Shown: positions 1 to 64,000 of the stretch, in pieces
How positions within the stretch are numbered: the stretch's first letter is position 1
Layout: each line of letters starts with the position of its first letter
DNA from: a marine group bacterium Sva0996 bin134
GTDB taxonomy: Bacteria > Actinomycetota > Acidimicrobiia > Acidimicrobiales > Bin134
DNA: 64,000 bases
Assembly (NCBI GenBank): GCA_002239105.1
Contig: MPNQ01000006.1
Span: forward strand, 69,880 to 133,879
Direction of reading: 5' to 3'
Made by a program: the position numbers and the translations under genes
The notes under the pieces: model-generated
Database searches by the model: none
Seen by the model: the letters and a program-made list of their open reading frames with translations, nothing else
What the model was told of the DNA's origin: nothing

Positions 1-711
1 CCCCATCACCACCGCGGGATGCCCCATGTGCAGCGAGGTTGTGCACCAGATGTTTACCGCGGTGTGGTACAGCGGAGCCTGAGTGATATGGACATTGTCC
101 TGGTGGGGCATTATGCCCAGCAGCATGAACAGACCGCCGGAGCCAGCGGCTGACTCATCAGGGTGAACGCCGGGGAGCGCCCGCCGCACGCCCTTGGGCC
201 TCCCGGTGGTGCCCGAGGTGTAGAACATGAACGAGCCGGTGGTGAGGTCGTCGGGCCGGGCGGCAGGTTGGGCGTCGACCAACTCAGACAGGGGGCGGAA
301 GCCGTCGATGCTGCCCACTGAGAACCGGTTGGCGGCCGGTACGTCGCTGTCCTCCAACACTCTGAGGGCCTGATCGGCAAAGTCCTCGTGAACAACAAAC
401 GCCTTGGTCTCGCTGTCGTTGACGATGTAGGCGATCTCGGGGCCGGCCAGATGCCAGTTCACGGTGGTGAGGTAGAAACCCCCCTGGTAGGCGGCCATGG
501 ACACCGCCACCTGCTCGATCCCGTTGGGCAGCACGGTGGTCACCTGGTCGCCGGTGGAGAGACCCGCGGCCCGCAGTCCGTGGACGATGCGGTTGGTCAG
601 CTCGGCAAGCTCCCCGTAGGTGATCTCGTTGTAGTCGGGATCGACTACAGCCAGGCGCTCCGGGTCGGCCTCGGCGATCTTCCAGAACCCCAACACATCG
701 GTCTCAGCCAT
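1..711 (-). CDS. acyl-CoA synthetase (AMP-dependent synthetase/ligase), N-terminal part; 3' end lies outside the window
   Basis: Not in the ORF track because it runs off the left edge. My translation of the minus strand from ATG 711-709 gives MAETDVLGFWKIAEADPERLAVVDPDYNEITYGELAELTNRIVHGL...SFMFYTSGTTGRPKGVRRAL. YTSGTTGxPKG is the AMP-binding signature. GGAGGA (rc of 715-720) sits just upstream of the ATG. Confidence 0.8.
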   Translation of the reverse strand, partial: MAETDVLGFWKIAEADPERLAVVDPDYNEITYGELAELTNRIVHGLRAAGLSTGDQVTTVLPNGIEQVAVSMAAYQGGFYLTTVNWHLAGPEIAYIVNDSETKAFVVHEDFADQALRVLEDSDVPAANRFSVGSIDGFRPLSELVDAQPAARPDDLTTGSFMFYTSGTTGRPKGVRRALPGVHPDESAAGSGGLFMLLGIMPHQDNVHITQAPLYHTAVNIWCTTSLHMGHPAVVMG

Positions 712-779
712 GCGTCCTCCAGTCGGCGTGAGTGCTTGGAGGATGGTAGGCGCAGGCCGATGGAAGGCCGAAACTGTGG

Positions 780-1553
780 CTATAGGCCGGTGAAGTCCGG
801 CGGGCGCTTCTCCATGAAAGCAGTGATGGCCTCTACATTGGCTGGCGCCCCCATCAAACGGCTGAATGCGGCGTTCTCCCGCTCGCGGGCCGCGGCCACC
901 CCGTCATGCCAGCCGTGGGTAATGAGCGCCTTCGATTCCACCAGCGACGACACCGGCAGCGCAGCCAACTTCTGGGCGTGGGCCATGGTCGTCTCCATCA
1001 GCTCCCCAGGCGGACAGACCTTCCACACCAGGCCCATCTCCTTGGCCTCCTCGGCGCTGATCCACTCCGCGCTCAGCAGAGTCCACATGGCCTGCTGGCG
1101 GCCCAGCAGCAGCGGGAAGGTGTAGCTGCTGGCCGCTTCGGGGGCCACCCCCAAACTGGAGAACGGGCACCGCAGCCGGGCTTCAGAAGAGATGAAGGCC
1201 AGATCGGCGAACCCCAACATGGTGGTTCCCACCCCGATGGCTAGACCGTTCACCGCGCAGATGAACGGCTTGGGAAACGAATCCATCTGGTCGAGCATTC
1301 CGGCGAATCCGTGCACGCCGGGCTCGATGCCGCCTCCGCCCGGGTTGCGAGCGCCCATCTCCACCAGGTCGGTGCCGGCACAGAACGCCCGCCCGTTCCC
1401 GGTGAGCACCACCACCGCCATATCGGGGTCGGCGGCGGCGTCGATCAGCGCCTGGGCGGTGGCGTCGTAGAGGGCCTCGCTGAAGGCGTTGAGGGCATCG
1501 GGCCGGTTCAGTGTCAGCACCCGTACCCGGCCGTGGTTGTCAATCTCCAACAT
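780..1553 (-). CDS. enoyl-CoA hydratase/isomerase (crotonase family)
   Basis: 257-aa ORF. LTLNRPDALNAF, VVVLTGNGRAFCAGTDL and ICAVNGLAIGVGTT are the crotonase oxyanion-hole pattern. Confidence 0.85.
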   Translation of the reverse strand: MLEIDNHGRVRVLTLNRPDALNAFSEALYDATAQALIDAAADPDMAVVVLTGNGRAFCAGTDLVEMGARNPGGGGIEPGVHGFAGMLDQMDSFPKPFICAVNGLAIGVGTTMLGFADLAFISSEARLRCPFSSLGVAPEAASSYTFPLLLGRQQAMWTLLSAEWISAEEAKEMGLVWKVCPPGELMETTMAHAQKLAALPVSSLVESKALITHGWHDGVAAARERENAAFSRLMGAPANVEAITAFMEKRPPDFTGL

Positions 1554-1565
1554 CGAATCGGCAGC

Positions 1566-2462
1566 CTACAACGGGTTCCAGCGGGGCTCACGGCCCTCCC
1601 GGAATGCCTCGGAGGCCTCGGCCATGTTCCCGGTGAACGTGCCCAGCACCTGGGTGCGGTTCTCCAGTTCCATGGCGTGGCGCAGGCTGGGTGCGTCCAG
1701 GGTGGCGTTAGCCCCCAGCTTGGTCATCCACACCCCGTACTCGTTGTTGGCCGCGATCTGTTGGGCCACTTCAAGAGCCGCCTCCACCACTTGGCCGTCG
1801 GGCACCACTGCCGACACCAACCCGATGCGATCGGCCTCCGCGGCATCGAAAATCCTCCCGGTGAGCATCAGCTCTCGAGCCCGGCTAGCGCCGATCAGCC
1901 GGGGCAGCAGGTAGCTGTTGCCCACGTCTAGCGACGACAACCCCACCTTGATGAACACCGAGCCGAAACGGGCCGACTCTGCGGCCACTCGCACATCACA
2001 GTGCAGGGCGATGGCAAAGCCCCCGCCGACGGCCGGGCCGTTCACCGCGGCAATCACCGGCACCCGCAGCTCGTAGATCTTGAGCATGAGGTTGGCCAGG
2101 TCCAACTGCATGTCGTAGATCGCCCCCACCCGACTCTGGTCGGGAAGCTCAGAAAACTCCTGTTCGCCCCCGGCTTTGAGATCGGCGCCTGCGCAGAAGC
2201 CCCGCCCGTCGCCGGTGAGAACCACTGCCCGCTGGGAGCGGTCCCGCTCCACCTCATCGAGGGCAGCGTGCAGATCGGAGATGAGCTCGGGGCTGAGGGC
2301 ATTGAGCCGCTCGGGGCGCGACATAGTGATCACGGCGATGCCCGGCTCGGAGTTTTCGACCGAAACAGTAGGTGGCGATTTCACGGGCCTCAGGCTATGT
2401 CGCTGCCGCGATGCTGCCCGAGTTGCGAGCACCCGCCGTCGCGGGGCAATATCACGTTTCAA
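1566..2462 (-). CDS. enoyl-CoA hydratase/isomerase (crotonase family)
   Basis: ITMSRPERLNAL, VVLTGDGRGFCAGADL, IAAVNGPAVGGG. The first ~30 codons are R-rich and the true start may be an internal GTG near 2380. Confidence 0.8.
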   Translation of the reverse strand: MKRDIAPRRRVLATRAASRQRHSLRPVKSPPTVSVENSEPGIAVITMSRPERLNALSPELISDLHAALDEVERDRSQRAVVLTGDGRGFCAGADLKAGGEQEFSELPDQSRVGAIYDMQLDLANLMLKIYELRVPVIAAVNGPAVGGGFAIALHCDVRVAAESARFGSVFIKVGLSSLDVGNSYLLPRLIGASRARELMLTGRIFDAAEADRIGLVSAVVPDGQVVEAALEVAQQIAANNEYGVWMTKLGANATLDAPSLRHAMELENRTQVLGTFTGNMAEASEAFREGREPRWNPL

Positions 2463-2618
2463 CCTGAAACCCCTGGTCAGGGTATTTTCAAATGCGGGCC
2501 AAGGGCGACGGGGGCGGAAAGTATACGGAAGGGGCGGGGCCGACTTGTGGATTTCCCTGTGAACCAGTTGTGGACAGTGGAGTTCATATCTATAGTCGAG
2601 GTTCCAGCGTGACTATCG

Positions 2619-2875
2619 GGATTGCAGTAGGGGCTTATCTCGTCGTGCATCTGCTCGGCGTCTATCTTCTGCGCGCGTCCGGGGTGGGTCTAGACCTGTT
2701 CGGCCGCTTCCGCAACGTTCCCGACCTCCCCGAGCCCAGGCAGCTATCCGAGTACACCGCCTTCGTAGAGAGCCACACCTTCTGGGACACCGAGGAAGGC
2801 AACGCCCTTGACGGCTATGACGAGTTCGAGCTCCACGCCGTGTTCTGGAACGAGAGGAAGCGCAGAACCGCCTGA
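2619..2875 (+). CDS. hypothetical small membrane-anchored protein
   Basis: ORF 2492..2875 trimmed to GTG 2619. It has one N-terminal hydrophobic helix (IGIAVGAYLVVHLLGVYLL) and strong G/C third-position bias. No recognisable family. Confidence 0.35.
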
Positions 2876-2899
2876 TTCTGCCTAGCTGCGGCGACAGGA

Positions 2900-3682
2900 T
2901 CAATTGGACTTAGCGTGGAGGCCGCCGTCTACCAGTACCACGGCGCCGTTGATGAATGAGGCGGCGGGGAGCACCAGCGACAGGGTGATTTGGGCTACCT
3001 CTTCGGGATCGCCGTAGCGGCGGGCTGGTACACGCCGACGGGCGTAGGTCTCTTTGGCGTCATCGGGGATGAAGGCGGTCATTCCGGTGCGGATCGGTCC
3101 GGGGCATATCGCGTTGGCGGTCACCCCCCACCGGCCCAACTCCACGGCCAGCGCCCGGGTTAGCCCCACCACCCCGTGCTTGCTCACCGTGTAGGGCGAG
3201 GTGTTGGGCGTGGCCATGATTCCCTCGGTGGAGGCAACGTTGACGATGCGGCCGTCTCCGTTGCGCTTCAGGTCGTCCAAACAGGCCCGCACCAACCGTA
3301 TCTGCGCCGTGAGGTTTACCTCCATCGTGAACGCCCACACATCCTCGTAGTCGGCAGCCTCTACCGGGCTGCCCGCAGACACGCCGGCGTTGTTGATCAC
3401 AATGTCCACCGGACCCAGCTCGGCCCGCAACTGAGCCACTGCCTGCTCGATGGCCTCGGGATCGGCCATGTCGCACGCCAGTCCTAGCGCAGTGCCCCCG
3501 GCATCAACAATGGCCTCAACTGTCTCATTCAACCCGTCGCGGTCGACATCCAGCGCGGCCACCTTGGCCCCTTCATCGGCCAGCAGCCATGCAGTGGCCC
3601 GTCCCATACCCGAAGCCGCGCCGGTGACTACTGCCACCCGCCCGGCCACCGACCGGTTTAGCTTGCTGAGTCGCGCCATCAA
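2900..3682 (-). CDS. SDR family oxidoreductase
   Basis: VAVVTGAASGMGRA (TGxxxGxG), NNAG, and YTVSKHG (YxxxK). Confidence 0.85.
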   Translation of the reverse strand: MMARLSKLNRSVAGRVAVVTGAASGMGRATAWLLADEGAKVAALDVDRDGLNETVEAIVDAGGTALGLACDMADPEAIEQAVAQLRAELGPVDIVINNAGVSAGSPVEAADYEDVWAFTMEVNLTAQIRLVRACLDDLKRNGDGRIVNVASTEGIMATPNTSPYTVSKHGVVGLTRALAVELGRWGVTANAICPGPIRTGMTAFIPDDAKETYARRRVPARRYGDPEEVAQITLSLVLPAASFINGAVVLVDGGLHAKSN

Positions 3683-4245
3683 CCGCGGTGGGAGCGCTCG
3701 TGCTCAATCAACCAGGTCTTGACCTCGGGACGGCCTCCGTATTCCCCGACCGAGCCGTCGCTTCGCACCACCCGGTGACAGGGCACGATCAGCGGGATGG
3801 GGTTGGTGGACATGGCCGTTCCCACAGCTCGAGCTGCCCTGGAGGAACCGGCCATACGGGCCAACTCTCCGTAGGACACCGTGGTGCCGTAGTCCACTCC
3901 CGTCAGAGCGTCCAGCACCCGGCGGTAGAACCCGTGGCTGAGCCGCCAATCCAACGTCAGATCGAACCGTTGGCGGCGACCCTCGAAATACTCGTGGAGC
4001 TGGGCGATGGGCTCTTCCAGCCAAGCGGGGTCGCCCTGGCCCATCGAATGGGGCAGTTCAGCCAGCTCAGACATCATGTCTTGTATCTTTTCCATGTAGC
4101 CGAAACCGACCCTCACCAGCCCCTGCGACGAGGCGGCCACGTTCAACTGCCCTATGGGCGTGTCCATCGACCCCAGGGCCACGCCCAAGTCATCGGCCTC
4201 GAGTAGGGGGGAATCTGTACGGGTCAGCAGGGCAGTTGGAGACAT
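3679..4245 (-). CDS. ogt: methylated-DNA--protein-cysteine methyltransferase
   Basis: ORF 3679..4323 trimmed to ATG 4245 (MSPTALL...). Active-site motif IPLIVPCHRVV is present, as is YGELARMAGSSRAARAVGTA. Confidence 0.85.
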   Translation of the reverse strand: MSPTALLTRTDSPLLEADDLGVALGSMDTPIGQLNVAASSQGLVRVGFGYMEKIQDMMSELAELPHSMGQGDPAWLEEPIAQLHEYFEGRRQRFDLTLDWRLSHGFYRRVLDALTGVDYGTTVSYGELARMAGSSRAARAVGTAMSTNPIPLIVPCHRVVRSDGSVGEYGGRPEVKTWLIEHERSHRG

Positions 4246-4311
4246 GGCACCGACCGTAGCGGAACGCCAGACTGAGGCGGTGGAGTCTTTGAGCAGAAAA
4301 GGCCAGATCTC

Positions 4312-5373
4312 ATGAGTACGCAAGAGTTTTCGAGCTTTGAAATCCCAGGTATCGACGTAGAACCGGTGACCGCGTGGCTAGTTGACAACGTCGCCGACTG
4401 CGAGCCCCCGTTCACCTTCGACTTGATCGCCGCGGGCGGGTCTAACCTCACCTTCCGGCTGTCTGACTCCGGCGGGCGACAATGGGCGCTTCGCCGTCCA
4501 CCCGTGGGGTCGGCGCTGGCCACTGCCCACGACATGGGCCGGGAGTGGCGCATCATGGCCGCATTGGGCGAGGCCAGCGATGTTCCGGTGCCGGAGATGG
4601 TGGCCTTCTGCGACGACCACTCTGTGAACGGGGCCGATTTCTACGTGATGGGGTTCGTGGAGGGCCGCATCTTGAGGGACACAGACTCAGCAGTCGACAT
4701 GACCTCCGCCCAGGCCGAGATCGCCACCCAGAGCCTGCTCGACGTGCAGGTCGCCTTCCACACTCTCGACTTGGATGAGGTGGGGCTGGGCGATCTGGGC
4801 CGCCGGGAGGACTACGTCGGCCGCCAGCTGAAGCGATGGCGCCGCCAGGTGGAGGCCGCCGGGGTGCGTGAGGTGCCCCTGCTCATCGAGTTGCACGAGC
4901 GGCTGAGCGCGGCCAAGCCCGCCGAGAAGGCCCCCGCCGCGCTGGCCCACGGCGACTACCGCTTCGACAACACCGTGCTGGATGACCAGTGGAAGATCGC
5001 CGCGGTGCTCGATTGGGAGCTGTGCACCACTGGAAACCCCATCGCCGATTTCGCCTGGTCGCTCCAATACTGGGCCGATCCCGGCGACGAGATGAGCTTT
5101 CTGAGCGACCCCCCGACCGTGCTGGACTGTTTTGTCCGCCGCGACGAGGTGGCCGAGCGGTATGCGGCCCAATCGGGATTCGACCTGTCCGATCTCGCCT
5201 ACTACTCCGTGTTCAGCTGGTGGAAGCAGGCCTGCATCGTCGAGGGGGCCTACGCCCGACGACTCCAGGGGATGACCGGAGGGATGGGAACCACCGGCGA
5301 CGTCCACGACATCGCCCGCCGGGTAGACACCATGCTGGCCCACGCCGCCGACATGGCCATCGGAGTGCTCTAA
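4312..5373 (+). CDS. phosphotransferase (APH/choline-kinase-like) family protein
   Basis: Brenner motif HGDYRFDN and downstream LDWELCTTGNP. The N-terminal lobe looks like the kinase-like proteins often linked to acyl-CoA metabolism. Confidence 0.75.
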   Translation: MSTQEFSSFEIPGIDVEPVTAWLVDNVADCEPPFTFDLIAAGGSNLTFRLSDSGGRQWALRRPPVGSALATAHDMGREWRIMAALGEASDVPVPEMVAFCDDHSVNGADFYVMGFVEGRILRDTDSAVDMTSAQAEIATQSLLDVQVAFHTLDLDEVGLGDLGRREDYVGRQLKRWRRQVEAAGVREVPLLIELHERLSAAKPAEKAPAALAHGDYRFDNTVLDDQWKIAAVLDWELCTTGNPIADFAWSLQYWADPGDEMSFLSDPPTVLDCFVRRDEVAERYAAQSGFDLSDLAYYSVFSWWKQACIVEGAYARRLQGMTGGMGTTGDVHDIARRVDTMLAHAADMAIGVL

Positions 5374-7127
5374 GCGGCGGAGGCCACCAGGGTGGTCAGC
5401 AACACCAGGGTCAGCACCGACATGGGCACCCCCAACCGCAGATAATCGGTGAAGCGATAGCGGCCGGGGCCGTAGACCATGGTGTTGGTCTGGTAGCCGA
5501 TGGGGGTGAGGAAAGACGCTGAGGCGGCAACGGCCACCCCGAGCGCCAAGGTGCGGGGATCCAAACCGGACTGTGCAGCCGCCTCCAGCGCCACCGGGAA
5601 GATCAAGGCCACCGCGGCCACGTTGGTGATCAACTCGGTGAGGAGCATGGTGGCGATCACAATGCCCAGCACCACCCCGGCGTCGCCCAAAAAGTCGAAT
5701 CCGGTGACGATGCCGTCAGCCAGGTCGGTGGCCAAGCCAGCTTTGTCCAGTGCCGCCCCTAGCCCAAACGCTGCTCCGATGGTGATGAGCACGCTGAAGT
5801 CCACCGACTCTCGGGCTTCTCGAGGCGTCAGCACCCCGCCCAGAACCACCGCGCCTGCAGCGATCAGCGACGCCTCCAAAACGCTCAGCACCCCTGTCGC
5901 CGGCAGTACCACCAGGGCCACTATCGCCAACAACGCCACCGGCGCCCGGCGGGTGGCCCGAGGTGGCGACCCGCCCAGTCGGGACACCAACAGGAAGTCG
6001 TTGTGGTTGCTCCACCGCTCATCGAATCCATCGGCGGCCAGCACCAGCAAGGTGTCGCCGGTGCGCAGCCGCACCTGGCCGAACTTGGCCTCTACCGGGT
6101 CCCCGGAACGGTGGATGCCTACTACGGCGGCCTGATAGCGGCCGCGGAACCCGGCCTCGGCCAGTGAGCGGCCGCTGAGGGGTGAGGCCGCTCCCACCAC
6201 CGCTTCGAAGAAGGTGTGGTCGTCGGAATCCACCGCTTCCAGGTGGGGATCCTCGGCAGAGATCAGCCCGGACATGGCTTGGAGGTCGACAACCAGGTCG
6301 ACCCGCCCAGCAAATGTGAGGCGGTCGCCTCCCCGAAGAACGAAGGTGGGGGCCACGGGGGCGATGACCGTGCCCTGCCGCTCCACCTCAACCAGAAACA
6401 CCCCTTCGAGATGTCGCAGTCCCCCGGCCTCCACCGACTGCCCGTCGAAGGCCCCCTGCTCCACCACATACATGGACACCAGGTAAGAGCGTCCGATGCC
6501 GGCGGACTCGGATTCCCGTCGGTCGGGCAGCAGCCAGGGAGCGGCCAACACGATCAGCACCAACCCGGCACCGGCCAGCGGCAGGCCGAACCGGGCCAGC
6601 TCGAACATCTCCAGCTCATCTTGGCCCACCGATTGCAACAGGCCGCCCAGCACCAGATTGGTGCTGGTGCCGATGGCAGTGATGGCCCCGCCCAAGATGG
6701 TGGCGTAAGACAGCGGGATCAAGAACCGGGAGGCGGCTCGGCCGTAGCGCTCGGCCCAGCCCCGCACCGCGGGTACCAGCATGGCCACGATGGGGGTGTT
6801 GGCCAGAAAAGCCGAGGCCGCGCTGGCCGGCGCTAGCAGCCGGATCAGCGCAACCCGACTCCCTGAGCCCCGATCCAGCACCCGGGCCACGATCGGCTGC
6901 AAGGCGTTGGTCTTGGTCACCGCGCCCGCCACCACGTAGAGCGCCCCGATGGTTATGGGCGCGGGGTTGCCGAACCCGCTGAAGGCCTCCTCGGCGTCGA
7001 TCACCCCGAGTAGAAACAGCCCACCGGCAGCACCCAGCACCCCCGCGGCGGGCGAAAGCCGGTTGCTGATCAGCCCGGCACCCATAACCGCCAATACCGC
7101 GGTGGTGAGCACCGCGTCGCCATCCAT
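5370..7127 (-). CDS. SLC13/DASS-type anion permease with two TrkA-C (RCK_C) inserts; candidate sulfate importer
   Basis: ORF 5370..7403 trimmed to ATG 7127 (MDGDAVLTTAVLAVMGAGL). The upstream 92 codons are non-membrane R/S/W-rich and would run into the divergent sat gene. Multiple TM helices flank two soluble inserts (VFLVEVERQGTVIAPV...GGDRLTFAGRVD and AAVVGIHRSGDPV...GDTLLVLAADG). C-terminal GYQTNTMVYGPGRY is present. Confidence 0.75.
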   Translation of the reverse strand: MDGDAVLTTAVLAVMGAGLISNRLSPAAGVLGAAGGLFLLGVIDAEEAFSGFGNPAPITIGALYVVAGAVTKTNALQPIVARVLDRGSGSRVALIRLLAPASAASAFLANTPIVAMLVPAVRGWAERYGRAASRFLIPLSYATILGGAITAIGTSTNLVLGGLLQSVGQDELEMFELARFGLPLAGAGLVLIVLAAPWLLPDRRESESAGIGRSYLVSMYVVEQGAFDGQSVEAGGLRHLEGVFLVEVERQGTVIAPVAPTFVLRGGDRLTFAGRVDLVVDLQAMSGLISAEDPHLEAVDSDDHTFFEAVVGAASPLSGRSLAEAGFRGRYQAAVVGIHRSGDPVEAKFGQVRLRTGDTLLVLAADGFDERWSNHNDFLLVSRLGGSPPRATRRAPVALLAIVALVVLPATGVLSVLEASLIAAGAVVLGGVLTPREARESVDFSVLITIGAAFGLGAALDKAGLATDLADGIVTGFDFLGDAGVVLGIVIATMLLTELITNVAAVALIFPVALEAAAQSGLDPRTLALGVAVAASASFLTPIGYQTNTMVYGPGRYRFTDYLRLGVPMSVLTLVLLTTLVASAA

Positions 7128-7221
7128 CCAAACTGATGCTAGGGGTCTGTCTGTGAATTGACGGGGTGGATTGGCGGCTCGATGGCTTAAAGGCCGCCAT
7201 CCTGCGATATGAAATACCCTC

Positions 7222-8937
7222 GTGGCTTCCAATTTGATCCAACCCCACGGCGGCGAGCTAGTCGATCTGATGGTCGATGACGCCACCGCTGAGGAACTAA
7301 AAGCAGCATCACGCGATCTCCCGTCGTTCACCCTCCAGCCCCGCCACCTGTGCGATTTGGAACTGCTGCTGAACGGCGGCTTCTCCCCCCTGCGGGGCTT
7401 CATGGGCCAGGCCGACTACGAGCGGGTGTGCGCAGAAATGCGACTGGCCGACGGAACGCTGTGGCCGATGCCCATCACCCTGGATGTGGATGCCAAGACG
7501 GCCGAGGCGGCCCAGGCCGCCGGGCAGCTGGCGCTGCGCGACGTAGAGGGGGTCATGCTCGCCCTGCTCACCGTGAGCGACGCGTGGCGGCCCGACACGG
7601 CAGCCGAGGCCGAGGCGGTGTTCGCCAGCTCCGATCCCGATCATCCCGGCGTCGGCCACCTCATGCGCAGCACCGCGCCGATTTATCTGGGCGGGACGGT
7701 CCAGGGCCTGCAACTTCCCGTCCACTATGACTTCACCGAGCTGCGCCGCACCCCGGCGCAGGTGCGAGCCTCCTTCGACGCGCAGGGCTGGAGCCGAGTG
7801 GTGGCCTTTCAAACCCGCAACCCGATGCACCGGGCCCACGTGGAGCTCACCAGAAGGGCAGCTGTGGAGGCCGACGCCAACCTGCTGATCCACCCCGTTG
7901 TGGGCATGACCAAGCCCGGCGACGTGGACCATTACACCCGAGGCCGGGTGTACCAGCACATCATTCAGCGCTACCCCGAGAACTCGGCCATGCTGGCTAT
8001 GCTGCCGCTGGCCATGCGCATGGGCGGCCCCAGGGAGGCCGTATGGCACGCCATCATCCGCAAGAATCATGGCGTCTCCCACTTCATTGTGGGCCGTGAC
8101 CACGCCGGGCCGGGCTCCGACGCCTCGGGCAACCCCTTCTACGGCCCCTACGACGCCCAAGACATGTTGCAGGACTACACCGACGAGCTGGGCGTGACCA
8201 TGGTGCCGTTCAAGATGATGGTGTACGTCCCCGACAGCGACAGCTACCACCCGATCGACGAGGTGGATGAGGGAACGGCCACCCTCAGCATCAGCGGCAC
8301 CGAGCTGCGCGACCGCCTGGCATCGGGCGACGACATCCCCGAGTGGTTCAGCTATCCCGAGGTTGTGGCCGAGCTGCGCCGAACCCATCCCCAGAAGTCC
8401 AAGCAGGGCTTCACCGTGTTCTTCACCGGGCTCAGCGGCTCGGGCAAGTCCACCATCGCCAACGCGCTCATGTCCAAGCTGCTGGAGAGGGGCGGCCGCC
8501 CGGTCACCCTGCTCGATGGCGACGTGGTGCGCACCAACCTGTCGTCGGAGCTCGGGTTCTCCAAAGAGCACCGCGACATCAACATCACCCGCATCGGCTA
8601 CGTGGCCTCCGAAATAACCAAGCATGGCGGCATCGCCATCTGCGCGCCTATCGCCCCCTACGCCGAGCCCCGGCGCCGAAATCGGGAGGCCATCTCAGCC
8701 AACGGAGGCTACGTGCTGGTACACGTGTCAACCCCGCTGGAAGTGTGCGAGGAGCGGGACCGCAAAGGCCTGTACGCCAAGGCCCGGGCCGGGATCATCA
8801 AGGAGTTCACCGGCATCTCCGACCCCTACGAGGAGCCCATTGACGCCGACGTCGTCCTGCCCACCGTTGATCAGACCCCCGACGAGGCCGCTCAGACCAT
8901 CATCGACCACTTGGTGGCCGAGGGATATCTCGTATAA
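7222..8937 (+). CDS. sat-cysC: bifunctional sulfate adenylyltransferase / adenylylsulfate kinase
   Basis: GTG start. ATP-sulfurylase motifs QTRNPMHRAHVELT and FIVGRDHAGPG. C-terminal APS-kinase P-loop FFTGLSGSGKSTIA and LLDGDVVR. Confidence 0.9.
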   Translation: MASNLIQPHGGELVDLMVDDATAEELKAASRDLPSFTLQPRHLCDLELLLNGGFSPLRGFMGQADYERVCAEMRLADGTLWPMPITLDVDAKTAEAAQAAGQLALRDVEGVMLALLTVSDAWRPDTAAEAEAVFASSDPDHPGVGHLMRSTAPIYLGGTVQGLQLPVHYDFTELRRTPAQVRASFDAQGWSRVVAFQTRNPMHRAHVELTRRAAVEADANLLIHPVVGMTKPGDVDHYTRGRVYQHIIQRYPENSAMLAMLPLAMRMGGPREAVWHAIIRKNHGVSHFIVGRDHAGPGSDASGNPFYGPYDAQDMLQDYTDELGVTMVPFKMMVYVPDSDSYHPIDEVDEGTATLSISGTELRDRLASGDDIPEWFSYPEVVAELRRTHPQKSKQGFTVFFTGLSGSGKSTIANALMSKLLERGGRPVTLLDGDVVRTNLSSELGFSKEHRDINITRIGYVASEITKHGGIAICAPIAPYAEPRRRNREAISANGGYVLVHVSTPLEVCEERDRKGLYAKARAGIIKEFTGISDPYEEPIDADVVLPTVDQTPDEAAQTIIDHLVAEGYLV

Positions 8938-8989
8938 CCCGGCGACTGAGATGCTGCGCTCCGACAATCTGATTGGATAGCCGGCGGCA

Positions 8990-9766
8990 ATGTCCCGTAC
9001 TGACGACCTAATCCGGATTACCGATGCCCTGGCCGCGGCCGCCGATGTGCTGGAGCGGTTCACGCCCGGCGAGGTTGAGGCAGAGCTGAAGGACGGGGGC
9101 GATCCGCTGACCGCGGCCGACACCGCAGTGAACGACGTGCTGGCCGAGTCTTTGCGAGGCAGTGACGAAGGCTGGCTTTCGGAGGAGACCACCGACGCCG
9201 GCGAACGGTTGGACCGGCGGAGGGTGTGGGTGGTGGATCCCATCGACGGCACCCGTGAGTTCATCGACGGAATTCCCGAATGGTGCGTGTCGGTAGGTCT
9301 AGTGGAGGACGGCGTACCCGTGGCCGGCGGCGTGCTGAGCCCGCCCAACGGACACCTCATCATCGGTTCGGACGAGACCGGGGTGTCGTGTAACGGCGCC
9401 CCGGCCCAGACGACGGACACCTCCGACCTCCGGGGCGCGCTGGTGCTGGCCTCCCGCAGCGAGGTGAAGCGGGGCGAGTGGGAACGCTTTTTTTCCACGC
9501 CGATCGCGGTGCGCAACATGGGCTCAGTGGCCTACAAGCTGAGCCTGGTAGGCGCCGGGCTGGCCGATGCCACCTGGACGCTGGTGCCCAAGAACGAGTG
9601 GGATGTGGCCGGAGGAGCCGCGCTGGTCAGAGCGGGCGGCGGGAAGGTCTTCGGCACAAATGGCACCGATGTGGTGTTCAACCGTGCCGACCCGCTGATG
9701 GACGGTTTCATAGCGGTCGCCCCTGGCCTGTGCGACCAGGTCATGGACCTACTTGACATCCTGTGA
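8990..9766 (+). CDS. inositol monophosphatase / CysQ superfamily phosphatase
   Basis: WVVDPIDGTREF and EWDVAGGAALV motifs. 258 aa. Confidence 0.8.
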   Translation: MSRTDDLIRITDALAAAADVLERFTPGEVEAELKDGGDPLTAADTAVNDVLAESLRGSDEGWLSEETTDAGERLDRRRVWVVDPIDGTREFIDGIPEWCVSVGLVEDGVPVAGGVLSPPNGHLIIGSDETGVSCNGAPAQTTDTSDLRGALVLASRSEVKRGEWERFFSTPIAVRNMGSVAYKLSLVGAGLADATWTLVPKNEWDVAGGAALVRAGGGKVFGTNGTDVVFNRADPLMDGFIAVAPGLCDQVMDLLDIL

Positions 9767-10491
9767 ATGACCATCAACTGGCTGCACATCTGGCTACGGA
9801 GGCAGGCAAGCTGCTGGTTGAGCTGCGGGCCGAGCTGAGTGGACAAAGGCTGGCCCCGTTCGCTGTGGGGGCCAGAGGCGACGCCGCCGCCCACGACTTC
9901 ATCGCCGCCGCCCTACACCAACATCGACCCGACGACATGGTGCTCTCCGAGGAGTCGATGGATAACCGCCGTCGGCTCGAACACAACCGGGTGTGGATCG
10001 TGGACCCGCTGGACGGCACCCGGGAATTCTCCATCCCGGGCCGAACCGATTGGGCGGTTCACGTGGCCCTAGTCACCGACGGTCAACCCACCGCCGCGGC
10101 GGTGGCCCTGCCCGCCCAGAGCATCACCTTGGCCACTGAGCCAGCCAGGGCCACTCCAGAAGCCGCCTCCCCGCCCCGAGTCATCACCAGCAGGAGCCGG
10201 CCCGGTCGATTGTCCCGCCACATCGCCGAATCCATCGGAGCCAGCATCATCCAGATGGGCTCGGCCGGTGCCAAAGCCGCCGCGGTGGTATTGGGTGAAG
10301 CCGAGGTGTACGCCCATGCATCGGGGCTGCACGAATGGGACCTGTGCGCTCCCGCGGCGGTGGCCGCGGCCGCCGGGCTGCACGTTTCCCACCTCAACGG
10401 CGCCGAACTGCGGTTCAACCAGTCCGACACCTACATCTCCGACTTCGTGATCTGCCACCCCGATTTCGCCTCAGCCGTCATTACCCGGTGA
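9763..10491 (+). CDS. cysQ: 3'(2'),5'-bisphosphate nucleotidase (PAP phosphatase)
   Basis: The GTG start overlaps the upstream stop (GTGA 9763-9766). WIVDPLDGTREF, GSAGAKAAAV, EWDLCAPAAV. The layout resembles mycobacterial CysQ as I remember it. Confidence 0.8.
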   Translation: MNDHQLAAHLATEAGKLLVELRAELSGQRLAPFAVGARGDAAAHDFIAAALHQHRPDDMVLSEESMDNRRRLEHNRVWIVDPLDGTREFSIPGRTDWAVHVALVTDGQPTAAAVALPAQSITLATEPARATPEAASPPRVITSRSRPGRLSRHIAESIGASIIQMGSAGAKAAAVVLGEAEVYAHASGLHEWDLCAPAAVAAAAGLHVSHLNGAELRFNQSDTYISDFVICHPDFASAVITR

Positions 10492-10620
10492 CACTCCCCG
10501 CCATCTCCCCGTAGATTGTCCTTGGACAGTTGAGCTGGAACTTCCAAGAACGCTGCCATTTCAACGTCTTGCAAACGTGCGCTGTACTCATTTGCGCAGA
10601 ACCGTAGATTGGGAGCCGCT

Positions 10621-11280
10621 GTGAGATTGGTGATCGCCAGATGCTCGGTGGACTACGACGGCCGGTTGGCGGCACACCTGCCCGAGGCCGTCCGGCTCAT
10701 CATGATCAAAGCCGACGGCTGTGTGGCCATCCACGCCGACGGCGGCGCCTATAAGCCTCTGAACTGGATGAACGCCCCCAACCGGCTGTCAGAGGAAGAT
10801 GGCGTCTGGACGGTGGTCAACCCTGTGGGCGAGAAGCTGACCATCACCATCCACCAGCTCATTTCCGACACCGATCACGAGCTGGGCCACGACCCCGGCT
10901 TGGACAAAGACGGAGTGGAGGCCCATCTTCAGGAGCTGTTGGCCGCGTCGCCCGAGGTTCTGGGTGATGGGTTCCGGCTGGTGCGGCGGGAATACCCCAC
11001 CGACATCGGCCCGGTGGACTTGCTGTGTCGAGATGCCGATGGGGTCGCCATAGCGGTCGAGGTGAAGCGGCGGGGAGAAATCGCCGGTGTGGAACAGCTC
11101 ACCCGCTATCTCCAGTTCTTGAACCAAGATCCGGAGCTGGTGCCGGTGCGAGGCATGCTCGCCGCTCAGGTCGTCCGCCCCCAGGCCCGGGCATTGAGCG
11201 CCGACCGGGGCATCGAGTGCGTGGAGGTCGACTACGACATGCTCAGGGGCATCGAGCCCGACCAGGCCGCTCTGTTCTGA
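10621..11280 (+). CDS. nucS: endonuclease NucS (EndoMS)
   Basis: ORF 10609.. trimmed to GTG 10621, preceded by GGGAG (10611-10615). Begins [23 protein letters not shown]. The C-terminal RecB-like core is [24 protein letters not shown]. Confidence 0.9.
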
Positions 11281-11350
11281 GCCCCACTGTGAGCGCACCC
11301 CGGCCTGAACCCGATCGACAACTCGATCCCGCTACCATCCGATAACCGGC

Positions 11351-13330
11351 ATGGATCCACAACCTCCACTCCGCCTGCGCCGTCCTCCCCGTCCTCTCTG
11401 GGTCTGGGCGCTCATGATCACACCGGTCGTGCTTCTGTCCATCTGGCTGGTGTATTGGCTCGTGGATTCCTCCAGCAACGATGACAAGACCCCCAGAGGG
11501 CTGAAGATCGAAAGCCCCGCCATCCCCGATATCAGCATCGACATCGGCGGTTTGGACGAGGACGATGTGACCGAGGTCGTCGTCGAGCTGGCCGAGCGCT
11601 TCGCCCAGACCCCGGTGGAGATCACCACTCCCAGCCAGGTCGCCTCCACCACCGCGGCGGAGATAGGGCTGGCAGTGGACGTGGAGTCCACTGTTGCAGA
11701 GATCATGGAGATAGACAGCAGCACAAGCAACCCAATCGGATGGACGGCCTCGTTCTTTGAGAGCTCGCAGTCCGATCTGCTGCTTACCTTGTCGGCCTCC
11801 GCCAACCAGATCGCCGACCTAGAAGCAGAACTGCGACAATCGCCTGTCAATCCCACCATCGTCTTCGACAATGGAACCTTCCAAGTGGCCGCGGGGGTTC
11901 CCGGCGAGATTGTGGATCTGGAACCAGCGCTCCTTCGATTGTTGGAAGCGGCAAGGCGGGGAGAAAGCCCGCTGAGCACCGAAGCAGATGTTCGCCTCAT
12001 CCCGCCCGAGATCTCAGAAACTGTCATGGCCACTACCGCCGACTGGATCAACCAGCGCACATCTCAAGGCCTGCTGGTAACGGTTGAAGAAGTCACCAAG
12101 CGGGTGCAGCCGGCCCAACTCCGATCGTGGCTGATACTCGAGAACAACGATGACGAGTGGACCTACGACATCGAACCGCAGCGAATGGAAGATGACCTGG
12201 CCGAGCTATTTGTCGAAGTGGCCACCGTGGCCTCCGAGCCAGTGCTCACGGTGATCGACGATGTGCCCGTGCTGGTGAACGAGGTACCCGCCCTCATTTG
12301 CTGCGAGGAATCCGCCTACCGCCAGGTGGTGTTGGCCCTGGATACCGAGCTGCCCGCAGTGGAATTGGAGTTACGGGAGTCGAGCAAGATCAACGACCAG
12401 AGCTGGCTGGTCGAACGGGGCATCGTAGAGCTGACCGGCCGGTTCACCACCTACTACACGCCGGGCCAAGACCGGGTCTCAAACATCCATCGCATCGCCG
12501 AGCTGATTCAGGGGGCGGTGGTCTACCCGGGCGAGACATTCTCGGTCAACGGCTACGTGGGCGAGCGCACCGAGGAGTTGGGGTTCGTGGACGCTGGCGT
12601 GATCTACGACGGCGTGTACACCTCAGATGTCGGCGGAGGCATCTCCCAGTTCATCACCACGCTGTTCACTGCGGCATTCAACGCGGGAATGGAGTTCCCC
12701 GAGTACCAAGCCCACAGCATCGATATCTCCCGCTACCGAGAGGGAGTAGACGCCACCATCTCCTGGCCGAAGCCCGACTTCAAGTTCCGCAACCCCAATC
12801 CGTATGCGGTGCTGTTGTGGCCCACGGTGACCGACGGCAGCGTCACCGTCAGCTTCTACTCCACTGCCTATGCCGAGGTGGAGTGGACCGACCGCTATGA
12901 CACTCCGAGGAAGTTCTGCACCAAGCGGACCACCGAGCGCACTCGGACCTACGCCGACGGCACCGTGCTGCGAGACTCGGTGATCGCTCTCTACCAACCC
13001 CGTGAGGGCATCAACTGCGACGGGGTGTGCACCTCCTCAGTGTTGCCGCTAGACGCCGACGGCGACGGAGAGGCGGAGTTCGACGACGAGGGACTGCACC
13101 AGGAGTGCGTCAGCCCCGAAGACTGCATCGGAACTCACGGTCCGGTGGATGTCGACGAAGACAACAGACCCGATCTCTGCTCCATCCCGCCGCCCGGGGA
13201 AGAGGGGGAGCCCGAAGAGGGCGAACCGCAAGAGCCCCTGCCGGAGGAAACCCCGACCCAAGAACCTGAGGCGCCACCGGGGCAGGCCCAGGCGTTGGAC
13301 CCGGAGCAGTCGGGTGAGCAGAGCGCATGA
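11351..13330 (+). CDS. VanW domain-containing membrane-anchored protein
   Basis: N-terminal TM helix (LWVWALMITPVVLLSIWLVYWLV). VanW core (FSVNGYVGERTEELGFVDAGVIYDG...GGGISQFITTLFTAAFNAGM). Acidic/Pro-rich tail (GEEGEPEEGEPQEPLPEE). Confidence 0.8.
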   Translation: MDPQPPLRLRRPPRPLWVWALMITPVVLLSIWLVYWLVDSSSNDDKTPRGLKIESPAIPDISIDIGGLDEDDVTEVVVELAERFAQTPVEITTPSQVASTTAAEIGLAVDVESTVAEIMEIDSSTSNPIGWTASFFESSQSDLLLTLSASANQIADLEAELRQSPVNPTIVFDNGTFQVAAGVPGEIVDLEPALLRLLEAARRGESPLSTEADVRLIPPEISETVMATTADWINQRTSQGLLVTVEEVTKRVQPAQLRSWLILENNDDEWTYDIEPQRMEDDLAELFVEVATVASEPVLTVIDDVPVLVNEVPALICCEESAYRQVVLALDTELPAVELELRESSKINDQSWLVERGIVELTGRFTTYYTPGQDRVSNIHRIAELIQGAVVYPGETFSVNGYVGERTEELGFVDAGVIYDGVYTSDVGGGISQFITTLFTAAFNAGMEFPEYQAHSIDISRYREGVDATISWPKPDFKFRNPNPYAVLLWPTVTDGSVTVSFYSTAYAEVEWTDRYDTPRKFCTKRTTERTRTYADGTVLRDSVIALYQPREGINCDGVCTSSVLPLDADGDGEAEFDDEGLHQECVSPEDCIGTHGPVDVDEDNRPDLCSIPPPGEEGEPEEGEPQEPLPEETPTQEPEAPPGQAQALDPEQSGEQSA

Positions 13331-13343
13331 ACAATTCAATTCA

Positions 13344-14561
13344 ATGACCGTTGAATGGGACACCGCCATCGTGGGAGCCGGCCCAGCCGGCTGTGCGGCG
13401 GCCATAACCCTGGCCCGGGGCGGACAGCGGGTGGTAGTGGTTGATCGGGCTCGCTTTCCCCGTCCCAAGGCGTGCGGTGACGGCCTCACCGCTGGGGCGC
13501 TGCGGCTCTTGGAGGGCTTGGGGCTGGATCCGACGCCCATCTCGACGTGGATGCCGGTGGAAGACGTTTGCATCAGGTCGCCGTCGGGCCGCACCGTCGA
13601 GTTCCCCCTGCCCCGGGGAGGGGGCCAGTTCGCGGCGGTGGTTCCCCGGGCGGAGCTGGACAACGCGCTGGTGGAGCAGGCCAAGGCCGAGGGAGCGATG
13701 CTGGTCGAGGGTGCCGCATGCCAGGGAATTGTCGAAGACAACGGCCATGTGGCGCTAGAGGTGAGCGATCACGGCACGGTGAAGGCGCAGTTTGCCATCG
13801 CCGCTGACGGGATGTGGTCGCCAACCCGCAAATTCCTGGGATTGGCTCCCGACGGATACCGGGGGGACTGGCACGCGTTCCGCCAGTACTGGTCGGGGGT
13901 GGCCCCCGCAGCTAGCCAGGCCCTGTGGGTTTGGTTCGAAGAGGAGATCCTGCCCGGATACGTCTGGTCGTTCCCGCTGCCCGACGGCCGGGCCAATGTG
14001 GGCTTCGGCGTGCGCCGCGGCGGCCCGGTGGCGGTGGGCGACATGGGCAAGCTCTGGCGAGAACTACAGAAGCGGGACCACATCCGGGCTGTGCTGGGCG
14101 AAGACGCCGCCCCCGAGACGGCCCACCGGGCCTGGCCCATTCCCGCCCGCATCGACAAGGTCCCGCTTACCTCTCGTCGAACCATGTTCGTGGGCGATGC
14201 CGCCGCCGCCACCGACCCCATGAGCGGCGAGGGAATCGCCCAGGCCCTTCTCACCGGCATGGGCGCGGCCAACGCGGTGCTGGCCGGCGGATCAGATGCC
14301 GAACAGGTGATGGCCGACTACCGCCACTTCGTGCGCCGGGAACTGTTTGCCGACCATCGCATGGCCCGCCGTCTCGGGCGGGTATTGGCCACCCGCCCCG
14401 GAGCGAGGGGCGCGGTCCGCATCGCCGGCCTCACCCCCTGGACCCGGCGAAACTTCGCCCGTTGGCTCTTCGAGGACTACCCGAGGTCAATCATCGCCAC
14501 CCCTCGCCGCTGGCTCCGCAAACCCCTCACCACGCCCGGCGCTTACCGTTCACAACACTGA
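13344..14561 (+). CDS. geranylgeranyl-reductase-family FAD-dependent oxidoreductase
   Basis: ORF 13149.. trimmed to ATG 13344; the upstream part overlaps the VanW tail in another frame. DTAIVGAGPAGCAAA (GxGxxG), PKACGDGLT, FVGDAAAATDPMSGEGI. Confidence 0.8.
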   Translation: MTVEWDTAIVGAGPAGCAAAITLARGGQRVVVVDRARFPRPKACGDGLTAGALRLLEGLGLDPTPISTWMPVEDVCIRSPSGRTVEFPLPRGGGQFAAVVPRAELDNALVEQAKAEGAMLVEGAACQGIVEDNGHVALEVSDHGTVKAQFAIAADGMWSPTRKFLGLAPDGYRGDWHAFRQYWSGVAPAASQALWVWFEEEILPGYVWSFPLPDGRANVGFGVRRGGPVAVGDMGKLWRELQKRDHIRAVLGEDAAPETAHRAWPIPARIDKVPLTSRRTMFVGDAAAATDPMSGEGIAQALLTGMGAANAVLAGGSDAEQVMADYRHFVRRELFADHRMARRLGRVLATRPGARGAVRIAGLTPWTRRNFARWLFEDYPRSIIATPRRWLRKPLTTPGAYRSQH

Positions 14562-14580
14562 TCGTCGTAATCTTCCGTTC

Positions 14581-15486
14581 ATGACATTGAGCTTTGACAA
14601 CCGAGTTGCGATCGTCACCGGGGCTGGGGGCGGGCTGGGCCGGTTGTACGCGCTGGAGTTGGCTCGGCGGGGCGCACGGCTCGTGGTGAACGACTTGGGA
14701 GGATCGGCCGACGGCACCGGCTCTAGTGAGGGCCCAGCCCAGTTGGTGGCCAATGAGATCAACGGCGGGGGCGGCGAAGCGGTGGCCGACACCCACTCGG
14801 TGGCGACCACCGAGGGCGGGGCGGCCATTACCGCTACCGCCATGGAGGCCTTCGGGCGGGTGGATGTCGTCATCAACAATGCCGGCATCCTGCGGGACAA
14901 GACCTTCCACAAATTGGAGGACCAGCAGCTCCATCCGGTGCTCGCCGTCCATTTGCGGGGAGCGTTCAACGTGACCCGACCGGCCTTCACGCAGATGCGG
15001 GAGCAGGGCTACGGCCGCATCGTGTGCGCCACGTCGAACGCTGGGGTGCTGGGCAACTTCGGCCAGTCCAACTACAGCGCGGCCAAGATGGGGCTGGTGG
15101 GGCTCACCAACACGCTGGCCCTGGAGGGCGCCAAGTACAACATCAAGGCCAACTGCATTGCGCCGGTGGCCACTACCCGCATGACCGAGGCCATCTTCGG
15201 CGAAGAGATCAAAGGGGCCATGAATCCGGCATTGGTCACCCCCGTGGTGTGTTTTCTGGCCCACGAGGACTGCCCTGTCTCCGGCGAGGTGTACTCCGCG
15301 GCCGGAGGCACAGTGGCCCGATTCTTTGTGGGGCGGACCCCCGGCTACTACAACCCCAACCTCACGGTGGAAGACGTGGCCGAGAACTTCGACGAGATCC
15401 GAGACGAGACCGGCTACAAAGTGCTGGGCGACGCCAACCATGAGGTGGGCGTGGCCTATAAGACGATTCAAGCTGCCAGCGAATGA
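14581..15486 (+). CDS. MFE-2-type (R)-3-hydroxyacyl-CoA dehydrogenase (SDR; Hsd4A/HSD17B4-dehydrogenase-like)
   Basis: ORF 14347.. trimmed to ATG 14581. MTLSFDNRVAIVTGAGGGLGRLYALELARRGARLVVNDLGG...NNAGILRD...NYSAAKMGL. It is nearly collinear with the dehydrogenase domain of eukaryotic MFE-2 as I remember it. Confidence 0.85.
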   Translation: MTLSFDNRVAIVTGAGGGLGRLYALELARRGARLVVNDLGGSADGTGSSEGPAQLVANEINGGGGEAVADTHSVATTEGGAAITATAMEAFGRVDVVINNAGILRDKTFHKLEDQQLHPVLAVHLRGAFNVTRPAFTQMREQGYGRIVCATSNAGVLGNFGQSNYSAAKMGLVGLTNTLALEGAKYNIKANCIAPVATTRMTEAIFGEEIKGAMNPALVTPVVCFLAHEDCPVSGEVYSAAGGTVARFFVGRTPGYYNPNLTVEDVAENFDEIRDETGYKVLGDANHEVGVAYKTIQAASE

Positions 15487-16007
15487 CCCCCGAAGAGGCC
15501 ATCGAAGCCTTCGATGAGGCCGTTGAACAGGTTTTCGACCGGCTGCGAGGAAATCCCGTGGCCGACCGGGTGTTCTACACCGCCTCTGAGCTGGGGAACT
15601 TCAGCATCTTGTGGCATGCCTTGGCCTGGGCAGGGGCCACCTCCAAACGGGGCCGTCGCAATGCTCTGAGGGTGTCGGTTACCCTGGCGGCGGAGTCGGC
15701 GCTGGTCAACGGACCGATCAAATCGGCCTTCAACCGCTCGCGCCCCCTGGCAGAGCACGAACACCCCCATCGACTGCGCCAGCCCCTCACCAGCAGCTTT
15801 CCCAGCGGTCACGCCAGCGCGGCCGTGGTGGCCGCCGTGCTCTTGTCCGAGCCCCGACGCCGCCGCTGGCCATTGTGGGCTGCCGCCTCGGTGGTGGCGG
15901 CCAGCAGAGTCCACGTCCGCATCCACCACGCCTCCGATGTGGTGGTCGGCGCCGTGGTGGGCGCAGTGATCGCCCGGCTGTTCAAGAAGATCTGGCCGCT
16001 GCGCTGA
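15483..16007 (+). CDS. PAP2 family phosphatase
   Basis: ATGA overlap with the upstream stop. PAP2 motifs KSAFNRSRP, SFPSGHAS, SRVHVRIHHASD. Confidence 0.8.
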   Translation: MTPEEAIEAFDEAVEQVFDRLRGNPVADRVFYTASELGNFSILWHALAWAGATSKRGRRNALRVSVTLAAESALVNGPIKSAFNRSRPLAEHEHPHRLRQPLTSSFPSGHASAAVVAAVLLSEPRRRRWPLWAAASVVAASRVHVRIHHASDVVVGAVVGAVIARLFKKIWPLR

Positions 16008-16010
16008 GCC

Positions 16011-17090
16011 ATGGCCGATCGAGCCACCGTCAGCGTCTATGAGGATCGGGCTGCTGAATGGCGAGCCGAACGAGAGCCCAAATCCACCTCGGCCGCGGAG
16101 GCGTTTGCCGCCCTCGACCGGCCCGAAGGGATCACCGCCGATCTGGGCTGCGGTCCCGGCTGGCACACCGCGGCGCTGCCCAGCCCTGCACTGGCCGTTG
16201 ATGCCGCCCGATCAATGCTGGAAATGGTGGCCGAACACGCCCCAAACGCCCTGCGATGCCGGGCTGACTTGGCGGCCTTGCCCCTGGCCACAGGGTCGCT
16301 GGCCGGAGCGTGGGCGTCGCGAAGCTATGTCCACCTAGATCGCCGCCATGTTCCCCTGGCGCTGGCCGACCTGCATCGGGCGCTGGCCCCCGGCTCCCCA
16401 GTAGAGCTCCATATTTTCGAGGGAGATGCCGATTTCGAGCCGTTTTCCGACGATGACTTCCCCGGGCGCCGCTTCTCCCAGTGGCCCCAAGACTGGATAG
16501 CGCCCCTTGTGGAAGGTGCCGGGTTCGCCCTGGACAGCATGGAGCGGATGGGTCGGCCCCCCAAAGCCGCCACGCTCATCGTCAAAGGACGCAGAGCCCG
16601 AACCCTGCCCGACACCGTGGGACCGGAGATGCGCCTGCTGATCTGCGGCTTGAACCCCAGCGTGTACGCCGCCGACGCCGGCGCGGGGTTCGCACGGCCC
16701 GGAAACCGGTTCTGGCCCGCGGCGCTGGCCGCCGGCCTGGTGAGCGCCGACCGCGATCCCCGGCGGGCGCTTATCGACCACGGCGTGGGAATGACCGACC
16801 TGGTCAAGCGGGCCACCCCCCGGGCCGACGCACTCACCGCCGACGAATACCGCCGGGGCCTCGACCGGCTGGTGTGGCTGGTGAGGTGGCTCAAGCCCGC
16901 CGCAGTGTGCTTTGTGGGCCTAGCCGGCTGGCGAGCCGCCGTGGACCGAAAGGCCCAGGCCGGACCGCAATCCCAAGATCTGGCCGGTCGTCCGGTGTAC
17001 GTCATGCCCTCCACCAGCGGGGCCGCCGCCGGCTATCAGCTCGCCGACTACGTCAGTCACTTCCAAAAGGCTGCGGCGCTAGAGACCTGA
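16011..17090 (+). CDS. fusion protein: class I SAM-dependent methyltransferase domain + Mug/TDG-family (family 2 UDG) mismatch DNA glycosylase domain
   Basis: One uninterrupted 359-aa ORF. The N-terminal half has DLGCGPGWH (motif I) and LHRALAPGSPVELH. The C-terminal half has LPDTVGPEMRLLICGLNPSVYAADAGAGFARPGNRFW and VYVMPSTSGAAA, which parallel E. coli Mug GINPG...NRFW and LPNPSG. Confidence 0.75.
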   Translation: MADRATVSVYEDRAAEWRAEREPKSTSAAEAFAALDRPEGITADLGCGPGWHTAALPSPALAVDAARSMLEMVAEHAPNALRCRADLAALPLATGSLAGAWASRSYVHLDRRHVPLALADLHRALAPGSPVELHIFEGDADFEPFSDDDFPGRRFSQWPQDWIAPLVEGAGFALDSMERMGRPPKAATLIVKGRRARTLPDTVGPEMRLLICGLNPSVYAADAGAGFARPGNRFWPAALAAGLVSADRDPRRALIDHGVGMTDLVKRATPRADALTADEYRRGLDRLVWLVRWLKPAAVCFVGLAGWRAAVDRKAQAGPQSQDLAGRPVYVMPSTSGAAAGYQLADYVSHFQKAAALET

Positions 17091-18033
17091 CCGCCTCCCA
17101 GGGATCGATGCCCCCTAAAGGCATCACCATGAGCGTTGAGGTGGTAACACCGTTGTCGAAATAGCGATCGATGTGCTTGCGGCACTCCTCGGGGGTGCCG
17201 TGCACAAGCAGGTCGTCGACCACCTGCTCGGGAATGACCTCCAGCGACCCGGCCCTATCTCCGGCCGCCCATCGCTCCCAGTGCTCGGCCAGCAGCTCTC
17301 CCCGGCCCAGCCACTCGTGAAAGGCCCGGTACACCGGCACGTTCAGGTAGCCGGCCACGGCCCGCCGTCCCTGGGCCATCACCGTCTCCCGGTCGGGGTT
17401 GGGGCATACAAATATGCGGGCCACAACTTCTTTGTTGGGCCCTTGGGCATGGACGATCTCGCTCACCCGCGCGGTGTCTTCGGCCGACAGCCAGTTGATG
17501 ATGGCCCCGTCGGCCTCCTTTCCCGCCAGAGTCAGCATCTGGGATCGCAGCGCAGCCACCAGGATGGAGGGCGGCTCGGGGGGGACCATTCCCAATCGGA
17601 ACCCCTGCACGGAGAAGGTCTCGTAGTCGCCACTCACCTTCTCTCCGGCCAATGCCGGCTTGAGGAATCGCACCAGATCGCGCACCCGCCGGTAGGGCTC
17701 CTCGAACGGGATCGAGTTCCACCGCTCCACGATCACGTCCGAGGAGCTGCCCACCCCGAGGAGGAACCGGCCCGGAGCCAGCGAGGCCAAAGTGGCCGCC
17801 GATTGGGCCAACAGCGCCGGTCCCCGGGTGTAGGCCGGAACGATGGCGGTGCCCAGTCGCAGCGACGGCGCCCACTGAGAGGCCAGCACCAAAGGGGTGA
17901 AGGCATCGTGGGAGTTGGACTCCGACGACCACACATCGGTGTATCCCAGCTCAACCAGCTCAGCCATCTGTTCGGCCTGCTGATCCAGCGGACCGAACAG
18001 GGGAACCGTCATCCCGTCTCGTCGTGAAACCAT
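17053..18033 (-). CDS. luciferase-like monooxygenase (LLM) class oxidoreductase, probably F420-dependent
   Basis: 326-aa ORF with an LLM-type TIM-barrel pattern (LGTAIVPAYTRGPALLAQSAATLASLAPGRFLLGVGSS). Convergent 38-nt overlap with the previous gene. Confidence 0.75.
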   Translation of the reverse strand: MVSRRDGMTVPLFGPLDQQAEQMAELVELGYTDVWSSESNSHDAFTPLVLASQWAPSLRLGTAIVPAYTRGPALLAQSAATLASLAPGRFLLGVGSSSDVIVERWNSIPFEEPYRRVRDLVRFLKPALAGEKVSGDYETFSVQGFRLGMVPPEPPSILVAALRSQMLTLAGKEADGAIINWLSAEDTARVSEIVHAQGPNKEVVARIFVCPNPDRETVMAQGRRAVAGYLNVPVYRAFHEWLGRGELLAEHWERWAAGDRAGSLEVIPEQVVDDLLVHGTPEECRKHIDRYFDNGVTTSTLMVMPLGGIDPWEAVRSLAPQPFGSD

Positions 18034-18094
18034 CCCGCCACTCTAGGGGTCTGTTGCTGGCATAGACGTGCGGTGATGGTTCGGGAAAGGCTGC

Positions 18095-19876
18095 TTGATA
18101 AAGTTCCCAACCGTGAGTGAAGACGTCGAAGCAGGATCAATCGGAGCCACAGCAGGCGAGTCCGATGTTTTGGACCCGAACTGGGTCGGAGACCAGGTGC
18201 TCGACTCGCTCGATCCGGTTTATTTCGCCCGGACCTTGGTCAACGCGGGCATGAAAGCCGCGGCCAACCCGGTAGGGGTGGGCACCGCATTGTTGAAGGC
18301 AGCCGCCGGAGCGATGAAGGTGGGAGCAGCCACCATGGCCAAGGCAACCAAGACAGCCGACCCCGATGTTCCCGCTCCCGTTCAGCCCCAGCCCAAGGAC
18401 CACCGCTGGAGCTCGGAGGCGTGGGAGGACAATCCCTACTTCTTCGGCCTCCAGCAGACCTACTTGCTAACTAAGAACCTGGCCGACGACCTCATCGATG
18501 CTGCCAACCTGAACGAGGCCGATCACCGCAAGGCCAAGTTCGCCGCTTCCTTCGCTTTCGACGCGCTGGCCCCCACCAACATGCTGCTCACCAACCCCGA
18601 CGCCCTGGCCAAGGCAGCGGCCACCGGCGGGGCCAGCGTGGTGAAAGGCGCAACCAACATGCTCCATGATCTGCGCCACAACGACGGGTGGCCGTCGAAG
18701 GTGGACGACTCGGGGTTCGAGCCGGGGCTGAACATGGCCATGACCCCCGGCAAGGTGGTGTACCGCAGCGACTTGATCGAGCTAATCCAGTACGAGCCCC
18801 AGACCGAGCAGACCTTTGAGACCCCGCTGCTTTTCTGCCCTCCGTGGATCAACAAGTACTACATCATGGACTTGGCTCCGGGGAAGAGCCTGATCGAGTG
18901 GGCGGTGCAGCACGGCCACACCTGCTTCACCATCAGCTATCGCAACCCCGACGGGTCGATGCGCGACACCAGCTTCGAGGACTACCTCCGCCAAGGACCC
19001 CTCGAGGCCCTGCGAGTGGTGCAGGAGATCACCGGGAAGGAGAAGGTAAACACCGTCAACGTGTGCCTGGGGGGCACCCTCACTGCCATCGCCATGGCCT
19101 ACGGCGCGGCCACCGGCGACCAGCCCATCGGCAGCGCCACGTTCTTGAACACCCTGACCGACTTCTCCGATCCCGGGGTGCTGGGAGCATTCACCGATGA
19201 GCCCACCGTGGCCGGCTTGGAGCGCAAGATGGCCGACCAGGGGTACCTGGAGGCCAGCGAAATGGCCCGCACCTTCGACGCCATTAGGGCCAACGACTTG
19301 ATCTTCCAGTACGTGGTGAACAACTGGCTGTTGGGCGAGGATCCACCGGCGTTCGACCTGCTGGCCTGGAACAACGACAGCACCAGGATGCCGGCCCGCA
19401 TGCACAGCAGCTACCTGCGCCGGTGCTATCTCCAGAACCAATTCGCCAACGACGCCTTTGAGATGGACAGCACCATGCTGCACCCCGCCGACGTGAAGCA
19501 GGACAGCTACGTGCTGTCGGCCATCGACGACCACATCGTCCCGTGGACGGCGGCTTACCGCACGGCCACCCTGTTGGGCGGACACAACCGCTTCGTGCTC
19601 AGCACCTCAGGGCACATCGCCGGCATCGTCAACCCGCCTAGCCCGAAAGCCCGCCACTGGACAAACGACCAGATCGCGGAATCGCCTGAGGACTGGCTGG
19701 TGGGCGCCGAACAGCATCAGCAGACGTGGTGGGAAGACTGGGCCAGATGGATCGGCGAGCGGGCCGGCAAGAAGGTCAAGGCTCCCAAGCAACTCGGCAC
19801 CAAGGCCTACGCGCCGATGGAGGACGCCCCGGGCATCTACGTGAAGATGCGCCCCGGCGACACTGACTCGGCCTGA
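18095..19876 (+). CDS. phaC: class I poly(R)-hydroxyalkanoate synthase
   Basis: Lipase-box-like VCLGGT (G-x-C-x-G), LAWNNDSTRMP, DDHIVPW. The start is uncertain (TTG 18095 or GTG 18113). Confidence 0.85.
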   Translation: MIKFPTVSEDVEAGSIGATAGESDVLDPNWVGDQVLDSLDPVYFARTLVNAGMKAAANPVGVGTALLKAAAGAMKVGAATMAKATKTADPDVPAPVQPQPKDHRWSSEAWEDNPYFFGLQQTYLLTKNLADDLIDAANLNEADHRKAKFAASFAFDALAPTNMLLTNPDALAKAAATGGASVVKGATNMLHDLRHNDGWPSKVDDSGFEPGLNMAMTPGKVVYRSDLIELIQYEPQTEQTFETPLLFCPPWINKYYIMDLAPGKSLIEWAVQHGHTCFTISYRNPDGSMRDTSFEDYLRQGPLEALRVVQEITGKEKVNTVNVCLGGTLTAIAMAYGAATGDQPIGSATFLNTLTDFSDPGVLGAFTDEPTVAGLERKMADQGYLEASEMARTFDAIRANDLIFQYVVNNWLLGEDPPAFDLLAWNNDSTRMPARMHSSYLRRCYLQNQFANDAFEMDSTMLHPADVKQDSYVLSAIDDHIVPWTAAYRTATLLGGHNRFVLSTSGHIAGIVNPPSPKARHWTNDQIAESPEDWLVGAEQHQQTWWEDWARWIGERAGKKVKAPKQLGTKAYAPMEDAPGIYVKMRPGDTDSA

Positions 19877-19954
19877 TCAGATTTCTCTAGAAAATTTTCC
19901 GGAAAACCCTTCTTTGAATTGCTGATCAAGCCTTTGCTAAGTAAAGTAAGCAAC

Positions 19955-20266
19955 ATGACCGACGTCAAAGAAATAACTGAAGCCGTGCAAGAACAGGTTC
20001 TGACCGCCCTCAAGATGGGCCAGACCGCCATCGTCGAAGGTGTCCGCACCTTCACCGATACGGTCGGCAGCATCACCCCTGAGAGCCTGAAGATCGATTC
20101 CGTGCCCGGCCTTGACTCCCTGCCCGATCCCAAGGACCTGATGAACGTCAGCTTCGGGTTCGCCCAGGAACTGCTCAACACCCAGAAGGAGTTCGCCCAG
20201 AACTTGCTGGCCGCAGCGTCCGCCAATGACGCGGCCTCGGCCAAGCCAGTAGCCAAGAAGAGCTGA
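19955..20266 (+). CDS. phasin-like / PHA-granule-associated small helical protein (hypothetical)
   Basis: ORF 19919.. trimmed to ATG 19955. 103 aa, Ala/Gln/Glu-rich and helical. It lies directly 3' of phaC and is followed by a strong terminator. The call rests on position and composition only. Confidence 0.4.
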   Translation: MTDVKEITEAVQEQVLTALKMGQTAIVEGVRTFTDTVGSITPESLKIDSVPGLDSLPDPKDLMNVSFGFAQELLNTQKEFAQNLLAAASANDAASAKPVAKKS

Positions 20267-20292
20267 ATCCCCCCTCAGCTCTTTCCTGCAAA

Positions 20293-20328
20293 ACGGGGCC
20301 GGTCGCTGACCGGCCCCGTTTTATTTTT
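20293..20328 (+). terminator. rho-independent terminator
   Basis: Perfect 11-bp stem, ACGGGGCCGGT (20293-20303) with ACCGGCCCCGT (20309-20319), 5-nt loop, followed by TTTTATTTTT. Confidence 0.8.
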
Positions 20329-20395
20329 CTAACTCTTGCGTACTATATTGAACAAGCAAGTAGGGGCCGCCGGTTTCCGGCGGTGGGAGGGAATA

Positions 20396-21304
20396 ATGAG
20401 CACGGAAGCTGGCGCACTGCCGCCACAAGATTTCGAATCGCCAGGAGAGCCGATCAACAAGGTTGGAGTGATCGGCGGCGGGATAATGGGATCGGGCATC
20501 GCTGAGGTGTGCGCCCGGGCCGGCTTGGACACCCTGGTGATCGAGGTGGACGACACCGCAGTCAGCATCGCCCGGAATTCGATCGAGAATTCCTTGAACA
20601 AGGCGGTCTCCCGCGACAAGGTACCGGCGGCAACTCGGGACCTGGCCTTGGACTCGCTCAGGTTCAGCACTGATATGGGAGACCTGGCCGACCGGGATTT
20701 GGCAATCGAGGCGGTCATTGAATCGCTGGAAGAGAAGCTGTCGGTGTTTCGGGCCATGGACAAAGTGATGGCCCCAAACGCCATCCTGGCCACCAACACC
20801 TCTTCCATTCCCATCATCACCCTGGGTTCCATCACCAGTCGGTCGGACATGGTGCTCGGCATGCACTTCTTCAACCCAGCTCCGATACAACCCTTAGTGG
20901 AGCTGGTGCGCTCGCTGGGTACCTCCTTGGACACCATCGACCGGGTCGACCGCTTTGCAGTGGAAGTTCTGGGCAAGCGGGTCATCCGCTGTCGCGACCG
21001 AGCCGGGTTCGTGGTGAACCGGCTACTGGTCCCCTACCTGCTCGATTCCATCCGGATGTACGACGAGGGCAAGGTGAGCGCCGCCGACATCGACAGCGGG
21101 ATGATGTACGGCTGCGGCCACCCCATGGGCCCGCTGACGCTTTGCGACCTAATCGGACTGGACACCATCGAGGCGGTGGCCGAGGTGCTTTACGAGGAGT
21201 TCAAGGGCTCCCACAACGCTCCGCCGCCGCTGCTGCGGCGGATGGTGGCCGCCGGGCATCTGGGGCGCAAGTCCGGCAAGGGATTCTACGAGTACGACAG
21301 CTGA
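20396..21304 (+). CDS. 3-hydroxybutyryl-CoA / 3-hydroxyacyl-CoA dehydrogenase
   Basis: ORF 20336.. trimmed to ATG 20396 (GGGAGGG upstream). VGVIGGGIMGSGIAEV Rossmann motif, GFVVNRLLVPYLLD, MGPLTLCDLIGLD. Confidence 0.85.
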   Translation: MSTEAGALPPQDFESPGEPINKVGVIGGGIMGSGIAEVCARAGLDTLVIEVDDTAVSIARNSIENSLNKAVSRDKVPAATRDLALDSLRFSTDMGDLADRDLAIEAVIESLEEKLSVFRAMDKVMAPNAILATNTSSIPIITLGSITSRSDMVLGMHFFNPAPIQPLVELVRSLGTSLDTIDRVDRFAVEVLGKRVIRCRDRAGFVVNRLLVPYLLDSIRMYDEGKVSAADIDSGMMYGCGHPMGPLTLCDLIGLDTIEAVAEVLYEEFKGSHNAPPPLLRRMVAAGHLGRKSGKGFYEYDS

Positions 21305-21313
21305 GGCCGAACT

Positions 21314-21676
21314 ATGGATCAATCCGCAGTCGAAGCATTTGGGAACTATCTGCGCAGCCAGCGCAAGCTGGCCCAGCTCACCCTGCGGGAGCTTTCCGAT
21401 CTGGCCGAGGTTTCCAACCCATACCTCAGCCAACTGGAGCGAGGCCTTCACCAGCCGTCGGTGAGGGTGATCAAGTCGCTGGCCACAGCATTGAACTTGT
21501 CGGCGGAAACCCTGTTGGCCCAGGCAGCCGGCATCGATGCCGCCAACGGCGAGAACCCCGACGGAGTCTCTGATACTGAAGCCACCATCCGCTCTGATGC
21601 CAACCTTTCCGATGAGCAGAAGGCGGCCCTGCTGGAGGTGTACCGCAGCATGACCAGCGGCGGACAAAACCCATAG
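21314..21676 (+). CDS. XRE-family helix-turn-helix transcriptional regulator
   Basis: HTH LTLRELSDLAEVSNPYLSQLERG. 120 aa. Confidence 0.8.
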   Translation: MDQSAVEAFGNYLRSQRKLAQLTLRELSDLAEVSNPYLSQLERGLHQPSVRVIKSLATALNLSAETLLAQAAGIDAANGENPDGVSDTEATIRSDANLSDEQKAALLEVYRSMTSGGQNP

Positions 21677-21766
21677 ATCACCCTCTTATCCCACTTCAGA
21701 GCAGATTTCCGGAGAATTTCTCCCCTACCCGGCCCAAACTGTCACTCCCGCCGGGATACTGGAAGC

Positions 21767-21937
21767 ATGAAACAACAGCTCATGCTCTTGGAGGCGCCGC
21801 CAGACTGGCGGATCGATGAGCGAACCAAGGAAATCGGGCGTCGAGGCCTGGCTCAGGCCCGAGCGGCCTTGCAGGGCCACTCCCCCGCGACCCCACCCAC
21901 ATCCACCCCCTCCGACGACGTTCCCCGTGCTGCGTGA
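21767..21937 (+). CDS. small conserved-looking hypothetical protein (56 aa), not in ORF track
   Basis: My translation: MKQQLMLLEAPPDWRIDERTKEIGRRGLAQARAALQGHSPATPPTSTPSDDVPRAA. GGAAG lies just upstream of the ATG. Its stop overlaps the GTG start of the nuclease gene (GTGA 21934-21937). Confidence 0.45.
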   Translation: MKQQLMLLEAPPDWRIDERTKEIGRRGLAQARAALQGHSPATPPTSTPSDDVPRAA

Positions 21938-22527
21938 AGCCTTCGGCATCCGCCAATACCCAGGTGCGGACGTCCGGAAAAGCGGTGGGCGCGCTGCTGG
22001 CCTTCGGCCTGCTGGCCGTTGTCAGCTGTTCGTCAGGCTCCGGCGGCTTCACCAACCAAGCCGTCACGCCGAGTGAACCAATCACGGCGCTGACTGGGGC
22101 GCCCGCGACCGTGGTGGAAGTGATCGACGGGGACACGGTAGTGGTGGAGATGGCCGACCGGGACGAGCGGGTGCGTCTAGTTGGCATCGACACTCCCGAG
22201 GCCACTGGCGGCTTCTTGCCGGTCGAGTGCTACGGCGATGAAGCCAGCGTCTTCACCAGATCGCTGCTGCCACCAGGCACCGAAGTGCGCCTTACCCGCG
22301 ACGCTGAGGCCCGCGACCGCTACGACCGTCTGCTCGCCTATCTGCATCGAGCCGGCGACGGCCTGTTCGTCAACCTCGAGATTGCCGCCAACGGGTATGC
22401 CGAGGCACTGATCATCAAACCCAATACCACCCACGCCGATGCCTTCTATGCAGCTGCGGCCACAGCCCGCGACCAGGGACTGGGGCTGTGGGGGGCTTGC
22501 GGCAGCGCCGATGTGGTCCTTGAGTGA
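21934..22527 (+). CDS. thermonuclease (SNase) family lipoprotein
   Basis: Signal peptide plus lipobox (LLAVVSC). SNase motifs VIDGDTVVV, VRLVGIDTPE, DRYDRLLAYL. Confidence 0.8.
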   Translation: MKPSASANTQVRTSGKAVGALLAFGLLAVVSCSSGSGGFTNQAVTPSEPITALTGAPATVVEVIDGDTVVVEMADRDERVRLVGIDTPEATGGFLPVECYGDEASVFTRSLLPPGTEVRLTRDAEARDRYDRLLAYLHRAGDGLFVNLEIAANGYAEALIIKPNTTHADAFYAAAATARDQGLGLWGACGSADVVLE

Positions 22528-22533
22528 CCGCCT

Positions 22534-23400
22534 TTGCCGCCAAAGGACGGTAGTTTGGCTGTACCTGTGAGCGAACTACTGGAACGCTTGGGCGGCGCCC
22601 CCCAAGGTCGAGCCCTCATTATCACCTGCGACAACCTGGGCCAGTCCCATGCAGCCAACGCGGCCATAGCCGAGTGCTTGGACATCGGAGTGGCCACCGC
22701 CGCCAGCCTCATGGTGCCGTGTCCGTGGGCCCGGGACGCAGCCGGGCGTTTCGCCCACACCCCGGTGGGGGTTGACCTCACCCTCAACGCCGAATTCGAC
22801 AACTATCGATGGGGTCCGATCACCCAGGCGCCGTCGCTGCTAGACGGCGACGGTGGCTTCCCCCGCACTCCGGCCGACTCCTGGGAGCACGGCGACCTCG
22901 ACGAGGCCCACCGGGAGTGCCGGGCCCAAGTCGAGCGGGCCAGCCAGTGGGGCAGCGACCTGACCCACCTCAGCCCCCACCTCGACACTCTTTTGATGCG
23001 TCCTGAATTTTTCGACGTGTACTTGGAGCTTGCCGTAGAGATGGCGCTGCCCATACGCCTGGGTGGAAGCGACCAGGAGCGCCGGGCCGGCTTTCCGTTC
23101 CGCCGCCTGGCCGCCGACGCCGGGGTGCTGGCACCCGACCACCTGGTACAGGTCCGCGGCCGCCCTGCTCGGCGGACACTCGAAGAAGCGGTTGAGAACC
23201 TGGCCCCCGGTGTGACCGAGTTGGTGGTATCGCCAGCCATCGACACCCCCGAGCTGCGGGAGTTGGATCCGGGCTGGCTCAGCCGGGTAGAGCAATACCT
23301 GCTGGTCGCCCACGACCCGTCGCTGCGCACCGCCATCGAACGCTCCGGTGCCCGAATGCTGACCTACGCCGACCTCCGAGACGCCCAGCGGGGGAACTGA
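22534..23400 (+). CDS. ChbG/HpnK (YdjC-like) carbohydrate deacetylase family protein
   Basis: N-terminal LIITCDNLGQSHAANAAIAECLDIGVATAASLMV resembles the YdjC DDxG...N..I pattern. Start uncertain (TTG 22534 or GTG 22567). Confidence 0.6.
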   Translation: MPPKDGSLAVPVSELLERLGGAPQGRALIITCDNLGQSHAANAAIAECLDIGVATAASLMVPCPWARDAAGRFAHTPVGVDLTLNAEFDNYRWGPITQAPSLLDGDGGFPRTPADSWEHGDLDEAHRECRAQVERASQWGSDLTHLSPHLDTLLMRPEFFDVYLELAVEMALPIRLGGSDQERRAGFPFRRLAADAGVLAPDHLVQVRGRPARRTLEEAVENLAPGVTELVVSPAIDTPELRELDPGWLSRVEQYLLVAHDPSLRTAIERSGARMLTYADLRDAQRGN

Positions 23401-23417
23401 GAAGAACGAGACATGCC

Positions 23418-23813
23418 CTAAAAGTCCGTGTGCTCGGCCAAAGCCGACCGGAAGACGTCGTACTCGGCTGAGTCCAGCACCGGGCGCAGGCCGTAAACCC
23501 AGCGGGCATAGTCCCCTTCCAGCTTCATCCGGCCCGACATGTAGGCCAGATCAGGGTGCTCCCCACTGGCCACTTCGGCCCGGGCATCGGCGTACTTGTA
23601 GACGATGCTCACGTCGACCTCGGCCAGCTTGCCCGAGGCCATCTCCACCAGACGGCCGTCGCAGATAACCGCGTGATAGCGGATCTTTCCACCGGGTGCC
23701 CCAGTCACCTCGAAGTTGGCTGAGCAGTCCACCCCCGGCCGCTCCGGCCAGCCGGACGCGGCTTCAAGGTTCAACCCGAACCACTCATCGCTTAGGAATG
23801 GGGCCCTTTCCAC
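23418..23813 (-). CDS. SCP2 (sterol-carrier-like) domain protein
   Basis: ORF 23418..24014 trimmed to GTG 23813, 5 nt after the upstream stop. The C-terminal YMSGRMKLEGDYA is typical of the SCP2 fold. Weak call. Confidence 0.55.
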   Translation of the reverse strand: MERAPFLSDEWFGLNLEAASGWPERPGVDCSANFEVTGAPGGKIRYHAVICDGRLVEMASGKLAEVDVSIVYKYADARAEVASGEHPDLAYMSGRMKLEGDYARWVYGLRPVLDSAEYDVFRSALAEHTDF

Positions 23814-23818
23814 GGGCC

Positions 23819-24673
23819 CTATTCGATCCCGGCGAACAGGTCGGTCTCGGGCAACTCGGATTCCACCAGGCTGCGGCCCAGCACGTAGTCCTCCCACGGG
23901 TAGGCATCGGCCATGTGGTGATCGGGCAGGCCGAACCAGAACTTGGAGTCGGGGTCGACCTGCGTACGGTGGGCGAGTAGCGCCTTGGAACGGCGGTCGA
24001 AATACCCGGCGCACTGGATTCGGGTGGTTATGGCGTCATCGTTTGACGGCCGGCTGAACCAGCGCTCGTCATAGGGCGACTCCAGATCCAGCTCTGCGAA
24101 CTTCTCGTGCAGGGCCGTGATCCGATTCCGGGACCAGGTTACGTAGTACATCTTCTGCGGTTGCCACGGCTCGCCTGCTTCGGGAAAGGCATCGGGGTCG
24201 GCGGCGGCTTCAAAGGCGGGTTCGCTGATCTCGGCCACCCTCAGGTGGTCGGGATGCCGATAGCCCTGCTGATCTTCCCCGTAGGTCACCACCACATGGG
24301 GGCGCTCGGTGCGGATGATGGCCACCAAGCGGCCCACGGCCTCTTCCAAGGGGGCTTGGGCAAAGCTGCGGGAATCGGCGTTGGCCTCGCTATCGGGCAT
24401 CCCGGAATCGCGATAGCCCAGCCAATGAACGCTGCTGTAGCCCAGCACGTTGGCCGCCTCAACCAGTTCGTCACGGCGGACCTGGTCCAGATTGTCCCGC
24501 ACTTCTGGGCGATCCATCTCCGGATTCAAGATGTCGCCCTCCTCGCCGCCGGTGCAGCACACCAAAGTGGCCGCCACCCCTTGGTCGGTGTACATGGCCA
24601 CCGTGGCCGACCCCTTGGACGACTCATCGTCGGGATGGGCGTGAATGGTGAGCAGTCGAAGATCGACGGACAT
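23819..24673 (-). CDS. mca: PIG-L/LmbE family deacetylase, mycothiol S-conjugate amidase-like
   Basis: LLTIHAHPDDESSKG (AHPDDE zinc-deacetylase motif) and HPDHLRV. The length and N-terminus resemble Mca/MshB. Confidence 0.75.
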   Translation of the reverse strand: MSVDLRLLTIHAHPDDESSKGSATVAMYTDQGVAATLVCCTGGEEGDILNPEMDRPEVRDNLDQVRRDELVEAANVLGYSSVHWLGYRDSGMPDSEANADSRSFAQAPLEEAVGRLVAIIRTERPHVVVTYGEDQQGYRHPDHLRVAEISEPAFEAAADPDAFPEAGEPWQPQKMYYVTWSRNRITALHEKFAELDLESPYDERWFSRPSNDDAITTRIQCAGYFDRRSKALLAHRTQVDPDSKFWFGLPDHHMADAYPWEDYVLGRSLVESELPETDLFAGIE

Positions 24674-24749
24674 AGCCCGCCTAGGCTAACCCCGCTCAAG
24701 CTGGGCTAGGAACCCGTCCCGAGATGCCTTTCTGCCGGTTCCAAGACCA

Positions 24750-25685
24750 TTGAGCCACCTGGGCAAGGGTTATCCTCCGTGGATGCCAAGCCCAGAATTC
24801 GAAGCTGTGCGGTCCATGCTGGCGGCCGCGCCCAAGCCCGACCCCTCAGAGACCGCCGCGGAGCGCCGTGCCCGGTTGGACGCCAACGCCGCCGCCACGC
24901 CGCTGGCCGACAATGTGGTCAAACAAGACGTCGAGATCCCCGGTGTGCCCGGCGCCGCCTGGCTGCATCCCCAAGCTGCCGACCCGGAAGGACTTCCGGC
25001 GCTGCTGTTCTTCCACGGCGGCGGATACCGGGTGGGATCAATCATCTCGCACCAGGGCTTCGCCTCCCATCTAGCCTCTTTGATCCCGGCCCGGATCCTT
25101 TTGGTCGACTACCGCCTGGCCCCCGAGGATCCATTCCCCGCCGCAGTCGATGACTGCCTGGCGGCTTACCGTTGGATGCTGGACAGCGGGATCGACCCGG
25201 CCCGCATCATGTTCATCGGTGACTCTGCCGGAGGCGGGCTAGTCGGAGCCATCATGCTTGGGGCCCGCAACCAGGGGTGGCCGCTGCCCGGTGCGGGGAT
25301 TTGCCTGTCGCCCTGGGTCGATCTGACCAACTCCTCGGCAAGCCACACCGAGCGCGATGAACTGGATGTGATGTTCGGCCATGACGATGCGGTGACCGCA
25401 GCCAGTTGGTATCTGGACGGGCATGATCCCCGAGATCCGTTGGCCTCCCCGCTCTTCGGCGACTGGGAGGGAATGCCCCCCATGCTGGTCCACGCCGGCG
25501 ACCACGAGGTGCTGCTGGACGACGCCACCGGGTTCGCCGCCGCGCTGGAGGCAGCAGGCGTTGATGTGGATCTCCGCATCTGGCCGGGAATGATCCATGA
25601 CTTTCAGATCATGTACCCCAACTACCCTGAAGCGGTCGAGGGAACAGAGGCCATTGCGGCCTTTGTTCGGCGCGTAGGTCGTTGA
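24750..25685 (+). CDS. alpha/beta hydrolase (hormone-sensitive-lipase-like esterase)
   Basis: LLFFHGGGY oxyanion motif and nucleophile elbow GDSAGG. Alternative ATG start at 24783. Confidence 0.8.
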   Translation: MSHLGKGYPPWMPSPEFEAVRSMLAAAPKPDPSETAAERRARLDANAAATPLADNVVKQDVEIPGVPGAAWLHPQAADPEGLPALLFFHGGGYRVGSIISHQGFASHLASLIPARILLVDYRLAPEDPFPAAVDDCLAAYRWMLDSGIDPARIMFIGDSAGGGLVGAIMLGARNQGWPLPGAGICLSPWVDLTNSSASHTERDELDVMFGHDDAVTAASWYLDGHDPRDPLASPLFGDWEGMPPMLVHAGDHEVLLDDATGFAAALEAAGVDVDLRIWPGMIHDFQIMYPNYPEAVEGTEAIAAFVRRVGR

Positions 25686-25725
25686 AATCGCCGGCTGAGG
25701 CCGGCGGCTGCTCAGTGCAGTCGGC

Positions 25726-26022
25726 TCAGGCCGATTCCCGCTCGGTGCGGTGCCGCCGCAGACCGATGACCGGGGTTGAGGGGGCGAAGCCCGCCTCTGC
25801 CCGTTCGATCTCCGACTCGCCGCCCCAGAAGCCGAGCTCGCGCTGGTCGCGGGCCCAGTTCCGGCACGCCCGAATCACTCCGCAGTCACCGCAGATGCGA
25901 CGGGCTGCGTTCTCCCGCCGCTCACGAGCTGACGGGCGTTCGCCAGCCGGGGGGAAGAACAGTTCGCTCTTCCCCTTGCAGTTCGCATTTTCCATCCACC
26001 AAGGACGAGGCTCCATTGCCAT
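25726..26022 (-). CDS. WhiB-family (Wbl) iron-sulfur transcriptional regulator
   Basis: ORF trimmed to ATG 26022. It has four Cys (NANCKG...RICGDCGVIRAC) and the LGFWGGES turn. Confidence 0.8.
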   Translation of the reverse strand: MAMEPRPWWMENANCKGKSELFFPPAGERPSARERRENAARRICGDCGVIRACRNWARDQRELGFWGGESEIERAEAGFAPSTPVIGLRRHRTERESA

Positions 26023-26171
26023 CTCCACCCATTGCCTCCCGTTCGAGTCCGGGGGCATTCTCCGTTTGGCTATTGCTTCCACAACCGAAACACCAAGCAA
26101 TTGCTTAGATATCCGCTTGCTTTCAATACAAAAAGTTAGACGCTCGAATAGCGCCCGTCACGATATCCTAT

Positions 26172-27725
26172 ATGAATAGTTTTGATAAATCTATCTCGAA
26201 AAGTGATAGTGCATCTTCGGAGGGCGACAACCTGCCGAAACGCCAAGTTCTAGTCATCATACTAACGCTAATGCTGGCCCAGATGATGGCGGCGATTGAG
26301 GGCACAGTGGTGTCCACCGCGCTCCCCACGATCATCGGAGACCTAGGCCGGCGGGATCTGTACACCTGGGTTTTCACGTCCTATTTCATCGCATCAACTG
26401 CGTCCACTCCCCTGTGGGGGAAGCTGTCCGACCTGTGGGGGCGCAAGGGCCTCTACCAAACCGCCATCGTGATCTTCATGATCGGGTCGGCTTTGGCCGG
26501 CATCTCGTCGAACATGACCATGCTGATCGTGCTTCGAGCGGTCCAGGGTCTGGGCGCCGGAGGGCTTTTCACTCTGTCTATGGCCATCTTGGCCGACGTG
26601 CTCTCGCCCCGGGAGCGGGGCCGGTACCAGGGATACATGGGCGGGATATTCGCTCTGGCCACCATCTTGGGTCCGTTGGCCGGGGGCCTGCTGGTGGACT
26701 ACGCCCACTGGCGATGGGTCTTCTTCATGGTTCTGCCGCTCGGAGGATTCTCGCTGGTGATGTCGGTCACCCATCTCGAGTTGGCCTTTACCCGCCGCGA
26801 GGCCCGGGTGGACTACACCGGAGCGGGCCTGCTCTTGGTGTGGGTGATAGCCATCATCCTGGCCATGGAGTTGGGCGGCGACTCCTGGGACTGGGCGTCG
26901 GCCCCCTCGATCGGACTGCTGGGGGTGGGAGTCGGCGGCGCGGCCCTGTTCATCGCCCAGCAGCGACGGACAACCGAGGCAATCCTGCCGCCCCGGCTGT
27001 TTCGGCTGCGGCTGTTCAACATCTCGTGCGTGATCCAGTTCATCGCGGGCGCGGCCATGCTCAGCGCGGGCATCTTCGGACCGCTGTTCCTCCAAGTGGT
27101 CACCGATGTGAACGCCACCCGGTCGGGGCTGCTGCTGGTGCCCATGATGTTGGGGATGCTGCTCACCTCGGTGAGCGCCGGGCAGGTGCTCACCCGCACC
27201 GGGCGCTACAAGCCGGTGCCGATCTTTGGCGCTGCCGTGCTCACCCTGGGTGTGTGGCTGATGTCGACCTTGAGCAGCGAGACGTCGACGTTGACGGCCA
27301 TGGCCTTTCTGTTCACGATGGGCTGCGGGGTGGGGGCCATCATGCAGGTGCTCTTGGTGGCGGTGCAGAACATCGTTCCTCATGACGACTTGGGGGCGGC
27401 CACGTCAGCGTCCAACTTCTTCCGCTCCCTAGGTCAGACTTTCGGGTCTGCGGTAATGGGGGTCCTGTTCACTGCCCGGCTTGACCACTACCTCCCCCGG
27501 CTGGTGCCGGGTGGTGATCAGCTCGATATCGAGGCTCTCATCGCCGTGCCGACCCAAATCGGTGCCATCGAGTCCGCCTCGGTGCGCGACGGCATAATCG
27601 AGTCGTTCGCCAGTGCCATCGCGGATGTCTATTGGTGGGCCATCCCGTTGACGGCACTGGCCGTTCTTCTGGCCACGCTGGTGCCCGAGTACCGCCTGCG
27701 GGAGAAGGCGGCTGTTGGCAACTAG
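26172..27725 (+). CDS. MFS transporter, DHA2 (EmrB/QacA-like, 14-TMS) type
   Basis: 517 aa and highly hydrophobic. Motif-A-like WGKLSDLWGRKG; RAVQGLGAGG. Confidence 0.85.
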   Translation: MNSFDKSISKSDSASSEGDNLPKRQVLVIILTLMLAQMMAAIEGTVVSTALPTIIGDLGRRDLYTWVFTSYFIASTASTPLWGKLSDLWGRKGLYQTAIVIFMIGSALAGISSNMTMLIVLRAVQGLGAGGLFTLSMAILADVLSPRERGRYQGYMGGIFALATILGPLAGGLLVDYAHWRWVFFMVLPLGGFSLVMSVTHLELAFTRREARVDYTGAGLLLVWVIAIILAMELGGDSWDWASAPSIGLLGVGVGGAALFIAQQRRTTEAILPPRLFRLRLFNISCVIQFIAGAAMLSAGIFGPLFLQVVTDVNATRSGLLLVPMMLGMLLTSVSAGQVLTRTGRYKPVPIFGAAVLTLGVWLMSTLSSETSTLTAMAFLFTMGCGVGAIMQVLLVAVQNIVPHDDLGAATSASNFFRSLGQTFGSAVMGVLFTARLDHYLPRLVPGGDQLDIEALIAVPTQIGAIESASVRDGIIESFASAIADVYWWAIPLTALAVLLATLVPEYRLREKAAVGN

Positions 27726-27728
27726 CCG

Positions 27729-28742
27729 CTAATCGGTCTGATCAGCGGCCTCGCCAGCCGCCCGGATGCGGGCATCTCTTTCGGTGATCAATCGGCCGGC
27801 ACCGATCCCGGTTTCGCTCAGCGCCCGCATCACCCCCAGCAGACTTTGGTCTCGCTGGCGCTCCAACTCAGCCACCGTGCGCCCGGCCGCTTGGGCTTCG
27901 GTGCCCGAGGCCATGGCCTCGATCAGCTCATCGGTGAGCTCGGGCGCCTCAAGATGGGTCCAGGGCAGCTTCAGCGCTGGGCCGAACTGGCTCAGCATGT
28001 GGCGCATCCCGCCGTCGCCCCCGGCCAGGTGGAACGTGAGATTGGTGCCCATGGCTGCCCAGCGCAGTCCGGGGCCGTACACCACTGCGTCGTCCAGCTC
28101 GGCAGTGGTGGCCACCCCGTCGTTCACCAAGTGCAGCACTTCGCGCCACAGGGCCTCTTGGAGCCGGTCGGACAGGTACCCCTCGATCTCGTTTCGCACC
28201 ACTAGCGGATGCATTACCAGGTCGTCGTAGTGCTCGACCGCCGCTGCCACCGCATCGGGACTGGTAGCCTCGCCGGCCACCACCTCCACCAGAGGCAGCA
28301 GATACACCGGATTGAACGGATGGCCGATCAGCAGCCGCTCCGGGTGGGCGCAGCCCTCGGACAAGCGGGTGGGCAAAAGCCCTGAGGAACTGCTGGCGAT
28401 CACCGTGTCAGGCGAGGCGGCGTCGTCCAGCCGGTGCAGCAAGGAGCACTTGAGCGCTTCGTCCTCTGGGGCGCTCTCTTGTATCCAGTCGGCAGCTGCG
28501 GCGACATCCTCGGGGGATTCGGCCCACCGCACCCGGCTGGGATCGGCCCCCGGGAACAGCCCCAGTTCGGTGACCGACGGCCAGGCCCGTTCGATGGCCT
28601 CTCGCAGTCGGTCCTCGGCCCCGTCGGCTGGATCCCAGGCCACCACGTCGTACCCCCGGGCCAGCACTCGCACCGCCCACCCTGAGCCAATGACCCCCGT
28701 TCCCACCAACCCAATGGTCTTCGTCGTCATCGCCGGAGACAT
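27729..28742 (-). CDS. 3-hydroxyacyl-CoA dehydrogenase family protein (L-carnitine-dehydrogenase-like)
   Basis: ORF 27729..28787 trimmed to ATG 28742 (or 28730) so that it does not overlap the vapC stop at 28747. IGLVGTGVIGSGWA Rossmann motif and GHPFNPVYLLPLVEV. Confidence 0.7.
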   Translation of the reverse strand: MSPAMTTKTIGLVGTGVIGSGWAVRVLARGYDVVAWDPADGAEDRLREAIERAWPSVTELGLFPGADPSRVRWAESPEDVAAAADWIQESAPEDEALKCSLLHRLDDAASPDTVIASSSSGLLPTRLSEGCAHPERLLIGHPFNPVYLLPLVEVVAGEATSPDAVAAAVEHYDDLVMHPLVVRNEIEGYLSDRLQEALWREVLHLVNDGVATTAELDDAVVYGPGLRWAAMGTNLTFHLAGGDGGMRHMLSQFGPALKLPWTHLEAPELTDELIEAMASGTEAQAAGRTVAELERQRDQSLLGVMRALSETGIGAGRLITERDARIRAAGEAADQTD

Positions 28743-28746
28743 GCGT

Positions 28747-29136
28747 TCACCAAAGAACCTGGACGGGGAACTCTCGGAACGCGGCATCTCTGGTCACTAA
28801 CACAAGCGATTCCAACTCCGCTTGGGCTGCCAGCATCCGGTCGAACGGGTCCCGGTGATGGGACTTATAGCTGCCAGCGCGCAGTCCGTGCTGGTAGGTG
28901 ACCGGCAAATGCCGCATCGATGCGTCTATCACGAACTCGTTGAATCGCAACACAGCGCCTTTATATTCAGGCAGCCGGCCGAGCCGAAACTTGGTGGCCA
29001 CTTCCCACGCGCTCGCCGCGCTAACGAAGACGTCGTTTCCCGAATCCCTCAGCGCTTCTTCCGCACTCGGCGACAACGCCGGATTCTCCGACCACCACCA
29101 CAGCAGCGCATGAGTGTCGAGCAGCAGGTCACTCAC
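28747..29136 (-). CDS. vapC: PIN-domain ribonuclease toxin
   Basis: ORF 28747..29217 trimmed to GTG 29136, which overlaps the antitoxin stop (GTGAGTGA). LLLDTHALLWW, SAASAWEV and HRDPFDRMLAAQA are PIN acidic-residue contexts. Confidence 0.8.
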   Translation of the reverse strand: MSDLLLDTHALLWWWSENPALSPSAEEALRDSGNDVFVSAASAWEVATKFRLGRLPEYKGAVLRFNEFVIDASMRHLPVTYQHGLRAGSYKSHHRDPFDRMLAAQAELESLVLVTRDAAFREFPVQVLW

Positions 29137-29374
29137 CTGAGTACGCGCCCTCCCACGCTGCAAGCTCCTCTTCTGGCAGCGGCTCAAAAAACTCCGGGCC
29201 CAACTCAAGTCCAGCAAGCTGCCCGGATCGCCTCTTTTCGCGTGGCGGCAGCGGCATCAGCCGAGCATATGGCTTGCCCGCTTTGGCCAAGATGATCTCT
29301 TCGCCTCCATGGGCTCGTTCCAAAAGCTTCGACAAATGGGTTTTTGCCTCGTGAACATTGACCATCTCGGTCAT
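29129..29374 (-). CDS. Phd/YefM-type antitoxin
   Basis: MTEMVNVHEAKTHLSKLLERAHGGEEIILAKAGKPYARLMPLP. GGAGGA (rc of 29381-29386) lies upstream. Confidence 0.8.
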   Translation of the reverse strand: MTEMVNVHEAKTHLSKLLERAHGGEEIILAKAGKPYARLMPLPPREKRRSGQLAGLELGPEFFEPLPEEELAAWEGAYSGE

Positions 29375-29411
29375 GATTGATCCTCCTGCCTGGTAGTTTG
29401 CACTTGTGAAT

Positions 29412-29445
29412 ATGACTTAGTCCGATGACTAGACTAATTATGACA
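29412..29445. promoter_or_regulatory. repeat-rich AT-rich divergent control region (candidate antitoxin operator / jet promoter)
   Basis: ATGACT (29412-17), ATGACT (29425-30) and ATGACA (29440-45) are direct repeats. TTAGTC (29417-22) forms an inverted repeat with GACTA/GACTAA (29427-37). The region lies between the divergent phd-vapC and jetC starts. Confidence 0.3.
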
Positions 29446-29473
29446 ACTCACTGCGTCAATAGAATGCGAGGGA

Positions 29474-32400
29474 GTGATCTTTGCCCTGGCCAAATTGTCA
29501 CCCCCTTCCACTAACTTGCCCGGTGTGGCCGATGCAGGGACGCGAGTAGTGGGCGAATCCTCTGCGGGTATTGACGTAACCCGCCAGCGATGGCGGCTGA
29601 ACCGCGCCGGCATCGTCAACGTGTACCAGTACCAGGATGAAGTGCTGCATTTCAGAGGCGGCCGGCTGCTTTTGCGGGGGGTGAACGGCTCGGGAAAGTC
29701 AACTGCAATGAACATGCTTCTGCCGTTCCTTCTCACTGCCCGGCAGGGCCGCATCGACGCAGCCGGGGAGCAGAGCGGAATACTCAAGTCTTGGATGCTG
29801 AACGGCCGTGACGATGCCCAGCCGGTCGGCTACCTGTGGATCGAGTTCAAAAGGCGAGGCGATTTCCTCGTGTGCGGCTGCGGCATCAAGGCGAGCCGAT
29901 CCTCGGACACGGTAACCACCTGGTGGTTCATCACTTCCAAGCGGCCGGGCATCGACTTCCGGCTGGTCGAGCAGAACATCCCCCTCCCCACCGAGGGACT
30001 GCGAGCCGCCCTAGACGGGGACTTGGTGTTCAACCACCGCCAGCGCCGCGACTACCGAGCCGAGGTCGAGCGCCGCCTGTTCAACGGGGCATCCATTGAT
30101 CAGCACATCGGGCTGATCAACGTGGTCCGCAACCCCCGGGTCGGTGACCGCATCGACGTGGAACTTCCCCAACACCTGATCGACGCGCTACCGCAGTTGT
30201 CGGAGCAGGCGTTGGCCGAAGCTGCTCAACCACTCGACGACCTAGAGGAGCACCGCGGCAACGTCGCCGAGTTGGACCAAACGCTAAAGTCAGTCCGCGG
30301 CCTACTCGACGTGTACCAGGCCTACTGCGTGACCGAGCTCCGCCAACGGGTGGCCGACGGCAACAACCGACTCGATATCAAGCAGAACCGCTCGCAAGAA
30401 GAGGCCCGAGCGCAACAGGAGGCGGCAGCCGCCCAGGTAGAAGTAGGCCGGCTCGATGATGAAATCTCCAAACTGGAGGACGACTCCCGGCAACTGACCA
30501 GTGAGGTAGCGGCCTTGGAGGAGTCGCAGATTTACCGCGACGGCCAAGAGCTCGACGCCTTGCGCCAACTAGTGGCCAACCTCGAGAGCCAGCAAGTGAG
30601 CGCGGCAACACGGGTCGCTGACCACACCAAGCGAGTCGAGCGCTCCGCCCGCGAGCTGACCCAAGCCCGACAGCAGAGCCAAGACGACGCCAACAAGCTC
30701 AATGCCGAATTGGCCGCCGCGACCGAGTTGGGACAGCGCTGCCGGATCGACCGGCAGCCACCCGGCCCGGTGGCACTGGATGAAACCGATCTGGACGGCG
30801 CCAACTTGTCTTGTCCGACCGAGAACTTCGATTCCGAGGCGATCGGTCGCCAAATTGCCACCGCCAACGGGTCGGTGCTCAACCGGCGGGCCGATGTCGA
30901 AAAGGTTGACACCGCCCTGGCCAGCCTCGAATCCGCAGAGCAGCAGTTGAGCCTGGCGGAATCGGCCATGCAAATGGCGGCCCATGCGTCCGAGGCTGCG
31001 TCCCGGCGCTTGGCGGAACAGCACCAGCGCCTTGGCGATGCCCGGCGGGAGTGGACTGTCCAGACCCGGCAATGGGCGGTCGCGATTCAGCCGCTTTTGG
31101 ACAAGGCCAGCATCAACGCTCCAACTATCGCCGCGTTTGCCTCGTCCGGTGCCGACGACCGCGAATCGACTGTCGTTGACCGCCAAACCGATCCGTTGGG
31201 GACAACAAGCACCGGCCCGGCAGCAGGCAGCCGAGAAGCCGAGCAAACCGTTCTGCTGTCCGAAGCCGAGGCTCTCGTCGGCCACTGGCGCGATGCAGTG
31301 GCGGCGGTCGATCAGCGGCTCCTCGTCGAATGGGCGGCTCTCGAGGAGGCACAGGCGCAGTTCGACGAGCTTGCCGCTCGATCCGAGCCCGAGCCACCCC
31401 GGCTGGAGTGGCAAACTGGCGCCGATCACTGCCTCGCCGACCTGATCGATTTCGCGCCCCATCTCGACGAACGCGAGCAAGCATCTCTCGAAGCCGCTCT
31501 CTACGCCTCCGGGCTACTCTCAGCCAGTCTGGGCGACGACTCCGCGGTGGAGCTGGCCAACGGCGAGTTGGTTGCCCTCGTCGCCGGGGGCGTTTCCCAC
31601 CCGCTCAGCGAGCATCTCACGGTGACCGTGCCCGACCGGCTGATCGGTGAGGTGGATGAGGGCTTGGTCGCCAAGCTGCTCGAATCCATCTCATGCGATC
31701 TGTCGAGCAACGCCTCTACCGCCGTTTCGCTCAACGGCACCTTCTGGGTGGGGTCGCTCCGCGGTCACCATACCAAAGGGCAAGCCGAGTTCGTCGGAGG
31801 GACTGCCCGCCGCGCTGCTCTGGACCGCGCCCGCCGGGAAGGCGGCGATTACTTGGCTCAAGCCCAGGCTGTGGTCTCCGCCAGCGAGGCTGAGAAGGCC
31901 GAGTGCCAGGCATCACTCGACCAAGCTCGGCGGCACCTGTCAAGTGTCCCGCCCACAAGCGAGATCGTTGCCGCATCCGCTCAGGTCGATGCCGCCACCG
32001 CCGCGTCTGACGAGGCCGAGAGCGAACGGGCCGCGGCCGCCAAGCGGGCTGCCGAGGCCGAAGACCGCTCGATCCGTGCCTCAAACGTCCTGCAACAAAC
32101 GGCGACAACGTTGGCACTGCCCGCAGACCGCGGCGGCCTGGCTCATCTCTCCACCGAGCTAGGTGATCTTCAGGCGTCCTTGGACCGGTGCGGTGCCCTG
32201 CTCGACGCTCTAGGGCGTTCAGTCGAAGGCTGGCGCTATGCGGTCGCCCGTTGGCGGACAGAAGTCGACGACCTCGATGCCGAGAAAGCCGCGGAGCGCG
32301 CCATCCAGGCCAAATACCACCGAGAGCACACCCGCCTGGCCACCATTGAGAGCAGCATCGGCGCCGACTACGCCGATATCTTGGAAGCCCGCGATCTCTG

Positions 32401-33769
32401 CCGAAGCAAGTTGGAAGAAGCAGAAGCCCGCTTGCCAATCATCCGAAATGAGCGCGACGAAGCCGTCGGACGACAAGCTGACGCGCGAGCCGCAGCCAGC
32501 ACCGCCGCCGACCGACGAGTCGCGGCCGAGCAGGCGTGTGAGGAAATGCGTCAATCGCTGGCCACGACGTTGTCGGTGCCAGGACTTCGTGCTGCCGTAG
32601 CCGGACCCCACCATCCGGCTGCCAGGCCGGTTGCCTCGACTGCGACTGGTGCCGAGGGTCTGCACGAGCAGATCGAGACGGTCGAAAACCTGTTGGCCTT
32701 CGATCCGGCCGGCGATGCCGCAGCAGCATCCTCAACCCCTTCGCCACAGTCACAAGACCCCGCGTCTGCCGACAAGGCCGACATTGCCGTGGTCACAGCC
32801 GACGGGGTCCGGCAGTCGCTAAGGCAGCGCCGAGACGCACTAGGCGCCGGCTGGGATGCAGATACCCGCCAGCCCGATCCCAAACAGCCGCTCTCCATAG
32901 AGGTGACCGGCCCACTGGGCAAATCACCGCTAGCCGAGGCAGCACAGACGGTGGCTGAGCAGCACCAACGACTCGCGGGCCTGCTCAGCCATAAGCAAGA
33001 CACCGCCCTTCGCGAGCTGTTGCAGGGACTGGTCGCCCGCGAGGTGGCGAAGAAGGTCCGCGGGGCACAGCGGCTAGTCGAGCTGATGAATCAGCGGTTG
33101 GGCACGGTAACGACGGCTCACCGTGTTGGCGTGCGGCTGCGGTGGCGGCGCTCTCCCGAACTCGACCAGGCAACCGCCCGCATGGTCGATCTGCTCGCGA
33201 CCCTCCCCGACTTGCGAACCGAAGACGACGAGCAGGAGCTGCGCCGGACGCTGTCCGACCGGCTGAACGAGGCTCGGGCGCTGCAACCCGACGTGCCCTA
33301 TCGACAGCTCATCGCCGACACGCTCGACTACAAGAAATGGCACGATCTGTCGGTGATGCTGAGCCGACCGGGCAGCAGCGACGTCAAGCTCGGGCGCAAC
33401 ACCCCACTGTCAGAGGGCGAGAAGAAGCTGGTCACCTACCTGCCGCTGTTCGCTGCCGTGGCCGCGTCCTACGACGCACTGGCTGAGCGGGACAGCTCAT
33501 CGAGCGACATGCCACCGGGTATCGCCCGCTTCATCCTGCTTGACGACGCGTTCTCCAAGGTGTCCGAAGACAACCATGATGCGCTGTTCGGGCTGCTCGT
33601 CGCTTTGGATCTCGATCTGATCGCCACCAGTGAGCGGCTGTGGGGCACGCACCGCAGCCTCCCCGAACTGGCGATCACCGAGGTCGTGCGGGATGCGAGC
33701 CTCAACACAATCCTCCTCGAGCACTACCGATGGGACGGCGCCACCCTAGAGCTCCGGGACACGGCATGA
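29474..33769 (+). CDS. jetC: Wadjet JetC-like SMC/ABC ATPase (TIGR02680-like)
   Basis: 1431 aa. Walker A LLLRGVNGSGKSTAMNMLLPFLL, more than 900 aa of Ala/Glu/Arg/Leu-rich helical middle, signature-like LSEGEKK, Walker B RFILLDDAFSKV. Start uncertain: GTG 29474 has no spaced SD, and in-frame GTGs occur at 29525 and 29549. Confidence 0.85.
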   Translation: MIFALAKLSPPSTNLPGVADAGTRVVGESSAGIDVTRQRWRLNRAGIVNVYQYQDEVLHFRGGRLLLRGVNGSGKSTAMNMLLPFLLTARQGRIDAAGEQSGILKSWMLNGRDDAQPVGYLWIEFKRRGDFLVCGCGIKASRSSDTVTTWWFITSKRPGIDFRLVEQNIPLPTEGLRAALDGDLVFNHRQRRDYRAEVERRLFNGASIDQHIGLINVVRNPRVGDRIDVELPQHLIDALPQLSEQALAEAAQPLDDLEEHRGNVAELDQTLKSVRGLLDVYQAYCVTELRQRVADGNNRLDIKQNRSQEEARAQQEAAAAQVEVGRLDDEISKLEDDSRQLTSEVAALEESQIYRDGQELDALRQLVANLESQQVSAATRVADHTKRVERSARELTQARQQSQDDANKLNAELAAATELGQRCRIDRQPPGPVALDETDLDGANLSCPTENFDSEAIGRQIATANGSVLNRRADVEKVDTALASLESAEQQLSLAESAMQMAAHASEAASRRLAEQHQRLGDARREWTVQTRQWAVAIQPLLDKASINAPTIAAFASSGADDRESTVVDRQTDPLGTTSTGPAAGSREAEQTVLLSEAEALVGHWRDAVAAVDQRLLVEWAALEEAQAQFDELAARSEPEPPRLEWQTGADHCLADLIDFAPHLDEREQASLEAALYASGLLSASLGDDSAVELANGELVALVAGGVSHPLSEHLTVTVPDRLIGEVDEGLVAKLLESISCDLSSNASTAVSLNGTFWVGSLRGHHTKGQAEFVGGTARRAALDRARREGGDYLAQAQAVVSASEAEKAECQASLDQARRHLSSVPPTSEIVAASAQVDAATAASDEAESERAAAAKRAAEAEDRSIRASNVLQQTATTLALPADRGGLAHLSTELGDLQASLDRCGALLDALGRSVEGWRYAVARWRTEVDDLDAEKAAERAIQAKYHREHTRLATIESSIGADYADILEARDLCRSKLEEAEARLPIIRNERDEAVGRQADARAAASTAADRRVAAEQACEEMRQSLATTLSVPGLRAAVAGPHHPAARPVASTATGAEGLHEQIETVENLLAFDPAGDAAAASSTPSPQSQDPASADKADIAVVTADGVRQSLRQRRDALGAGWDADTRQPDPKQPLSIEVTGPLGKSPLAEAAQTVAEQHQRLAGLLSHKQDTALRELLQGLVAREVAKKVRGAQRLVELMNQRLGTVTTAHRVGVRLRWRRSPELDQATARMVDLLATLPDLRTEDDEQELRRTLSDRLNEARALQPDVPYRQLIADTLDYKKWHDLSVMLSRPGSSDVKLGRNTPLSEGEKKLVTYLPLFAAVAASYDALAERDSSSSDMPPGIARFILLDDAFSKVSEDNHDALFGLLVALDLDLIATSERLWGTHRSLPELAITEVVRDASLNTILLEHYRWDGATLELRDTA

Positions 33770-35322
33770 CCGACGTCGCCCGTTTCAGCGGCCCCAACAG
33801 CGATCCGGCTCAGGCCCGGTACTTGTTCCGCTACCTGGGCGGTGACGAGTGGCTCGAGTACCGGGCAATCCTCAGGGTGTTCGCCAGCACGTTCTTCGCT
33901 GAGTTCACTCCTCAGGAGGTGGAATCCGCGGTTTCCCCCGCCGGCATCGATCCATCCGTGGTTGCCGACCGGATGGAGAGCCTCCGCCGCTGGGGCAACC
34001 TCACCGTGTCATCATCGGTGGGCAACCCATCGAATCTCGACGACTACTACCGCAAGCGCAACCGCTACCTCATCTCCCGCGCCGGGCAGGAGGTGTTCGA
34101 TCTAGTCGAGCAGGTTCTAGCCAATGTAGATGAGGTCGGCGATGTGCAGGCCGGTCGGCTGCGTGACCTTCATCTCGCCCTCCAGACGCTGAATGAGCAG
34201 AGCAAGGTCGGCTTCGACCGCGTCGACAGCCAAGACCTGGCCGACGTGGTTAGGAAGGTGTTCGATCTCCACAAAGCCTTCACCAACGAGCTGACGCAGT
34301 TCTTCACCGAGCTCAACCAGTGGCAGAGCCGCTATGACCTAAATGCCGACGAAGTCCAGTTCTTCGCCGGCGTGCTGGTGGATTACGTCCACGAACAGCT
34401 CACCGAGATCGAGCGCATGACCCGGCCGATTGCCCGGACACTAGAGGAGATCCTCCCGCAGGTTGCGGCCCTGCTTCCTGCGCTGCGATCCGGCTTGGCC
34501 GTGCGAGTGGAGGAGGCTGGACTGGCCCAGAACGTGGCTGTGCGGCGGCTAGCGGGCACGGAGGTTGCCGACTGGAAGCACCTTGAGGCATGGTTCTCCG
34601 CACAGCCGGGTCAGGCGTCAAGGCTCGACGAGCTGACCCGACAGGCGGTAGCCGCGGTGCGCACTCTTACCGCCAATGTCACCCGGCTGTCGCGGGTCGG
34701 GCTCGGCGCGGCATCAAGACGATCTGACTTTGTGCGACTGGCGGGCTTCTTCGACCAGGCCGCTTCCTCCAACGAAGCCCATCAGATAGCGGCTGCTGCG
34801 TTTGGGCTAGGTTCGTGCCGCCGATTGGGGGAGCAGTCCGCCGACTCGGACGACCCTGCTCCAACAATCACGCCATGGAAGGATGCGCCCCGCGCCATCG
34901 TCCCGGTGGCGATGCGGGAGCGCGGCGAGACCGCCCCGCGCGGCCTGACGACTCCGATCAATGACCGAAGGCATGAGCGAGAACTATTGCGCCGCCACCG
35001 AGAGCTCAACCGCGTCGCCCGCGAGACCGCAGCAGCCGACCTGTTGGCCTGCGCGAGCGACGACGGGCAGATCGACGGTGCCCGGTTGTCGGCTGCCTCG
35101 TTCTCAATGCTGCGCGACCTCATCAGCCGTTCGGGATTGCGGATCGGCATCGACTCCGACCGCCGGTTTGCAACCGAGGTTGGAATCCGTTGCGAGGTGC
35201 AGCGGAACGAGGATGCCCGCACCGTCGTCCACTGTCCCGAGGGCAAGCTCTCGATGCACGGACTCATCGTCATCATCACCCCGGCAACAGAGAACAGCGC
35301 TGCCACCTCGGCATCCCCATGA
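33766..35322 (+). CDS. jetA: Wadjet JetA-like protein (TIGR02677/DUF2397-like)
   Basis: ORF 33640.. trimmed to ATG 33766, overlapping the jetC stop (ATGA). The N-terminus ARYLFRYLGGDEWLEYRAILRVFASTFFAEFTPQEV matches my memory of the DUF2397 N-terminal pattern. Confidence 0.7.
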   Translation: MTDVARFSGPNSDPAQARYLFRYLGGDEWLEYRAILRVFASTFFAEFTPQEVESAVSPAGIDPSVVADRMESLRRWGNLTVSSSVGNPSNLDDYYRKRNRYLISRAGQEVFDLVEQVLANVDEVGDVQAGRLRDLHLALQTLNEQSKVGFDRVDSQDLADVVRKVFDLHKAFTNELTQFFTELNQWQSRYDLNADEVQFFAGVLVDYVHEQLTEIERMTRPIARTLEEILPQVAALLPALRSGLAVRVEEAGLAQNVAVRRLAGTEVADWKHLEAWFSAQPGQASRLDELTRQAVAAVRTLTANVTRLSRVGLGAASRRSDFVRLAGFFDQAASSNEAHQIAAAAFGLGSCRRLGEQSADSDDPAPTITPWKDAPRAIVPVAMRERGETAPRGLTTPINDRRHERELLRRHRELNRVARETAAADLLACASDDGQIDGARLSAASFSMLRDLISRSGLRIGIDSDRRFATEVGIRCEVQRNEDARTVVHCPEGKLSMHGLIVIITPATENSAATSASP

Positions 35323-36521
35323 ACCCCGCGTCTGCTCCAACAAATTCGGCTGACCCTCAACAGAAGCTGGACATCCGCACCGCGGCCCGTCATCTCGTCC
35401 GATATCCCCTCGTGTTGGCCGAGAACGATCCGGAGATGCTCCTGCTGATCCGCCGTCACGAACAGGCCCTCGATAGTTTATTCACCCGGCGGTTCGGATA
35501 CCGCCTTCAAGTGACCGCCGACACCGCCCGTCTGTTCAAATCGTCGGTGGTCGCCCACCGGCGTCCGCTGCTGACCGCAACCAGCCAAGGACGACCGTTT
35601 TCCCAGCGTGAGTACACAATGCTCGCCCTATCCCTGGCCGCGGTCGCCGCCGGACCGAGCGTGATCAGCTTGCGCGATCTTATTCATGAGGTCCGCTCCG
35701 CTGCCGCTGATGCCGACATCACCCTCACCGAGGAGCCAACCGACCGCCGAGCCCTGGTCACCGCCTTGAAATGGATGATCCAGAACGGCATAGCGAGCGA
35801 GATGCACAATCAAGTCGACCGCTATGCCGCCGACGAAACCGCCGATGCCGTGCTTAGCGTTCGCCCCGACCGCGTCGCGCTGCTGCCGCTCCCGGCGCTG
35901 GCCCGATCAGAGACTCCCGAGCAGGTACTCGACCGGTCCGATCAGCGACTGTCGTCACGAGCGTGGATGCGCTCTGTCTTGCTGGAAGAGCCGGTGCTGT
36001 TTCGCTCCGACCTCACCGACAGCGAGTGGTCTGAGCTTCGGCAGCGGCTGGGGGAAGAAGCCGCTGTTTTCGACGACATGTTCGGTCTGCACCTCGAATC
36101 CCGCGCCGAGGGCATCATGGTTATCGACCCCGAGAACGAGCTGACCGACAGCCGCTTCCCGCGCAGCGGAACCCTCGGCCACGCCGCCCTGCTGCTCATA
36201 GACCGGCTTGTCCACCTAGATCGAACTCCAGCCGATGTGCCGCCCGGCAGCGGCACTGACGACGATCTCAACTCGGTCAACGCCGGCCGCGTCCCGTTCT
36301 CCCGTACCGATGTCATCGACGTGGTGGCCAGCCTGGCCGCTGAGCACCGCCCCCGCTACTGGTCACAAGATGCCGACAACCCTGAACGCCTCACCGTCGA
36401 TGTCCTTGATCTGCTCTGCGACCACCGCCTAGTGGAAGTGGACGGCGATGTGGTCTGGCTGCTGCCGCCTGCCTGGCGTTACTCGTTAGACGTCCAATAC
36501 CAGCAAGAGTCGCTGCTTTGA
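35319..36521 (+). CDS. jetB: Wadjet JetB-like protein (TIGR02678/DUF2398-like)
   Basis: ORF 35190.. trimmed to ATG 35319, overlapping the jetA stop (ATGA). AARHLVRYPLVLAENDPEMLLLIRRHEQALDSLFTRRFGYRLQVTADTARLFK. Confidence 0.7.
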   Translation: MNPASAPTNSADPQQKLDIRTAARHLVRYPLVLAENDPEMLLLIRRHEQALDSLFTRRFGYRLQVTADTARLFKSSVVAHRRPLLTATSQGRPFSQREYTMLALSLAAVAAGPSVISLRDLIHEVRSAAADADITLTEEPTDRRALVTALKWMIQNGIASEMHNQVDRYAADETADAVLSVRPDRVALLPLPALARSETPEQVLDRSDQRLSSRAWMRSVLLEEPVLFRSDLTDSEWSELRQRLGEEAAVFDDMFGLHLESRAEGIMVIDPENELTDSRFPRSGTLGHAALLLIDRLVHLDRTPADVPPGSGTDDDLNSVNAGRVPFSRTDVIDVVASLAAEHRPRYWSQDADNPERLTVDVLDLLCDHRLVEVDGDVVWLLPPAWRYSLDVQYQQESLL

Positions 36522-37744
36522 GCTCCCGCCCCGTCCCAGAGTCGCTGCTCTCCCCTGGCCTGGGCGAGGTCTGGTCCGCCGCACGCCACCGACTCGACCG
36601 CTACGGACCCCAACGGCGAGGCTCCATCGCCAGCCCGGGGCTCGACCCGGCGAGCACCCTGGCCATGGAATCGCTGCTGGGACGAAAACCGGCCAAGCGG
36701 CTGGATCTCCAAGAGTTGGAGGCGGCACTGGTGGCCCGGGCCATCGGCCGCGATCTCTGTGATGCGCTCACCTGCCTTGGCCATCCTCCATCGGCTGAAG
36801 CCGCCCAACGGCGATCTGACCGCGCCCGCGCTCAGGAAGCCCGAGAGTCATTGCACTGCGCCGTCGCAGTCTGGGACGAGCCGTGGGCCGCGGCCTGGGC
36901 CGATGCGGTTGTGGGGGCCGGACTGCTACGGGATTTCGACGGTGAAAGCGCCGCCCGTCTCGCCACCGATGTTCGCCGCCTGCTCGACCATATCGAGCAC
37001 CCCCAATTCTCCGCCTCCAGCCGCACAGAGATTGCCGCCACCCTCTACGGGTCGGCGCACGCACTCGACTCGGGCACAAGGCGGGCCAGCGCGGCGACCC
37101 ACGCTTTACGCCATCGGAACGGCCCTCTCGGTGAGCGAGAACTCTGGGAGGCAGCCGGCATCCTGCCTGATCGGGTCTCGGCCCCCGCGCTTGTCTGGTC
37201 GCTCCCGACCGACGGCGCTTCGCCGTTGGACATGCACGTCCGATTTGCCCTCCATGCTGGGCTGCCCCTTCACATCAGCTTGTTTGCCCTGCGAAAGCAC
37301 CCCATCTCTGTAGATGCCGGCACCCCTGTGCTCGTCGTTGAGAACCCGAGACTGGTCGAGGCCGCGGCCGAGTGCAGCCTTCCAGCCTGCGTGATCTCTT
37401 CCAACGGCAACCCCTCCACCGCGGTCACCACCCTGCTGCGCCAACTCCAGCAAGCCGAGGCATCCCTCTGGTATCACGGCGACTTCGACTCGCCGGGCAT
37501 AGCCATCTGCCGCCGAATGCACGAATTCGGCTGCTCCCCGTGGATGATGGATGCCCGCGATTACGCCGACGCAATCGGGCAAGCGAAGGAGTCAGATGTG
37601 CAGCTCATGTCAGATTCCAAGGAATGCGGCCCAACCCCATGGGATCCAAAGCTCCAACCGGCGTTTGATCACCACCGCCTCATCATCCACGAAGAGTTCG
37701 TGCTCGATGCCGTTCTCAACCGATTCGGCCGACTCAACCAATAG
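36518..37744 (+). CDS. jetD: Wadjet JetD-like Toprim nuclease subunit (TIGR02679/DUF2399-like)
   Basis: The TTG start overlaps the jetB stop (TTGA). N-terminal LLSPGLGEVWSAARHRLDRYG. C-terminal VLVVENPRLVE...LWYHGDFDSPGIAICRRM is Toprim-like. Confidence 0.8.
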   Translation: MSSRPVPESLLSPGLGEVWSAARHRLDRYGPQRRGSIASPGLDPASTLAMESLLGRKPAKRLDLQELEAALVARAIGRDLCDALTCLGHPPSAEAAQRRSDRARAQEARESLHCAVAVWDEPWAAAWADAVVGAGLLRDFDGESAARLATDVRRLLDHIEHPQFSASSRTEIAATLYGSAHALDSGTRRASAATHALRHRNGPLGERELWEAAGILPDRVSAPALVWSLPTDGASPLDMHVRFALHAGLPLHISLFALRKHPISVDAGTPVLVVENPRLVEAAAECSLPACVISSNGNPSTAVTTLLRQLQQAEASLWYHGDFDSPGIAICRRMHEFGCSPWMMDARDYADAIGQAKESDVQLMSDSKECGPTPWDPKLQPAFDHHRLIIHEEFVLDAVLNRFGRLNQ

Positions 37745-37761
37745 CTGCATTGAGGCACCGG

Positions 37762-38517
37762 TCACCAAGTGGGGTTGGTGAGAATGCCGCCGTCCACCAC
37801 CAGATCAGCCCCGGTGATCCACCGGGCCAGATCGGAGCACAAGAACACGCAGGCGTCCCCTACGTCTTCGGGGGTGCCCATCCTCCCCAGGGGCACGACG
37901 GCCATCCAGCGCTCCACGCCCTCAGACCAGTCTTCGGCCAAGCCGGGGCGGTCGATCAGCCCCGGCGACACCGAATTGACCCTGATGCCATGGGGGCCCC
38001 AAGCCAGAGCTGCGGCTTTGGCGTGCATGACGAGACCTGCTTTGGAAGTGGCGTAGTGGCCGTGAACCGGGGTGGGGTGCTGGGCCTCGATGGAGGCAAC
38101 GTGGACGATGGATCCGCCGGTGCCCTGGTCCCGCATAACTGAGGCCGCCGCCTGGGTCAGCCGATGCACCGCGGTGAGGTTGGTGTCGATCATCTCGCCC
38201 CACTGCTGGTCGTCGAGCTCGGTGAACGGAGCCACCGGCTGGATCCCGGCGTTGTTGACCAGCGCGTCGATGCGGCCGAAGTGCTCTCGGGCCGCGCTCA
38301 CTACCGCCGCTGGGCCTTCATTGTCGGTGAGGTCGGCCCGCACCTCCACCACCTCTCCCCCGCTCTGGTCGACAGCTGACGACCGGGTATGGGCCACCAC
38401 CGAGGCCCCGGCCGCTGCCATGCGCCGGATGATCCCCGCCCCAATACCGCCGCCCGCGCCGGTGACCACCACCACCCGCCCGGTTAGGTCGATCTGCTCC
38501 GCAGGAGAGGCAGTCAC
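37762..38517 (-). CDS. SDR family oxidoreductase
   Basis: ORF 37762..38643 trimmed to GTG 38517, overlapping the cupin stop (GTGA). VVVVTGAGGGIGAGI, NNAG, YATSKAG. Confidence 0.8.
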   Translation of the reverse strand: MTASPAEQIDLTGRVVVVTGAGGGIGAGIIRRMAAAGASVVAHTRSSAVDQSGGEVVEVRADLTDNEGPAAVVSAAREHFGRIDALVNNAGIQPVAPFTELDDQQWGEMIDTNLTAVHRLTQAAASVMRDQGTGGSIVHVASIEAQHPTPVHGHYATSKAGLVMHAKAAALAWGPHGIRVNSVSPGLIDRPGLAEDWSEGVERWMAVVPLGRMGTPEDVGDACVFLCSDLARWITGADLVVDGGILTNPTW

Positions 38518-38990
38518 ATGCGTACCAGTTTCGCTATCTCGGCTGAGGCCGCTGGATACTGCTCGGTGAGATGGTCTCCCACACCTAGTTCGAAGCCATC
38601 GTGATGGTAAGGCGGCGCCATCGTGGTCCCCACCAGAGACCACTCACCCCGGGTCGAGGCCCCCATCCATGTGTGGCCCGGAACCACCACGCAAGGCCTC
38701 TCTCCCCCACCCAAGTCGTCGCCCAAAACCGGCCGATCTACCTTCCCATCCGCCCCCAGCAGCAGCATCTCCACCGCTGCCCCCGCATAGTGATGCCACA
38801 ACTCCGGCCCAGCCAGCCGGTGCATAGCCGAGAAGTCCCCAGGCTGAAGCAGGAAATAGATGGCCGTGCTCTTGTCATCCCGCCAAATCTCCCGCCACAC
38901 GCCTCCTTCCTCCGACAATGGCTCCAACCCCAGCATGGCCACTACCTCCGCGCCGGTCAGCCCCGCCAAGTCCTCCCTCTGCCCCATCAC
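38514..38990 (-). CDS. cupin domain protein (DUF985-like)
   Basis: 158 aa. LEPLSEEGGVWREIWRD...IYFLLQPGDFSAMHRL...ELWHHYAG is the cupin beta-barrel pattern. Confidence 0.65.
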   Translation of the reverse strand: MMGQREDLAGLTGAEVVAMLGLEPLSEEGGVWREIWRDDKSTAIYFLLQPGDFSAMHRLAGPELWHHYAGAAVEMLLLGADGKVDRPVLGDDLGGGERPCVVVPGHTWMGASTRGEWSLVGTTMAPPYHHDGFELGVGDHLTEQYPAASAEIAKLVRM

Positions 38991-39088
38991 CCACCGACCC
39001 TAGCTTTCCCACTGCTTAGATCTGATCGCAGTGCGCACAAGGAATGACACTGCCTCCATCCCACCTGGCTCTATGGAATCTGCTTCGT

Positions 39089-39454
39089 CTAGCTGGAACT
39101 CCTTTGAGCCTTTTCGCAGGGCGGACCCCAAGGGCCTCTGACAGGGAGAGCCTTGAAATTCCACAGCCCTTTCTTGGGCGAGGCATCACCTCGTTTGCTG
39201 TTCGCAAGCCAGTCGCGATTCTTCCGGTTCGATGGCGGGTTGAGACTCAAGAACTTGATGAGGTCGATTGCCGCAGCCTCAACAAGCTCAGCGGTCTTCT
39301 CATCCATGCCATGTCGGAGGACGAAACTCTGGTCTCTCTTGTGGTCCCAGACCCGGTTGCCACTGCCCTTCCCTACGTACACCTCCCCGGTTTCCGTGTT
39401 GTAGGTGAAGTACACATAGTGAGCGAGGTCATCTTGCTCTTTGCGAGTGAACAT
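39089..39454 (-). CDS. GIY-YIG nuclease-domain mini-protein (possibly a truncated remnant)
   Basis: AHYVYFTYNTETGEVYVGKGSGNRVWDH...RHGMDEKTAELVEAAAIDLI fits the GIY...YVGKGxGxR...H...E pattern. The last ~45 aa are low-complexity basic sequence with no recognisable domain. Confidence 0.5.
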   Translation of the reverse strand: MFTRKEQDDLAHYVYFTYNTETGEVYVGKGSGNRVWDHKRDQSFVLRHGMDEKTAELVEAAAIDLIKFLSLNPPSNRKNRDWLANSKRGDASPKKGLWNFKALPVRGPWGPPCEKAQRSSS

Positions 39455-39726
39455 CCCTGGACTCCTTTCTGTTCACGATGTGGCCATGAAACCTAGATCG
39501 GGCCCAGATAACAAGACAGTTGCAATTCAGTTGGACTCGGGCGACAGTGGAATTGCCCGCCTGTACTGGTCGGGCGGGCAAACGCGAGTCCCGGAGTGCC
39601 AGGCCGAGGACCCCTACAGGAGGGTCGACTAGGACGGGAGCCGGGGCTTCCGCACTCTGACGGACGGTTGCTCGACGGCTGTCTGGATTCCCCAAAATTG
39701 TCACAGCCTAGAAGTAGGGTCGTGTT

Positions 39727-40677
39727 GTGGATTCAAGAGGCAACTCTGAGGGCGCTGAAAGTCACCAGATCCCCCTTCGCGGAAACGAATCCCCCGCCAT
39801 TACGTCAAATCTCCAGCCAGGGCTACATACTCGACTGGATGTGGGTGTAGATGGTCCGCTGGATGAGCTGAGTGGCCCCCTATTGGTGTGTGGCCCGGCG
39901 ATCGAAGCCTTGGGATTGCTCCCAGATGGGTGTGTGCAGACTGTAGTGACATCGCCGCCGTACTGGTCGCTGCGGGATTACTCGGCCGAAGGCCAGATTG
40001 GCCGCGACGACGCTTTGGGGGAATACGTCAAGAGCATCGTCATGGCGTTCGACCAGGTACGCCGGGTGCTGACCGACGATGGCACGGTATGGCTGAACGT
40101 GGGCGACTCCTACACCTCAGGAAATCGCAGGTACCGGGCGCCTGACCGCAAGAATCGGGCTCGGGCTATGGCGGTTCGGCCTCCCACGCCAGAGGGATTG
40201 AAGCCGAAAGACCTGATCGGCGTTCCGTGGCGGCTGGCATTCGCCCTCCAGGATGCGGGCTGGTGGCTGCGCTCCGAAGTCATCTGGTACAAGCCCAACG
40301 CCCACCCCGAGTCGGTCTCCGACCGCCCCACTAAGTCTCATGAAACCGTGTTCTTGCTATCCAAGAGCCAGGACTACTACTACGACACGTCAGCAGTGAA
40401 AGGCCCGAACGGACGCCGGCTACGAACTATGTGGGACATCAACACTGAACCTCGCAGAAAAGAGGCTGGTGGAGTCGAAGATCACCCGGCCGTCATGCCG
40501 ATGACCCTGGCTCGCCGCTGCATCCAAATCACGAGCCAGCCGGGAGACACCGTCCTCGATCCCTACGCCGGCTCTGGCACGAGCCTTATTGCCGCCCAAG
40601 AACTCGGCCGCAACTGGGCGGGAATCGAGTTGAACCCCACCTACGTCGACCTAATCGAGCGCCGGGTCAACGAGTGA
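39727..40677 (+). CDS. beta-class DNA methyltransferase, SPPY type (probable N4-cytosine)
   Basis: Catalytic motif IV VVTSPPYW comes first and the SAM motif I DTVLDPYAGSGTSLIAA lies near the C-terminus, which is the beta permutation. The true start is probably an internal GTG near 39844 (VGVDGPLDEL...). Confidence 0.85.
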   Translation: MDSRGNSEGAESHQIPLRGNESPAITSNLQPGLHTRLDVGVDGPLDELSGPLLVCGPAIEALGLLPDGCVQTVVTSPPYWSLRDYSAEGQIGRDDALGEYVKSIVMAFDQVRRVLTDDGTVWLNVGDSYTSGNRRYRAPDRKNRARAMAVRPPTPEGLKPKDLIGVPWRLAFALQDAGWWLRSEVIWYKPNAHPESVSDRPTKSHETVFLLSKSQDYYYDTSAVKGPNGRRLRTMWDINTEPRRKEAGGVEDHPAVMPMTLARRCIQITSQPGDTVLDPYAGSGTSLIAAQELGRNWAGIELNPTYVDLIERRVNE

Positions 40678-41450
40678 GCCAGCGGTACGACAAATTCATC
40701 GACCAGGCCAACCTCAAGGCCAGCATTGAATCCCTCACCCCAATGGGTGTCAGGTTCGTGGGCCGGATCATTGACTCGTTATCATCCCCACTCCAGGCCG
40801 AAACCTCTGACACCTGGCTAGGACAGACGCCTGGATGGATCGAATACTTCGGCCTCTCCATCTCCGTTCATCATGGAACCACCACAGAGCCTCTCGGCCT
40901 TGTCAGCTTCGAAGTCGCATTCCGCAACGCCTGTGAGGCGGTTGGCTGGACAGTCGACGAGCCGGGATCAGCCACACAGCGCTTCGTGGACATGGCGGTC
41001 CAAACCGACGATAGTGAAGAGCGAAGGCTCTCCCTGAAATCCACCGCCGCCCAAAGGTTGTCCGAAACCACCGCCCACATCTCCAAGCTCACCGAGGCCG
41101 CCTGGATCCAAGATGTCCGAAATGCCAGAACCAGGCGGGACCACACTCTCGACCTATTCCGTCAATACCGATCCGCCGTAGACGCCATCATCATCCTCCG
41201 AGCATTCCGCCCCGACCGCGCCGCCGTCCCAACCAAGTACCAACTCCTCGAAATCCCCACCGATATCTTCGCCACCCTCGAAGATGCCCCCCTAGCCGCG
41301 TTCGCCGCCGATGGCCCCACTATCGACTGCACTTACCATGGCGATCCAGCTGCTGCCCGCGTCTCCCTCGACCGCGCCGACGCCAAGATCACCATCAAAC
41401 AAATCAAACTCTCAGCCTGCACCCTCCACGCTGAATGGCAGATCACTTAG
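40674..41450 (+). CDS. hypothetical protein, putative cognate type II restriction endonuclease
   Basis: The GTG start overlaps the methyltransferase stop (GTGA 40674-40677). 258 aa with no family recognised by eye. There is only a weak PD-(D/E)xK-like candidate (FVDMAV...RRLSLKS). Confidence 0.4.
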   Translation: MSQRYDKFIDQANLKASIESLTPMGVRFVGRIIDSLSSPLQAETSDTWLGQTPGWIEYFGLSISVHHGTTTEPLGLVSFEVAFRNACEAVGWTVDEPGSATQRFVDMAVQTDDSEERRLSLKSTAAQRLSETTAHISKLTEAAWIQDVRNARTRRDHTLDLFRQYRSAVDAIIILRAFRPDRAAVPTKYQLLEIPTDIFATLEDAPLAAFAADGPTIDCTYHGDPAAARVSLDRADAKITIKQIKLSACTLHAEWQIT

Positions 41451-41525
41451 GCCTTCCCAATCATCTTCGAGCAATTTACAGATCACGCCAAAAGAAACTC
41501 TGCCCTGCCCCACCACTACATCGAC

Positions 41526-41557
41526 GATGCTTCAAGAACCGCGACTCTTGAAGCATC
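41526..41557. terminator. bidirectional hairpin between convergent operons
   Basis: Perfect 12-bp stem, GATGCTTCAAGA (41526-37) with TCTTGAAGCATC (41546-57), and an 8-nt loop. It lies between the stops at 41450 (+) and 41569 (-). No clean U-tract. Confidence 0.55.
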
Positions 41558-41568
41558 TAACATATAAT

Positions 41569-44016
41569 TCAATTCCTTGGTAAAACAAGATTGTAAAAGA
41601 TCTGGCTACAATCACAACGCAATGCGTCAGGCTGTTTTGGCCCACTTATGTAGACCCATCCCTGACATTCAGAGCATTGGAATAATGATAATAGATCTGT
41701 TGCAGCTCCGACTAAGTCCGCAACATCCGAAGAATAAAAATTGGCCCACTCATTGTAATGTATAGCCTTGTTGAGCACCCAATTGTCATCCTCGTAATCT
41801 GTGACAATGTTCATGCGCTTCTTATCCAATTGATCCAACGCCCTCTTCGACTCTTCGTCATTCCACGAATTGGCAATGTTACGGGCTTTACCAATCAATT
41901 TGCCATACCTCCCAACGACTGCAGAATACAGATCTCCTAAGTCGTAGTCTCCATCCGACCGGTACGGAATTGGAGCCCGCAGACCATTAGCAAGTTCAGC
42001 CATCGCGAATTCCAAGTGATTTCGTAACGTGAATGAAGCATCTGAAATGTTCCCGACACTTATCTGATGTTCGATCTTCTGCCAAACCTCTATCTGCTCT
42101 TCATAGGTTGGCCCTGTATCAATTGTCCAGCTATGAAACGTGGCACACGACTGAGCGGTAACCAGCCCATGATGTCGCATCTGCGAGGCCCACACTCTGT
42201 CGTGCGTAGTGATTATGAACTGGGTATTTGGAAATCTAGTTTTCAATAGGCGGCAAAATTCTTTTCGATGACCTGAATCGACAGACATAACCACATCATC
42301 CAATATTGCAAGAGAAAACGTTTCACTATGTAAATGATTCATCAAGGCGAGATAAAGACAAACCCCCAGTGCGTCTTGATGTCCTTCACTGTGATATGCC
42401 GAAGGGGGATAGTACCCTTGCCCAAAAAAGTCTACAGTCAATCCGAGTTTGCCCTCCTGGGGACTAAACTGGGCACGAAAACTGGACTCATCATCGGAAT
42501 TCAACAGACTATAGAACAGGCTAAAGTCACTTTCAACTTCTTCGTACAGTTGTGTGAGCACAGACTGTGCTTCATCACAATATACATCGTAAATTGAATT
42601 GGCGATAAGCGCTACACCCTCTGCATGTGAAGCCCTGTTCAACGCTTCCACATATTTCATGTAGCGATCTTGGGCAATAGTCAAAAATGTCTGCGCGTGG
42701 TGTTTTGCGTCTAAATCGGGCATGGCATCAATTGCAGCTTTCAGCTTTTCGAGAGACAGCACTAACTCGTTAGGTATAGCCATCCACCCCGTTGAAAGTC
42801 TATCTTGTCGGCGCAAAGCTCCTTCTACAGTCTGTAGGTCATGTACCAATTGGGAGAGATCCTTTGCCCATGTGTCCAACAAAGCCTTCAGGTCGCTAGC
42901 ACCCTCTCTTGACGCGATATTGACAACAGGACCAATAAGACCTTCAATTGAAGCAACACCATTAGCAATATTCTCTGCCGCTTCCTTGAACTGGATCTGA
43001 CGAGCTTCAGTATCCTCAAGTTGCATTATCTTAGTCCTCAAGTGAGTCTCAAGGTCACTTTGTGATTCCCAGCTAACGTCGCAAAATGGGCAGTTGGCCG
43101 TGTCAATGAGTTCGACTCCCTGTTGCAGGAAAGGTAACTGTTTGAGATGTAGGAGTATACTACGGTCCTTATCTATCTCCTTGCACACCCCGACCAATGT
43201 TGCAATTGATGGCGCCAATAGATCAGACCCGCGGAGGCGTTCTAGAAGTGAATTGATATCGTTCTGGGCAGATACCTTGTTGAAAGGCTTAACTTCCTGT
43301 TCAACTTTAACCCCGTCATCCAAAGGAGTACTTTCGCTCAAATGAGATAAGTCTTCCAAACCCAGTACTTTCCGTTCATCATTACACGCTTGGACTGCGA
43401 TTTCCTCTTCAAAATCGTCTATTCCCAAGTGCGTACAAAGAGACTTCGCTGCGTCAGTTGCGTTTTGGAGTTTGGTCTTGTGATCCCCTTTTATCTTGTT
43501 TTGTACTGACTTTAATATGGCTCGAGTCGCTCCAATGTTGTCCAATCTCAAGAGGGCTTGGATTTCCTTAGATCGCTCTGTGGGTTCCGCCAAGATAAAT
43601 TTTATTACTTCACGCCTCGACAGCACAATCTCAGGATGACTCGCCACCTCTCTAAGAACTGTTCGTATTTTATCGTCGTCAGGATTCAATAGTGGTTGAT
43701 CCGGATCTTTGATCGACCGCGTGACAGTAACTACACGATCAAGGTCCAACAGTCTGATTTCTAGAGAGACCTGGGAATGTTCAAGGGGATTCTGTTGCAA
43801 TATATGTGGACCATGCCTCCGCACAGATAATGCTCCCGTGCCCTTACCCTTCAGTCTGGAAATGTTTCCTGTCAATCCGAATTCAATAGCGTCTACTACC
43901 CCGCTTTTTCCAGAACCGTTTGGGCCACATACTGCAAAAGATTTGGCATTCAAGTTCAATTGCAGGTCTCGGATACCTCTTAGTTCCTGTATTCTTACTT
44001 TCTCGATCTTTATCAT
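41569..44016 (-). CDS. Rad50/SbcC-like ABC ATPase with CxxC hook and C-terminal RloC/PrrC-like (R-x3-E...H) region plus zinc ribbon
   Basis: 815 aa. Walker A GPNGSGKS (31-38), helical middle with C309-P-F-C312, SEGHQ (543-547), Walker B SLAILDD (568-574), TTHD (603-606), R665-NHL-E669, H753, and C781-x2-C784-x16-C801-x-C803. The ATPase call is solid; the RNase inference is tentative. Confidence 0.75.
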   Translation of the reverse strand: MIKIEKVRIQELRGIRDLQLNLNAKSFAVCGPNGSGKSGVVDAIEFGLTGNISRLKGKGTGALSVRRHGPHILQQNPLEHSQVSLEIRLLDLDRVVTVTRSIKDPDQPLLNPDDDKIRTVLREVASHPEIVLSRREVIKFILAEPTERSKEIQALLRLDNIGATRAILKSVQNKIKGDHKTKLQNATDAAKSLCTHLGIDDFEEEIAVQACNDERKVLGLEDLSHLSESTPLDDGVKVEQEVKPFNKVSAQNDINSLLERLRGSDLLAPSIATLVGVCKEIDKDRSILLHLKQLPFLQQGVELIDTANCPFCDVSWESQSDLETHLRTKIMQLEDTEARQIQFKEAAENIANGVASIEGLIGPVVNIASREGASDLKALLDTWAKDLSQLVHDLQTVEGALRRQDRLSTGWMAIPNELVLSLEKLKAAIDAMPDLDAKHHAQTFLTIAQDRYMKYVEALNRASHAEGVALIANSIYDVYCDEAQSVLTQLYEEVESDFSLFYSLLNSDDESSFRAQFSPQEGKLGLTVDFFGQGYYPPSAYHSEGHQDALGVCLYLALMNHLHSETFSLAILDDVVMSVDSGHRKEFCRLLKTRFPNTQFIITTHDRVWASQMRHHGLVTAQSCATFHSWTIDTGPTYEEQIEVWQKIEHQISVGNISDASFTLRNHLEFAMAELANGLRAPIPYRSDGDYDLGDLYSAVVGRYGKLIGKARNIANSWNDEESKRALDQLDKKRMNIVTDYEDDNWVLNKAIHYNEWANFYSSDVADLVGAATDLLSLFQCSECQGWVYISGPKQPDALRCDCSQIFYNLVLPRN

Positions 44017-44018
44017 CC

Positions 44019-44186
44019 CTATGCTGATTCCTCTTGTTGGGTTAAGATCGCAATCAACTTCTCTGTCTCCGGCTTTTCACCCATTGATAATTGCTCCCGC
44101 AGTGATACAATAACTTCATCGGACAAGTCATGGTCGTCGCGGATCCGTTGCAGGGTTCTATCCAGTATTTCGTGTTCAATGGACAT
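44019..44186 (-). CDS. 55-aa acidic helical protein (not in ORF track), putative partner of the ATPase
   Basis: My translation: MSIEHEILDRTLQRIRDDHDLSDEVIVSLREQLSMGEKPETEKLIAILTQQEESA (14 D/E against 6 K/R). GAGAGG lies 6 nt upstream of ATG 44186. The TAG stop is 2 nt before the ATPase ATG. Same low GC as the ATPase. Confidence 0.45.
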   Translation of the reverse strand: MSIEHEILDRTLQRIRDDHDLSDEVIVSLREQLSMGEKPETEKLIAILTQQEESA

Positions 44187-44276
44187 CGACTACCTCTCTG
44201 CAAATGTGCAGTGTGCATCACATTATTGCCGTGCGGTCCTAATTCTGCCCAACCCAAAATGAGTCGATGAACGGCG

Positions 44277-45215
44277 TTATGGCTCCAGGACAACCTTGAT
44301 GGCGCCGGAGGCGCGGTCGGCGGCGGTGGCGAAGGCTTCGGCGGGGGCGTCTAGGGGGAAGCGGTGGGTGATGACGGCGTCGGGGAGCTCGGGGAGCTGG
44401 GCCAGGGCGGCGGCGGCGACATCCATGTCGCGGGTGGGGCCGTAGCGGCCGTACATGGAGGAGGGGACCACGGTGATCTCCTTCATGCTCAGCTCTATAC
44501 CGGGCATCTCAACGGGGTCCCAGTAAGAGCCCAGGATGACGATCTTTCCACCGGGCCGGCACTTCTTGGCGGCGTCGGCCAGAGCTGAGGCGGTACCAGC
44601 GGCCTCTACGACGATGTCGTAGGGCTCATCGGTCATCGGCGCGGCCCCCAGGCGCTCGGCGGCCTCCTTTTGGGCGTCGTGGCGGGCTGAAATAGCTGTC
44701 TCGCACCCGGCGAGGCGGGCCACGGCCAGCGCGGTCTGGCCCACGGCTCCGCCGCCGATGACGGCCACCCGCATGTCGCCCCGCAATCCGGCCAAGCGGA
44801 AGCCGTGCACCGCGATGCCCAGCGGCTCCACCAGGCATGCGTCCCGGGCATCGGCCCCCGACGGCAGGGGAACGATAGCCTCGGGCCACATGAGCACCTC
44901 GTCGGCCATGCCGCCATCGCGGGAGATGCCGGCGATGTCGGTCAGGGTGACCGGGCAGCGGTTGTAGTCGCCGGCCAGGCAGATCTCGCAGGTGCCACAG
45001 CCGTGGATGGGCTCGATGGCCACCGGGCGGCCGTCGTCCAGCCAACCAGCGAACTCGTGGCCAATGGTGAAGGTGTTGAGCATCCCCAACTCGAGCATGT
45101 GCAGGTCGGAACCGCATACCCCCGCCGAGGCCATCTTGATCCGGACGCCCTCGCCGTCGGGAGGCGGTACCTCCACAGTCGCGGGCTGGCCGTCGACGCA
45201 TCGCACTGCTCTCAT
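44277..45215 (-). CDS. zinc-dependent alcohol dehydrogenase (MDR family)
   Basis: GVCGSDLHM, GHEFAG, VAVIGGGAVGQTA. Confidence 0.85.
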   Translation of the reverse strand: MRAVRCVDGQPATVEVPPPDGEGVRIKMASAGVCGSDLHMLELGMLNTFTIGHEFAGWLDDGRPVAIEPIHGCGTCEICLAGDYNRCPVTLTDIAGISRDGGMADEVLMWPEAIVPLPSGADARDACLVEPLGIAVHGFRLAGLRGDMRVAVIGGGAVGQTALAVARLAGCETAISARHDAQKEAAERLGAAPMTDEPYDIVVEAAGTASALADAAKKCRPGGKIVILGSYWDPVEMPGIELSMKEITVVPSSMYGRYGPTRDMDVAAAALAQLPELPDAVITHRFPLDAPAEAFATAADRASGAIKVVLEP

Positions 45216-45242
45216 TGCTTCATCCTCTCATCGGACGGGCGC

Positions 45243-47666
45243 TCACAGGCCCTTGGGGCGGGTGCCGATGACCCCGTCGGCTTCCAGCGCAGCGATCTCG
45301 TCGGCCGACAGGCCCAGCTCGGCCAAGATCTCATGGTTGTGCTGTCCCAGGGTGGGCGACGGGGAGGTGATCCAGCGGTCCACCGAGGCGAACCGATAGG
45401 GCATACCCGGCATGGGATGGGTGCCCACCGCGGGGTGCTCGACCATCTCGAACAAACCCCGATGGGCATGTTGGGGATTCTCGTGCTGGAGACGGGGATC
45501 CCAGGCCGGGGCAGCAGGAACACCTGCTTCCACCAACCGGGCCACGGCCTCGTCCAGTTCTTGTTCGGCAGCCCAGGCATACAGCCCCTCGTCGATGGCG
45601 TCGTGACCCGCCCGACGGCCGGCGTCGGTGGCGTACTCCGGTTGGTCGGCCCACTCGGGAGACCCCAGCACCTCCACCAGCGCCTGCCACTGCTCGTCGG
45701 TGGCCACGGCCAGCGCCAGCCATTGCTCATGGCCCCGACAGGGATACAGCCCTTGAGGCGCGGCATAGGGGCTCCGGTTTCCGGCCCGCTCCATCACGTT
45801 GCCGTAGGCGGTGTACTCCACGATCTGCTCGGCCGAGCAGTTGAGGGCGGCTTCTACCATGGTGGACTCTACGAACACCCCCCGCCCGGTGCGCTCCCGC
45901 ACCGCCAAGCCCAATATCGCGGCGTAGGCGCCGTGCATCCCGGCGATGGGGTCGCACGGCCCGCGCATTATGCGGGGCTGGTCGTAGGGATGGCCGGTGA
46001 CCCAGGCCATGCCGGTGAGCTGCTCCATGGTCTGGGCGAAGCCCACCCGATCCCGCCACGGACCGCTCAGCCCGAACGCGGGCATCCGGGTGAATACCGC
46101 CTGAGGGTTGCGGGCCGAGACGGCCTCCCAACTCAAACCCCACTTCTCCACCACCCGGGGGGAGAAGTTCTCCACAATCACGTCGGCCTCCCCGATGAGC
46201 CGCCACAGCAGGTCCATGCCCGCGTCGGTGTCCAAGTCCAGCGTCAGGTCACGTTTGTTGTGGTTGATGGCCACATACATCGAGCTCCACTCCCACCAGT
46301 CCTCGGTGCCGAACATGAAACCGGTCATGCGCATGCCGTCGGGGTGTCCGGTGGACTCGATGTGGATCACATCGGCGCCCAGCATGGCCAGCGTGCCGGT
46401 GGCCGACGGTCCGGCCCACCAGCTGGTGAGATCCAGCACCTTGACCCCGGCCAGCGGCAGATCAGGATCGGCGTCGGCAGCCGACGGCACGGGCTGGGGG
46501 CAAGGTTCCACCGTGCCGGTGTGCTCGCCCAAACGGGGCGCGGGCGTGGCCGGCCGCCGCTCGCCGCCGTCGTCCATCAGGTACGGCGATCGGGGCTGGA
46601 GGAACCCCCCGGGGTTGCGCACGAACACCCCCCGGGCCGCGAATTGCTCGTTGTCGAGCACCGAGCGGCCGTCGTTCACCTCGGCCACCGGCACCCGTAG
46701 GTCCGAGGCCGCCTTCACAATCTCAGCTACCGAGTGGCGAGACGTCCATGGGTGGACCATGGCATTCCACTCGTCCAGACGGCCGGCCCGCTCCCCGATC
46801 TGGCTCCACTCGGTGTCAATCAGGTCGGGGCGCTCGATCATCAGCACAAAGCCCTGGTATTGCAGAGCGGTGTTGGTGTTGAACCCCACCCAGCCGTCGA
46901 GGGCGGGCTCGATGGAGGGCGCCTCCACCGACCGGGCCACCCGGTCGAATTCGTGACCGCCGCCCCGCATGGAGTGGGCCAGGTCGCTGAACGTGGTGGC
47001 GGCGATGCCCATCACGTCGGCCACCGCCATGTCGATGTGCTCACCGCGTCCGGTGCGCCGAGCCCTCAGCAGCGCGGAGAGGACCGGGGGGCCGGCGTAG
47101 GCCCCAGTAGTCCACTCCGCTATGCCCCCTCCGGCGTGGATCGGGGGCTGGTCGGGCCGCCCCCGGCAGGCGATGGCCCCGCACTGGGCTTGCGCGGTGT
47201 ACTCAGTGGAGGGATGCTGGGCCAACGGCCCGTCCTGCCCATAAGGCGTGACCGACAGCACCACGAGATGGGGATGTCGCTGGGCCCAGGCCCGCCCGAT
47301 CCCCGACCCGGCGGGAAATGACTCCACCACGACATCGGCAGTAGCCACCAGCTCCTCGATCTCATCGTCTCCCGGCACACCGACAATGCCCCGCTTGGAG
47401 GCATTGAGCAGCTGGAACAGCGCACTGTCACCCTCGAACTCGGCCCGAGTGGCCGACCATCGGCGCACCGGATCGCCGCCGGGCCCCTCCACCTTGATCA
47501 CGTCGGCCCCGGCGTCGGCCAGCAGCTTGGTGGCATACGGGCCAGACACCCCGGTCGAGAAGTCCACCACCCGGACTCCAGCCAGGATCGTGGCCTGCAT
47601 GTGGGTGCCTTCGCTCATGCTGGCTCCGCCGGCCCGCTGAGCGCCCTGATTGGCCTCATCGGTCAT
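45243..47666 (-). CDS. tandem fusion of two family III (CaiB/BaiF) CoA-transferase domains
   Basis: ORF 45243..47786 trimmed to ATG 47666 (alternatives 47618 and 47600). The two N-terminal-type motifs are GVRVVDFSTGVSGPYATKLLADAGADVIKVE and, ~400 aa later, GVKVLDLTSWWAGPSATGTLAMLGADVIHIE. Confidence 0.8.
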   Translation of the reverse strand: MTDEANQGAQRAGGASMSEGTHMQATILAGVRVVDFSTGVSGPYATKLLADAGADVIKVEGPGGDPVRRWSATRAEFEGDSALFQLLNASKRGIVGVPGDDEIEELVATADVVVESFPAGSGIGRAWAQRHPHLVVLSVTPYGQDGPLAQHPSTEYTAQAQCGAIACRGRPDQPPIHAGGGIAEWTTGAYAGPPVLSALLRARRTGRGEHIDMAVADVMGIAATTFSDLAHSMRGGGHEFDRVARSVEAPSIEPALDGWVGFNTNTALQYQGFVLMIERPDLIDTEWSQIGERAGRLDEWNAMVHPWTSRHSVAEIVKAASDLRVPVAEVNDGRSVLDNEQFAARGVFVRNPGGFLQPRSPYLMDDGGERRPATPAPRLGEHTGTVEPCPQPVPSAADADPDLPLAGVKVLDLTSWWAGPSATGTLAMLGADVIHIESTGHPDGMRMTGFMFGTEDWWEWSSMYVAINHNKRDLTLDLDTDAGMDLLWRLIGEADVIVENFSPRVVEKWGLSWEAVSARNPQAVFTRMPAFGLSGPWRDRVGFAQTMEQLTGMAWVTGHPYDQPRIMRGPCDPIAGMHGAYAAILGLAVRERTGRGVFVESTMVEAALNCSAEQIVEYTAYGNVMERAGNRSPYAAPQGLYPCRGHEQWLALAVATDEQWQALVEVLGSPEWADQPEYATDAGRRAGHDAIDEGLYAWAAEQELDEAVARLVEAGVPAAPAWDPRLQHENPQHAHRGLFEMVEHPAVGTHPMPGMPYRFASVDRWITSPSPTLGQHNHEILAELGLSADEIAALEADGVIGTRPKGL

Positions 47667-47775
47667 CGCGGCCTCACTGCTTCCCGATCGTTTTGCACTT
47701 CGGTATCTTGTCGCATCTGACGTTCCCGTACACTGGCCGACACTCGGCAAACGATCGCAGCAAAGGACAGCCACT

Positions 47776-49047
47776 GTGAAGCTCACCGAAGTTAACCTGC
47801 TCGACCCTGATCGATTCGTGCGCCAAGAACATCACGAGATGTTCAAGGTGCTGCGTGAGGAAGCACCCGTCTTCCTGCACCAAGACCCCGATGGGCCGGC
47901 GTTTTGGAATGTGGTCAAACATGACGACCTGGTGGAGGTGAACCGCGATACGGAGCGCTTCTCATCGGAGTTGGGCGGCACCTCCATCCCAGACCCGGGC
48001 ACCCGCGACAATGGTGGGCCTGACTCCCGGGGAGTGATGATGCTCACCACCGATCCGCCCAAGCACACCCGCTACCGGCGACTGGTGAACAAGGGCTTCA
48101 CCCCCCGCATGATCGGGCTCATCGAGCAATACCTCCGCCACCGGGCCATTTTGATCGTGGACAACGTGATCGAAAAGGGCGAAGCCGACTTCGTGGTTGA
48201 CGTCGCCTCTGAGCTCCCACTCCAGGCCATCGCCGAGATCATGGGGGTACCCCAAGAAGACCGCATGATGCTGTTCGACTGGTCCAACCGCTTGATCGGC
48301 GTCGACGATCCCGAGTACGCCGGCGGCGCCGAAGACGGCGTGGCGGCTGGCGCGGAGCTGTACGCCTACACCAACCAGCTGGCCAAGGACCGCGCGGAAA
48401 ACCCCCGCGACGACATCGTCACCAAGCTCATCAACGCCGAGATCGATGGCGACCGGCTGACCGAGCTTGAATTCGACATGTTCATGCTGCTGCTCACCGT
48501 GGCCGGCAACGAGACCACCCGCAACGCCACCGCCCAGGGAATGCTGGCGCTGATGGACCACCCCGAGCAGTTCGAGAGCGTCAAGAGCTCCCCCGACGGA
48601 GTTACCGACACCCACATCGACGAGCTTCTCCGGTGGTCCACACCGGTGCTGCACTTCCGCCGCACCGCCACCGAAGACACCGAGATCAGGGGCCAGCACA
48701 TCGACGAGGGCGACAAGATCGTTATGTGGCACATCTCGGCCAACCGGGACGAAGAGGTGTTCAAAGATCCGTTCACCTTCGACGTGAACCGCACCCCCAA
48801 CGAGCAGATCGCCTTCGGCGGCGGCGGAGCCCACTATTGCCTAGGCGCCAACCTGGCCAAGATGGAGATGCGGCTGATCTTCCAGGAGATTGTCGACCGC
48901 ATGCCCGACATCCACCGCGTCGGCGAGCCCGAATGGCTGCGCTCCAACTTCATCGGCGGCGTCAAGCACCTCCCCGTAGCCTGGACCCCCGGCCAAAAAG
49001 TAAACCCCGGCCCCGCCCCCAACGAAAACCTCTCAACCCTGGTCTGA
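47776..49047 (+). CDS. cytochrome P450 (CYP125/124/142-like)
   Basis: ORF 47650.. trimmed to GTG 47776. I-helix AGNETTRNAT, ExxR DELLRW, heme loop FGGGGAHYCLGANLA. Confidence 0.85.
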   Translation: MKLTEVNLLDPDRFVRQEHHEMFKVLREEAPVFLHQDPDGPAFWNVVKHDDLVEVNRDTERFSSELGGTSIPDPGTRDNGGPDSRGVMMLTTDPPKHTRYRRLVNKGFTPRMIGLIEQYLRHRAILIVDNVIEKGEADFVVDVASELPLQAIAEIMGVPQEDRMMLFDWSNRLIGVDDPEYAGGAEDGVAAGAELYAYTNQLAKDRAENPRDDIVTKLINAEIDGDRLTELEFDMFMLLLTVAGNETTRNATAQGMLALMDHPEQFESVKSSPDGVTDTHIDELLRWSTPVLHFRRTATEDTEIRGQHIDEGDKIVMWHISANRDEEVFKDPFTFDVNRTPNEQIAFGGGGAHYCLGANLAKMEMRLIFQEIVDRMPDIHRVGEPEWLRSNFIGGVKHLPVAWTPGQKVNPGPAPNENLSTLV

Positions 49048-49842
49048 TCAGCTGGCGAGCACGGCCTCTTGGATGAGGGGGCGAAGTAGTTGGGCGGCTT
49101 GAAGCTGGCTGTCTAGGACATCGAGGATGCCCTCGCGTTGCATGCGGGCGAAGGCGGGGATTCCGGCGGCGGCTTTGCGGGCCACGCTGCGGTGGCATCC
49201 GGCGATTACCTCGGCGACCATCTCGGGCAGTTGCTGTGCATCGGAGGTGGCTAGGCGGTAGCCGCGTACGAGGGCGGTGATTCGGGATGCTCGGTCGGGC
49301 AGGACCGGCCACTGTTGGAGCCAGGGATCGTCGTCATCGCAAACGGGGGCGAACTGCCAAAGGGCATGGCCGAGATCCCATAGCGCTGGGGCGACCCAAA
49401 TTCCGTCCCAATCGATGAATGCCGCCGCCTGCCCTTCCCTGAAGACAGTGTTGCGGGGGGCGATGTCGCCGTGGCAGATGATGTCGCCCTCAGCCAGAGC
49501 CTGAGGACCCTCTACAAAGCCGGCATTAGGAGCAAAGCCCCTTGCGCTGTCGTGATACTGGCGCAGCAGCCTGCCCACCGATTCCAGTGCCCCAGCATCG
49601 AGCTTCCACCCCTCGGCCTCGTTTGGCACCCATCCCTCGATCCACGTCAGCCTTACCACGCCATCAGGCTCCGAACCCACCACCCGGGGAGCACCCTCGA
49701 AGCCGCACTCCTCCAGGTGCGAGAGCAGTTGCTTCATCGACTCGGTGCTGGCAGTGGCCGGTCGCACCACCTCGTCGCCGATTCGGACGAACTCGGTCAC
49801 CCGCCCGGCGACCACCTCTCCCTGACCAGACTCGCTCCCCAC
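49048..49842 (-). CDS. aminoglycoside/choline-kinase-like phosphotransferase
   Basis: ICHGDIAPRNTVF (HxDxxxxN) and FIDWDG. Its stop abuts the P450 stop (TGATCA). Confidence 0.7.
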   Translation of the reverse strand: MGSESGQGEVVAGRVTEFVRIGDEVVRPATASTESMKQLLSHLEECGFEGAPRVVGSEPDGVVRLTWIEGWVPNEAEGWKLDAGALESVGRLLRQYHDSARGFAPNAGFVEGPQALAEGDIICHGDIAPRNTVFREGQAAAFIDWDGIWVAPALWDLGHALWQFAPVCDDDDPWLQQWPVLPDRASRITALVRGYRLATSDAQQLPEMVAEVIAGCHRSVARKAAAGIPAFARMQREGILDVLDSQLQAAQLLRPLIQEAVLAS

Positions 49843-49886
49843 GCCACAAGGCTAACGGGACAGCCTCCAGCGCCATTTCCCGCCGG

Positions 49887-50495
49887 TCAATCCCCCGGCA
49901 GTCGGCTCCACATCACGACGTCGGGTTGGTCGTCTTTGACCGGCTCCCAAGCCCGTAGTACGCCTTCACGCTGATAGCCGCAGCGTTCGGCCACCCTTTG
50001 GGAGGCGGGATTGTCGACATGGGTCACCAGATGAACCCGGGCCAGGTCGTGCTCGGAGAAAGCCCAATCGGTGATCAGATTGAGGGCTTCGGAGGCGATT
50101 CCTTGGCCCCGGTACTGCCGGTCGAGCCAATAGAACGCCTCTCCCCGCCGGAATTGGGGCTCTAGCAGGATGCCCATTTGGCCGGTGCAGCGGTCCGAGG
50201 GAGGCAGTGTGATGGCGAATGCGAAAAGGCCCTGTTCCCTCCGTGCCAGCCGTTGCTCAATCCACTCTTGAGCCTGCGCTTCAGACATCGCTTCGGGCAT
50301 CATCGTGAATCGGGGAATTTCCGGGTCTCGGCACGACCCAGCGATGTCGACCGCGTCCTCAACTCGAAACGGTCGCAAGAGCACGCGTTCCCCGGCAATC
50401 GTAGTGAACGGGACAGCCACAACCTCCAGTCTCCCAGAGCCCGAAGTCTGTGAATGCCCGAATTTGATCACCAACCGGGCATCATCAGGACTCAT
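49887..50495 (-). CDS. GNAT family N-acetyltransferase (RimJ/RimL-like)
   Basis: ORF 49887..50714 trimmed to ATG 50495. GERVLLRPFRVEDAVDI and RQYRGQGIASEAL (Q/RxxGxG/A acetyl-CoA loop). Confidence 0.75.
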   Translation of the reverse strand: MSPDDARLVIKFGHSQTSGSGRLEVVAVPFTTIAGERVLLRPFRVEDAVDIAGSCRDPEIPRFTMMPEAMSEAQAQEWIEQRLARREQGLFAFAITLPPSDRCTGQMGILLEPQFRRGEAFYWLDRQYRGQGIASEALNLITDWAFSEHDLARVHLVTHVDNPASQRVAERCGYQREGVLRAWEPVKDDQPDVVMWSRLPGD

Positions 50496-50590
50496 TGGCC
50501 AGTGCGTAGGAAACCTCTGTCTCAATCTGCTGGGATTCTGCATTGACCGATTACAAGGCAGAATTGCAAGCCACCTTGTAGACTGCTCGC

Positions 50591-50833
50591 ATGTCAAGCA
50601 CGGGAACGCTGAAGGTGTCGTCTCGGGGGCAGATGAGCCTTCCGGCGACGGCTCGCCACCACTGGGGCCTCGACGAAGGGGGCGAAGTCGGATACTTGCA
50701 TCTCGGCGGCGCACTCCTGCTGATACCGGGCAACGTCGAAAAGCTGCGGGCCGAGTTGCTTGCCGCCATCACCGACGAGATCTGGGAACAGGCCGCAGCT
50801 GGCTTCGGCGACCCCGACCTGGCCAGCGAGTGA
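50591..50833 (+). CDS. AbrB/MazE/SpoVT-type antitoxin
   Basis: GTLKVSSRGQMSLPATARHHWGL swapped-hairpin motif. 80 aa. Confidence 0.7.
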   Translation: MSSTGTLKVSSRGQMSLPATARHHWGLDEGGEVGYLHLGGALLLIPGNVEKLRAELLAAITDEIWEQAAAGFGDPDLASE

Positions 50834-51249
50834 CCCAGCTTGTAGACGACAGGGTCCTCTCCGCCCTGCTGCAAGGGCGAGCCCCGCCGCAGCCTGAACA
50901 GCCGGTCTACACCACCGGCTGCTGGTACGTGCGGCTCTGCCAGGCAGCGCTGAGCTCAACGGTCAGCGGTACACTCTCCAGTTCGTTCGCCGAGCTGCCC
51001 CCCAAGCTCGTCCCCCGAGCACTCCATTCACTGCTCGAGCTACCCGAAGAGATCGGACTGGTGAGCCTGAGAACTCTGGCCCCGCTGATCGGCCGACTGC
51101 GCAGCCGCCATCGCCAACTCAACTTGCTCTCGATTGAAGCGCTGGCCGCCGCTCTGCACCTGGACGCCCAGGTCTACCTGCTCACCCCCACGCCTCCCCT
51201 CCAAGACGCCCTCGCCGCCGAAGGCCGCCAAGCCGTCATCTTGGCTTGA
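50830..51249 (+). CDS. PIN-like domain protein, putative (possibly degenerate) toxin
   Basis: Taken from frame 50305..51249 and trimmed to GTG 50830, overlapping the antitoxin stop (GTGA). VTQLVDDRVLSALLQG...LNLLSIEALAAALHLDAQVYLLT follows the PIN layout, but several acidic positions look substituted. Confidence 0.4.
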   Translation: MTQLVDDRVLSALLQGRAPPQPEQPVYTTGCWYVRLCQAALSSTVSGTLSSSFAELPPKLVPRALHSLLELPEEIGLVSLRTLAPLIGRLRSRHRQLNLLSIEALAAALHLDAQVYLLTPTPPLQDALAAEGRQAVILA

Positions 51250-51309
51250 CGCGCACGCCCGCGGCCATCGGCGCGAGCCTTGGCCAATAAATGGAACGAC
51301 TAATGGCAA

Positions 51310-51726
51310 TCACCGGGAAGCGTCGATGCAATTTGCCGGGCCCTCCCACGTCAGCATTTGTTGGTCCAAGGTGAGCAAGGGGCACTCTTGGACCACTGCG
51401 GTGGCCAAGATAAATCGATCTGCGGTGTCCCCGGTGGCCAGGCCCATTTCTCCCAATCGGGCGGCCTGTTCTGCTTCCATCGATCCGATGGGCAGATCCC
51501 TGACTCCGGCGGCAACCAATCGCATCCGGAGAAGGGCCACGTTGAGTTCCACCATCAAGCGCCGCTTGGCCTGCAGCAGGGCCAACTCCCAATACGTGAT
51601 CGCGCTTACCGCTGCCTCGCCCCGCCGGGTGGCTTGGTCTACCCGCGCGACGGCTTCGGTCCCGAGCTTGCCGTCAGCGACACCCCAACAGAATCGGAGC
51701 ACGACATTGGTGTCCAGCAGCAGCAT
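51310..51726 (-). CDS. vapC: PIN-domain ribonuclease toxin
   Basis: MLLLDTNVVL, SAITYWEL, GDTADRFILATA, LLTLDQ. Confidence 0.8.
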   Translation of the reverse strand: MLLLDTNVVLRFCWGVADGKLGTEAVARVDQATRRGEAAVSAITYWELALLQAKRRLMVELNVALLRMRLVAAGVRDLPIGSMEAEQAARLGEMGLATGDTADRFILATAVVQECPLLTLDQQMLTWEGPANCIDASR

Positions 51727-52067
51727 CAGCCGTCTTGGTCGGATGGGCCGACAACGAGTTCGGGTTCTTGCCTATCCCAGCTAGAGAGAACTTCCTCAGC
51801 GTCCTCCTCATGGCCTGCCCACACGGATTCCTTGTCGAAATCGAACCCTTCGGGCAGTGCGATGATGTCTCGACAAAAGCCAAAGAGCGACCCAGTGAAC
51901 TCTTCCCGAGGCGAACGTGGTGGCCGGACCTCAGCTACTGGCCGACCGTTCTTGGTTATAACGATCTCCTGCCCATCGCGCACAGCATCCAACAGCGGCC
52001 CGCAATTGGCCCGGAACTCGCTCACCGAGACAGCTACAGAAGGCAGGTGATCGCCATGAAGTGCCAC
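51726..52067 (-). CDS. Phd/YefM-type antitoxin
   Basis: VSVSEFRANCGPLLDAVRDGQEIVITKNGRPVAEVRPP. Its stop shares 1 nt with the vapC ATG. Confidence 0.7.
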   Translation of the reverse strand: MALHGDHLPSVAVSVSEFRANCGPLLDAVRDGQEIVITKNGRPVAEVRPPRSPREEFTGSLFGFCRDIIALPEGFDFDKESVWAGHEEDAEEVLSSWDRQEPELVVGPSDQDG

Positions 52068-52097
52068 TCTGCCCAGACTAACGGCACGATCCTGTTT

Positions 52098-52113
52098 TGT
52101 ACATGCTTGTACA
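52098..52113. promoter_or_regulatory. candidate antitoxin operator
   Basis: TGTACA-TGCT-TGTACA: two copies of a palindromic hexamer, ~30-45 nt upstream of the phd start (52067). Confidence 0.3.
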
Positions 52114-52221
52114 ACAACTTACGGCGAGCCGGCTAGAGGTCGGCAACCCGGTAGTTCTGCAAAACCCTCAGCCTTTTGACCTGTCGGGCTATACCATCCT
52201 CCTGCTCGAAGGAGATTCCGC

Positions 52222-53253
52222 ATGACCGATAAGCCTGATCCGTTGGCTATCCCCTTCGGGACTGTTTTCTGTGACTGGATGACCACGGCGCAAGCCGAAG
52301 ATGGGCCGCTGGATTATGGCGGGTCGCCAGAGCCCTTCGGGGACTTGACCATCAGCCCGGCCGCACACGTGCTGCACTACGGAAGCTCAATCTTTGAAGG
52401 GCTCAAGGCCCACCGCCAGCCCGACGGGTCGGTGGCGATCTTCCGTTTGGACACCCATGTCGCACGCATGGTCACCAGCGCCGCTCTTCTGCGGCTGCCC
52501 GAGATCGACCCCGGCATCTTGCACCAGATGATCATCGACGCGGTCGAGGCCAACGCTGATGAGGTGCCCGAGCCGCCCGGGTCTCTCTACATCCGTCCAA
52601 CGTTTGTGGGCACGGGATCCGATATCGGAGCTGCGGCCCATCCAGCCCCCAGCGCGCTGTTGTTCGTTGTGAACTCCCCGGTGGGCGACTACTTCAAGGG
52701 CGGAATACGACCCCTCACCCTTCAAGTAGAGACGTTGACTCCCCGTACCGTCCCCCAGTTCGGCATGGTGAAGTGCGCGGCCAACTATGCGATGGCCCTG
52801 GGCTCCACCATGGACGCCATGGCCGCCAACGAGGCGATCGACCAGGTGCTGTTCGCCACCGACGGCGACATCACCGAGACCGGGGCCTCGAACTTCTTTT
52901 TGGCAGACGACGAGCGGGTCGTTACCCGGAGCCTCGACGAGTCATTTCTCCACGGCGTGACCCGGGATTCAGTGATCCAGCTTGCCCGGCACCACGGCTA
53001 CGAAATCGAGGAGCGCCCAATCGATCCTGAAGAGCTCATCGAATGGACCGAGCGAGGCGAGGCGTTTCTGTCAGGCACAGCCGCCGGCATCGCCCCCGTC
53101 GGAACCATCCTCTACTCGGGCAAGACACTCACGATCGGCAGCGGCCAGCCGGGCCCCAACACCATGCGACTACGACAAGCCCTCACCGCCATCCAAACGG
53201 GCACAGCCCCCGACCCATTTAATTGGCGCACCACAGTCCAGATTCGCGGCTGA
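52222..53253 (+). CDS. ilvE: branched-chain amino acid aminotransferase
   Basis: 343 aa. Fold-type IV PLP enzyme pattern (YGSSIFEGLKAH, LYIRP, ETGASNFF, GVTRDSV). Confidence 0.85.
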   Translation: MTDKPDPLAIPFGTVFCDWMTTAQAEDGPLDYGGSPEPFGDLTISPAAHVLHYGSSIFEGLKAHRQPDGSVAIFRLDTHVARMVTSAALLRLPEIDPGILHQMIIDAVEANADEVPEPPGSLYIRPTFVGTGSDIGAAAHPAPSALLFVVNSPVGDYFKGGIRPLTLQVETLTPRTVPQFGMVKCAANYAMALGSTMDAMAANEAIDQVLFATDGDITETGASNFFLADDERVVTRSLDESFLHGVTRDSVIQLARHHGYEIEERPIDPEELIEWTERGEAFLSGTAAGIAPVGTILYSGKTLTIGSGQPGPNTMRLRQALTAIQTGTAPDPFNWRTTVQIRG

Positions 53254-53351
53254 ATTACCCCCTGTCTGGTACCGTCACTTGGAGCTTGGGGCGGGCCACT
53301 GAGAGGGGACGGTGAATCGTCCTCAGCGAGCAAGTGCATTAGGAGGCAGAC

Positions 53352-54005
53352 ATGTCAGACGTACAAGGCATGGCAGGCGGAACCGAAACCGGCTACCCGG
53401 CACGACTAGATGTCGAGTACCCCGAATCGGGGCTCAGTCGGGTAAAGACGCTTTTCCGCATCGTGCTGCTCATCCCCATCGCGATCTTGGCCGGACTGGT
53501 CACCGGCCAGATCGGCGGCATCGGGCTGGACGATAGCGAGGGCTGGCGAGGTTTGGCCGGTGGCGCTCTGTTCCTGCCCACATTGCTGATGATCCTGTTC
53601 CGTCGCAAGTATCCGAGGTGGTGGTTCGACTGGAACCTCGAACTCACGAGATTCACCACCCGCGTGGGGGCCTACTTTGGGCTGCTGCGAGCGGAATACC
53701 CCTCAACCGATGAGGAACAAGCCGTCCGCCTCGACTTGGACTACCCAGACGCGTCCCGCGACCTGAATCGTTGGCTGCCGATAGTCAAGTGGATTCTCGC
53801 CATCCCGCACTACATCGTGCTGGCAATACTGGGCGTCGGAGTCCTCCTTAGCGTGGTGATCGCATGGTTCGCAATCATCTTCACCGGTCGCTACCCGCGC
53901 GGCCTCTTCAACTATGTGGTCGGGGTAAACCGCTGGGGACTGCGAGTCTGGGCCTACATGTGGCTGCTCATCACCGACCGCTATCCCCCCTTCTCATTGA
54001 AGTAA
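53352..54005 (+). CDS. DUF4389 domain membrane protein
   Basis: YPARLDVEYPESGLSRVKTLFRIVLLIPIAIL...WILAIPHYIVLAIL...FTGRYPRGLFNYVVGVNRWGLRV. Confidence 0.7.
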   Translation: MSDVQGMAGGTETGYPARLDVEYPESGLSRVKTLFRIVLLIPIAILAGLVTGQIGGIGLDDSEGWRGLAGGALFLPTLLMILFRRKYPRWWFDWNLELTRFTTRVGAYFGLLRAEYPSTDEEQAVRLDLDYPDASRDLNRWLPIVKWILAIPHYIVLAILGVGVLLSVVIAWFAIIFTGRYPRGLFNYVVGVNRWGLRVWAYMWLLITDRYPPFSLK

Positions 54006-54341
54006 CACTTGCCAGCTCAGCTGGCCCTGAAATCGAAATCGTGGGAATGACACGAGATGGTCAGTTGCTCCGGTAACATGTGGGCTGCCGCTTCGTAGGG
54101 GGTTCTAATCCGACAGGTCGGGTTCGGACCAGGGCACGCGGATTTCAAGGCAGGCTTTGCGCATATTTGGCGCCAGGGCCTAGTGAAATCTGAAGGAGCC
54201 ATCGGTGCCAATTCGCCCTCGGCCCAACCCCTTTGGTTTGGGTCGCCTGACAGGTGTTCGTAGCCCCCATTCCAAGCGCTCTACCGGTCGCCGTACGACC
54301 CAGTTCGTTGTTGTTGTTGCGCTGGCTGTCATCGCATCATC

Positions 54342-55583
54342 GTGCCTGCCGATTGGAACGGCATCGACGAACACACACGCGTCGCTCAAAACGGAATTCA
54401 TCCCGGCCCAAGATCGTCCGTTACCGGTGTGTCAGCGGCAACGAGGCTGGGAGCCTCCACAGCATCTGGAATTGAAACCGCGATTGCATCGTCAGGGATT
54501 CGAAACGCCTCTGGGTCTGCGCCCGACTCCAACTCCGAAAAGGCCACGCTCTCGCCCCCAGAGGAGGCCCCTGAACGCGTGTGGCTGGTCGCAGACGAAG
54601 AACAAGCCACCAATATGGCAGCCCTCGGCTACCAAGTAGGCGAGCGGGTGATCGTTGCCTCCGGCGATCTTCGGACCCTCCCCCCCGAGACGAGAGAGGT
54701 GATCTCCCGCGCTTCAGAAGTAAGAGTGGGTCCGGGCCTGGATGAGGACTCAGCCTGGCAATTGGAGGCGATCCGCCGGGGCTATCAGATTCCCGGCGGC
54801 GGCCTGCTCATATTCGAACCAGGCTTCGATCGCCGCATGGTGGCCATATACGGCCATCCATCGACATCGGGCCTTGGCGTGCTAGGAGAACAGGGTCCCG
54901 ATGGAGGTGTCGAGCGCCTCCGATCCATCGCCAACGACTACGGCGCTGACGGTTCAGTTGTGCTGCCCACCTTCGAGATCATCGCCACGGTTGCGTCGGC
55001 CAGCGCCGGCGGAGACGGAGACTATTCGGCTATGACCGCTCGGGATGTGATCAGGCCTTGGATCGAGACAGCAGCGGCCAATGACATGTACGTGGTGCTG
55101 GACCTACAGTCGGGTCGGACTGACTTCTTGACCCAGGCAAAGGCCTACGAGGAGTTCCTCCGCCTGCCCCACGTCGGACTGGCCCTCGATCCGGAGTGGA
55201 GGCTCAAGCCTCACCAGGTCCACCTGGCCCAGATCGGCACGGTGGACGCGGCCGAAATCAACCAGGTCGTAGAATGGCTGGCCGGCATTGTCCGCGATGA
55301 AGCCCTTCCCCAAAAGCTGTTGATCGTTCATCAATTCGCATACTCAATGATCACCAACCGCCAACACATCGACACTCCCCCCGAGCTAGCGGTGCTCATC
55401 CACATGGATGGCCAAGGCTCTCTGGAGGGCAAGTACAACACCTGGAACAACTTGACCAAAGAGCCCGACGCCGACCAGTTCTATTGGGGTTGGAAGAACT
55501 TCTACGACGAAGACTCCCCCACCGCCACCCCCGAACAGGTTTTGGAACTCACCCCCAACCCAGTGTTCGTATCCTTCCAGTAG
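54342..55583 (+). CDS. hypothetical secreted/cell-envelope protein; N-terminus unresolved (see finding on frame split)
   Basis: Long ORF with host-like codon bias and a conserved-looking C-terminal region (GLALDPEWRL...LLIVHQF...LIHMDGQG). There is no signal peptide in this frame, but a signal plus lipobox is encoded in another frame from 54205. Confidence 0.6.
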   Translation: MPADWNGIDEHTRVAQNGIHPGPRSSVTGVSAATRLGASTASGIETAIASSGIRNASGSAPDSNSEKATLSPPEEAPERVWLVADEEQATNMAALGYQVGERVIVASGDLRTLPPETREVISRASEVRVGPGLDEDSAWQLEAIRRGYQIPGGGLLIFEPGFDRRMVAIYGHPSTSGLGVLGEQGPDGGVERLRSIANDYGADGSVVLPTFEIIATVASASAGGDGDYSAMTARDVIRPWIETAAANDMYVVLDLQSGRTDFLTQAKAYEEFLRLPHVGLALDPEWRLKPHQVHLAQIGTVDAAEINQVVEWLAGIVRDEALPQKLLIVHQFAYSMITNRQHIDTPPELAVLIHMDGQGSLEGKYNTWNNLTKEPDADQFYWGWKNFYDEDSPTATPEQVLELTPNPVFVSFQ

Positions 55584-55655
55584 GACCCTAGGGGGCCTAG
55601 GCTTCTCCGTATCAGCTACCGGACCCTGGTCGGCTTGGACTACTAGATTGCTTCC

Positions 55656-56978
55656 ATGACCGCTGTCACGCCCGATTCTGAAACTTCGCCCGGCGCTTTC
55701 GTTAAACCGCCGCCAGCGACTGAGGCGGATCCCCACAATCCGATTCACAACGCATTTTGGAGGCGAGACCGCCGGGTGGTGGACGAGGAACTAAAGCAGG
55801 TGTGTACCCGGCCGCTCACGTTCTATCCCGGGTTCGAGTTCACGGGTGATCTAGAGAGCGTCCGAACCCCGGGCGCCTGGTTCGTCACCCGGCATTCCAC
55901 CATCCTCGAGGTGTCCCGCAACTCGCAGATCTACTCCTCGTCGTCGGGAGTCACCATCAATGACTTCCCACCTGAATTCAACGAGTACTTCAACTCGATC
56001 ATCGCCATGGACGACCCCCGCCATGCCCGGCTGAGAAAGATCGTTTCGGCCGGCTTCACCCCCCGGATGCTGGCCCGGCTGGAAGACTCAGTTCAGGACC
56101 AGGCCAAGCTGATCGTGGATCAAGTATGCGAGCGGGGCGAGTGCGATTTTGTCACTGACGTGGCGGCCCGGCTGCCGCTGCGCATTGTGTGCGACCTCAT
56201 GGGGATCCCCGCATCTGAGCACGACTTCGTGTTCGACCAGTCGAACGTGATCCTGGGGGCGGCCGACGACGAGTATGTGCCCGAGTTCGGGGACTTCGTC
56301 ACCGCCATTCTCACCGCTGGTGCGGCCTTGTCCCAGCTCATGGACGATGTGGCGGAGACCAAGGTGGGAGTGGACGACGGCGACCTGACCAGCGTTTTGG
56401 TCAATGCCGAAGTAGACGGCGAGCGGCTCACACGCGCCGAACTGGCCAGCTTTTTCATCCTGTTGGTGGTGGCCGGCAACGAGACCACCCGCAACGCCAT
56501 CAGCTGGGGCCTGGTGCATCTCACCGACCATCCCGATCAGCGCAAAATCTGGACTGACGACTTCGAGGGCGTGGCCCACAGCGCGGTGGAGGAGATCGTG
56601 CGCGTCGCCAGCCCGGTCACCTACATGCGCCGCACCGTGCTGAGCGACACGGTGCTGGAAGGCCAAAAGCTAGATGAGGGCGACATGGTGGTGATGAACT
56701 ACTTGTGCGCCAACCGGGACGAGTCGGTTTTCGACGACCCGCACAAATTCGATGTCCTGCGCGACCCGAATCCCCATGTGGGCTACGGCGGCCCCGGACC
56801 GCACTACTGCCTCGGGGCGCACCTGGCCCGCCGGGAGATCAAGGTGATGTTCCGCGAGATTTTCGACCGCATCGGCGATATCCGGGCCACCGGCGAACCC
56901 GACCCACTCTCGTCAGCCTTCATCCACGGTATTAAACACCTGCCTGCCGAATTCACCCCCGCTGGGCCAACCGGTTGA
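55656..56978 (+). CDS. cytochrome P450 (CYP125-like)
   Basis: I-helix AGNETTRNAI, ExxR EEIVRV, heme loop YGGPGPHYCLGAHLA. Confidence 0.85.
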   Translation: MTAVTPDSETSPGAFVKPPPATEADPHNPIHNAFWRRDRRVVDEELKQVCTRPLTFYPGFEFTGDLESVRTPGAWFVTRHSTILEVSRNSQIYSSSSGVTINDFPPEFNEYFNSIIAMDDPRHARLRKIVSAGFTPRMLARLEDSVQDQAKLIVDQVCERGECDFVTDVAARLPLRIVCDLMGIPASEHDFVFDQSNVILGAADDEYVPEFGDFVTAILTAGAALSQLMDDVAETKVGVDDGDLTSVLVNAEVDGERLTRAELASFFILLVVAGNETTRNAISWGLVHLTDHPDQRKIWTDDFEGVAHSAVEEIVRVASPVTYMRRTVLSDTVLEGQKLDEGDMVVMNYLCANRDESVFDDPHKFDVLRDPNPHVGYGGPGPHYCLGAHLARREIKVMFREIFDRIGDIRATGEPDPLSSAFIHGIKHLPAEFTPAGPTG

Positions 56979-57700
56979 GCGTTTCCCGGTCGAGGTGGCG
57001 AAACACGCCCTCAGCCAGTGCGGTGACTTGGCCGTCTTGGAGTGCATGTCCCTTGACTTCGGTGATGGTGCCGTCAAAGGCCTCCACCCAGCCCTCAAAG
57101 ACTGTTTCCACGTCTAACAGAGTGGGACGCCGATAGCGCACCGACAGCATCATGGTGGGACCGCTGGCGTTCCTGGTGGAGCAGGCGCTGGTGAACACCA
57201 TGTCGAAGGCTGAGGCGATGGCTGCCCCGTGGACGCAGCCCGGCGGACCTTCATACACCGTGGTGAACACCGCTCGGCCCCGGGTCTTGGGCGGGTCGGA
57301 ATCCATGTCCACCACCATTTCCACCGGCACCGCGGCGGGATTGCATATGCCGGTCACGTAGTCGAATGGTGCCCGCTTGTGGGTGATCGGGGGGCCTTCG
57401 ATATCCGGTCCCCCGGGGCCGAACCGGGGAGGAGGCTCGGCGGGCACATGGGCCTCGATGCGATCAGCTAGGGCGTCGGCCTCCGCCGCCAAGGCTGCGG
57501 TATCGGCGGGGGGGGGGGGGGTGGGGGGGGGGGGGGGCGCGACGCAGGGGCCGGGGCGCGGGCGAGGCCGTGTTGGTGACGGTAGCGGCTACCAGTCGGC
57601 GCACGGCGTCGGCCAGCGCTCGCAACTCCCGCTCCCGGCCGGCCACCGCCGGATGGTCGATGGCCTGGAATGGGCCGCCTGGCTGATTGATATGGGCCAC
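56953..57700 (-). pseudogene. PaaI/hotdog-fold thioesterase whose reading frame is broken at a poly-G tract (or a sequencing/assembly artefact)
   Basis: The hotdog core (GCVHGAAIASAFDMVF) lies in frame 56953..57492. A credible N-terminus (MAHINQPGGPFQAIDHPAVAGRERELRALADAVRRLVAATV) lies in frame 57464..57700. The frames differ by 1 nt and meet inside the tract at 57508-57537. Confidence 0.55.
57508..57537. repeat. G14-T-G15 homopolymer tract
   Basis: Read directly: 14 G (57508-57521), T (57522), 15 G (57523-57537). Confidence 0.95.
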
Positions 57701-57775
57701 GACGGCAACGGTATGTTTTGGGCAGCATCCGGGCGCAACCAGGCGCCGAAGAACCTCAACCCTCTAGGAGCCCCC

Positions 57776-58639
57776 ATGCCCATCGACCCAACAGCCGCCG
57801 GCGCAGAGAGCGAACCGAGCACCTCGAGCTGGAAGTCGAAAGACGCCCTTTTATATGCCCTGGGCGTGGGTGCCGGTGTGACCGATCCCACCGGGTTCGA
57901 GCTGGAGTTCACCACCGAGAACACCAATGATGTCGAGCAGAAGGCACTGCCCACCATGTGTGTGGTGCTGGGCGGCGGTTTGGGCGGCGCCAACAGCCCC
58001 TTGGCCAAGATCGGCACCTACAACCCCGCCCTGTTGGTTCACGGCGAGCAGGGCTTCACCCTCCACAAGCCACTTCCGGTGGAGGCCACGGTCAGCTCGG
58101 TCACCCGTGTCGCCGGCATATACGACAAGGGCAAGGCCGCATTGGTGGTGTTGGAGGGCGAGGCCACCGACACCGCCGACGGGCAGCCCCTGTTCACCAC
58201 CACCAGCGCGCTGTTCATCCGCGGCGAAGGGGGCTGGGGCGGAGACCGGGGTCCGGCCAGCCCGGCCAAGGTCCCCGAGCGCGATGCCGACCACGTGGTC
58301 ACCTACCAGACCCGCAGCGACCAGGCGCTGCTCTACCGGCTCAATGGCGACCGCAATCCGCTGCACTCCGACCCTTCGTTCGCCGCCGCCGGCGGGTTCG
58401 ACACCCCGATCCTGCACGGCCTATGCACCTATGGCTTCACTGGGCGGGCTTTGCTGCACGGCCTGTGTGACAGCGACCCGGCCCGCTTCAAGTCGATGCA
58501 CGGCCGGTTCTCTTCCCCAGTGCTGCCCGGTGAGACACTGGATGTCCACATCTGGGACGAGGGCGGCGGATCAGCCCGGTTCCAGACCCGGGTGGGCGAC
58601 CGGGTTGTGCTCGACGCCGGAACCGTCACCTTCGAATAG
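57776..58639 (+). CDS. MaoC-like (R)-specific enoyl-CoA hydratase, double hotdog (Hsd4B / MFE-2 hydratase-like)
   Basis: ORF 57377.. trimmed to ATG 57776 (GGAG upstream); the upstream part reads through the poly-G tract. DALLYALGVGAG, YRLNGDRNPLHSDP, ILHGLCTYG. Confidence 0.85.
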   Translation: MPIDPTAAGAESEPSTSSWKSKDALLYALGVGAGVTDPTGFELEFTTENTNDVEQKALPTMCVVLGGGLGGANSPLAKIGTYNPALLVHGEQGFTLHKPLPVEATVSSVTRVAGIYDKGKAALVVLEGEATDTADGQPLFTTTSALFIRGEGGWGGDRGPASPAKVPERDADHVVTYQTRSDQALLYRLNGDRNPLHSDPSFAAAGGFDTPILHGLCTYGFTGRALLHGLCDSDPARFKSMHGRFSSPVLPGETLDVHIWDEGGGSARFQTRVGDRVVLDAGTVTFE

Positions 58640-58677
58640 TCGTAGGGCGACAGCCCACATCAAGAGCTGCTCACCGG

Positions 58678-59514
58678 CTACTCGCCGAAAGCCCCGTCTA
58701 TGTGCTGATCGACCAGCGCGGTGATGGGCAGGTCGACGCCTAGCTCCTCGCCCAAGGCGAGTGCGCCGCCCAAGTCTTTGTGGGCGATGCGGGTAAAGCT
58801 GCCGCCGAACGATGGGGGCGGGTAGACGATCGGGCGACTAAAGACGCCCATGTGGGGGCCGATGTTACGGTCGGAATAGCTCACGATGTCGGCGAACGCT
58901 TTCAGATCCACTCCGGCAGCCGCAGCCAACGCGATGGCCTCGTAGGCCACGGCAAATTCGGCATAGCTGATGAGATTGCGGGCCACCTTGGCCTGAAGCC
59001 CGGCCCCCAGCGGGCCGACGTTGATAACCATGCCTCCGTATCGCTCGAAGTGTGGGCGACCCTGCTCTGTGTGGGCCTCATCCCCTCCACAGAACACCAC
59101 AAGATCCCGGTTCTGAGCCGAGGCCGCGCCACCGGTCACTGGGGCATCGATCACCGTCACGCCGACTGCGGCGGCCTCGGCAGCCGTCTCGATCACAGTG
59201 GCGGGCAGGACAGTGGAGTGGATGGCCACCAGCGCCCCCGACTCGGCAGCCCCGACGATGGCCCCGTCGTCGCCCGTACACACCTGGCGCACCTGGACGT
59301 CGTCGATCACTACCACAGCAACCAGGTCTACCTGGCGGGCCAACTCCCCCACGGAGCCAGCCGGGACACCGCCCAGCTCGGTGAAGCGCCCCATGGCCTC
59401 CTCGGAGATGTCGTAGCCCACCACGGTCACGTCGTCGTCCCATTGGCCGGTCAGCACGCCCTCGGCGATGGCGCCGCCCATGTCGCCCAATCCGATGATT
59501 CCCAGTCGGGTCAT
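58678..59514 (-). CDS. NAD(P)-dependent oxidoreductase (3-hydroxyisobutyrate dehydrogenase / 6PGDH-NAD-binding family)
   Basis: MTRLGIIGLGDMGGAIA Rossmann motif. 278 aa. Confidence 0.8.
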   Translation of the reverse strand: MTRLGIIGLGDMGGAIAEGVLTGQWDDDVTVVGYDISEEAMGRFTELGGVPAGSVGELARQVDLVAVVVIDDVQVRQVCTGDDGAIVGAAESGALVAIHSTVLPATVIETAAEAAAVGVTVIDAPVTGGAASAQNRDLVVFCGGDEAHTEQGRPHFERYGGMVINVGPLGAGLQAKVARNLISYAEFAVAYEAIALAAAAGVDLKAFADIVSYSDRNIGPHMGVFSRPIVYPPPSFGGSFTRIAHKDLGGALALGEELGVDLPITALVDQHIDGAFGE

Positions 59515-59532
59515 TGTTGTTCCTTTTCTTTC

Positions 59533-60672
59533 TCAGCGGAGTGGTCTGAAGAACTCACGCACTTCTTCCACCAGCTTGTCCGGGTTCTCCAAGGCCGGGA
59601 AGTGGCCGCCGTCGTCGATTTCGGTCCACCGGGTGATGTTGTAGAAGGGCTCGGCCAGCTCCCGGGGAGGGCGGTTCTTCTCGTTGAACACCGCCACGCC
59701 GGTGGGCACAGAAATCCTTGGCGGCTGGTTGAACGCCGAGCCAGCCCCGAAGCTCTCGTAGTACATGCGCATCGACGGGCCGATGGTGGCGGTGGCCCAG
59801 TAGATGGTGAGCAGGGTGCACAGCTCGTCGAGCGTGTAACGCCGGGCCAGGTCGCGCCCGCCGGGGCCGTCGATGTCGCTCCACCGCCACCACTTCTCGA
59901 TGATCCAGGCGGCCAGGCCGGCGGGTGAGTCGGTGAGGCCCACCGCCGCGGTCTGCGGCTTGGTGCGCTGGAGGTGCACATAGCCCCACTCTCGGTCGCG
60001 GTACTGCTTCACCCCTTCCCACCATTCCCGCTGCTCAGCGGTGAGGGCAGCCTCGTCGATGGGCGGGGCCACCATGTTGAGGTGGATGCCCACCATGTGG
60101 TCGGGATGGGCTGCCCCCAGCGCCGCGCTCACTGCCGAACCCCAGTCACCGCCTTGGGCCCCGAACCGCTCATAGCCGAGCGCGGCCATCAGCTCTGCCC
60201 ACAGGTCGGCTACCCGGGCCGACGACATCCCCGGTCGCGACGGCGGCGAGGAGAACCCGTAGCCGGGCAGCGACGGAGCCACCACGTGGAAGGCGTCGGC
60301 CGGGTCGCCGCCAAATGCAGCCGGGTCGCTGAGCGGGCCGACCACCTTGTGCATCTCCCAAAAGCAGCTGGGCCAACCGTGGGTGATGACCAGCGGCAGC
60401 GGATTTGGACCCCGCCCCTGGGCGTGGATGAAGTGGATGTCGAGCCCGTCGATGCGATGGGCGAACTGGGGCAGTTCGTTGAGCGCGGCCTCGTGCGACC
60501 TCCAGTCGTAGCTGTGGCGCCAATAGCGGCACAGCTCGGCGATATAGGAGGTGTCCGACCCGTAGTCCCACCCCGCCCCCGCCAGCGCCTGGGGCCACCG
60601 GGTGGCGTCTAAGCGCCGGTGCAGGTCGTCGATTACCTCGTCGGGCACCTCAATCTGAAACGGCTCGGCCAC
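59533..60672 (-). CDS. epoxide hydrolase (EHN N-terminal domain + alpha/beta hydrolase)
   Basis: FQIEVPDEVIDDLHRRLDATRWP, HGWPSCFWE, and nucleophile elbow GGDWGS. Confidence 0.85.
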   Translation of the reverse strand: MAEPFQIEVPDEVIDDLHRRLDATRWPQALAGAGWDYGSDTSYIAELCRYWRHSYDWRSHEAALNELPQFAHRIDGLDIHFIHAQGRGPNPLPLVITHGWPSCFWEMHKVVGPLSDPAAFGGDPADAFHVVAPSLPGYGFSSPPSRPGMSSARVADLWAELMAALGYERFGAQGGDWGSAVSAALGAAHPDHMVGIHLNMVAPPIDEAALTAEQREWWEGVKQYRDREWGYVHLQRTKPQTAAVGLTDSPAGLAAWIIEKWWRWSDIDGPGGRDLARRYTLDELCTLLTIYWATATIGPSMRMYYESFGAGSAFNQPPRISVPTGVAVFNEKNRPPRELAEPFYNITRWTEIDDGGHFPALENPDKLVEEVREFFRPLR

Positions 60673-60702
60673 GGCGCCAGGGTAGTCAGACCGCTCGTCG
60701 GT

Positions 60703-62301
60703 TCAGCGGTCGCCGAGGGCGTAGAAGCCGCCGGCTCGATCGGCCACATACATAACGCCGTTCCACACGGCTGGGGTGGACTCAACACAGCCCCCCAGTG
60801 ACATCCGCCAAATCTGGGGTGGTTCGACCCAGGGGAGGGAGATGTCGAAGCCGTAGATGGCGCCGGCGCAGTCACCTTGGATGAGCACGTCGTCGATAAC
60901 CACCGGCGATGACCACACCGGTCCTGCCAACCGCTTCGACCAAACAATCTCGCCGGTCTCGCGGCTCAGCCCGTACAAGTAGCCGGCGTTTGTGGGCACG
61001 TACACCATCTCATCGGTCAGCGCCGGGGTGGCCCACACCCCGTCGGTGGCGGCGTTGCGAAGGTCTGTCCCCCATACCAGGGGATTGTCGGCTGAGGGGT
61101 CCAGCTTGAGCATCTGGCCCAGCTCTCGGCTGCGGGCCGTACCCCGCTCATATTCCACTCCGACGTATAGGAACCCGTCGGCATCGGCCACCAGGGTCGC
61201 ATCCACATCGTCGCCCGCCCAGTAGCGGAACACCCGCTCGGGGTCTTGCCCCTCGGTCAGGCCGGTGATATCCCAGCCCTGCACCAGGCCACCGGAGTTG
61301 GCGAAGTACAGGGTATTGCCCACCACGGTCATCCCGCCCTCGATGGAAACGTTGTTGTCGCCTATCGCGCTGAGCAGTTCCTGATCCCAGCCTGGGCTGT
61401 TGAACACCAGTTCGGGATCGATGGCCACCAAGCCGTCGGAGCCGTAGCGGCGGTTCAGCTTCACGATGTGGAATTGGCTGTTCTCCCCGCCCACGAACAA
61501 GAAGTCGTCCAGCACCAGCGCGGCGCTATCCCAGTCGTTGTTCCACAGCGTCGGCGACACGTCATAGGCGTACAGCGACCACAACTCAACGGGCTCATCG
61601 CGGTCGAAGGCAATGATCCTGAAGTAGTCGTCCCGGGATCCGAAGTACACCAGGGGGTAGCCGTCGGGATCGACAGTCACCGAACCCTTGATCAGGTCTC
61701 CTACCAGGAATTCTGGAAGCAGTTGCTCGCCGGTGACAGCGTTCAGGAAATGGACTGCGGGGGTGTACATGCCCGCGATCACCCAGGTTTGGTCATCCCA
61801 CCACTCGACTATTGCGGGCTGGCCGGTCCACCCGCTGCCACACCACTGGGTGATGCCGGCAGCCCAAGAGGTGAGTGAGCACAGGTCCCGCTCGGGGGTG
61901 CCGGTGAATCGCCACAGCACCTCCGGCGATTGGGGGGCGGGGCCGGTGCCGTAGAAGGTCCGAGTGGGGTTGCCCCGGAACGTGAGCAGGCCGGACACCG
62001 TCCCGTGGGGTTGTCCGGCGGTGGTCGGATCCACCCACCCCGGATAGGGCGTGGGCGTCGGGGCTGGGACCGGAGTCGGAGTTGGGGTCGCAGTAGGCGT
62101 CGGGGTGGGAATGGGCGTTTCAGATGGTGTCGAGGCAAGGGTGGGAGTGGCGGCCGGGACCACCGGTCTGGAGACCGTGGAGGTAGTTAGCACGGGCTCA
62201 TCCACATCGAAGAGCTGCCCATCGGCCACTACCGCCACTATTCCAACGGCGGCGGCAACCACTGCGATCACAGCCCACGATCTCCACACATGCACTTGCA
62301 C
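60703..62301 (-). CDS. PQQ-like beta-propeller repeat protein, membrane-anchored/secreted
   Basis: N-terminal TM helix (WAVIAVVAAAVGIVAVVA), a Pro/Thr linker (TPTPTPTATPTPTPVPAPTPTP), and repeated propeller blades (GYLYGLSRETGEIVW, GAIYGFD, GGFYALGD). Confidence 0.75.
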   Translation of the reverse strand: MQVHVWRSWAVIAVVAAAVGIVAVVADGQLFDVDEPVLTTSTVSRPVVPAATPTLASTPSETPIPTPTPTATPTPTPVPAPTPTPYPGWVDPTTAGQPHGTVSGLLTFRGNPTRTFYGTGPAPQSPEVLWRFTGTPERDLCSLTSWAAGITQWCGSGWTGQPAIVEWWDDQTWVIAGMYTPAVHFLNAVTGEQLLPEFLVGDLIKGSVTVDPDGYPLVYFGSRDDYFRIIAFDRDEPVELWSLYAYDVSPTLWNNDWDSAALVLDDFLFVGGENSQFHIVKLNRRYGSDGLVAIDPELVFNSPGWDQELLSAIGDNNVSIEGGMTVVGNTLYFANSGGLVQGWDITGLTEGQDPERVFRYWAGDDVDATLVADADGFLYVGVEYERGTARSRELGQMLKLDPSADNPLVWGTDLRNAATDGVWATPALTDEMVYVPTNAGYLYGLSRETGEIVWSKRLAGPVWSSPVVIDDVLIQGDCAGAIYGFDISLPWVEPPQIWRMSLGGCVESTPAVWNGVMYVADRAGGFYALGDR

Positions 62302-62313
62302 TACCGTAGAGCC

Positions 62314-62841
62314 ATGGCGATCGAATATCTGGACCCCAAGGCAGAACCGGCAGAGCCGGTGACCCCCTATGCGCTGTCAGCAGGTGGTGGAACTCTCACC
62401 GTCGGGCTCTTGGCCAACGGTTTCCCCGACTCGGTACCGTTCCTAGACGCAGTGGGCGAGAGCCTGCGCCGGGTGCGCCCCGACTTGGAGGTTCGGGCCT
62501 GGAACAAGGGCAACGCCTCGATGGTGGCCGACGACCAGCTCATGGGCGAGATCACCGACGGCTGCGACGTAGTGGTGGCCGCCTACGGCCATTGAGGAAG
62601 CTGCACCAGCGGCACCGTGCGTGACGCCATCGCAGCCGCCCGCCGAGAGACCCCGGCAGTGGCCTTGGTGACCACCAAGTTCTCCCCCCAAGGCGATTTC
62701 GTGGCCCGCTCCGCGGGAATGCCCGACATTCCCCGGGTGATCCTCCCTCATCCCGTGGCTGGCACTGGAGAGAAGGCCATGAAAATGGTGGCCGACGACA
62801 TTGTCGACGAGGTGCTTCAGGCACTGGGCGCCGCCGGATGA
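62314..62841 (+). CDS. UGSC-motif protein with in-frame TGA (candidate selenocysteine at codon 94)
   Basis: ORFs 62290..62595 and 62617..62841 are in the same frame, separated only by TGA 62593-62595. Read through, this gives ...VVVAAYGH-U-GSCTSGTVRDAIAAARRE... G/C third-position bias continues on both sides. The ATG at 62314 is chosen as the start. Confidence 0.6.
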
Positions 62842-63938
62842 GTCAACGGCTCTCGGCCCTCTCCGAGGAGGCCGCCCTCGAGCAGCTCCATGCCGCGGGA
62901 TGCACCGATGGGCTGCCAGTGGTGATACCCACCCCCGCCCGAGTTGAGCGCATGGTGTTGGCCTCTGGACTTGACGCTGACGTTTCCCTAGGACAGCTCG
63001 GACCCAATCTGGGAGAGGCCACCGTGGAAAAGGCCGCTATCGCCTCGGTGATGGCCGGCTGTCTGCCCGATTACTTCCCGGCAGTAGTGGCCGCAGTGCG
63101 GGCGGTGTCCGACCCTCGCATGGACATGACGGAGGTGCAGGCCACCACCCACAACCTGGGACCGCTGCTCATCGTGAACGGTCCCGCAGTGGATGCCTGC
63201 GGGATTGCTTCGGGGTTCGGCGCGCTGGGCCCCGGCCACCGGGCCAACGCCTCTATCGGCCGGGCAGTGCGCTTGGCCATGATCAACATCGGCGGCGGGC
63301 GGCCCGGCACCTCTGACATGGCGTTGCTCGGCCATCCCGGCAAGTTCACGTTCTGCCTGGGTGAAGACGAGGAGGCCAGCCCCTGGCCCCCGCTGCACAC
63401 ATCTTTGGGCTACGACATCGACCAGAGCACGGTAACGGTGGCCTGCACCGAGGGGCCGCATTCGGTGCTGTGCTTTCCCGACGACGATCCCGAGGTGTAT
63501 GCCGAGCACCTGCTGAACGTGCTGGCCGCCTCGTTGTCGGGTCTGGGAGCCAACAACACTCACTTTGCCCGTGGTACCCAGGTGCTGGTGCTCAACCCCG
63601 ACCACGCCATCGCCCTAGCCGACGTGGGCCACGACCGCACCACCATTGCCGAGGCCCTGCATGAGCGGGCCAAGCGCTCCTGGTCAGAGTTGTCCACGGT
63701 GCGGGCCCGGGGCTCGGGCATCAACCGCCACCAGCGCAGCCAGGGCGAAGACCCCGACTTGGTTGTACCCGCGCTGAGCAGCCCCGATGCCTTGCTCATC
63801 CTGGTGGCCGGCGGCACCGGTCTGTACTCCGCCGTCATGCCCTCCTGGGGCGCCGGCCCCCACGGCAACGGCCACCTCACGGTGGAAGTCGACCTCGACC
63901 AGTCCTGTGAAATTCCGCTGGTGATGCCTGTTCAATAG
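62838..63938 (+). CDS. conserved hypothetical protein translationally coupled to the UGSC gene
   Basis: The ATG overlaps the upstream stop (ATGA 62838-62841). 366 aa. CTDGLPVVIPT, ATTHNLGPLLIVNGP, GPGHRANASIGRAVRL. No family recognised by eye. Confidence 0.6.
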   Translation: MSQRLSALSEEAALEQLHAAGCTDGLPVVIPTPARVERMVLASGLDADVSLGQLGPNLGEATVEKAAIASVMAGCLPDYFPAVVAAVRAVSDPRMDMTEVQATTHNLGPLLIVNGPAVDACGIASGFGALGPGHRANASIGRAVRLAMINIGGGRPGTSDMALLGHPGKFTFCLGEDEEASPWPPLHTSLGYDIDQSTVTVACTEGPHSVLCFPDDDPEVYAEHLLNVLAASLSGLGANNTHFARGTQVLVLNPDHAIALADVGHDRTTIAEALHERAKRSWSELSTVRARGSGINRHQRSQGEDPDLVVPALSSPDALLILVAGGTGLYSAVMPSWGAGPHGNGHLTVEVDLDQSCEIPLVMPVQ

Positions 63939-64000
63939 GCCCCTATCCCATCGACGCGAAAATGTAGGCATGCGCTGGTAGCGTTGCGCCATGGGTCGAT

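Follow-up and report, generated by a model that had tools for sequence, protein, structure and literature searches.

A predicted type II Wadjet (JetABCD) locus with the gene order jetC-jetA-jetB-jetD in the chromosome of a sponge-associated Acidimicrobiales bacterium

Several bacterial systems combine a sensor made of SMC, kleisin, and KITE subunits with a Toprim nuclease directed against circular plasmids, and examples include type I Wadjet (E. coli GF4-3 JetABCD and C. glutamicum MksFEBG) and M. smegmatis EptABCD. For type II Wadjet, the JetABCD proteins of Neobacillus vireti (nvJET-II; PDB 9QE0 and 9QE1) have been demonstrated to cleave circular, and not linear, DNA in an ATP-dependent manner and to assemble into A1B1C2 motor units (bioRxiv 10.1101/2025.03.10.642339). 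The gene order mksFEBG, which corresponds to jetA-jetB-jetC-jetD (A-B-C-D), has been given as a conserved structure (PMC10123090). Detection tools have also been developed, such as PADLOC, in which a Wadjet call needs the full set of jetA, jetB, jetC, and jetD (PMC9252829).

Here, a stretch of 64,000 nucleotides (the window) from an Acidimicrobiales bacterium that is associated with sponges and close to Candidatus Poriferisocius was found to contain what is very probably an intact type II Wadjet locus on the chromosome (JetABCD/MksBEFG/EptABCD-type), to which cleavage of circular plasmids is assigned by homology. The four genes jetC-jetA-jetB-jetD (C-A-B-D) are contiguous on the plus strand at 29474-37744, and all four reading frames are intact. 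The list of open reading frames (ORFs) gives 29474-33769 (1431 aa, GTG start) for jetC and 36518-37744 (408 aa, TTG start) for jetD, with longer mechanical ORFs at 33640-35322 and 35190-36521 that enclose the ATG starts of jetA (33766) and jetB (35319). The preliminary description had reported 4-nt start/stop overlaps between four plus-strand ORFs, and both the ORF list and the raw sequence confirmed this: the jetA ATG overlaps the jetC stop (ATGA, 33766-33769), the jetB ATG overlaps the jetA stop (ATGA, 35319-35322), and the jetD TTG overlaps the jetB stop (TTGA, 36518-36521). The same overlaps recur in C-A-B-D loci elsewhere, with the C to A overlap present in 59 of 69, A to B in 43 of 69, and B to D in 39 of 69. 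Profile matches across the operon proteins have E-values of 1e-43 to 1e-270 and, together with the recurrence of the overlaps at the same junctions in relatives, they argue that this reading of the operon is not due to chance. From the stop/start overlaps at all three junctions we infer that the genes are co-transcribed as a single operon and that their translation is coupled.

The identity of the subunits, given in the preliminary description as a Wadjet of the TIGR02677-80 families, is borne out by profile searches, by the solved type II complex, and by the fold of JetD. The SMC-like ABC ATPase JetC (29549-33769 within the longest ORF from 29474) scores 587 bits against TIGR02680 (cut-off 462.85), covering profile positions 1-1353 of 1356, and 899 bits against PADLOC JetC2 (PDLC00553); in the PDB, matches in its head domain identify N. 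vireti JetC (9qe0_A, E = 5.8e-52). [quoted passage not shown] The kleisin JetA (33766-35322, 518 aa) scores 178.6 bits against TIGR02677 (cut-off 165.85) and 421 bits against PADLOC JetA2, with residues 22-483 matching JetA of the solved complex (9qe0_E, E = 1.6e-20). JetB (35319-36521, 400 aa) scores 146.9 bits against TIGR02678 (cut-off 124.65) and 299 bits against PADLOC JetB2. The earlier assignment of these two proteins to DUF2397 and DUF2398 proved correct (305.8 bits against PF09660 and 247 bits against PF09661, respectively).

JetB gave no match when compared directly with the PDB by phmmer, and its relationship to the N. vireti subunit was seen with a homologue profile, in which residues 26-355 align to residues 20-362 of 9qe0_D. 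Its AlphaFold2 model, of moderate confidence (pLDDT 64), contains four winged-helix-like modules of helices and strands; the best Foldseek match is again 9qe0_D (389 columns, E = 2e-13), and MukE and type I JetB match half of the model (about 200-220 columns). With this moderate model confidence, JetB is predicted to be a single tandem KITE protein with four winged-helix domains, as expected in type II, where this subunit has ∼390-400 aa.

The fourth subunit, JetD (36518-37744, 408 aa; DUF3323 and DUF2399), lies above the gathering thresholds of PF09664 (103.5 bits) and PF11796 (87.6 bits), scores 24.8 bits for JetD_C (threshold 22) and 315.6 bits against PADLOC JetD2, and falls about 3 bits under the cut-off of TIGR02679 (192.8 bits, cut-off 196). 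The PADLOC set is thus complete and co-localized (JetC2 899 bits, JetA2 421, JetB2 299, and JetD2 316). All of the motifs previously quoted for the first and fourth ORFs were located in the translations, and those of JetD are VVENPRLVE (residues 273-281) and YHGDFDSPGIA (319-329). Residues E275, N276, P277, H320, G321, D322, F323, and D324 are invariant among 35 homologues, so that the acidic residues of the Toprim domain (E275 and D322/D324) are present. Neither phmmer nor profile searches of the PDB with JetD gave a match, and only the fold comparison was informative: the AlphaFold2 model (pLDDT 89.3) is most similar to topoisomerase VI-A and Spo11. On this model, JetD has a CAP and Toprim fold of the topoisomerase VI-A/Spo11 type and is a predicted nuclease.

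The same four subunit families are therefore found in the window as in nvJET-II: JetC and JetA were matched by direct sequence search, both the homologue profile and the fold comparison align JetB with the tandem KITE subunit from end to end, and JetD carries a Toprim domain with its acidic residues. Identity is low, with JetB at about 15% in the structural alignment. A mechanism can be carried over from the reconstituted N. vireti system, and it is on this basis that we infer plasmid-specific cleavage in the present case. The SMC ATPase JetC, the kleisin JetA, and the tandem KITE protein JetB would form A1B1C2 motor units that dimerize via JetA, and the JetABC complex would load on DNA and extrude loops with ATP. 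On small circular DNA the complex would stall in a cleavage-competent state and recruit or activate a dimer of the CAP-Toprim protein JetD, leading to cutting of the plasmid, while linear and very large molecules would be spared.

Comparisons with other systems support the assignment to type II. The overall logic is shared with type I Wadjet and with EptABCD, but the type I KITE subunit is a homodimer of a protein of ∼240 aa, whereas JetB of the window is a tandem fusion; furthermore, the N-terminal (aCAP) region of type I JetD differs from that of JetD here, and matches to the type I PADLOC models JetC1 and JetD1 are weak (23-27 bits). The MukBEF and MksBEF condensins have an SMC-like ATPase, kleisin, and KITE architecture in common with the window, and each half of JetB has MukE as its next-best match in the fold comparison. 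These condensins lack a JetD nuclease and act in chromosome organization, whereas the window has JetD and matches Wadjet-specific models; a three-gene set without a Toprim partner would characterize MukBEF/MksBEF, but here jetD overlaps the stop codon of jetB and is conserved across the C-A-B-D clade.

The genomic setting bears on whether the locus could be a domesticated condensin-like system that works in chromosome organization or repair in the manner of MukBEF, with JetD as an accessory. The operon is syntenic in about 13 genomes at the level of Ca. Poriferisocius, at a fixed chromosomal site with metabolic flanking genes, and it diverges at approximately the same rate as its flanks. Such core-like synteny is less typical of mobile defence islands and is consistent with domestication, as are the non-canonical ATPase motifs described below. 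However, all four subunits have been kept, including JetD with intact Toprim residues, and Wadjet type II models fit far better than SMC or Muk models (for JetC, 587 bits for TIGR02680 against 29.5 for SMC_prok_B). The same four-gene module also occurs in unrelated contexts and across phyla, as would be expected if it were a mobile defence module, and the operon appears to be dispensable since copies in several relatives (L005, L061, L063, and L066) are decayed or interrupted. Domestication is therefore very unlikely, and the type II Wadjet reading is preferred. A plasmid origin of the stretch was also considered and rejected: a megablast search of PLSDB with the operon was empty, the operon is flanked by metabolic genes of chromosomal type, and the relatives are chromosomes of 3-4 Mb.

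Differences from nvJET-II are most evident in the ATPase motifs of JetC, which is about 35-60 residues longer than nvJetC. With residue numbers that follow the 1431-aa ORF, Walker A is GVNGSGKST at 69-77 (K75), the signature is LSEGEKK at 1312-1318, and Walker B is FILLDDAF at 1353-1360, in which Asp1358 occupies the position of the canonical Glu that follows the Walker B aspartate. Where nvJetC has DE (LDEAF) and SGGE, JetC of the window has DD (LLDDAF) and LSEGE. Loss of the catalytic Glu and an altered ABC signature would fit a non-functional or weakened remnant. Against this, the DD and LSEGE variants are essentially fixed in ∼110 C-A-B-D loci and DD is also found in the Streptomyces-type sister branch, which speaks for a state that is conserved and selected; more than 100 loci keep the Walker A, signature, Walker B, and Toprim motifs. 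The reading frames are intact, and with dN/dS values of 0.16-0.33 for the four jet genes relative to five relatives the operon is under purifying selection. A remnant is slightly less probable still than a domesticated condensin. Within a working type II Wadjet, the combination of DD and LSEGE suggests that the kinetics of the JetC ATPase may differ from those of characterized systems.

The neighbourhood of the operon contains other genes associated with toxicity or restriction. A PIN toxin and a Phd/YefM antitoxin (vapBC) lie on the minus strand at 28747-29374, and positive selection on VapC was considered and rejected, as its in-frame dN/dS values are 0.11-0.42. The idea that Wadjet makes up a single functional unit with the divergent vapBC pair, in which the toxin-antitoxin would be a regulator or back-up effector, draws on a vapB start on the opposite strand at a distance of 99 to about 175 nt from jetC and on retention of the pair beside the operon in 12-14 syntenic genomes. 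This adjacency, however, is limited to a single synteny group; around the remaining ∼55 C-A-B-D loci the neighbouring genes differ, and the clade has no flanking family in common. The idea is the least probable of the alternatives, and vapBC was rejected as a Wadjet component. The adjacency noted in the preliminary description is therefore real, as a matter of local synteny only. Its report of a restriction-modification (R-M) and ATPase stretch nearby also holds, in the form of a DNA methylase, a SmaI-like endonuclease, and an SMC_N/AAA ATPase at 39727-44016; this stretch, downstream of the operon, is a variable hotspot, and no convincing terminal repeats were seen around its low-GC ATPase segment. 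A possible fifth, accessory gene was sought by clustering the ORFs within 3.5 kb of ∼95 C-A-B-D operons, and no family was shared beyond local synteny groups; the C-A-B-D operon is a self-contained module. Scans of the 64-kb window for tRNAs and with Rfam were both empty.

The 5′ region between the divergent vapB and jetC (29375-29548) was examined using an alignment of eight syntenic genomes. The preliminary description placed jetC at 29474-33769, and while the ORF and its motifs stand, the start is likelier to be the GTG at 29549. Even genomes that are ∼90% identical do not keep the GTG at 29474 (GAT in L002 and GCG in L001), and a 1-nt indel occurs near 29527 in four relatives. The in-frame GTG at 29549 is conserved in 8/8 aligned genomes and is preceded, 8-9 nt upstream, by AGGGA or AAGGA (in the window, a Shine-Dalgarno-like AGGGA at ∼29537-29541). 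This start is preferred because it and its putative ribosome-binding site are conserved and the upstream GTG is not; on this evidence jetC is probably 29549-33769, encoding 1406 aa. A block of ∼40 nt at about 29480-29520 (TTGCCYTGGCCAAATTGTCACC...CTAACTTGC) is highly conserved among these close relatives. A leaderless jetC transcript, from a TAGAAT box at 29461-29466 to the GTG at 29474, was considered and rejected, as both the hexamer and the GTG are unconserved in close relatives. No match to the sigma-70 consensus occurs within 29375-29548, and a scan for promoters and terminators around the operon identified none.

The operon departs from the customary order of jetA-jetB-jetC-jetD, as it does from nvJET-II and from mksFEBG of type I. 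This does not exclude membership of the Wadjet family, since order is a descriptive convention and not a criterion of detection tools, and PADLOC-style tools would call the locus Wadjet type II regardless of it. A-B-C-D is the order of all type II loci sampled from soil or peat metagenomes and from replicons of Streptomyces, Ralstonia, and Pseudonocardia. The description of C-A-B-D as unusual is accurate for type II generally, but within its own sub-lineage this order is the rule, being found in 69 of 69 complete genome loci. It was also found in every sampled metagenome locus whose JetA shares 44% identity or more with that of the window, whereas every sampled locus with JetA at most 37% identical is A-B-C-D. 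As C-A-B-D is the rule of a sub-lineage, the novelty of the order is modest and lies at the level of the clade. Among the papers that could be searched, none described the C-A-B-D order.

The C-A-B-D clade comprises ∼100 public loci, mostly from Acidimicrobiia that are sponge-associated or marine, and it also has copies in Gammaproteobacteria. In an identity matrix computed without JetC, values within the clade are 41.9% or more, whereas those between clades do not exceed 35.5%, and neighbour-joining trees of JetA, JetB, and JetD recover the clade as monophyletic. Its sister in these trees, and the closest sampled branch, is formed by Streptomyces-type loci, such as those on plasmids of S. chartreusis (NZ_CP108821) and Streptomyces sp. 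BB1-1-1 (NZ_CP134205). These share with the window the best PADLOC JetA2 model (PDLC00541), the Walker B LLDDAF, and 4-nt stop/start overlaps; they are A-B-C-D (TIGR02677-78-80-79), and their JetA is 31-35% identical to that of the window. As read from these sequence comparisons, C-A-B-D has a single origin, in an A-B-C-D ancestor belonging to the Streptomyces-type branch of type II, and was then fixed. The clade is mainly in Acidimicrobiia and reached some Gammaproteobacteria by transfer.

A further proposal is that the SMC-first order is an adaptation that changes expression and not a neutral rearrangement, with the clade as a distinct Wadjet II sub-type. An A1B1C2 motor would need twice as much JetC as it does of the other subunits; with jetC in first position and equipped with a ribosome-binding site of its own, and with jetA, jetB, and jetD translated via termination-reinitiation at the 4-nt overlaps, an abundance of C at or above that of A, B, and D would be hard-wired, and the nascent kleisin would meet freshly made JetC heads. 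The C to A junction, created by the rearrangement, is the most strictly conserved overlap (59/69, against 43 and 39). We consider this proposal improbable, though worth stating: if true, the C to A overlap, the Asp-for-Glu change in Walker B, and LSEGE would define a functionally distinct Wadjet II sub-type that spread among sponge symbionts across phyla.

Overall, the operon is an unexceptional representative of a known defence family, and its twist is modest and evolutionary. Our understanding of the Wadjet mechanism is unchanged by the locus; what it adds is a monophyletic type II sub-lineage in which C-A-B-D is fixed and the ATPase motifs are non-canonical. For the organism, these findings suggest that restriction of plasmids is inherited stably within the Ca. 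Poriferisocius group. For the family, the clade is a natural experiment in which to ask whether subunit ratios in SMC complexes are set by operon order and translational coupling.

Four plus-strand genes, jetC (ending at 33769), jetA (33766-35322), jetB (35319-36521) and jetD (36518-37744), had been read in the preliminary description as a Wadjet-like operon of the TIGR02677-80 flavour, and all of the profile searches suggested for this assignment were positive. In NCBIfam, the products match TIGR02680 with 587 bits (cut-off 463), TIGR02677 with 178.6 (166), TIGR02678 with 146.9 (125) and the JetD model TIGR02679 with 192.8, marginally under its cut-off of 196. Pfam matches comprise DUF2397, DUF2398, DUF3323 with DUF2399 and JetD_C, and SbcC_Walker_B. 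The PADLOC type II models score 899 bits (JetC2), 421 (JetA2), 299 (JetB2) and 316 (JetD2), and those for types I and III only 17-27 bits. The JetC and JetA sequences match chains of the Wadjet-II structure solved for Neobacillus vireti (9QE0; bioRxiv 10.1101/2025.03.10.642339), and a profile of JetB homologues aligns with the 9QE0 JetB over almost its full length. This JetB chain, 9qe0_D, is also the top Foldseek match of an AlphaFold2 model of JetB (pLDDT 64; 389 columns, E 2e-13), and MukE and type I JetB cover just half of the model, as expected if JetB is, as modelled, the tandem KITE subunit that marks type II. The JetD model (pLDDT 89), with a CAP and Toprim fold, is closest to topoisomerase VI-A and Spo11, and across 35 homologues E275 and D322/D324 of the Toprim domain do not vary. 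The assignment is secure: the window locus is Wadjet type II, an added member of a known family.

The start/stop overlaps described earlier (ATGA 33766-33769, ATGA 35319-35322 and TTGA 36518-36521) were all found in the sequence. So were the quoted motifs: in JetC, numbered on the 1431-aa ORF, Walker A (GVNGSGKST, residues 69-77), the ABC signature (LSEGEKK, residues 1312-1318, window 33407-33427) and Walker B (FILLDDAF, residues 1353-1360, window 33530-33553), and in JetD VVENPRLVE (residues 273-281) and YHGDFDSPGIA (residues 319-329). The ORF table gives jetC as 29474-33769 (plus strand, 1431 aa) and jetD as 36518-37744 (plus strand, 408 aa), and its ORFs ending at 35322 and 36521 include the ATG starts previously chosen for jetA and jetB. 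The jetC reading frame is real, but its start at GTG 29474 did not withstand alignment of the upstream region in eight syntenic genomes: the codon is GAT in one relative (L002) and GCG in another (L001), and four relatives have a 1-nt indel near 29527. Because another GTG in the same frame, at 29549, is kept in 8/8 of these genomes, preceded at 8-9 nt by AGGGA/AAGGA, and GTG 29474 is not, jetC most likely starts at 29549, giving 1406 aa.

Gene order was tabulated for 73 genome and 56 metagenome loci around relatives of the window JetA, as well as for four type II loci annotated in plasmid and chromid records. The order jetC-jetA-jetB-jetD (C-A-B-D) occurs in 69/69 complete genome loci; the other four of the 73 are truncated or rearranged, two within long contigs (L063, L066) and two at contig ends (L053, L040). 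Metagenome loci with a JetA at least 44% identical to that of the window are all C-A-B-D or a compatible contig-end truncation, and those with a JetA at most 37% identical are all A-B-C-D. The annotated loci of Streptomyces, Ralstonia and Pseudonocardia likewise have the order TIGR02677-78-80-79, equivalent to mksFEBG, which has been described as a conserved structure (PMC10123090); C-A-B-D is not mentioned in the searchable literature. The SMC-first order is thus unusual against the canonical A-B-C-D, as had been proposed, but it is not a one-off, and the Wadjet identity is unaffected. JetA identity does not fall below 41.9% among C-A-B-D members and does not exceed 35.5% in comparisons with the A-B-C-D group, and a 50%-identity library (282 representatives at E 1e-10 or better) holds about six full-length representatives at 41-55%, with the next ones at 35% or less. 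Neighbour-joining trees of JetA, JetB and JetD place the C-A-B-D loci as a monophyletic group, sister to Streptomyces-type A-B-C-D operons, and the best PADLOC JetA2 model is common to both. C-A-B-D is the norm of a coherent, already well-sampled and automatically annotated sub-lineage. The simplest reading of the sequences is that jetC relocated once to the operon front and the order was then fixed; a possible route would be a tandem duplication of ABC and two subsequent losses.

Stop/start overlaps of 4 nt occur at C-A in 59/69 loci, at A-B in 43/69 and at B-D in 39/69, so that conservation is highest at the junction that the rearrangement produced. Since A-B-C-D relatives (those annotated in Streptomyces, Ralstonia and Pseudonocardia) carry overlaps of the same type, these are a general trait of type II operons, not peculiar to the window. 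The overlaps suggest translational coupling of the jet genes. A speculative and improbable reading is that placing the SMC gene first is an adaptation which sets a 2:1:1:1 subunit ratio via this coupling.

Judged by its homology to the reconstituted N. vireti system, JetA1B1C2 motor units would dimerise here via the kleisin and extrude DNA loops in an ATP-driven manner, stalling on small circles. The stalled complex would then activate a JetD dimer, which would cleave the DNA, sparing linear molecules. The parts list, motifs, folds and conservation of the window system are observed, and its cleavage activity is presumed from the same homology. In JetC, the Walker B aspartate is followed by a second Asp (LLDDAF) where Glu is canonical, and the ABC signature is LSEGE in place of SGGE; N. 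vireti JetC has LDEAF and SGGE. Both features are all but invariant across the C-A-B-D clade (~110 loci), and the Walker B DD is shared with the Streptomyces-type sister, unlike the DE of Ralstonia-type JetC. They may affect ATPase kinetics. A MukBEF-like housekeeping role for the operon is unlikely, given that JetD is kept with intact catalytic residues, the four-gene module turns up in many genomic settings that are unrelated to one another, and its copies in some relatives have decayed.

The closest loci (JetA 91-94% identical) are chromosomal, in MAGs of sponge-associated Acidimicrobiales, Candidatus Poriferisocius among them. The operon has the same position in ~13 of these genomes, bordered by the same hydrolase, MFS transporter and 3-hydroxyacyl-CoA dehydrogenase genes and vapBC at one end and by an SDR gene at the opposite end. 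A DNA-level search of PLSDB with the operon gave no match. The four jet genes, compared with five relatives, have dN/dS of 0.16-0.33, against mostly 0.04-0.18 for flanking metabolic genes (SDR gene 0.20-0.27), and are under purifying selection, looser than on most of these neighbours. This selection, the intact reading frames and the conservation of motifs across the clade make it unlikely that the window operon is a dead remnant. Elsewhere, L005 (1548-7568, Ca. Poriferisocius aerobius) has truncated jetB and jetD, with a 775-aa fused product (P0010) in the protein database, insertions of ~1.6 kb in jetA and ~1.7 kb in jetC seem to be present in L061 (10001-13134) and L022 (4090-9935), respectively, and only parts of the operon are left in L063 and L066; such damaged copies suggest continuing loss in some lineages.

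The vapBC-like pair noted beside the operon is present (28747-29374, minus strand), with a Phd/YefM-type antitoxin (vapB, 29129-29374, minus strand) and a PIN toxin whose probable start codon, GTG 29136, gives 129 aa and an 8-nt overlap with the vapB stop. Between vapB and jetC (29375-29470), a conserved repeated motif, ATGACTTAGTC / ATGACTAGAC (~29411-29440), could be an antitoxin operator. Since the pair stays beside the operon only within the Ca. Poriferisocius-level synteny group, and the C-A-B-D clade as a whole has no flanking gene family in common, a functional link between Wadjet and vapBC is not supported.

Downstream of the convergent SDR gene, the R-M/ATPase island corresponds to a variable stretch at ~39.0-44.3 kb. 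Of two unannotated ORFs after the SDR gene, orf148 (38601-39047) is conserved but fast-evolving (59-73% amino-acid identity in relatives), and none of the related loci has an equivalent of orf150 (39044-39496). Both ORFs lack matches in Pfam and PADLOC, and within this side region (38601-39554) DNA synteny breaks at ~39030-39555. An N4/N6 DNA methylase (39727-40677) and an overlapping SmaI-like endonuclease (40674-41450; PADLOC REase_II, 50 bits) form a type II restriction-modification pair. Some syntenic relatives have it, others (L002 and L068) are without the endonuclease, and L012 has no such pair. The following 2.9-kb segment (41451-44277; ~46% GC vs ~65%) is unique to the window genome and absent from syntenic relatives. 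It encodes an 815-aa LmuB-like SMC_N/AAA ATPase (41569-44016, minus strand; best PADLOC match LmuB at 78 bits, mad3 65 bits), whose Cys-rich C-terminal tail matches no family. A 55-aa ORF (44019-44186, minus strand) lies immediately ahead of the ATPase gene. Full-length ATPase homologues (36-41% identity) occur on alphaproteobacterial plasmids of Rhizobium, Phaeobacter, Bradyrhizobium and others, and in Phaeobacter inhibens pP88_b, the single plasmid locus examined, a 58-aa ORF likewise precedes the ATPase. The two genes are possibly an uncharacterised, recently acquired defence cassette. The restriction-modification pair and the ATPase segment make up a variable hotspot adjoining the conserved Wadjet operon.

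The C-A-B-D clade is mostly found in Acidimicrobiia, and also in Gammaproteobacteria (Granulosicoccaceae, Ca. Azotimanducaceae and Ca. Rariloculaceae; loci L024, L043, L059, L060, L062-L065 and L067), some on multi-megabase long-read contigs. JetA of the Azotimanducaceae and Rariloculaceae is 62-65% identical to that of the window, inside the Acidimicrobiia range. These gammaproteobacterial members imply transfer of the system between phyla, possibly within sponge or marine communities.

Follow-up and report, generated by a model that had tools for sequence, protein, structure and literature searches.

The stretch of DNA analysed here (the window, 64,000 nt) carries five open reading frames of low G+C content wedged between an alcohol dehydrogenase (ADH) gene and a cupin gene, and the question it raises is how such a block came to lie there and what it may do. 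The initial annotation had taken it for a foreign island inserted between housekeeping genes. We favour, with a probability of about 0.8, a reading in which 38965-44274 represents, in its occupied state, a genus-wide defence/conflict hotspot, flanked by core genes in ‘Candidatus Poriferisocius’ and assembled in at least three steps. The insert, its flanks and its layers are:

38965-44274, unstranded: the whole insert relative to the empty-site allele (blastn breakpoints; 17-nt slot in empty genomes).
44277-45215, minus strand: left flank, a zinc-type alcohol dehydrogenase, core gene and hotspot marker (Pfam ADH_N and ADH_zinc_N; found in all relatives).
38514-38964, minus strand: right flank, the Cupin_5 core, hotspot marker (Pfam Cupin_5, 1.3e-31; junction TAG-cg-ATG in L030).
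38965-39031, minus strand: cupin leader of the filled allele, the first ~9 codons plus a 5' untranslated stretch (filled loci align up to 39002-39031, empty loci only from 38964).
39032-39553, unstranded: sub-slot b, between methyltransferase and cupin genes, a lineage-restricted segment with a GIY-YIG-like ORF (no DNA match in the species representatives).
39554-41454, plus strand: the old restriction-modification (R-M) block of promoter region, methyltransferase and endonuclease (81-90% nucleotide identity at the same locus in at least 13 species; GC 0.608).
41455-44274, minus strand: sub-slot a, between ADH and endonuclease genes, a low-GC two-gene cassette with its own spacers (missing where the endonuclease gene abuts ADH; composition; divergent alleles in L054, L059 and L060).

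That DNA has been inserted between housekeeping genes is borne out by the synteny comparison, which found the empty site in five related species (L027, L029, L030, L031 and L049). Homology to these genomes ends at 44275 and resumes at 38964, so that 5,310 bp in the window correspond to 11 nt in the empty genomes. The ADH-to-cupin slot measures 17 nt in all five, and they share one identical junction; in L030 only 2 nt separate the ADH stop from the cupin ATG. The more divergent L046 has a short junction as well, in a 61-nt version, together with a short cupin start. The insert therefore splits a coupled CoAT-ADH-cupin-SDR operon of this acidimicrobiial genus. Of the boundaries originally proposed, the one at ADH was exact (its stop codon begins at 44277), while that at the cupin proved to lie 26 nt within the annotated ORF: cupin residues 1-9 do not occur in the empty genomes, where matching begins at residue 10, so the first ~9 codons belong to the filled-type allele. 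The leader sequence is common to all filled and remnant alleles and absent from the empty ones. All genomes compared are MAGs or metagenome contigs; an assembly artefact can be excluded, as the arrangement was seen again on 16 contigs by ADH look-up and 24 by ATPase look-up, from ENA, JGI, Logan and NCBI assemblies.

An integrase-mobilised genomic island or prophage remnant was considered and rejected. As had been noted from the sequence at the outset, Pfam detects no integrase or transposase domain in any of the island ORFs, no tRNA lies within 27-48 kb, and the search for att-like repeats at the flanks returned nothing above chance level; Rfam likewise gave no match.

Across about 30 Poriferisocius loci, CoAT-ADH lies on one side of the slot and cupin-SDR on the other, while the slot itself ranges from 17 nt to more than 6.2 kb and its cargo differs by species. 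In other species it holds an AriA-like ATPase, a type ISP/IIG R-M enzyme with IS481, a DUF4143 ATPase, Fic, IS1595, IS110, a Dam-like methyltransferase, ImmA or an XRE-HTH protein, with IS elements in some species only. Two relatives carry scars of such exchanges. L054 has a decayed duplicate of the ADH 3' end between an incoming two-ORF element, which also follows ADH in L028, and its cassette, and L026 has a partial duplication of the cupin around a 4.4-kb insert. No distance gradient towards the junction, a sign of recent recombination tracts, was found, and homologous replacement is thus suggested by the scars in relatives and not by this window.

The composition of the insert is layered. 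Against a baseline of 400-nt windows outside the island (mean GC 0.649, sd 0.034), the island as a whole has a GC of 0.521, so the drop first reported is real, although the R-M pair, put at ~55%, in fact has 0.60-0.61 and is by itself a mild outlier (z = -1.2). Sub-slot b is at 0.548. The ATPase cassette is a strong outlier (0.456, z = -5.7); it was rightly called low, yet is uniform at ~0.45 and does not span 0.33-0.45, and its tetranucleotide usage, which was to be checked, correlates with that of the host at only 0.36-0.41, compared with 0.77 +/- 0.054. In every filled locus the slot has a GC of 0.52-0.63, against ~0.69-0.70 for ADH. The proposal of more than one acquisition event is upheld by three segments that vary independently across relatives, each of which we consider in turn.

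The R-M pair consists of two genes:

39727-40677, plus strand: type II DNA methyltransferase, 316 aa (Pfam N6_N4_Mtase, 1.4e-49; PADLOC MTase_II, 1.9e-101).
40674-41450, plus strand: SmaI-like type II restriction endonuclease, 258 aa (PADLOC REase_II, 4.3e-14; Pfam SmaI, 1.3e-4).

The translated methyltransferase contains the motifs TSPPYW and DPYAGSGT. As SPPY precedes the AdoMet-binding motif, the enzyme is assigned to the beta class, and since SPPY is typical of m4C enzymes it is probably an N4-cytosine methyltransferase. With its catalytic and AdoMet motifs and an adjoining cognate endonuclease, the pair has what defines a type II R-M system. It resembles SmaI-type systems in being an M-R operon with overlapping genes (the endonuclease gene overlaps the methyltransferase stop by 4 nt), in the beta-class SPPY methyltransferase, and in an endonuclease matched along its length by the profiles SmaI and PADLOC REase_II, the latter over residues 55-257. 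It is unlike them in that the score for Pfam SmaI (PF17411), 21.9 bits, falls below the gathering threshold of 27.3, and in that CCCGGG shows no specific depletion: in an indirect test of avoidance, its observed/expected ratio was 0.74 in loci with R-M and 0.72 in those without, so the recognition sequence may differ from that of SmaI. A search of the PDB found no relative of the endonuclease. No controller (C) gene occurs in the window; an XRE-HTH gene lies upstream of the methyltransferase in 13 related loci.

At this locus the R-M block is also present, with 81-90% nucleotide identity, in L017-L021, L023, L033-L035, L037, L039, L040 and L054, and its GC is 0.597-0.616 across all carrier species. 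Its divergence equals that of the flanks, and its distances correlate with those of both flanks (Spearman rho 0.55 and 0.56, p < 1e-3), which argues for an old layer that has been largely vertically inherited. L016 keeps a 49-bp remnant of the endonuclease gene, indicating loss. The initial annotation had stated that an unchanged locus, gene set and composition in related genomes would speak for an ancient, ameliorated region; the R-M pair, at ~0.60 GC at one place in at least 13 species, shows just this and is no newly acquired foreign DNA.

The second segment, sub-slot b, is only ~58-62 nt long in L018, L019 and L038, and holds an XRE-HTH gene in others. In the window it carries one gene:

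39089-39454, minus strand: GIY-YIG-like orphan gene, 121 aa (partial matches to PADLOC PD-T4-3 and PDB 9u75).

The GIY-YIG assignment is confined to an N-terminal motif region of ~35 residues: the protein matches PADLOC PD-T4-3 over residues 6-42 only (E = 2.2e-8) and the GIY-YIG protein 9u75 over residues 9-42 (E = 8e-5), and its match to Pfam LEM-3_GIY-YIG is below cut-off. With PD-T4-3, a single-gene GIY-YIG defence protein (PADLOC PDLC04031), it shares the N-terminal GIY...YIG...R motif region, but that profile has 256 positions, of which ~38 are matched, against 121 aa here. Its relatives form just two clusters, both of 121 aa (83% and 69% identity), so it appears to be a distinct mini-protein and not a truncated PD-T4-3. 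The 69% relative sits at the same position beside the cupin in L061, together with R-M.

The third segment, sub-slot a, is defined as an insert because the endonuclease gene abuts ADH directly in L017, L037 and L040. It contains:

44187-44274, minus strand: cassette upstream spacer with a sigma-70-like site at 44251-44222 (promoter scan, 9 of 12 matches; a weak site, by consensus only).
44019-44186, minus strand: acidic protein, 55 aa, with a pI of 4.4; translationally adjacent to the ATPase and retained as its partner in all 13 contexts.
41569-44016, minus strand: Rad50/SMC/LmuB-like ABC ATPase, 815 aa (Pfam SMC_N and AAA_23; PADLOC LmuB, 1.6e-22; family alignment; AlphaFold2; Foldseek).
41526-41557, unstranded: hairpin with a perfect 12-bp stem and an 8-nt loop between the convergent ATPase and endonuclease genes (inverted repeat I12), likely a terminator, which a scan for T-tailed terminators did not pick up.

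The cassette and ADH are transcribed co-directionally. The 55-aa protein matches no family in PADLOC, Pfam or NCBIfam, so that only four of the five ORFs, not all of them, are of nuclease, methylase or ATPase type, and the cargo is mostly but not purely of the conflict type that had been proposed. By tblastn neither the ATPase, the 55-aa ORF nor the GIY-YIG-like ORF has a match in any of 36 species-level loci. Divergent alleles do occur at the same position elsewhere in the genus: in L054 with 51% amino acid identity, between flanks that are 95% and 90% identical in nucleotide sequence, in L059 (62%; the contig begins with the ADH 3' end) and in L060 (61%; its endonuclease is 86.5% identical). 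These three have a GC of 0.45-0.46 and unrelated spacers. The ATPases of the genus form one clade with three deeply divergent groups, which remain at ~0.45 GC inside a genome of 0.65-0.70; three such groups at one position fit replacement of whole cassettes and not divergence in place.

Of the other explanations for the region, the one that survives best, though we consider it unlikely, is that the region goes back to the ancestor of the genus and is native, with secondary deletions producing the empty sites and functional constraint the low GC. An R-M pair that deviates mildly in GC, and whose locus and composition are shared by at least 13 species, is what this would predict, as is a neighbour-joining tree of 4.7 kb of flanking sequence, on which the empty-site species are not monophyletic and are nested among R-M-bearing ones; that nesting reflects either several losses or gains, or alleles that moved between species. 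Against it, independent deletions are unlikely to have recreated an identical junction that keeps the 2-nt coupling of ADH stop and cupin ATG in five genomes, short junction and cupin start recur in the more divergent L046, and the ATPase cassette is missing from nearly all species and is compositionally extreme. It is very improbable that all five genes arrived once as a single mobile genomic island with GC steps that merely reflect gene-specific composition, as, although they are contiguous and fixed in every contig of this population, R-M occurs alone directly beside ADH in L017, L037 and L040 and with other cargo elsewhere, the GIY-YIG-like gene accompanies R-M in a different lineage (L061), the ATPase is found in none of the 36 species representatives, and integrase, att and tRNA features are absent.

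For the hotspot reading, we propose the following course. The ancestral state would have been the tightly coupled CoAT-ADH-cupin-SDR operon, with DNA accumulating in the gap that separates the ADH stop from the cupin ATG. The type II R-M pair would have entered early in the genus and thereafter been inherited mostly vertically, being lost or degraded in some lineages; the small GIY-YIG-like gene would then have entered the sub-slot between methyltransferase and cupin, which elsewhere received an XRE-HTH gene or nothing; and the low-GC cassette of 55-aa protein and ATPase would have entered the sub-slot between ADH and endonuclease. Turnover may proceed, after DNA uptake, by recombination anchored in the conserved flanking genes, without site-specific recombination machinery, and occasional IS activity may add to it.

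The cupin and SDR genes separate this slot from further defence genes:

28747-37744, unstranded: second hotspot (SDR/HCDH) with a toxin-antitoxin (TA) pair and Wadjet type II (Pfam, PADLOC).
28747-29374, minus strand: Phd/PIN toxin-antitoxin pair (Pfam PIN, PhdYeFM).
29474-37744, plus strand: Wadjet type II in the order JetC-JetA-JetB-JetD (PADLOC JetC2 1.3e-270, JetA2 1.1e-126, JetB2 1.3e-89, JetD2 1.8e-94).

The Wadjet operon is of type II, with JetA2 (DUF2397), JetB2 (DUF2398), JetC2 and JetD2 (DUF2399) all present. Both regions had been read as one defence island of ~15 kb interrupted by the SDR-cupin pair. This does not hold, as occupancy varies independently among species: L016 has Wadjet without R-M, L019 has R-M without Wadjet or TA, and in the sister lineage L054 the second hotspot holds TA only. 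They are two separate hotspots.

The ATPase module is the uncharacterised and interesting part of the island. The protein has a coiled coil with a CPxC zinc hook (C309/C312) at its apex, and the hook and all ABC motifs are invariant in the family alignment. The C-terminal part (~613-815) forms a helical bundle and a 4-Cys ribbon with invariant R665-x3-E669 and H753. The AlphaFold2 model (pLDDT 80.5) matches SMC/Rad50 structures in Foldseek, while searches of Pfam, PDB sequences and PDB folds found no match for the C-terminal domain, whose profile retrieves, out of 1.84 billion proteins, only the ~815-aa family itself. The family has more than 1,100 full-length members, each of ~816 aa, and counts ~1,000 clusters at 50% identity, in many phyla. 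Of plasmids, 24 carry the module, 7 of them predicted to be conjugative, whereas no phage record does. In all 13 contexts, which span phyla, plasmids and two viral contigs, an acidic ORF of 55-78 aa ends at or overlaps the ATPase start (in L058 the small ORF has 152 aa by the longest-ORF rule and 89 aa as called). Neighbours include integrases, Abi_C, type I/IIG R-M, McrBC, DUF262, HipA, DarT, RES, TIR, patatin and an N6-methyltransferase.

At slightly less than even odds, the cassette may work as an autonomous defence module, by abortive infection or by sensing DNA. The zinc hook would mediate dimerisation of the ATPase, which would recognise foreign DNA or DNA ends in the manner of Rad50 and LmuB; an ATP-driven rearrangement would switch on the fused C-terminal domain (R665-x3-E669, H753 and the Cys4 ribbon); and the acidic peptide, co-translated with the ATPase, would serve as a regulator or an antitoxin. 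The effector role of the C-terminal domain is a guess, since searches found neither a homologue of it nor a similar fold. More tentatively, the 55-aa protein and the ~816-aa ATPase could constitute a previously undescribed autonomous two-gene defence system, a compact, effector-fused cousin of Lamassu and RloC that is widespread, including on conjugative plasmids, and that in Poriferisocius persists as a trans-species polymorphism of three ancient, lastingly AT-rich alleles, swapped by flank-anchored recombination at a single site within the operon.

It is possible, if likewise doubtful, that the cassette is not anti-phage at all and is either a selfish module for addiction or stability or a Rad50-like DNA-repair or maintenance factor of mobile elements that hitch-hikes in variable regions. 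The plasmid occurrences point that way, as do adjoining T4SS genes, integrases and IS elements, the double-strand-break-repair GO term given to the ATPase by annotation pipelines, the antitoxin-like arrangement of the small acidic partner, and an ATPase devoid of a recognisable nuclease or other enzymatic effector domain. Yet the module recurs among genuine defence and toxin genes, in the combinations Abi_C, R-M and McrBC; DUF262 and HipA; DarT, RES and TIR; and patatin with a methyltransferase; its slot in this genus otherwise holds defence systems, and it shows the deep allelic diversification, fastest in the coiled coil, that is expected of immune loci; addiction and defence are, moreover, compatible with each other.

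We consider it unlikely that the cassette is a Lamassu system, even a degenerate one. LmuB is the best PADLOC match of the ATPase, over profile positions 2-593 of 611, and the module shares with Lamassu/ABC-3C (LmuA-LmuC-LmuB; bioRxiv 10.1101/2025.03.14.643221, PMC12663957) an ABC ATPase of Rad50 type whose coiled coil is folded and bears a zinc hook (as described for LmuB, bioRxiv 10.1101/2025.03.14.643221), a small accessory protein and a location in defence islands. A type II Lamassu LmuB (9uxh_F) ranks 27th among the Foldseek matches, but SMC/Rad50 structures outscore it. Unlike Lamassu, the module has an LmuA effector gene, with its enzymatic N-domain, in none of its 13 contexts, always being small ORF plus ATPase; its partner, of only ~55-70 aa, is by sequence unrelated to the LmuC models in PADLOC (the LmuC middle component comprises classes MC1-MC8); and the ATPase carries a fused helical and zinc-ribbon C-terminal domain of 200 aa, missing from the LmuB profile and exclusive to its own family.

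The case for an RloC-type anticodon nuclease, with Rad50-like head, zinc hook and C-terminal tRNase, is no stronger. RloC and PrrC are defined by an ABC ATPase into which a coiled coil bearing a CX2C zinc hook is inserted, and by a C-proximal triad Arg-X3-Glu-X36-52-His (PMC2610378). The plan is similar to that of our ATPase (PMC2610378, PMC3458546): one chain of ~800 aa (815 here, 804 in RloC) joins a Rad50-like ATPase, its coiled coil bearing a CxxC hook, to a helical domain at the C-terminus, where Arg-x3-Glu and a later His are invariant in our family; linkage to R-M systems is occasional, here and in Palauibacter. However, the spacing from E669 to H753 is 83 residues, outside the RloC/PrrC range, so the triad does not fit, and the C-terminal domain has no sequence or profile homology to theirs, nor a HEPN-like match in the PDB fold search. 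Pfam AAA_13, which we take to be the family of PrrC and RloC, matches in the coiled coil only, at 18.6 bits where the cut-off is 36. The obligate small upstream partner of the module is a further difference, being mentioned in neither PMC2610378 nor PMC3458546.

The ADH/cupin slot itself is a core-gene-flanked defence hotspot, and thus of a kind already known. Like cDHS1/2 of P. aeruginosa (PMC10250203) and the hotspots of E. coli (PMC10121019), it has a fixed position between core genes, variable content and size, cargo that consists mostly of defence systems, a GC below that of the genome and, in this window, no obvious mobile-element backbone; for the Pseudomonas aeruginosa cDHS, transfer through the conserved flanks by homologous recombination has been proposed (PMC10250203). 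It differs from these in operating at the level of a genus, in uncultured sponge-associated Acidimicrobiia, and not within one species, in being much smaller, and in lying inside a coupled operon and not between independent core genes. Moreover, a long-resident R-M pair divides it into two sub-slots, and a second, independent hotspot lies 1.2 kb away, beyond cupin-SDR.

The interval between the ADH and cupin genes of this 'Candidatus Poriferisocius' genome, from an uncultured sponge symbiont (window 38965–44274), exemplifies a known phenomenon, namely defence hotspots that lie between core genes and lack an integrase. Scanning species-representative genomes for ADH gave about 35 loci, which belong to 'Candidatus Poriferisocius' and to related MAGs of the Acidimicrobiia; many lie on complete chromosomes. 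The window proteins were mapped onto these loci and the length of the ADH-to-cupin slot was then measured (related loci and contigs are referred to as L016–L061). In five species (L027, L029, L030, L031 and L049) the ADH and cupin matches are separated by only 17 nt, and by 61 nt in the more divergent L046. Comparison of loci thus provided the empty site and confirmed the insertion between housekeeping genes that the initial annotation had proposed. DNA homology to the empty-site genomes extends up to window position 44275 and resumes from 38964. In L030 the junction reads ...GAGCCG TAG cg ATG TCG..., the ADH stop being only 2 nt from the cupin start, which argues that the ancestral locus was a coupled CoAT-ADH-cupin-SDR operon; the island splits this formerly translationally coupled unit. 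In filled genomes the cupin gene has another leader and about nine additional N-terminal codons (38965–39031), and this leader is common to all filled or remnant alleles.

Features of the ADH–cupin interval (window coordinates)
39089–39454, minus strand: 121-aa ORF with a GIY...YIG...R motif in its first ~40 residues (PADLOC PD-T4-3, 2.2e-8; PDB 9u75, 8e-5)
39727–40677, plus strand: N4/N6 methyltransferase, SPPY upstream of the AdoMet motif (Pfam, 1.4e-49; PADLOC MTase_II, 1.9e-101)
40674–41450, plus strand: type II endonuclease (PADLOC REase_II, 4.3e-14; Pfam SmaI, 1.3e-4, below cut-off)
41526–41557: perfect 12-bp hairpin between the convergent ATPase and endonuclease genes
41569–44016, minus strand: SMC/Rad50-type ATPase, 815 aa
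44019–44186, minus strand: 55-aa ORF without a family

The five ORFs had all been taken for nuclease, methylase or ATPase types, which does not hold for the 55-aa ORF, as it is of no recognisable type. The reported lack of mobility features was upheld: the domains of the five ORFs include no integrase or transposase, a scan of window 27–48 kb found no tRNA, and direct and inverted repeats within 38.7–44.5 kb are short, chance-level pairs, none of which joins both junctions. An assembly artefact can be excluded, as the same arrangement occurs in independent assemblies; the exact ADH protein is found on at least 16 contigs and the exact ATPase protein on at least 24 (ENA, JGI, Logan and NCBI assemblies), with identical gene order at all places shown. 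A non-coding RNA was rejected because the island has no Rfam match at E <= 0.1. An integron cassette was dismissed, since the only hairpin has no attC-like features and is missing from the spacers of other alleles.

The compositional drop of the island is real and stepwise, as windowed G+C and tetranucleotide profiles confirm. Outside the island G+C averages 0.649 (sd 0.034, 400-nt windows); it is 0.521 over the island as a whole, 0.548 in the GIY segment, 0.608 in the restriction-modification (R-M) block (39554–41454) and 0.456 (z = -5.7) in the ATPase cassette (41455–44274), so that the earlier estimate of ~55% for the R-M pair was too low and the range of 33–45% for the cassette too wide. 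Tetranucleotide usage of the cassette correlates with that of the rest of the window at 0.36–0.41 vs 0.77 +/- 0.054 elsewhere; for the R-M block the value is only ~0.66–0.73. Third-position G+C falls from 0.87 in ADH to 0.71 in the methyltransferase and endonuclease and 0.44 in the ATPase. The only other windows below 0.56 G+C in the 64 kb are 25901–26400, a dip to 0.51 at or shortly before the beginning of an MFS transporter gene, and 29101–29700, over a Phd/PIN toxin-antitoxin pair.

DNA comparison of the window with every filled locus was used to define layers. Three segments vary independently across these loci, bearing out the proposal of a layered build from more than one event, and the island is best described from these alignments as three independently variable segments. 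One correction concerns the R-M block, which had been regarded as a foreign arrival and is instead ancient in the genus. The region 39554–41443/41454 (promoter region, methyltransferase and endonuclease) is common to L017–L021, L023, L033–L035, L037, L039, L040 and the sister lineage L054, with 81–90% nucleotide identity; this divergence matches that of the flanks (86–95% on the ADH side, 80–89% for cupin-SDR), and the block has a G+C of 0.597–0.616 at every locus having it. Pairwise R-M distances correlate with flank distances (Spearman 0.55 left, 0.56 right). L016 retains a 49-bp remnant of the endonuclease 3' end, while L024, L026, L038 and L041 retain the methyltransferase alone. The shared site, the flank-like divergence and the remnants together indicate that the R-M pair is an old resident that is in places being lost.

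The SmaI label of the endonuclease is a fold and family resemblance only. SmaI specificity finds no support in site avoidance, CCCGGG being mildly and equally depleted at loci with and without R-M (observed/expected 0.74 and 0.72, respectively). The most under-represented 6-bp palindrome (window outside 38965–44274; L016–L049) is CTGCAG, a PstI-type site, with 2 occurrences vs 13.4 expected in the window, 7 vs 51.6 in R-M-bearing relatives and 8 vs 45.1 in relatives without R-M. Its avoidance is genus-wide, is not tied to the ADH–cupin locus and hints at a restriction system specific for CTGCAG that is encoded elsewhere or was present formerly.

On either side of the R-M pair lies a sub-slot. 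The ADH–endonuclease gap is only 16–37 nt in L017, L037 and L040, and 2.8 kb in the window, where it holds the cassette; the methyltransferase–cupin gap is ~58–62 nt in L018, L019 and L038, and ~520 bp in the window, with the GIY ORF. Neither the ATPase nor the 55-aa and GIY ORFs have a tblastn match in 36 species loci. Relatives of the GIY ORF amount to two further protein clusters in 5.8 billion sequences, at 83% and 69% identity and each exactly 121 aa long, and the 69% relative, on contig L061, occupies the same position adjoining cupin. This constant length and placement indicate an intact, lineage-restricted mini-gene, for which a nuclease function is tentatively assigned from its motif. 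At 13 loci the second sub-slot carries, in place of the GIY ORF, a gene for an XRE-type HTH protein (133–160 aa) upstream of the methyltransferase, which is not present in the window; in L021 it occurs twice, flanking the R-M pair on both sides (11373–11816 and 13877–14278). The recurrent protein may be a controller, or its gene may be a repeated substrate of recombination.

The cassette itself forms an allelic series, as the closest relatives of the window ATPase are all located at the same ADH–endonuclease position. The allele of L054 has 51% amino acid identity between flanks that are 95% and 90% identical at the nucleotide level; that of contig L059 (62%) lies on a contig starting with the ADH 3' end, and that of contig L060 (61%) is followed by an endonuclease 86.5% identical to that of the window. 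These three cassettes have a G+C of 0.45–0.46 and unrelated spacers. The six same-site ATPases form one clade of three groups, with 50–61% identity between groups and at most 46% to any other sequence, the coiled coil being the fastest-diverging part. Such deep divergence beside flanks differing by 5–11% points to whole cassettes having been replaced, or to a polymorphism of long standing, rather than to divergence in place. All three allele groups have kept ~0.45 G+C within genomes of 0.65–0.70 despite 40–50% protein divergence; cassette relatives from other phyla (L056–L058) are only 2–5 points below their hosts.

Scars of turnover are found at both flanks. In L054 the 3' end of ADH is present a second time as a decayed copy of ~270 bp (5494–5749) with two internal deletions, 88–90% identical to every lineage, its own ADH included, and situated between an incoming two-ORF element and the ATPase cassette. 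The same element (237 or 275 aa plus 206 aa) directly follows ADH in L028. From this arrangement, the duplicate is probably the fossil of a flank-anchored insertion. In L026 the 5' part of the cupin gene is partially duplicated (12053–12391 and 16802–17269) on either side of a ~4.4-kb insert, seemingly a mirror-image scar at the right flank. Both scars implicate the flanks as recombination anchors, and the slot would turn over without site-specific machinery, the flanking genes serving as anchors. Empty alleles are not monophyletic on the neighbour-joining tree of the flanks, which indicates repeated loss or allele exchange; no gradient of closer similarity near the junction was seen in these alleles. 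In four Acidobacteriota MAGs (Vicinamibacterales/Vicinamibacteria; L044, L045, L047 and L048) an ADH 75–80% identical to the Acidimicrobiia protein occurs without CoAT, cupin or SDR neighbours, so that this gene may have been transferred between phyla, possibly among co-resident symbionts.

Other cargo of the slot includes a 641-aa AriA-like ATPase in L034 (PADLOC AriA, 1e-54), a type ISP/IIG R-M enzyme with an IS481 transposase in L028, a DUF4143/AAA_14 ATPase in L020, a Fic/DOC protein in L043, IS1595 and IS110 transposases with a Dam-like methylase and an ImmA/IrrE-HTH protein in L022, and the uncharacterised two-ORF element shared by L028 and L054. Core defence hotspots have been described as having conserved core-gene flanks, variable defence cargo, lower G+C and no single backbone of a mobile genetic element, homologous recombination in the flanks being a possible route of transfer (PMC10250203), and the ADH–cupin slot fits this definition. 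The reading as a layered, integrase-less conflict island was therefore largely right.

The extension of this island to a 15-kb unit was not sustained, as there are two independent hotspots whose occupancy varies separately. The second, between SDR and the 3-hydroxyacyl-CoA dehydrogenase gene, holds a type II Wadjet operon (29474–37744; JetC2, A2, B2, D2) together with the Phd/PIN pair. L016 has Wadjet and no R-M, L019 has R-M and neither Wadjet nor the toxin-antitoxin pair, and L054 has the latter only. The Wadjet operon is a variable insert that L054 and many other relatives lack; its gene order is JetC-JetA-JetB-JetD, the usual Wadjet order being A-B-C-D.

With about 35 species-level genomes, an empty site, an old R-M pair, two sub-slots and scars, the hotspot is unusually well resolved, and it represents a compact natural model of how defence loci come together and are swapped without genes dedicated to mobility. 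The cargo is the more valuable lead, namely the two-gene module of the cassette, a candidate system that is uncharacterised and widespread: its family is large, phylogenetically broad and functionally unannotated, and occurs amid defence and toxin genes, although an ABC ATPase classification possibly already names it. More than 1,100 full-length ATPase relatives, nearly all of 813–818 aa and annotated solely as 'AAA family ATPase', occur in Acidobacteriota, Planctomycetota, the Gemmatimonadota-like 'Palauibacter', Bradyrhizobium and others. In 13/13 contexts an acidic partner ORF (55–78 aa, pI 4.1–6.2) runs up to or overlaps the start of the ATPase gene, the overlap being 4 nt in 11 of them; in L058 it measures 152 aa by the longest-ORF rule and 89 aa in the gene call. 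Neighbours of the module are integrases, Abi_C, type I/IIG R-M, McrBC, IS66 and T4SS genes, DUF262 with HipA, DarT, RES, TIR, and an N6-methylase with patatin. It is present on 24 plasmids, 7 of them predicted to be conjugative. A phage origin was rejected, as 50,697 phage records gave no match; only 2 full-length ATPase relatives occur among 2.9 million viral contigs.

Invariant in the ATPase family are the Walker A, signature, Walker B and H-loop motifs, a CPxC (C309/C312) at the coiled-coil apex and, towards the C-terminus, R665-x-H667-x-E669, W746/N749/H753/W757 and Cys 781, 784, 801 and 803. The AlphaFold2 model (pLDDT 80.5) combines an ABC head and a long antiparallel coiled coil with a small ribbon and, at the C-terminus, a bundle of five helices. 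The C-terminal domain (613–815), modelled alone at pLDDT 78, has no fold match in PDB (Foldseek; best E = 0.44, a generic helical bundle), no PDB sequence match and no Pfam match even at E = 10. Searching 1.84 billion representative proteins with a profile of the domain gave 1,034 matches; in the best 150 the domain is C-terminal in ~815-aa proteins or falls in apparent fragments thereof. PADLOC 2.0, Pfam and NCBIfam contain no specific model for this distinguishing domain or for the partner protein.

Foldseek searches with the ATPase model retrieved SMC, Rad50, condensin and cohesin heads, with LmuB of type II Lamassu at rank 27, and part of the protein is LmuB-like (PADLOC, 1.6e-22). Lamassu, however, needs the LmuA effector and usually LmuC as well (bioRxiv 10.1101/2025.03.14.643221), and we do not file the module there because LmuA is missing from all contexts. 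RloC combines a Rad50-like head and a CX2C hook with an Arg-X3-Glu-X36-52-His triad (PMC2610378). The ATPase shares the head, the hook and an invariant R-x3-E, but its His follows the Glu by 83 residues; this spacing, a Pfam AAA_13 score far below cut-off and a C-terminal domain without outside homologues led us to reject membership. The ATPase may nevertheless act in an analogous way. In our working model, the ATPase, dimerised through its hook, would sense DNA, the C-terminal domain would be the output and the acidic peptide a regulator. Should the module turn out to confer immunity, the SMC/Rad50-based systems (Wadjet, Lamassu, RloC) would gain a new effector or sensor domain.
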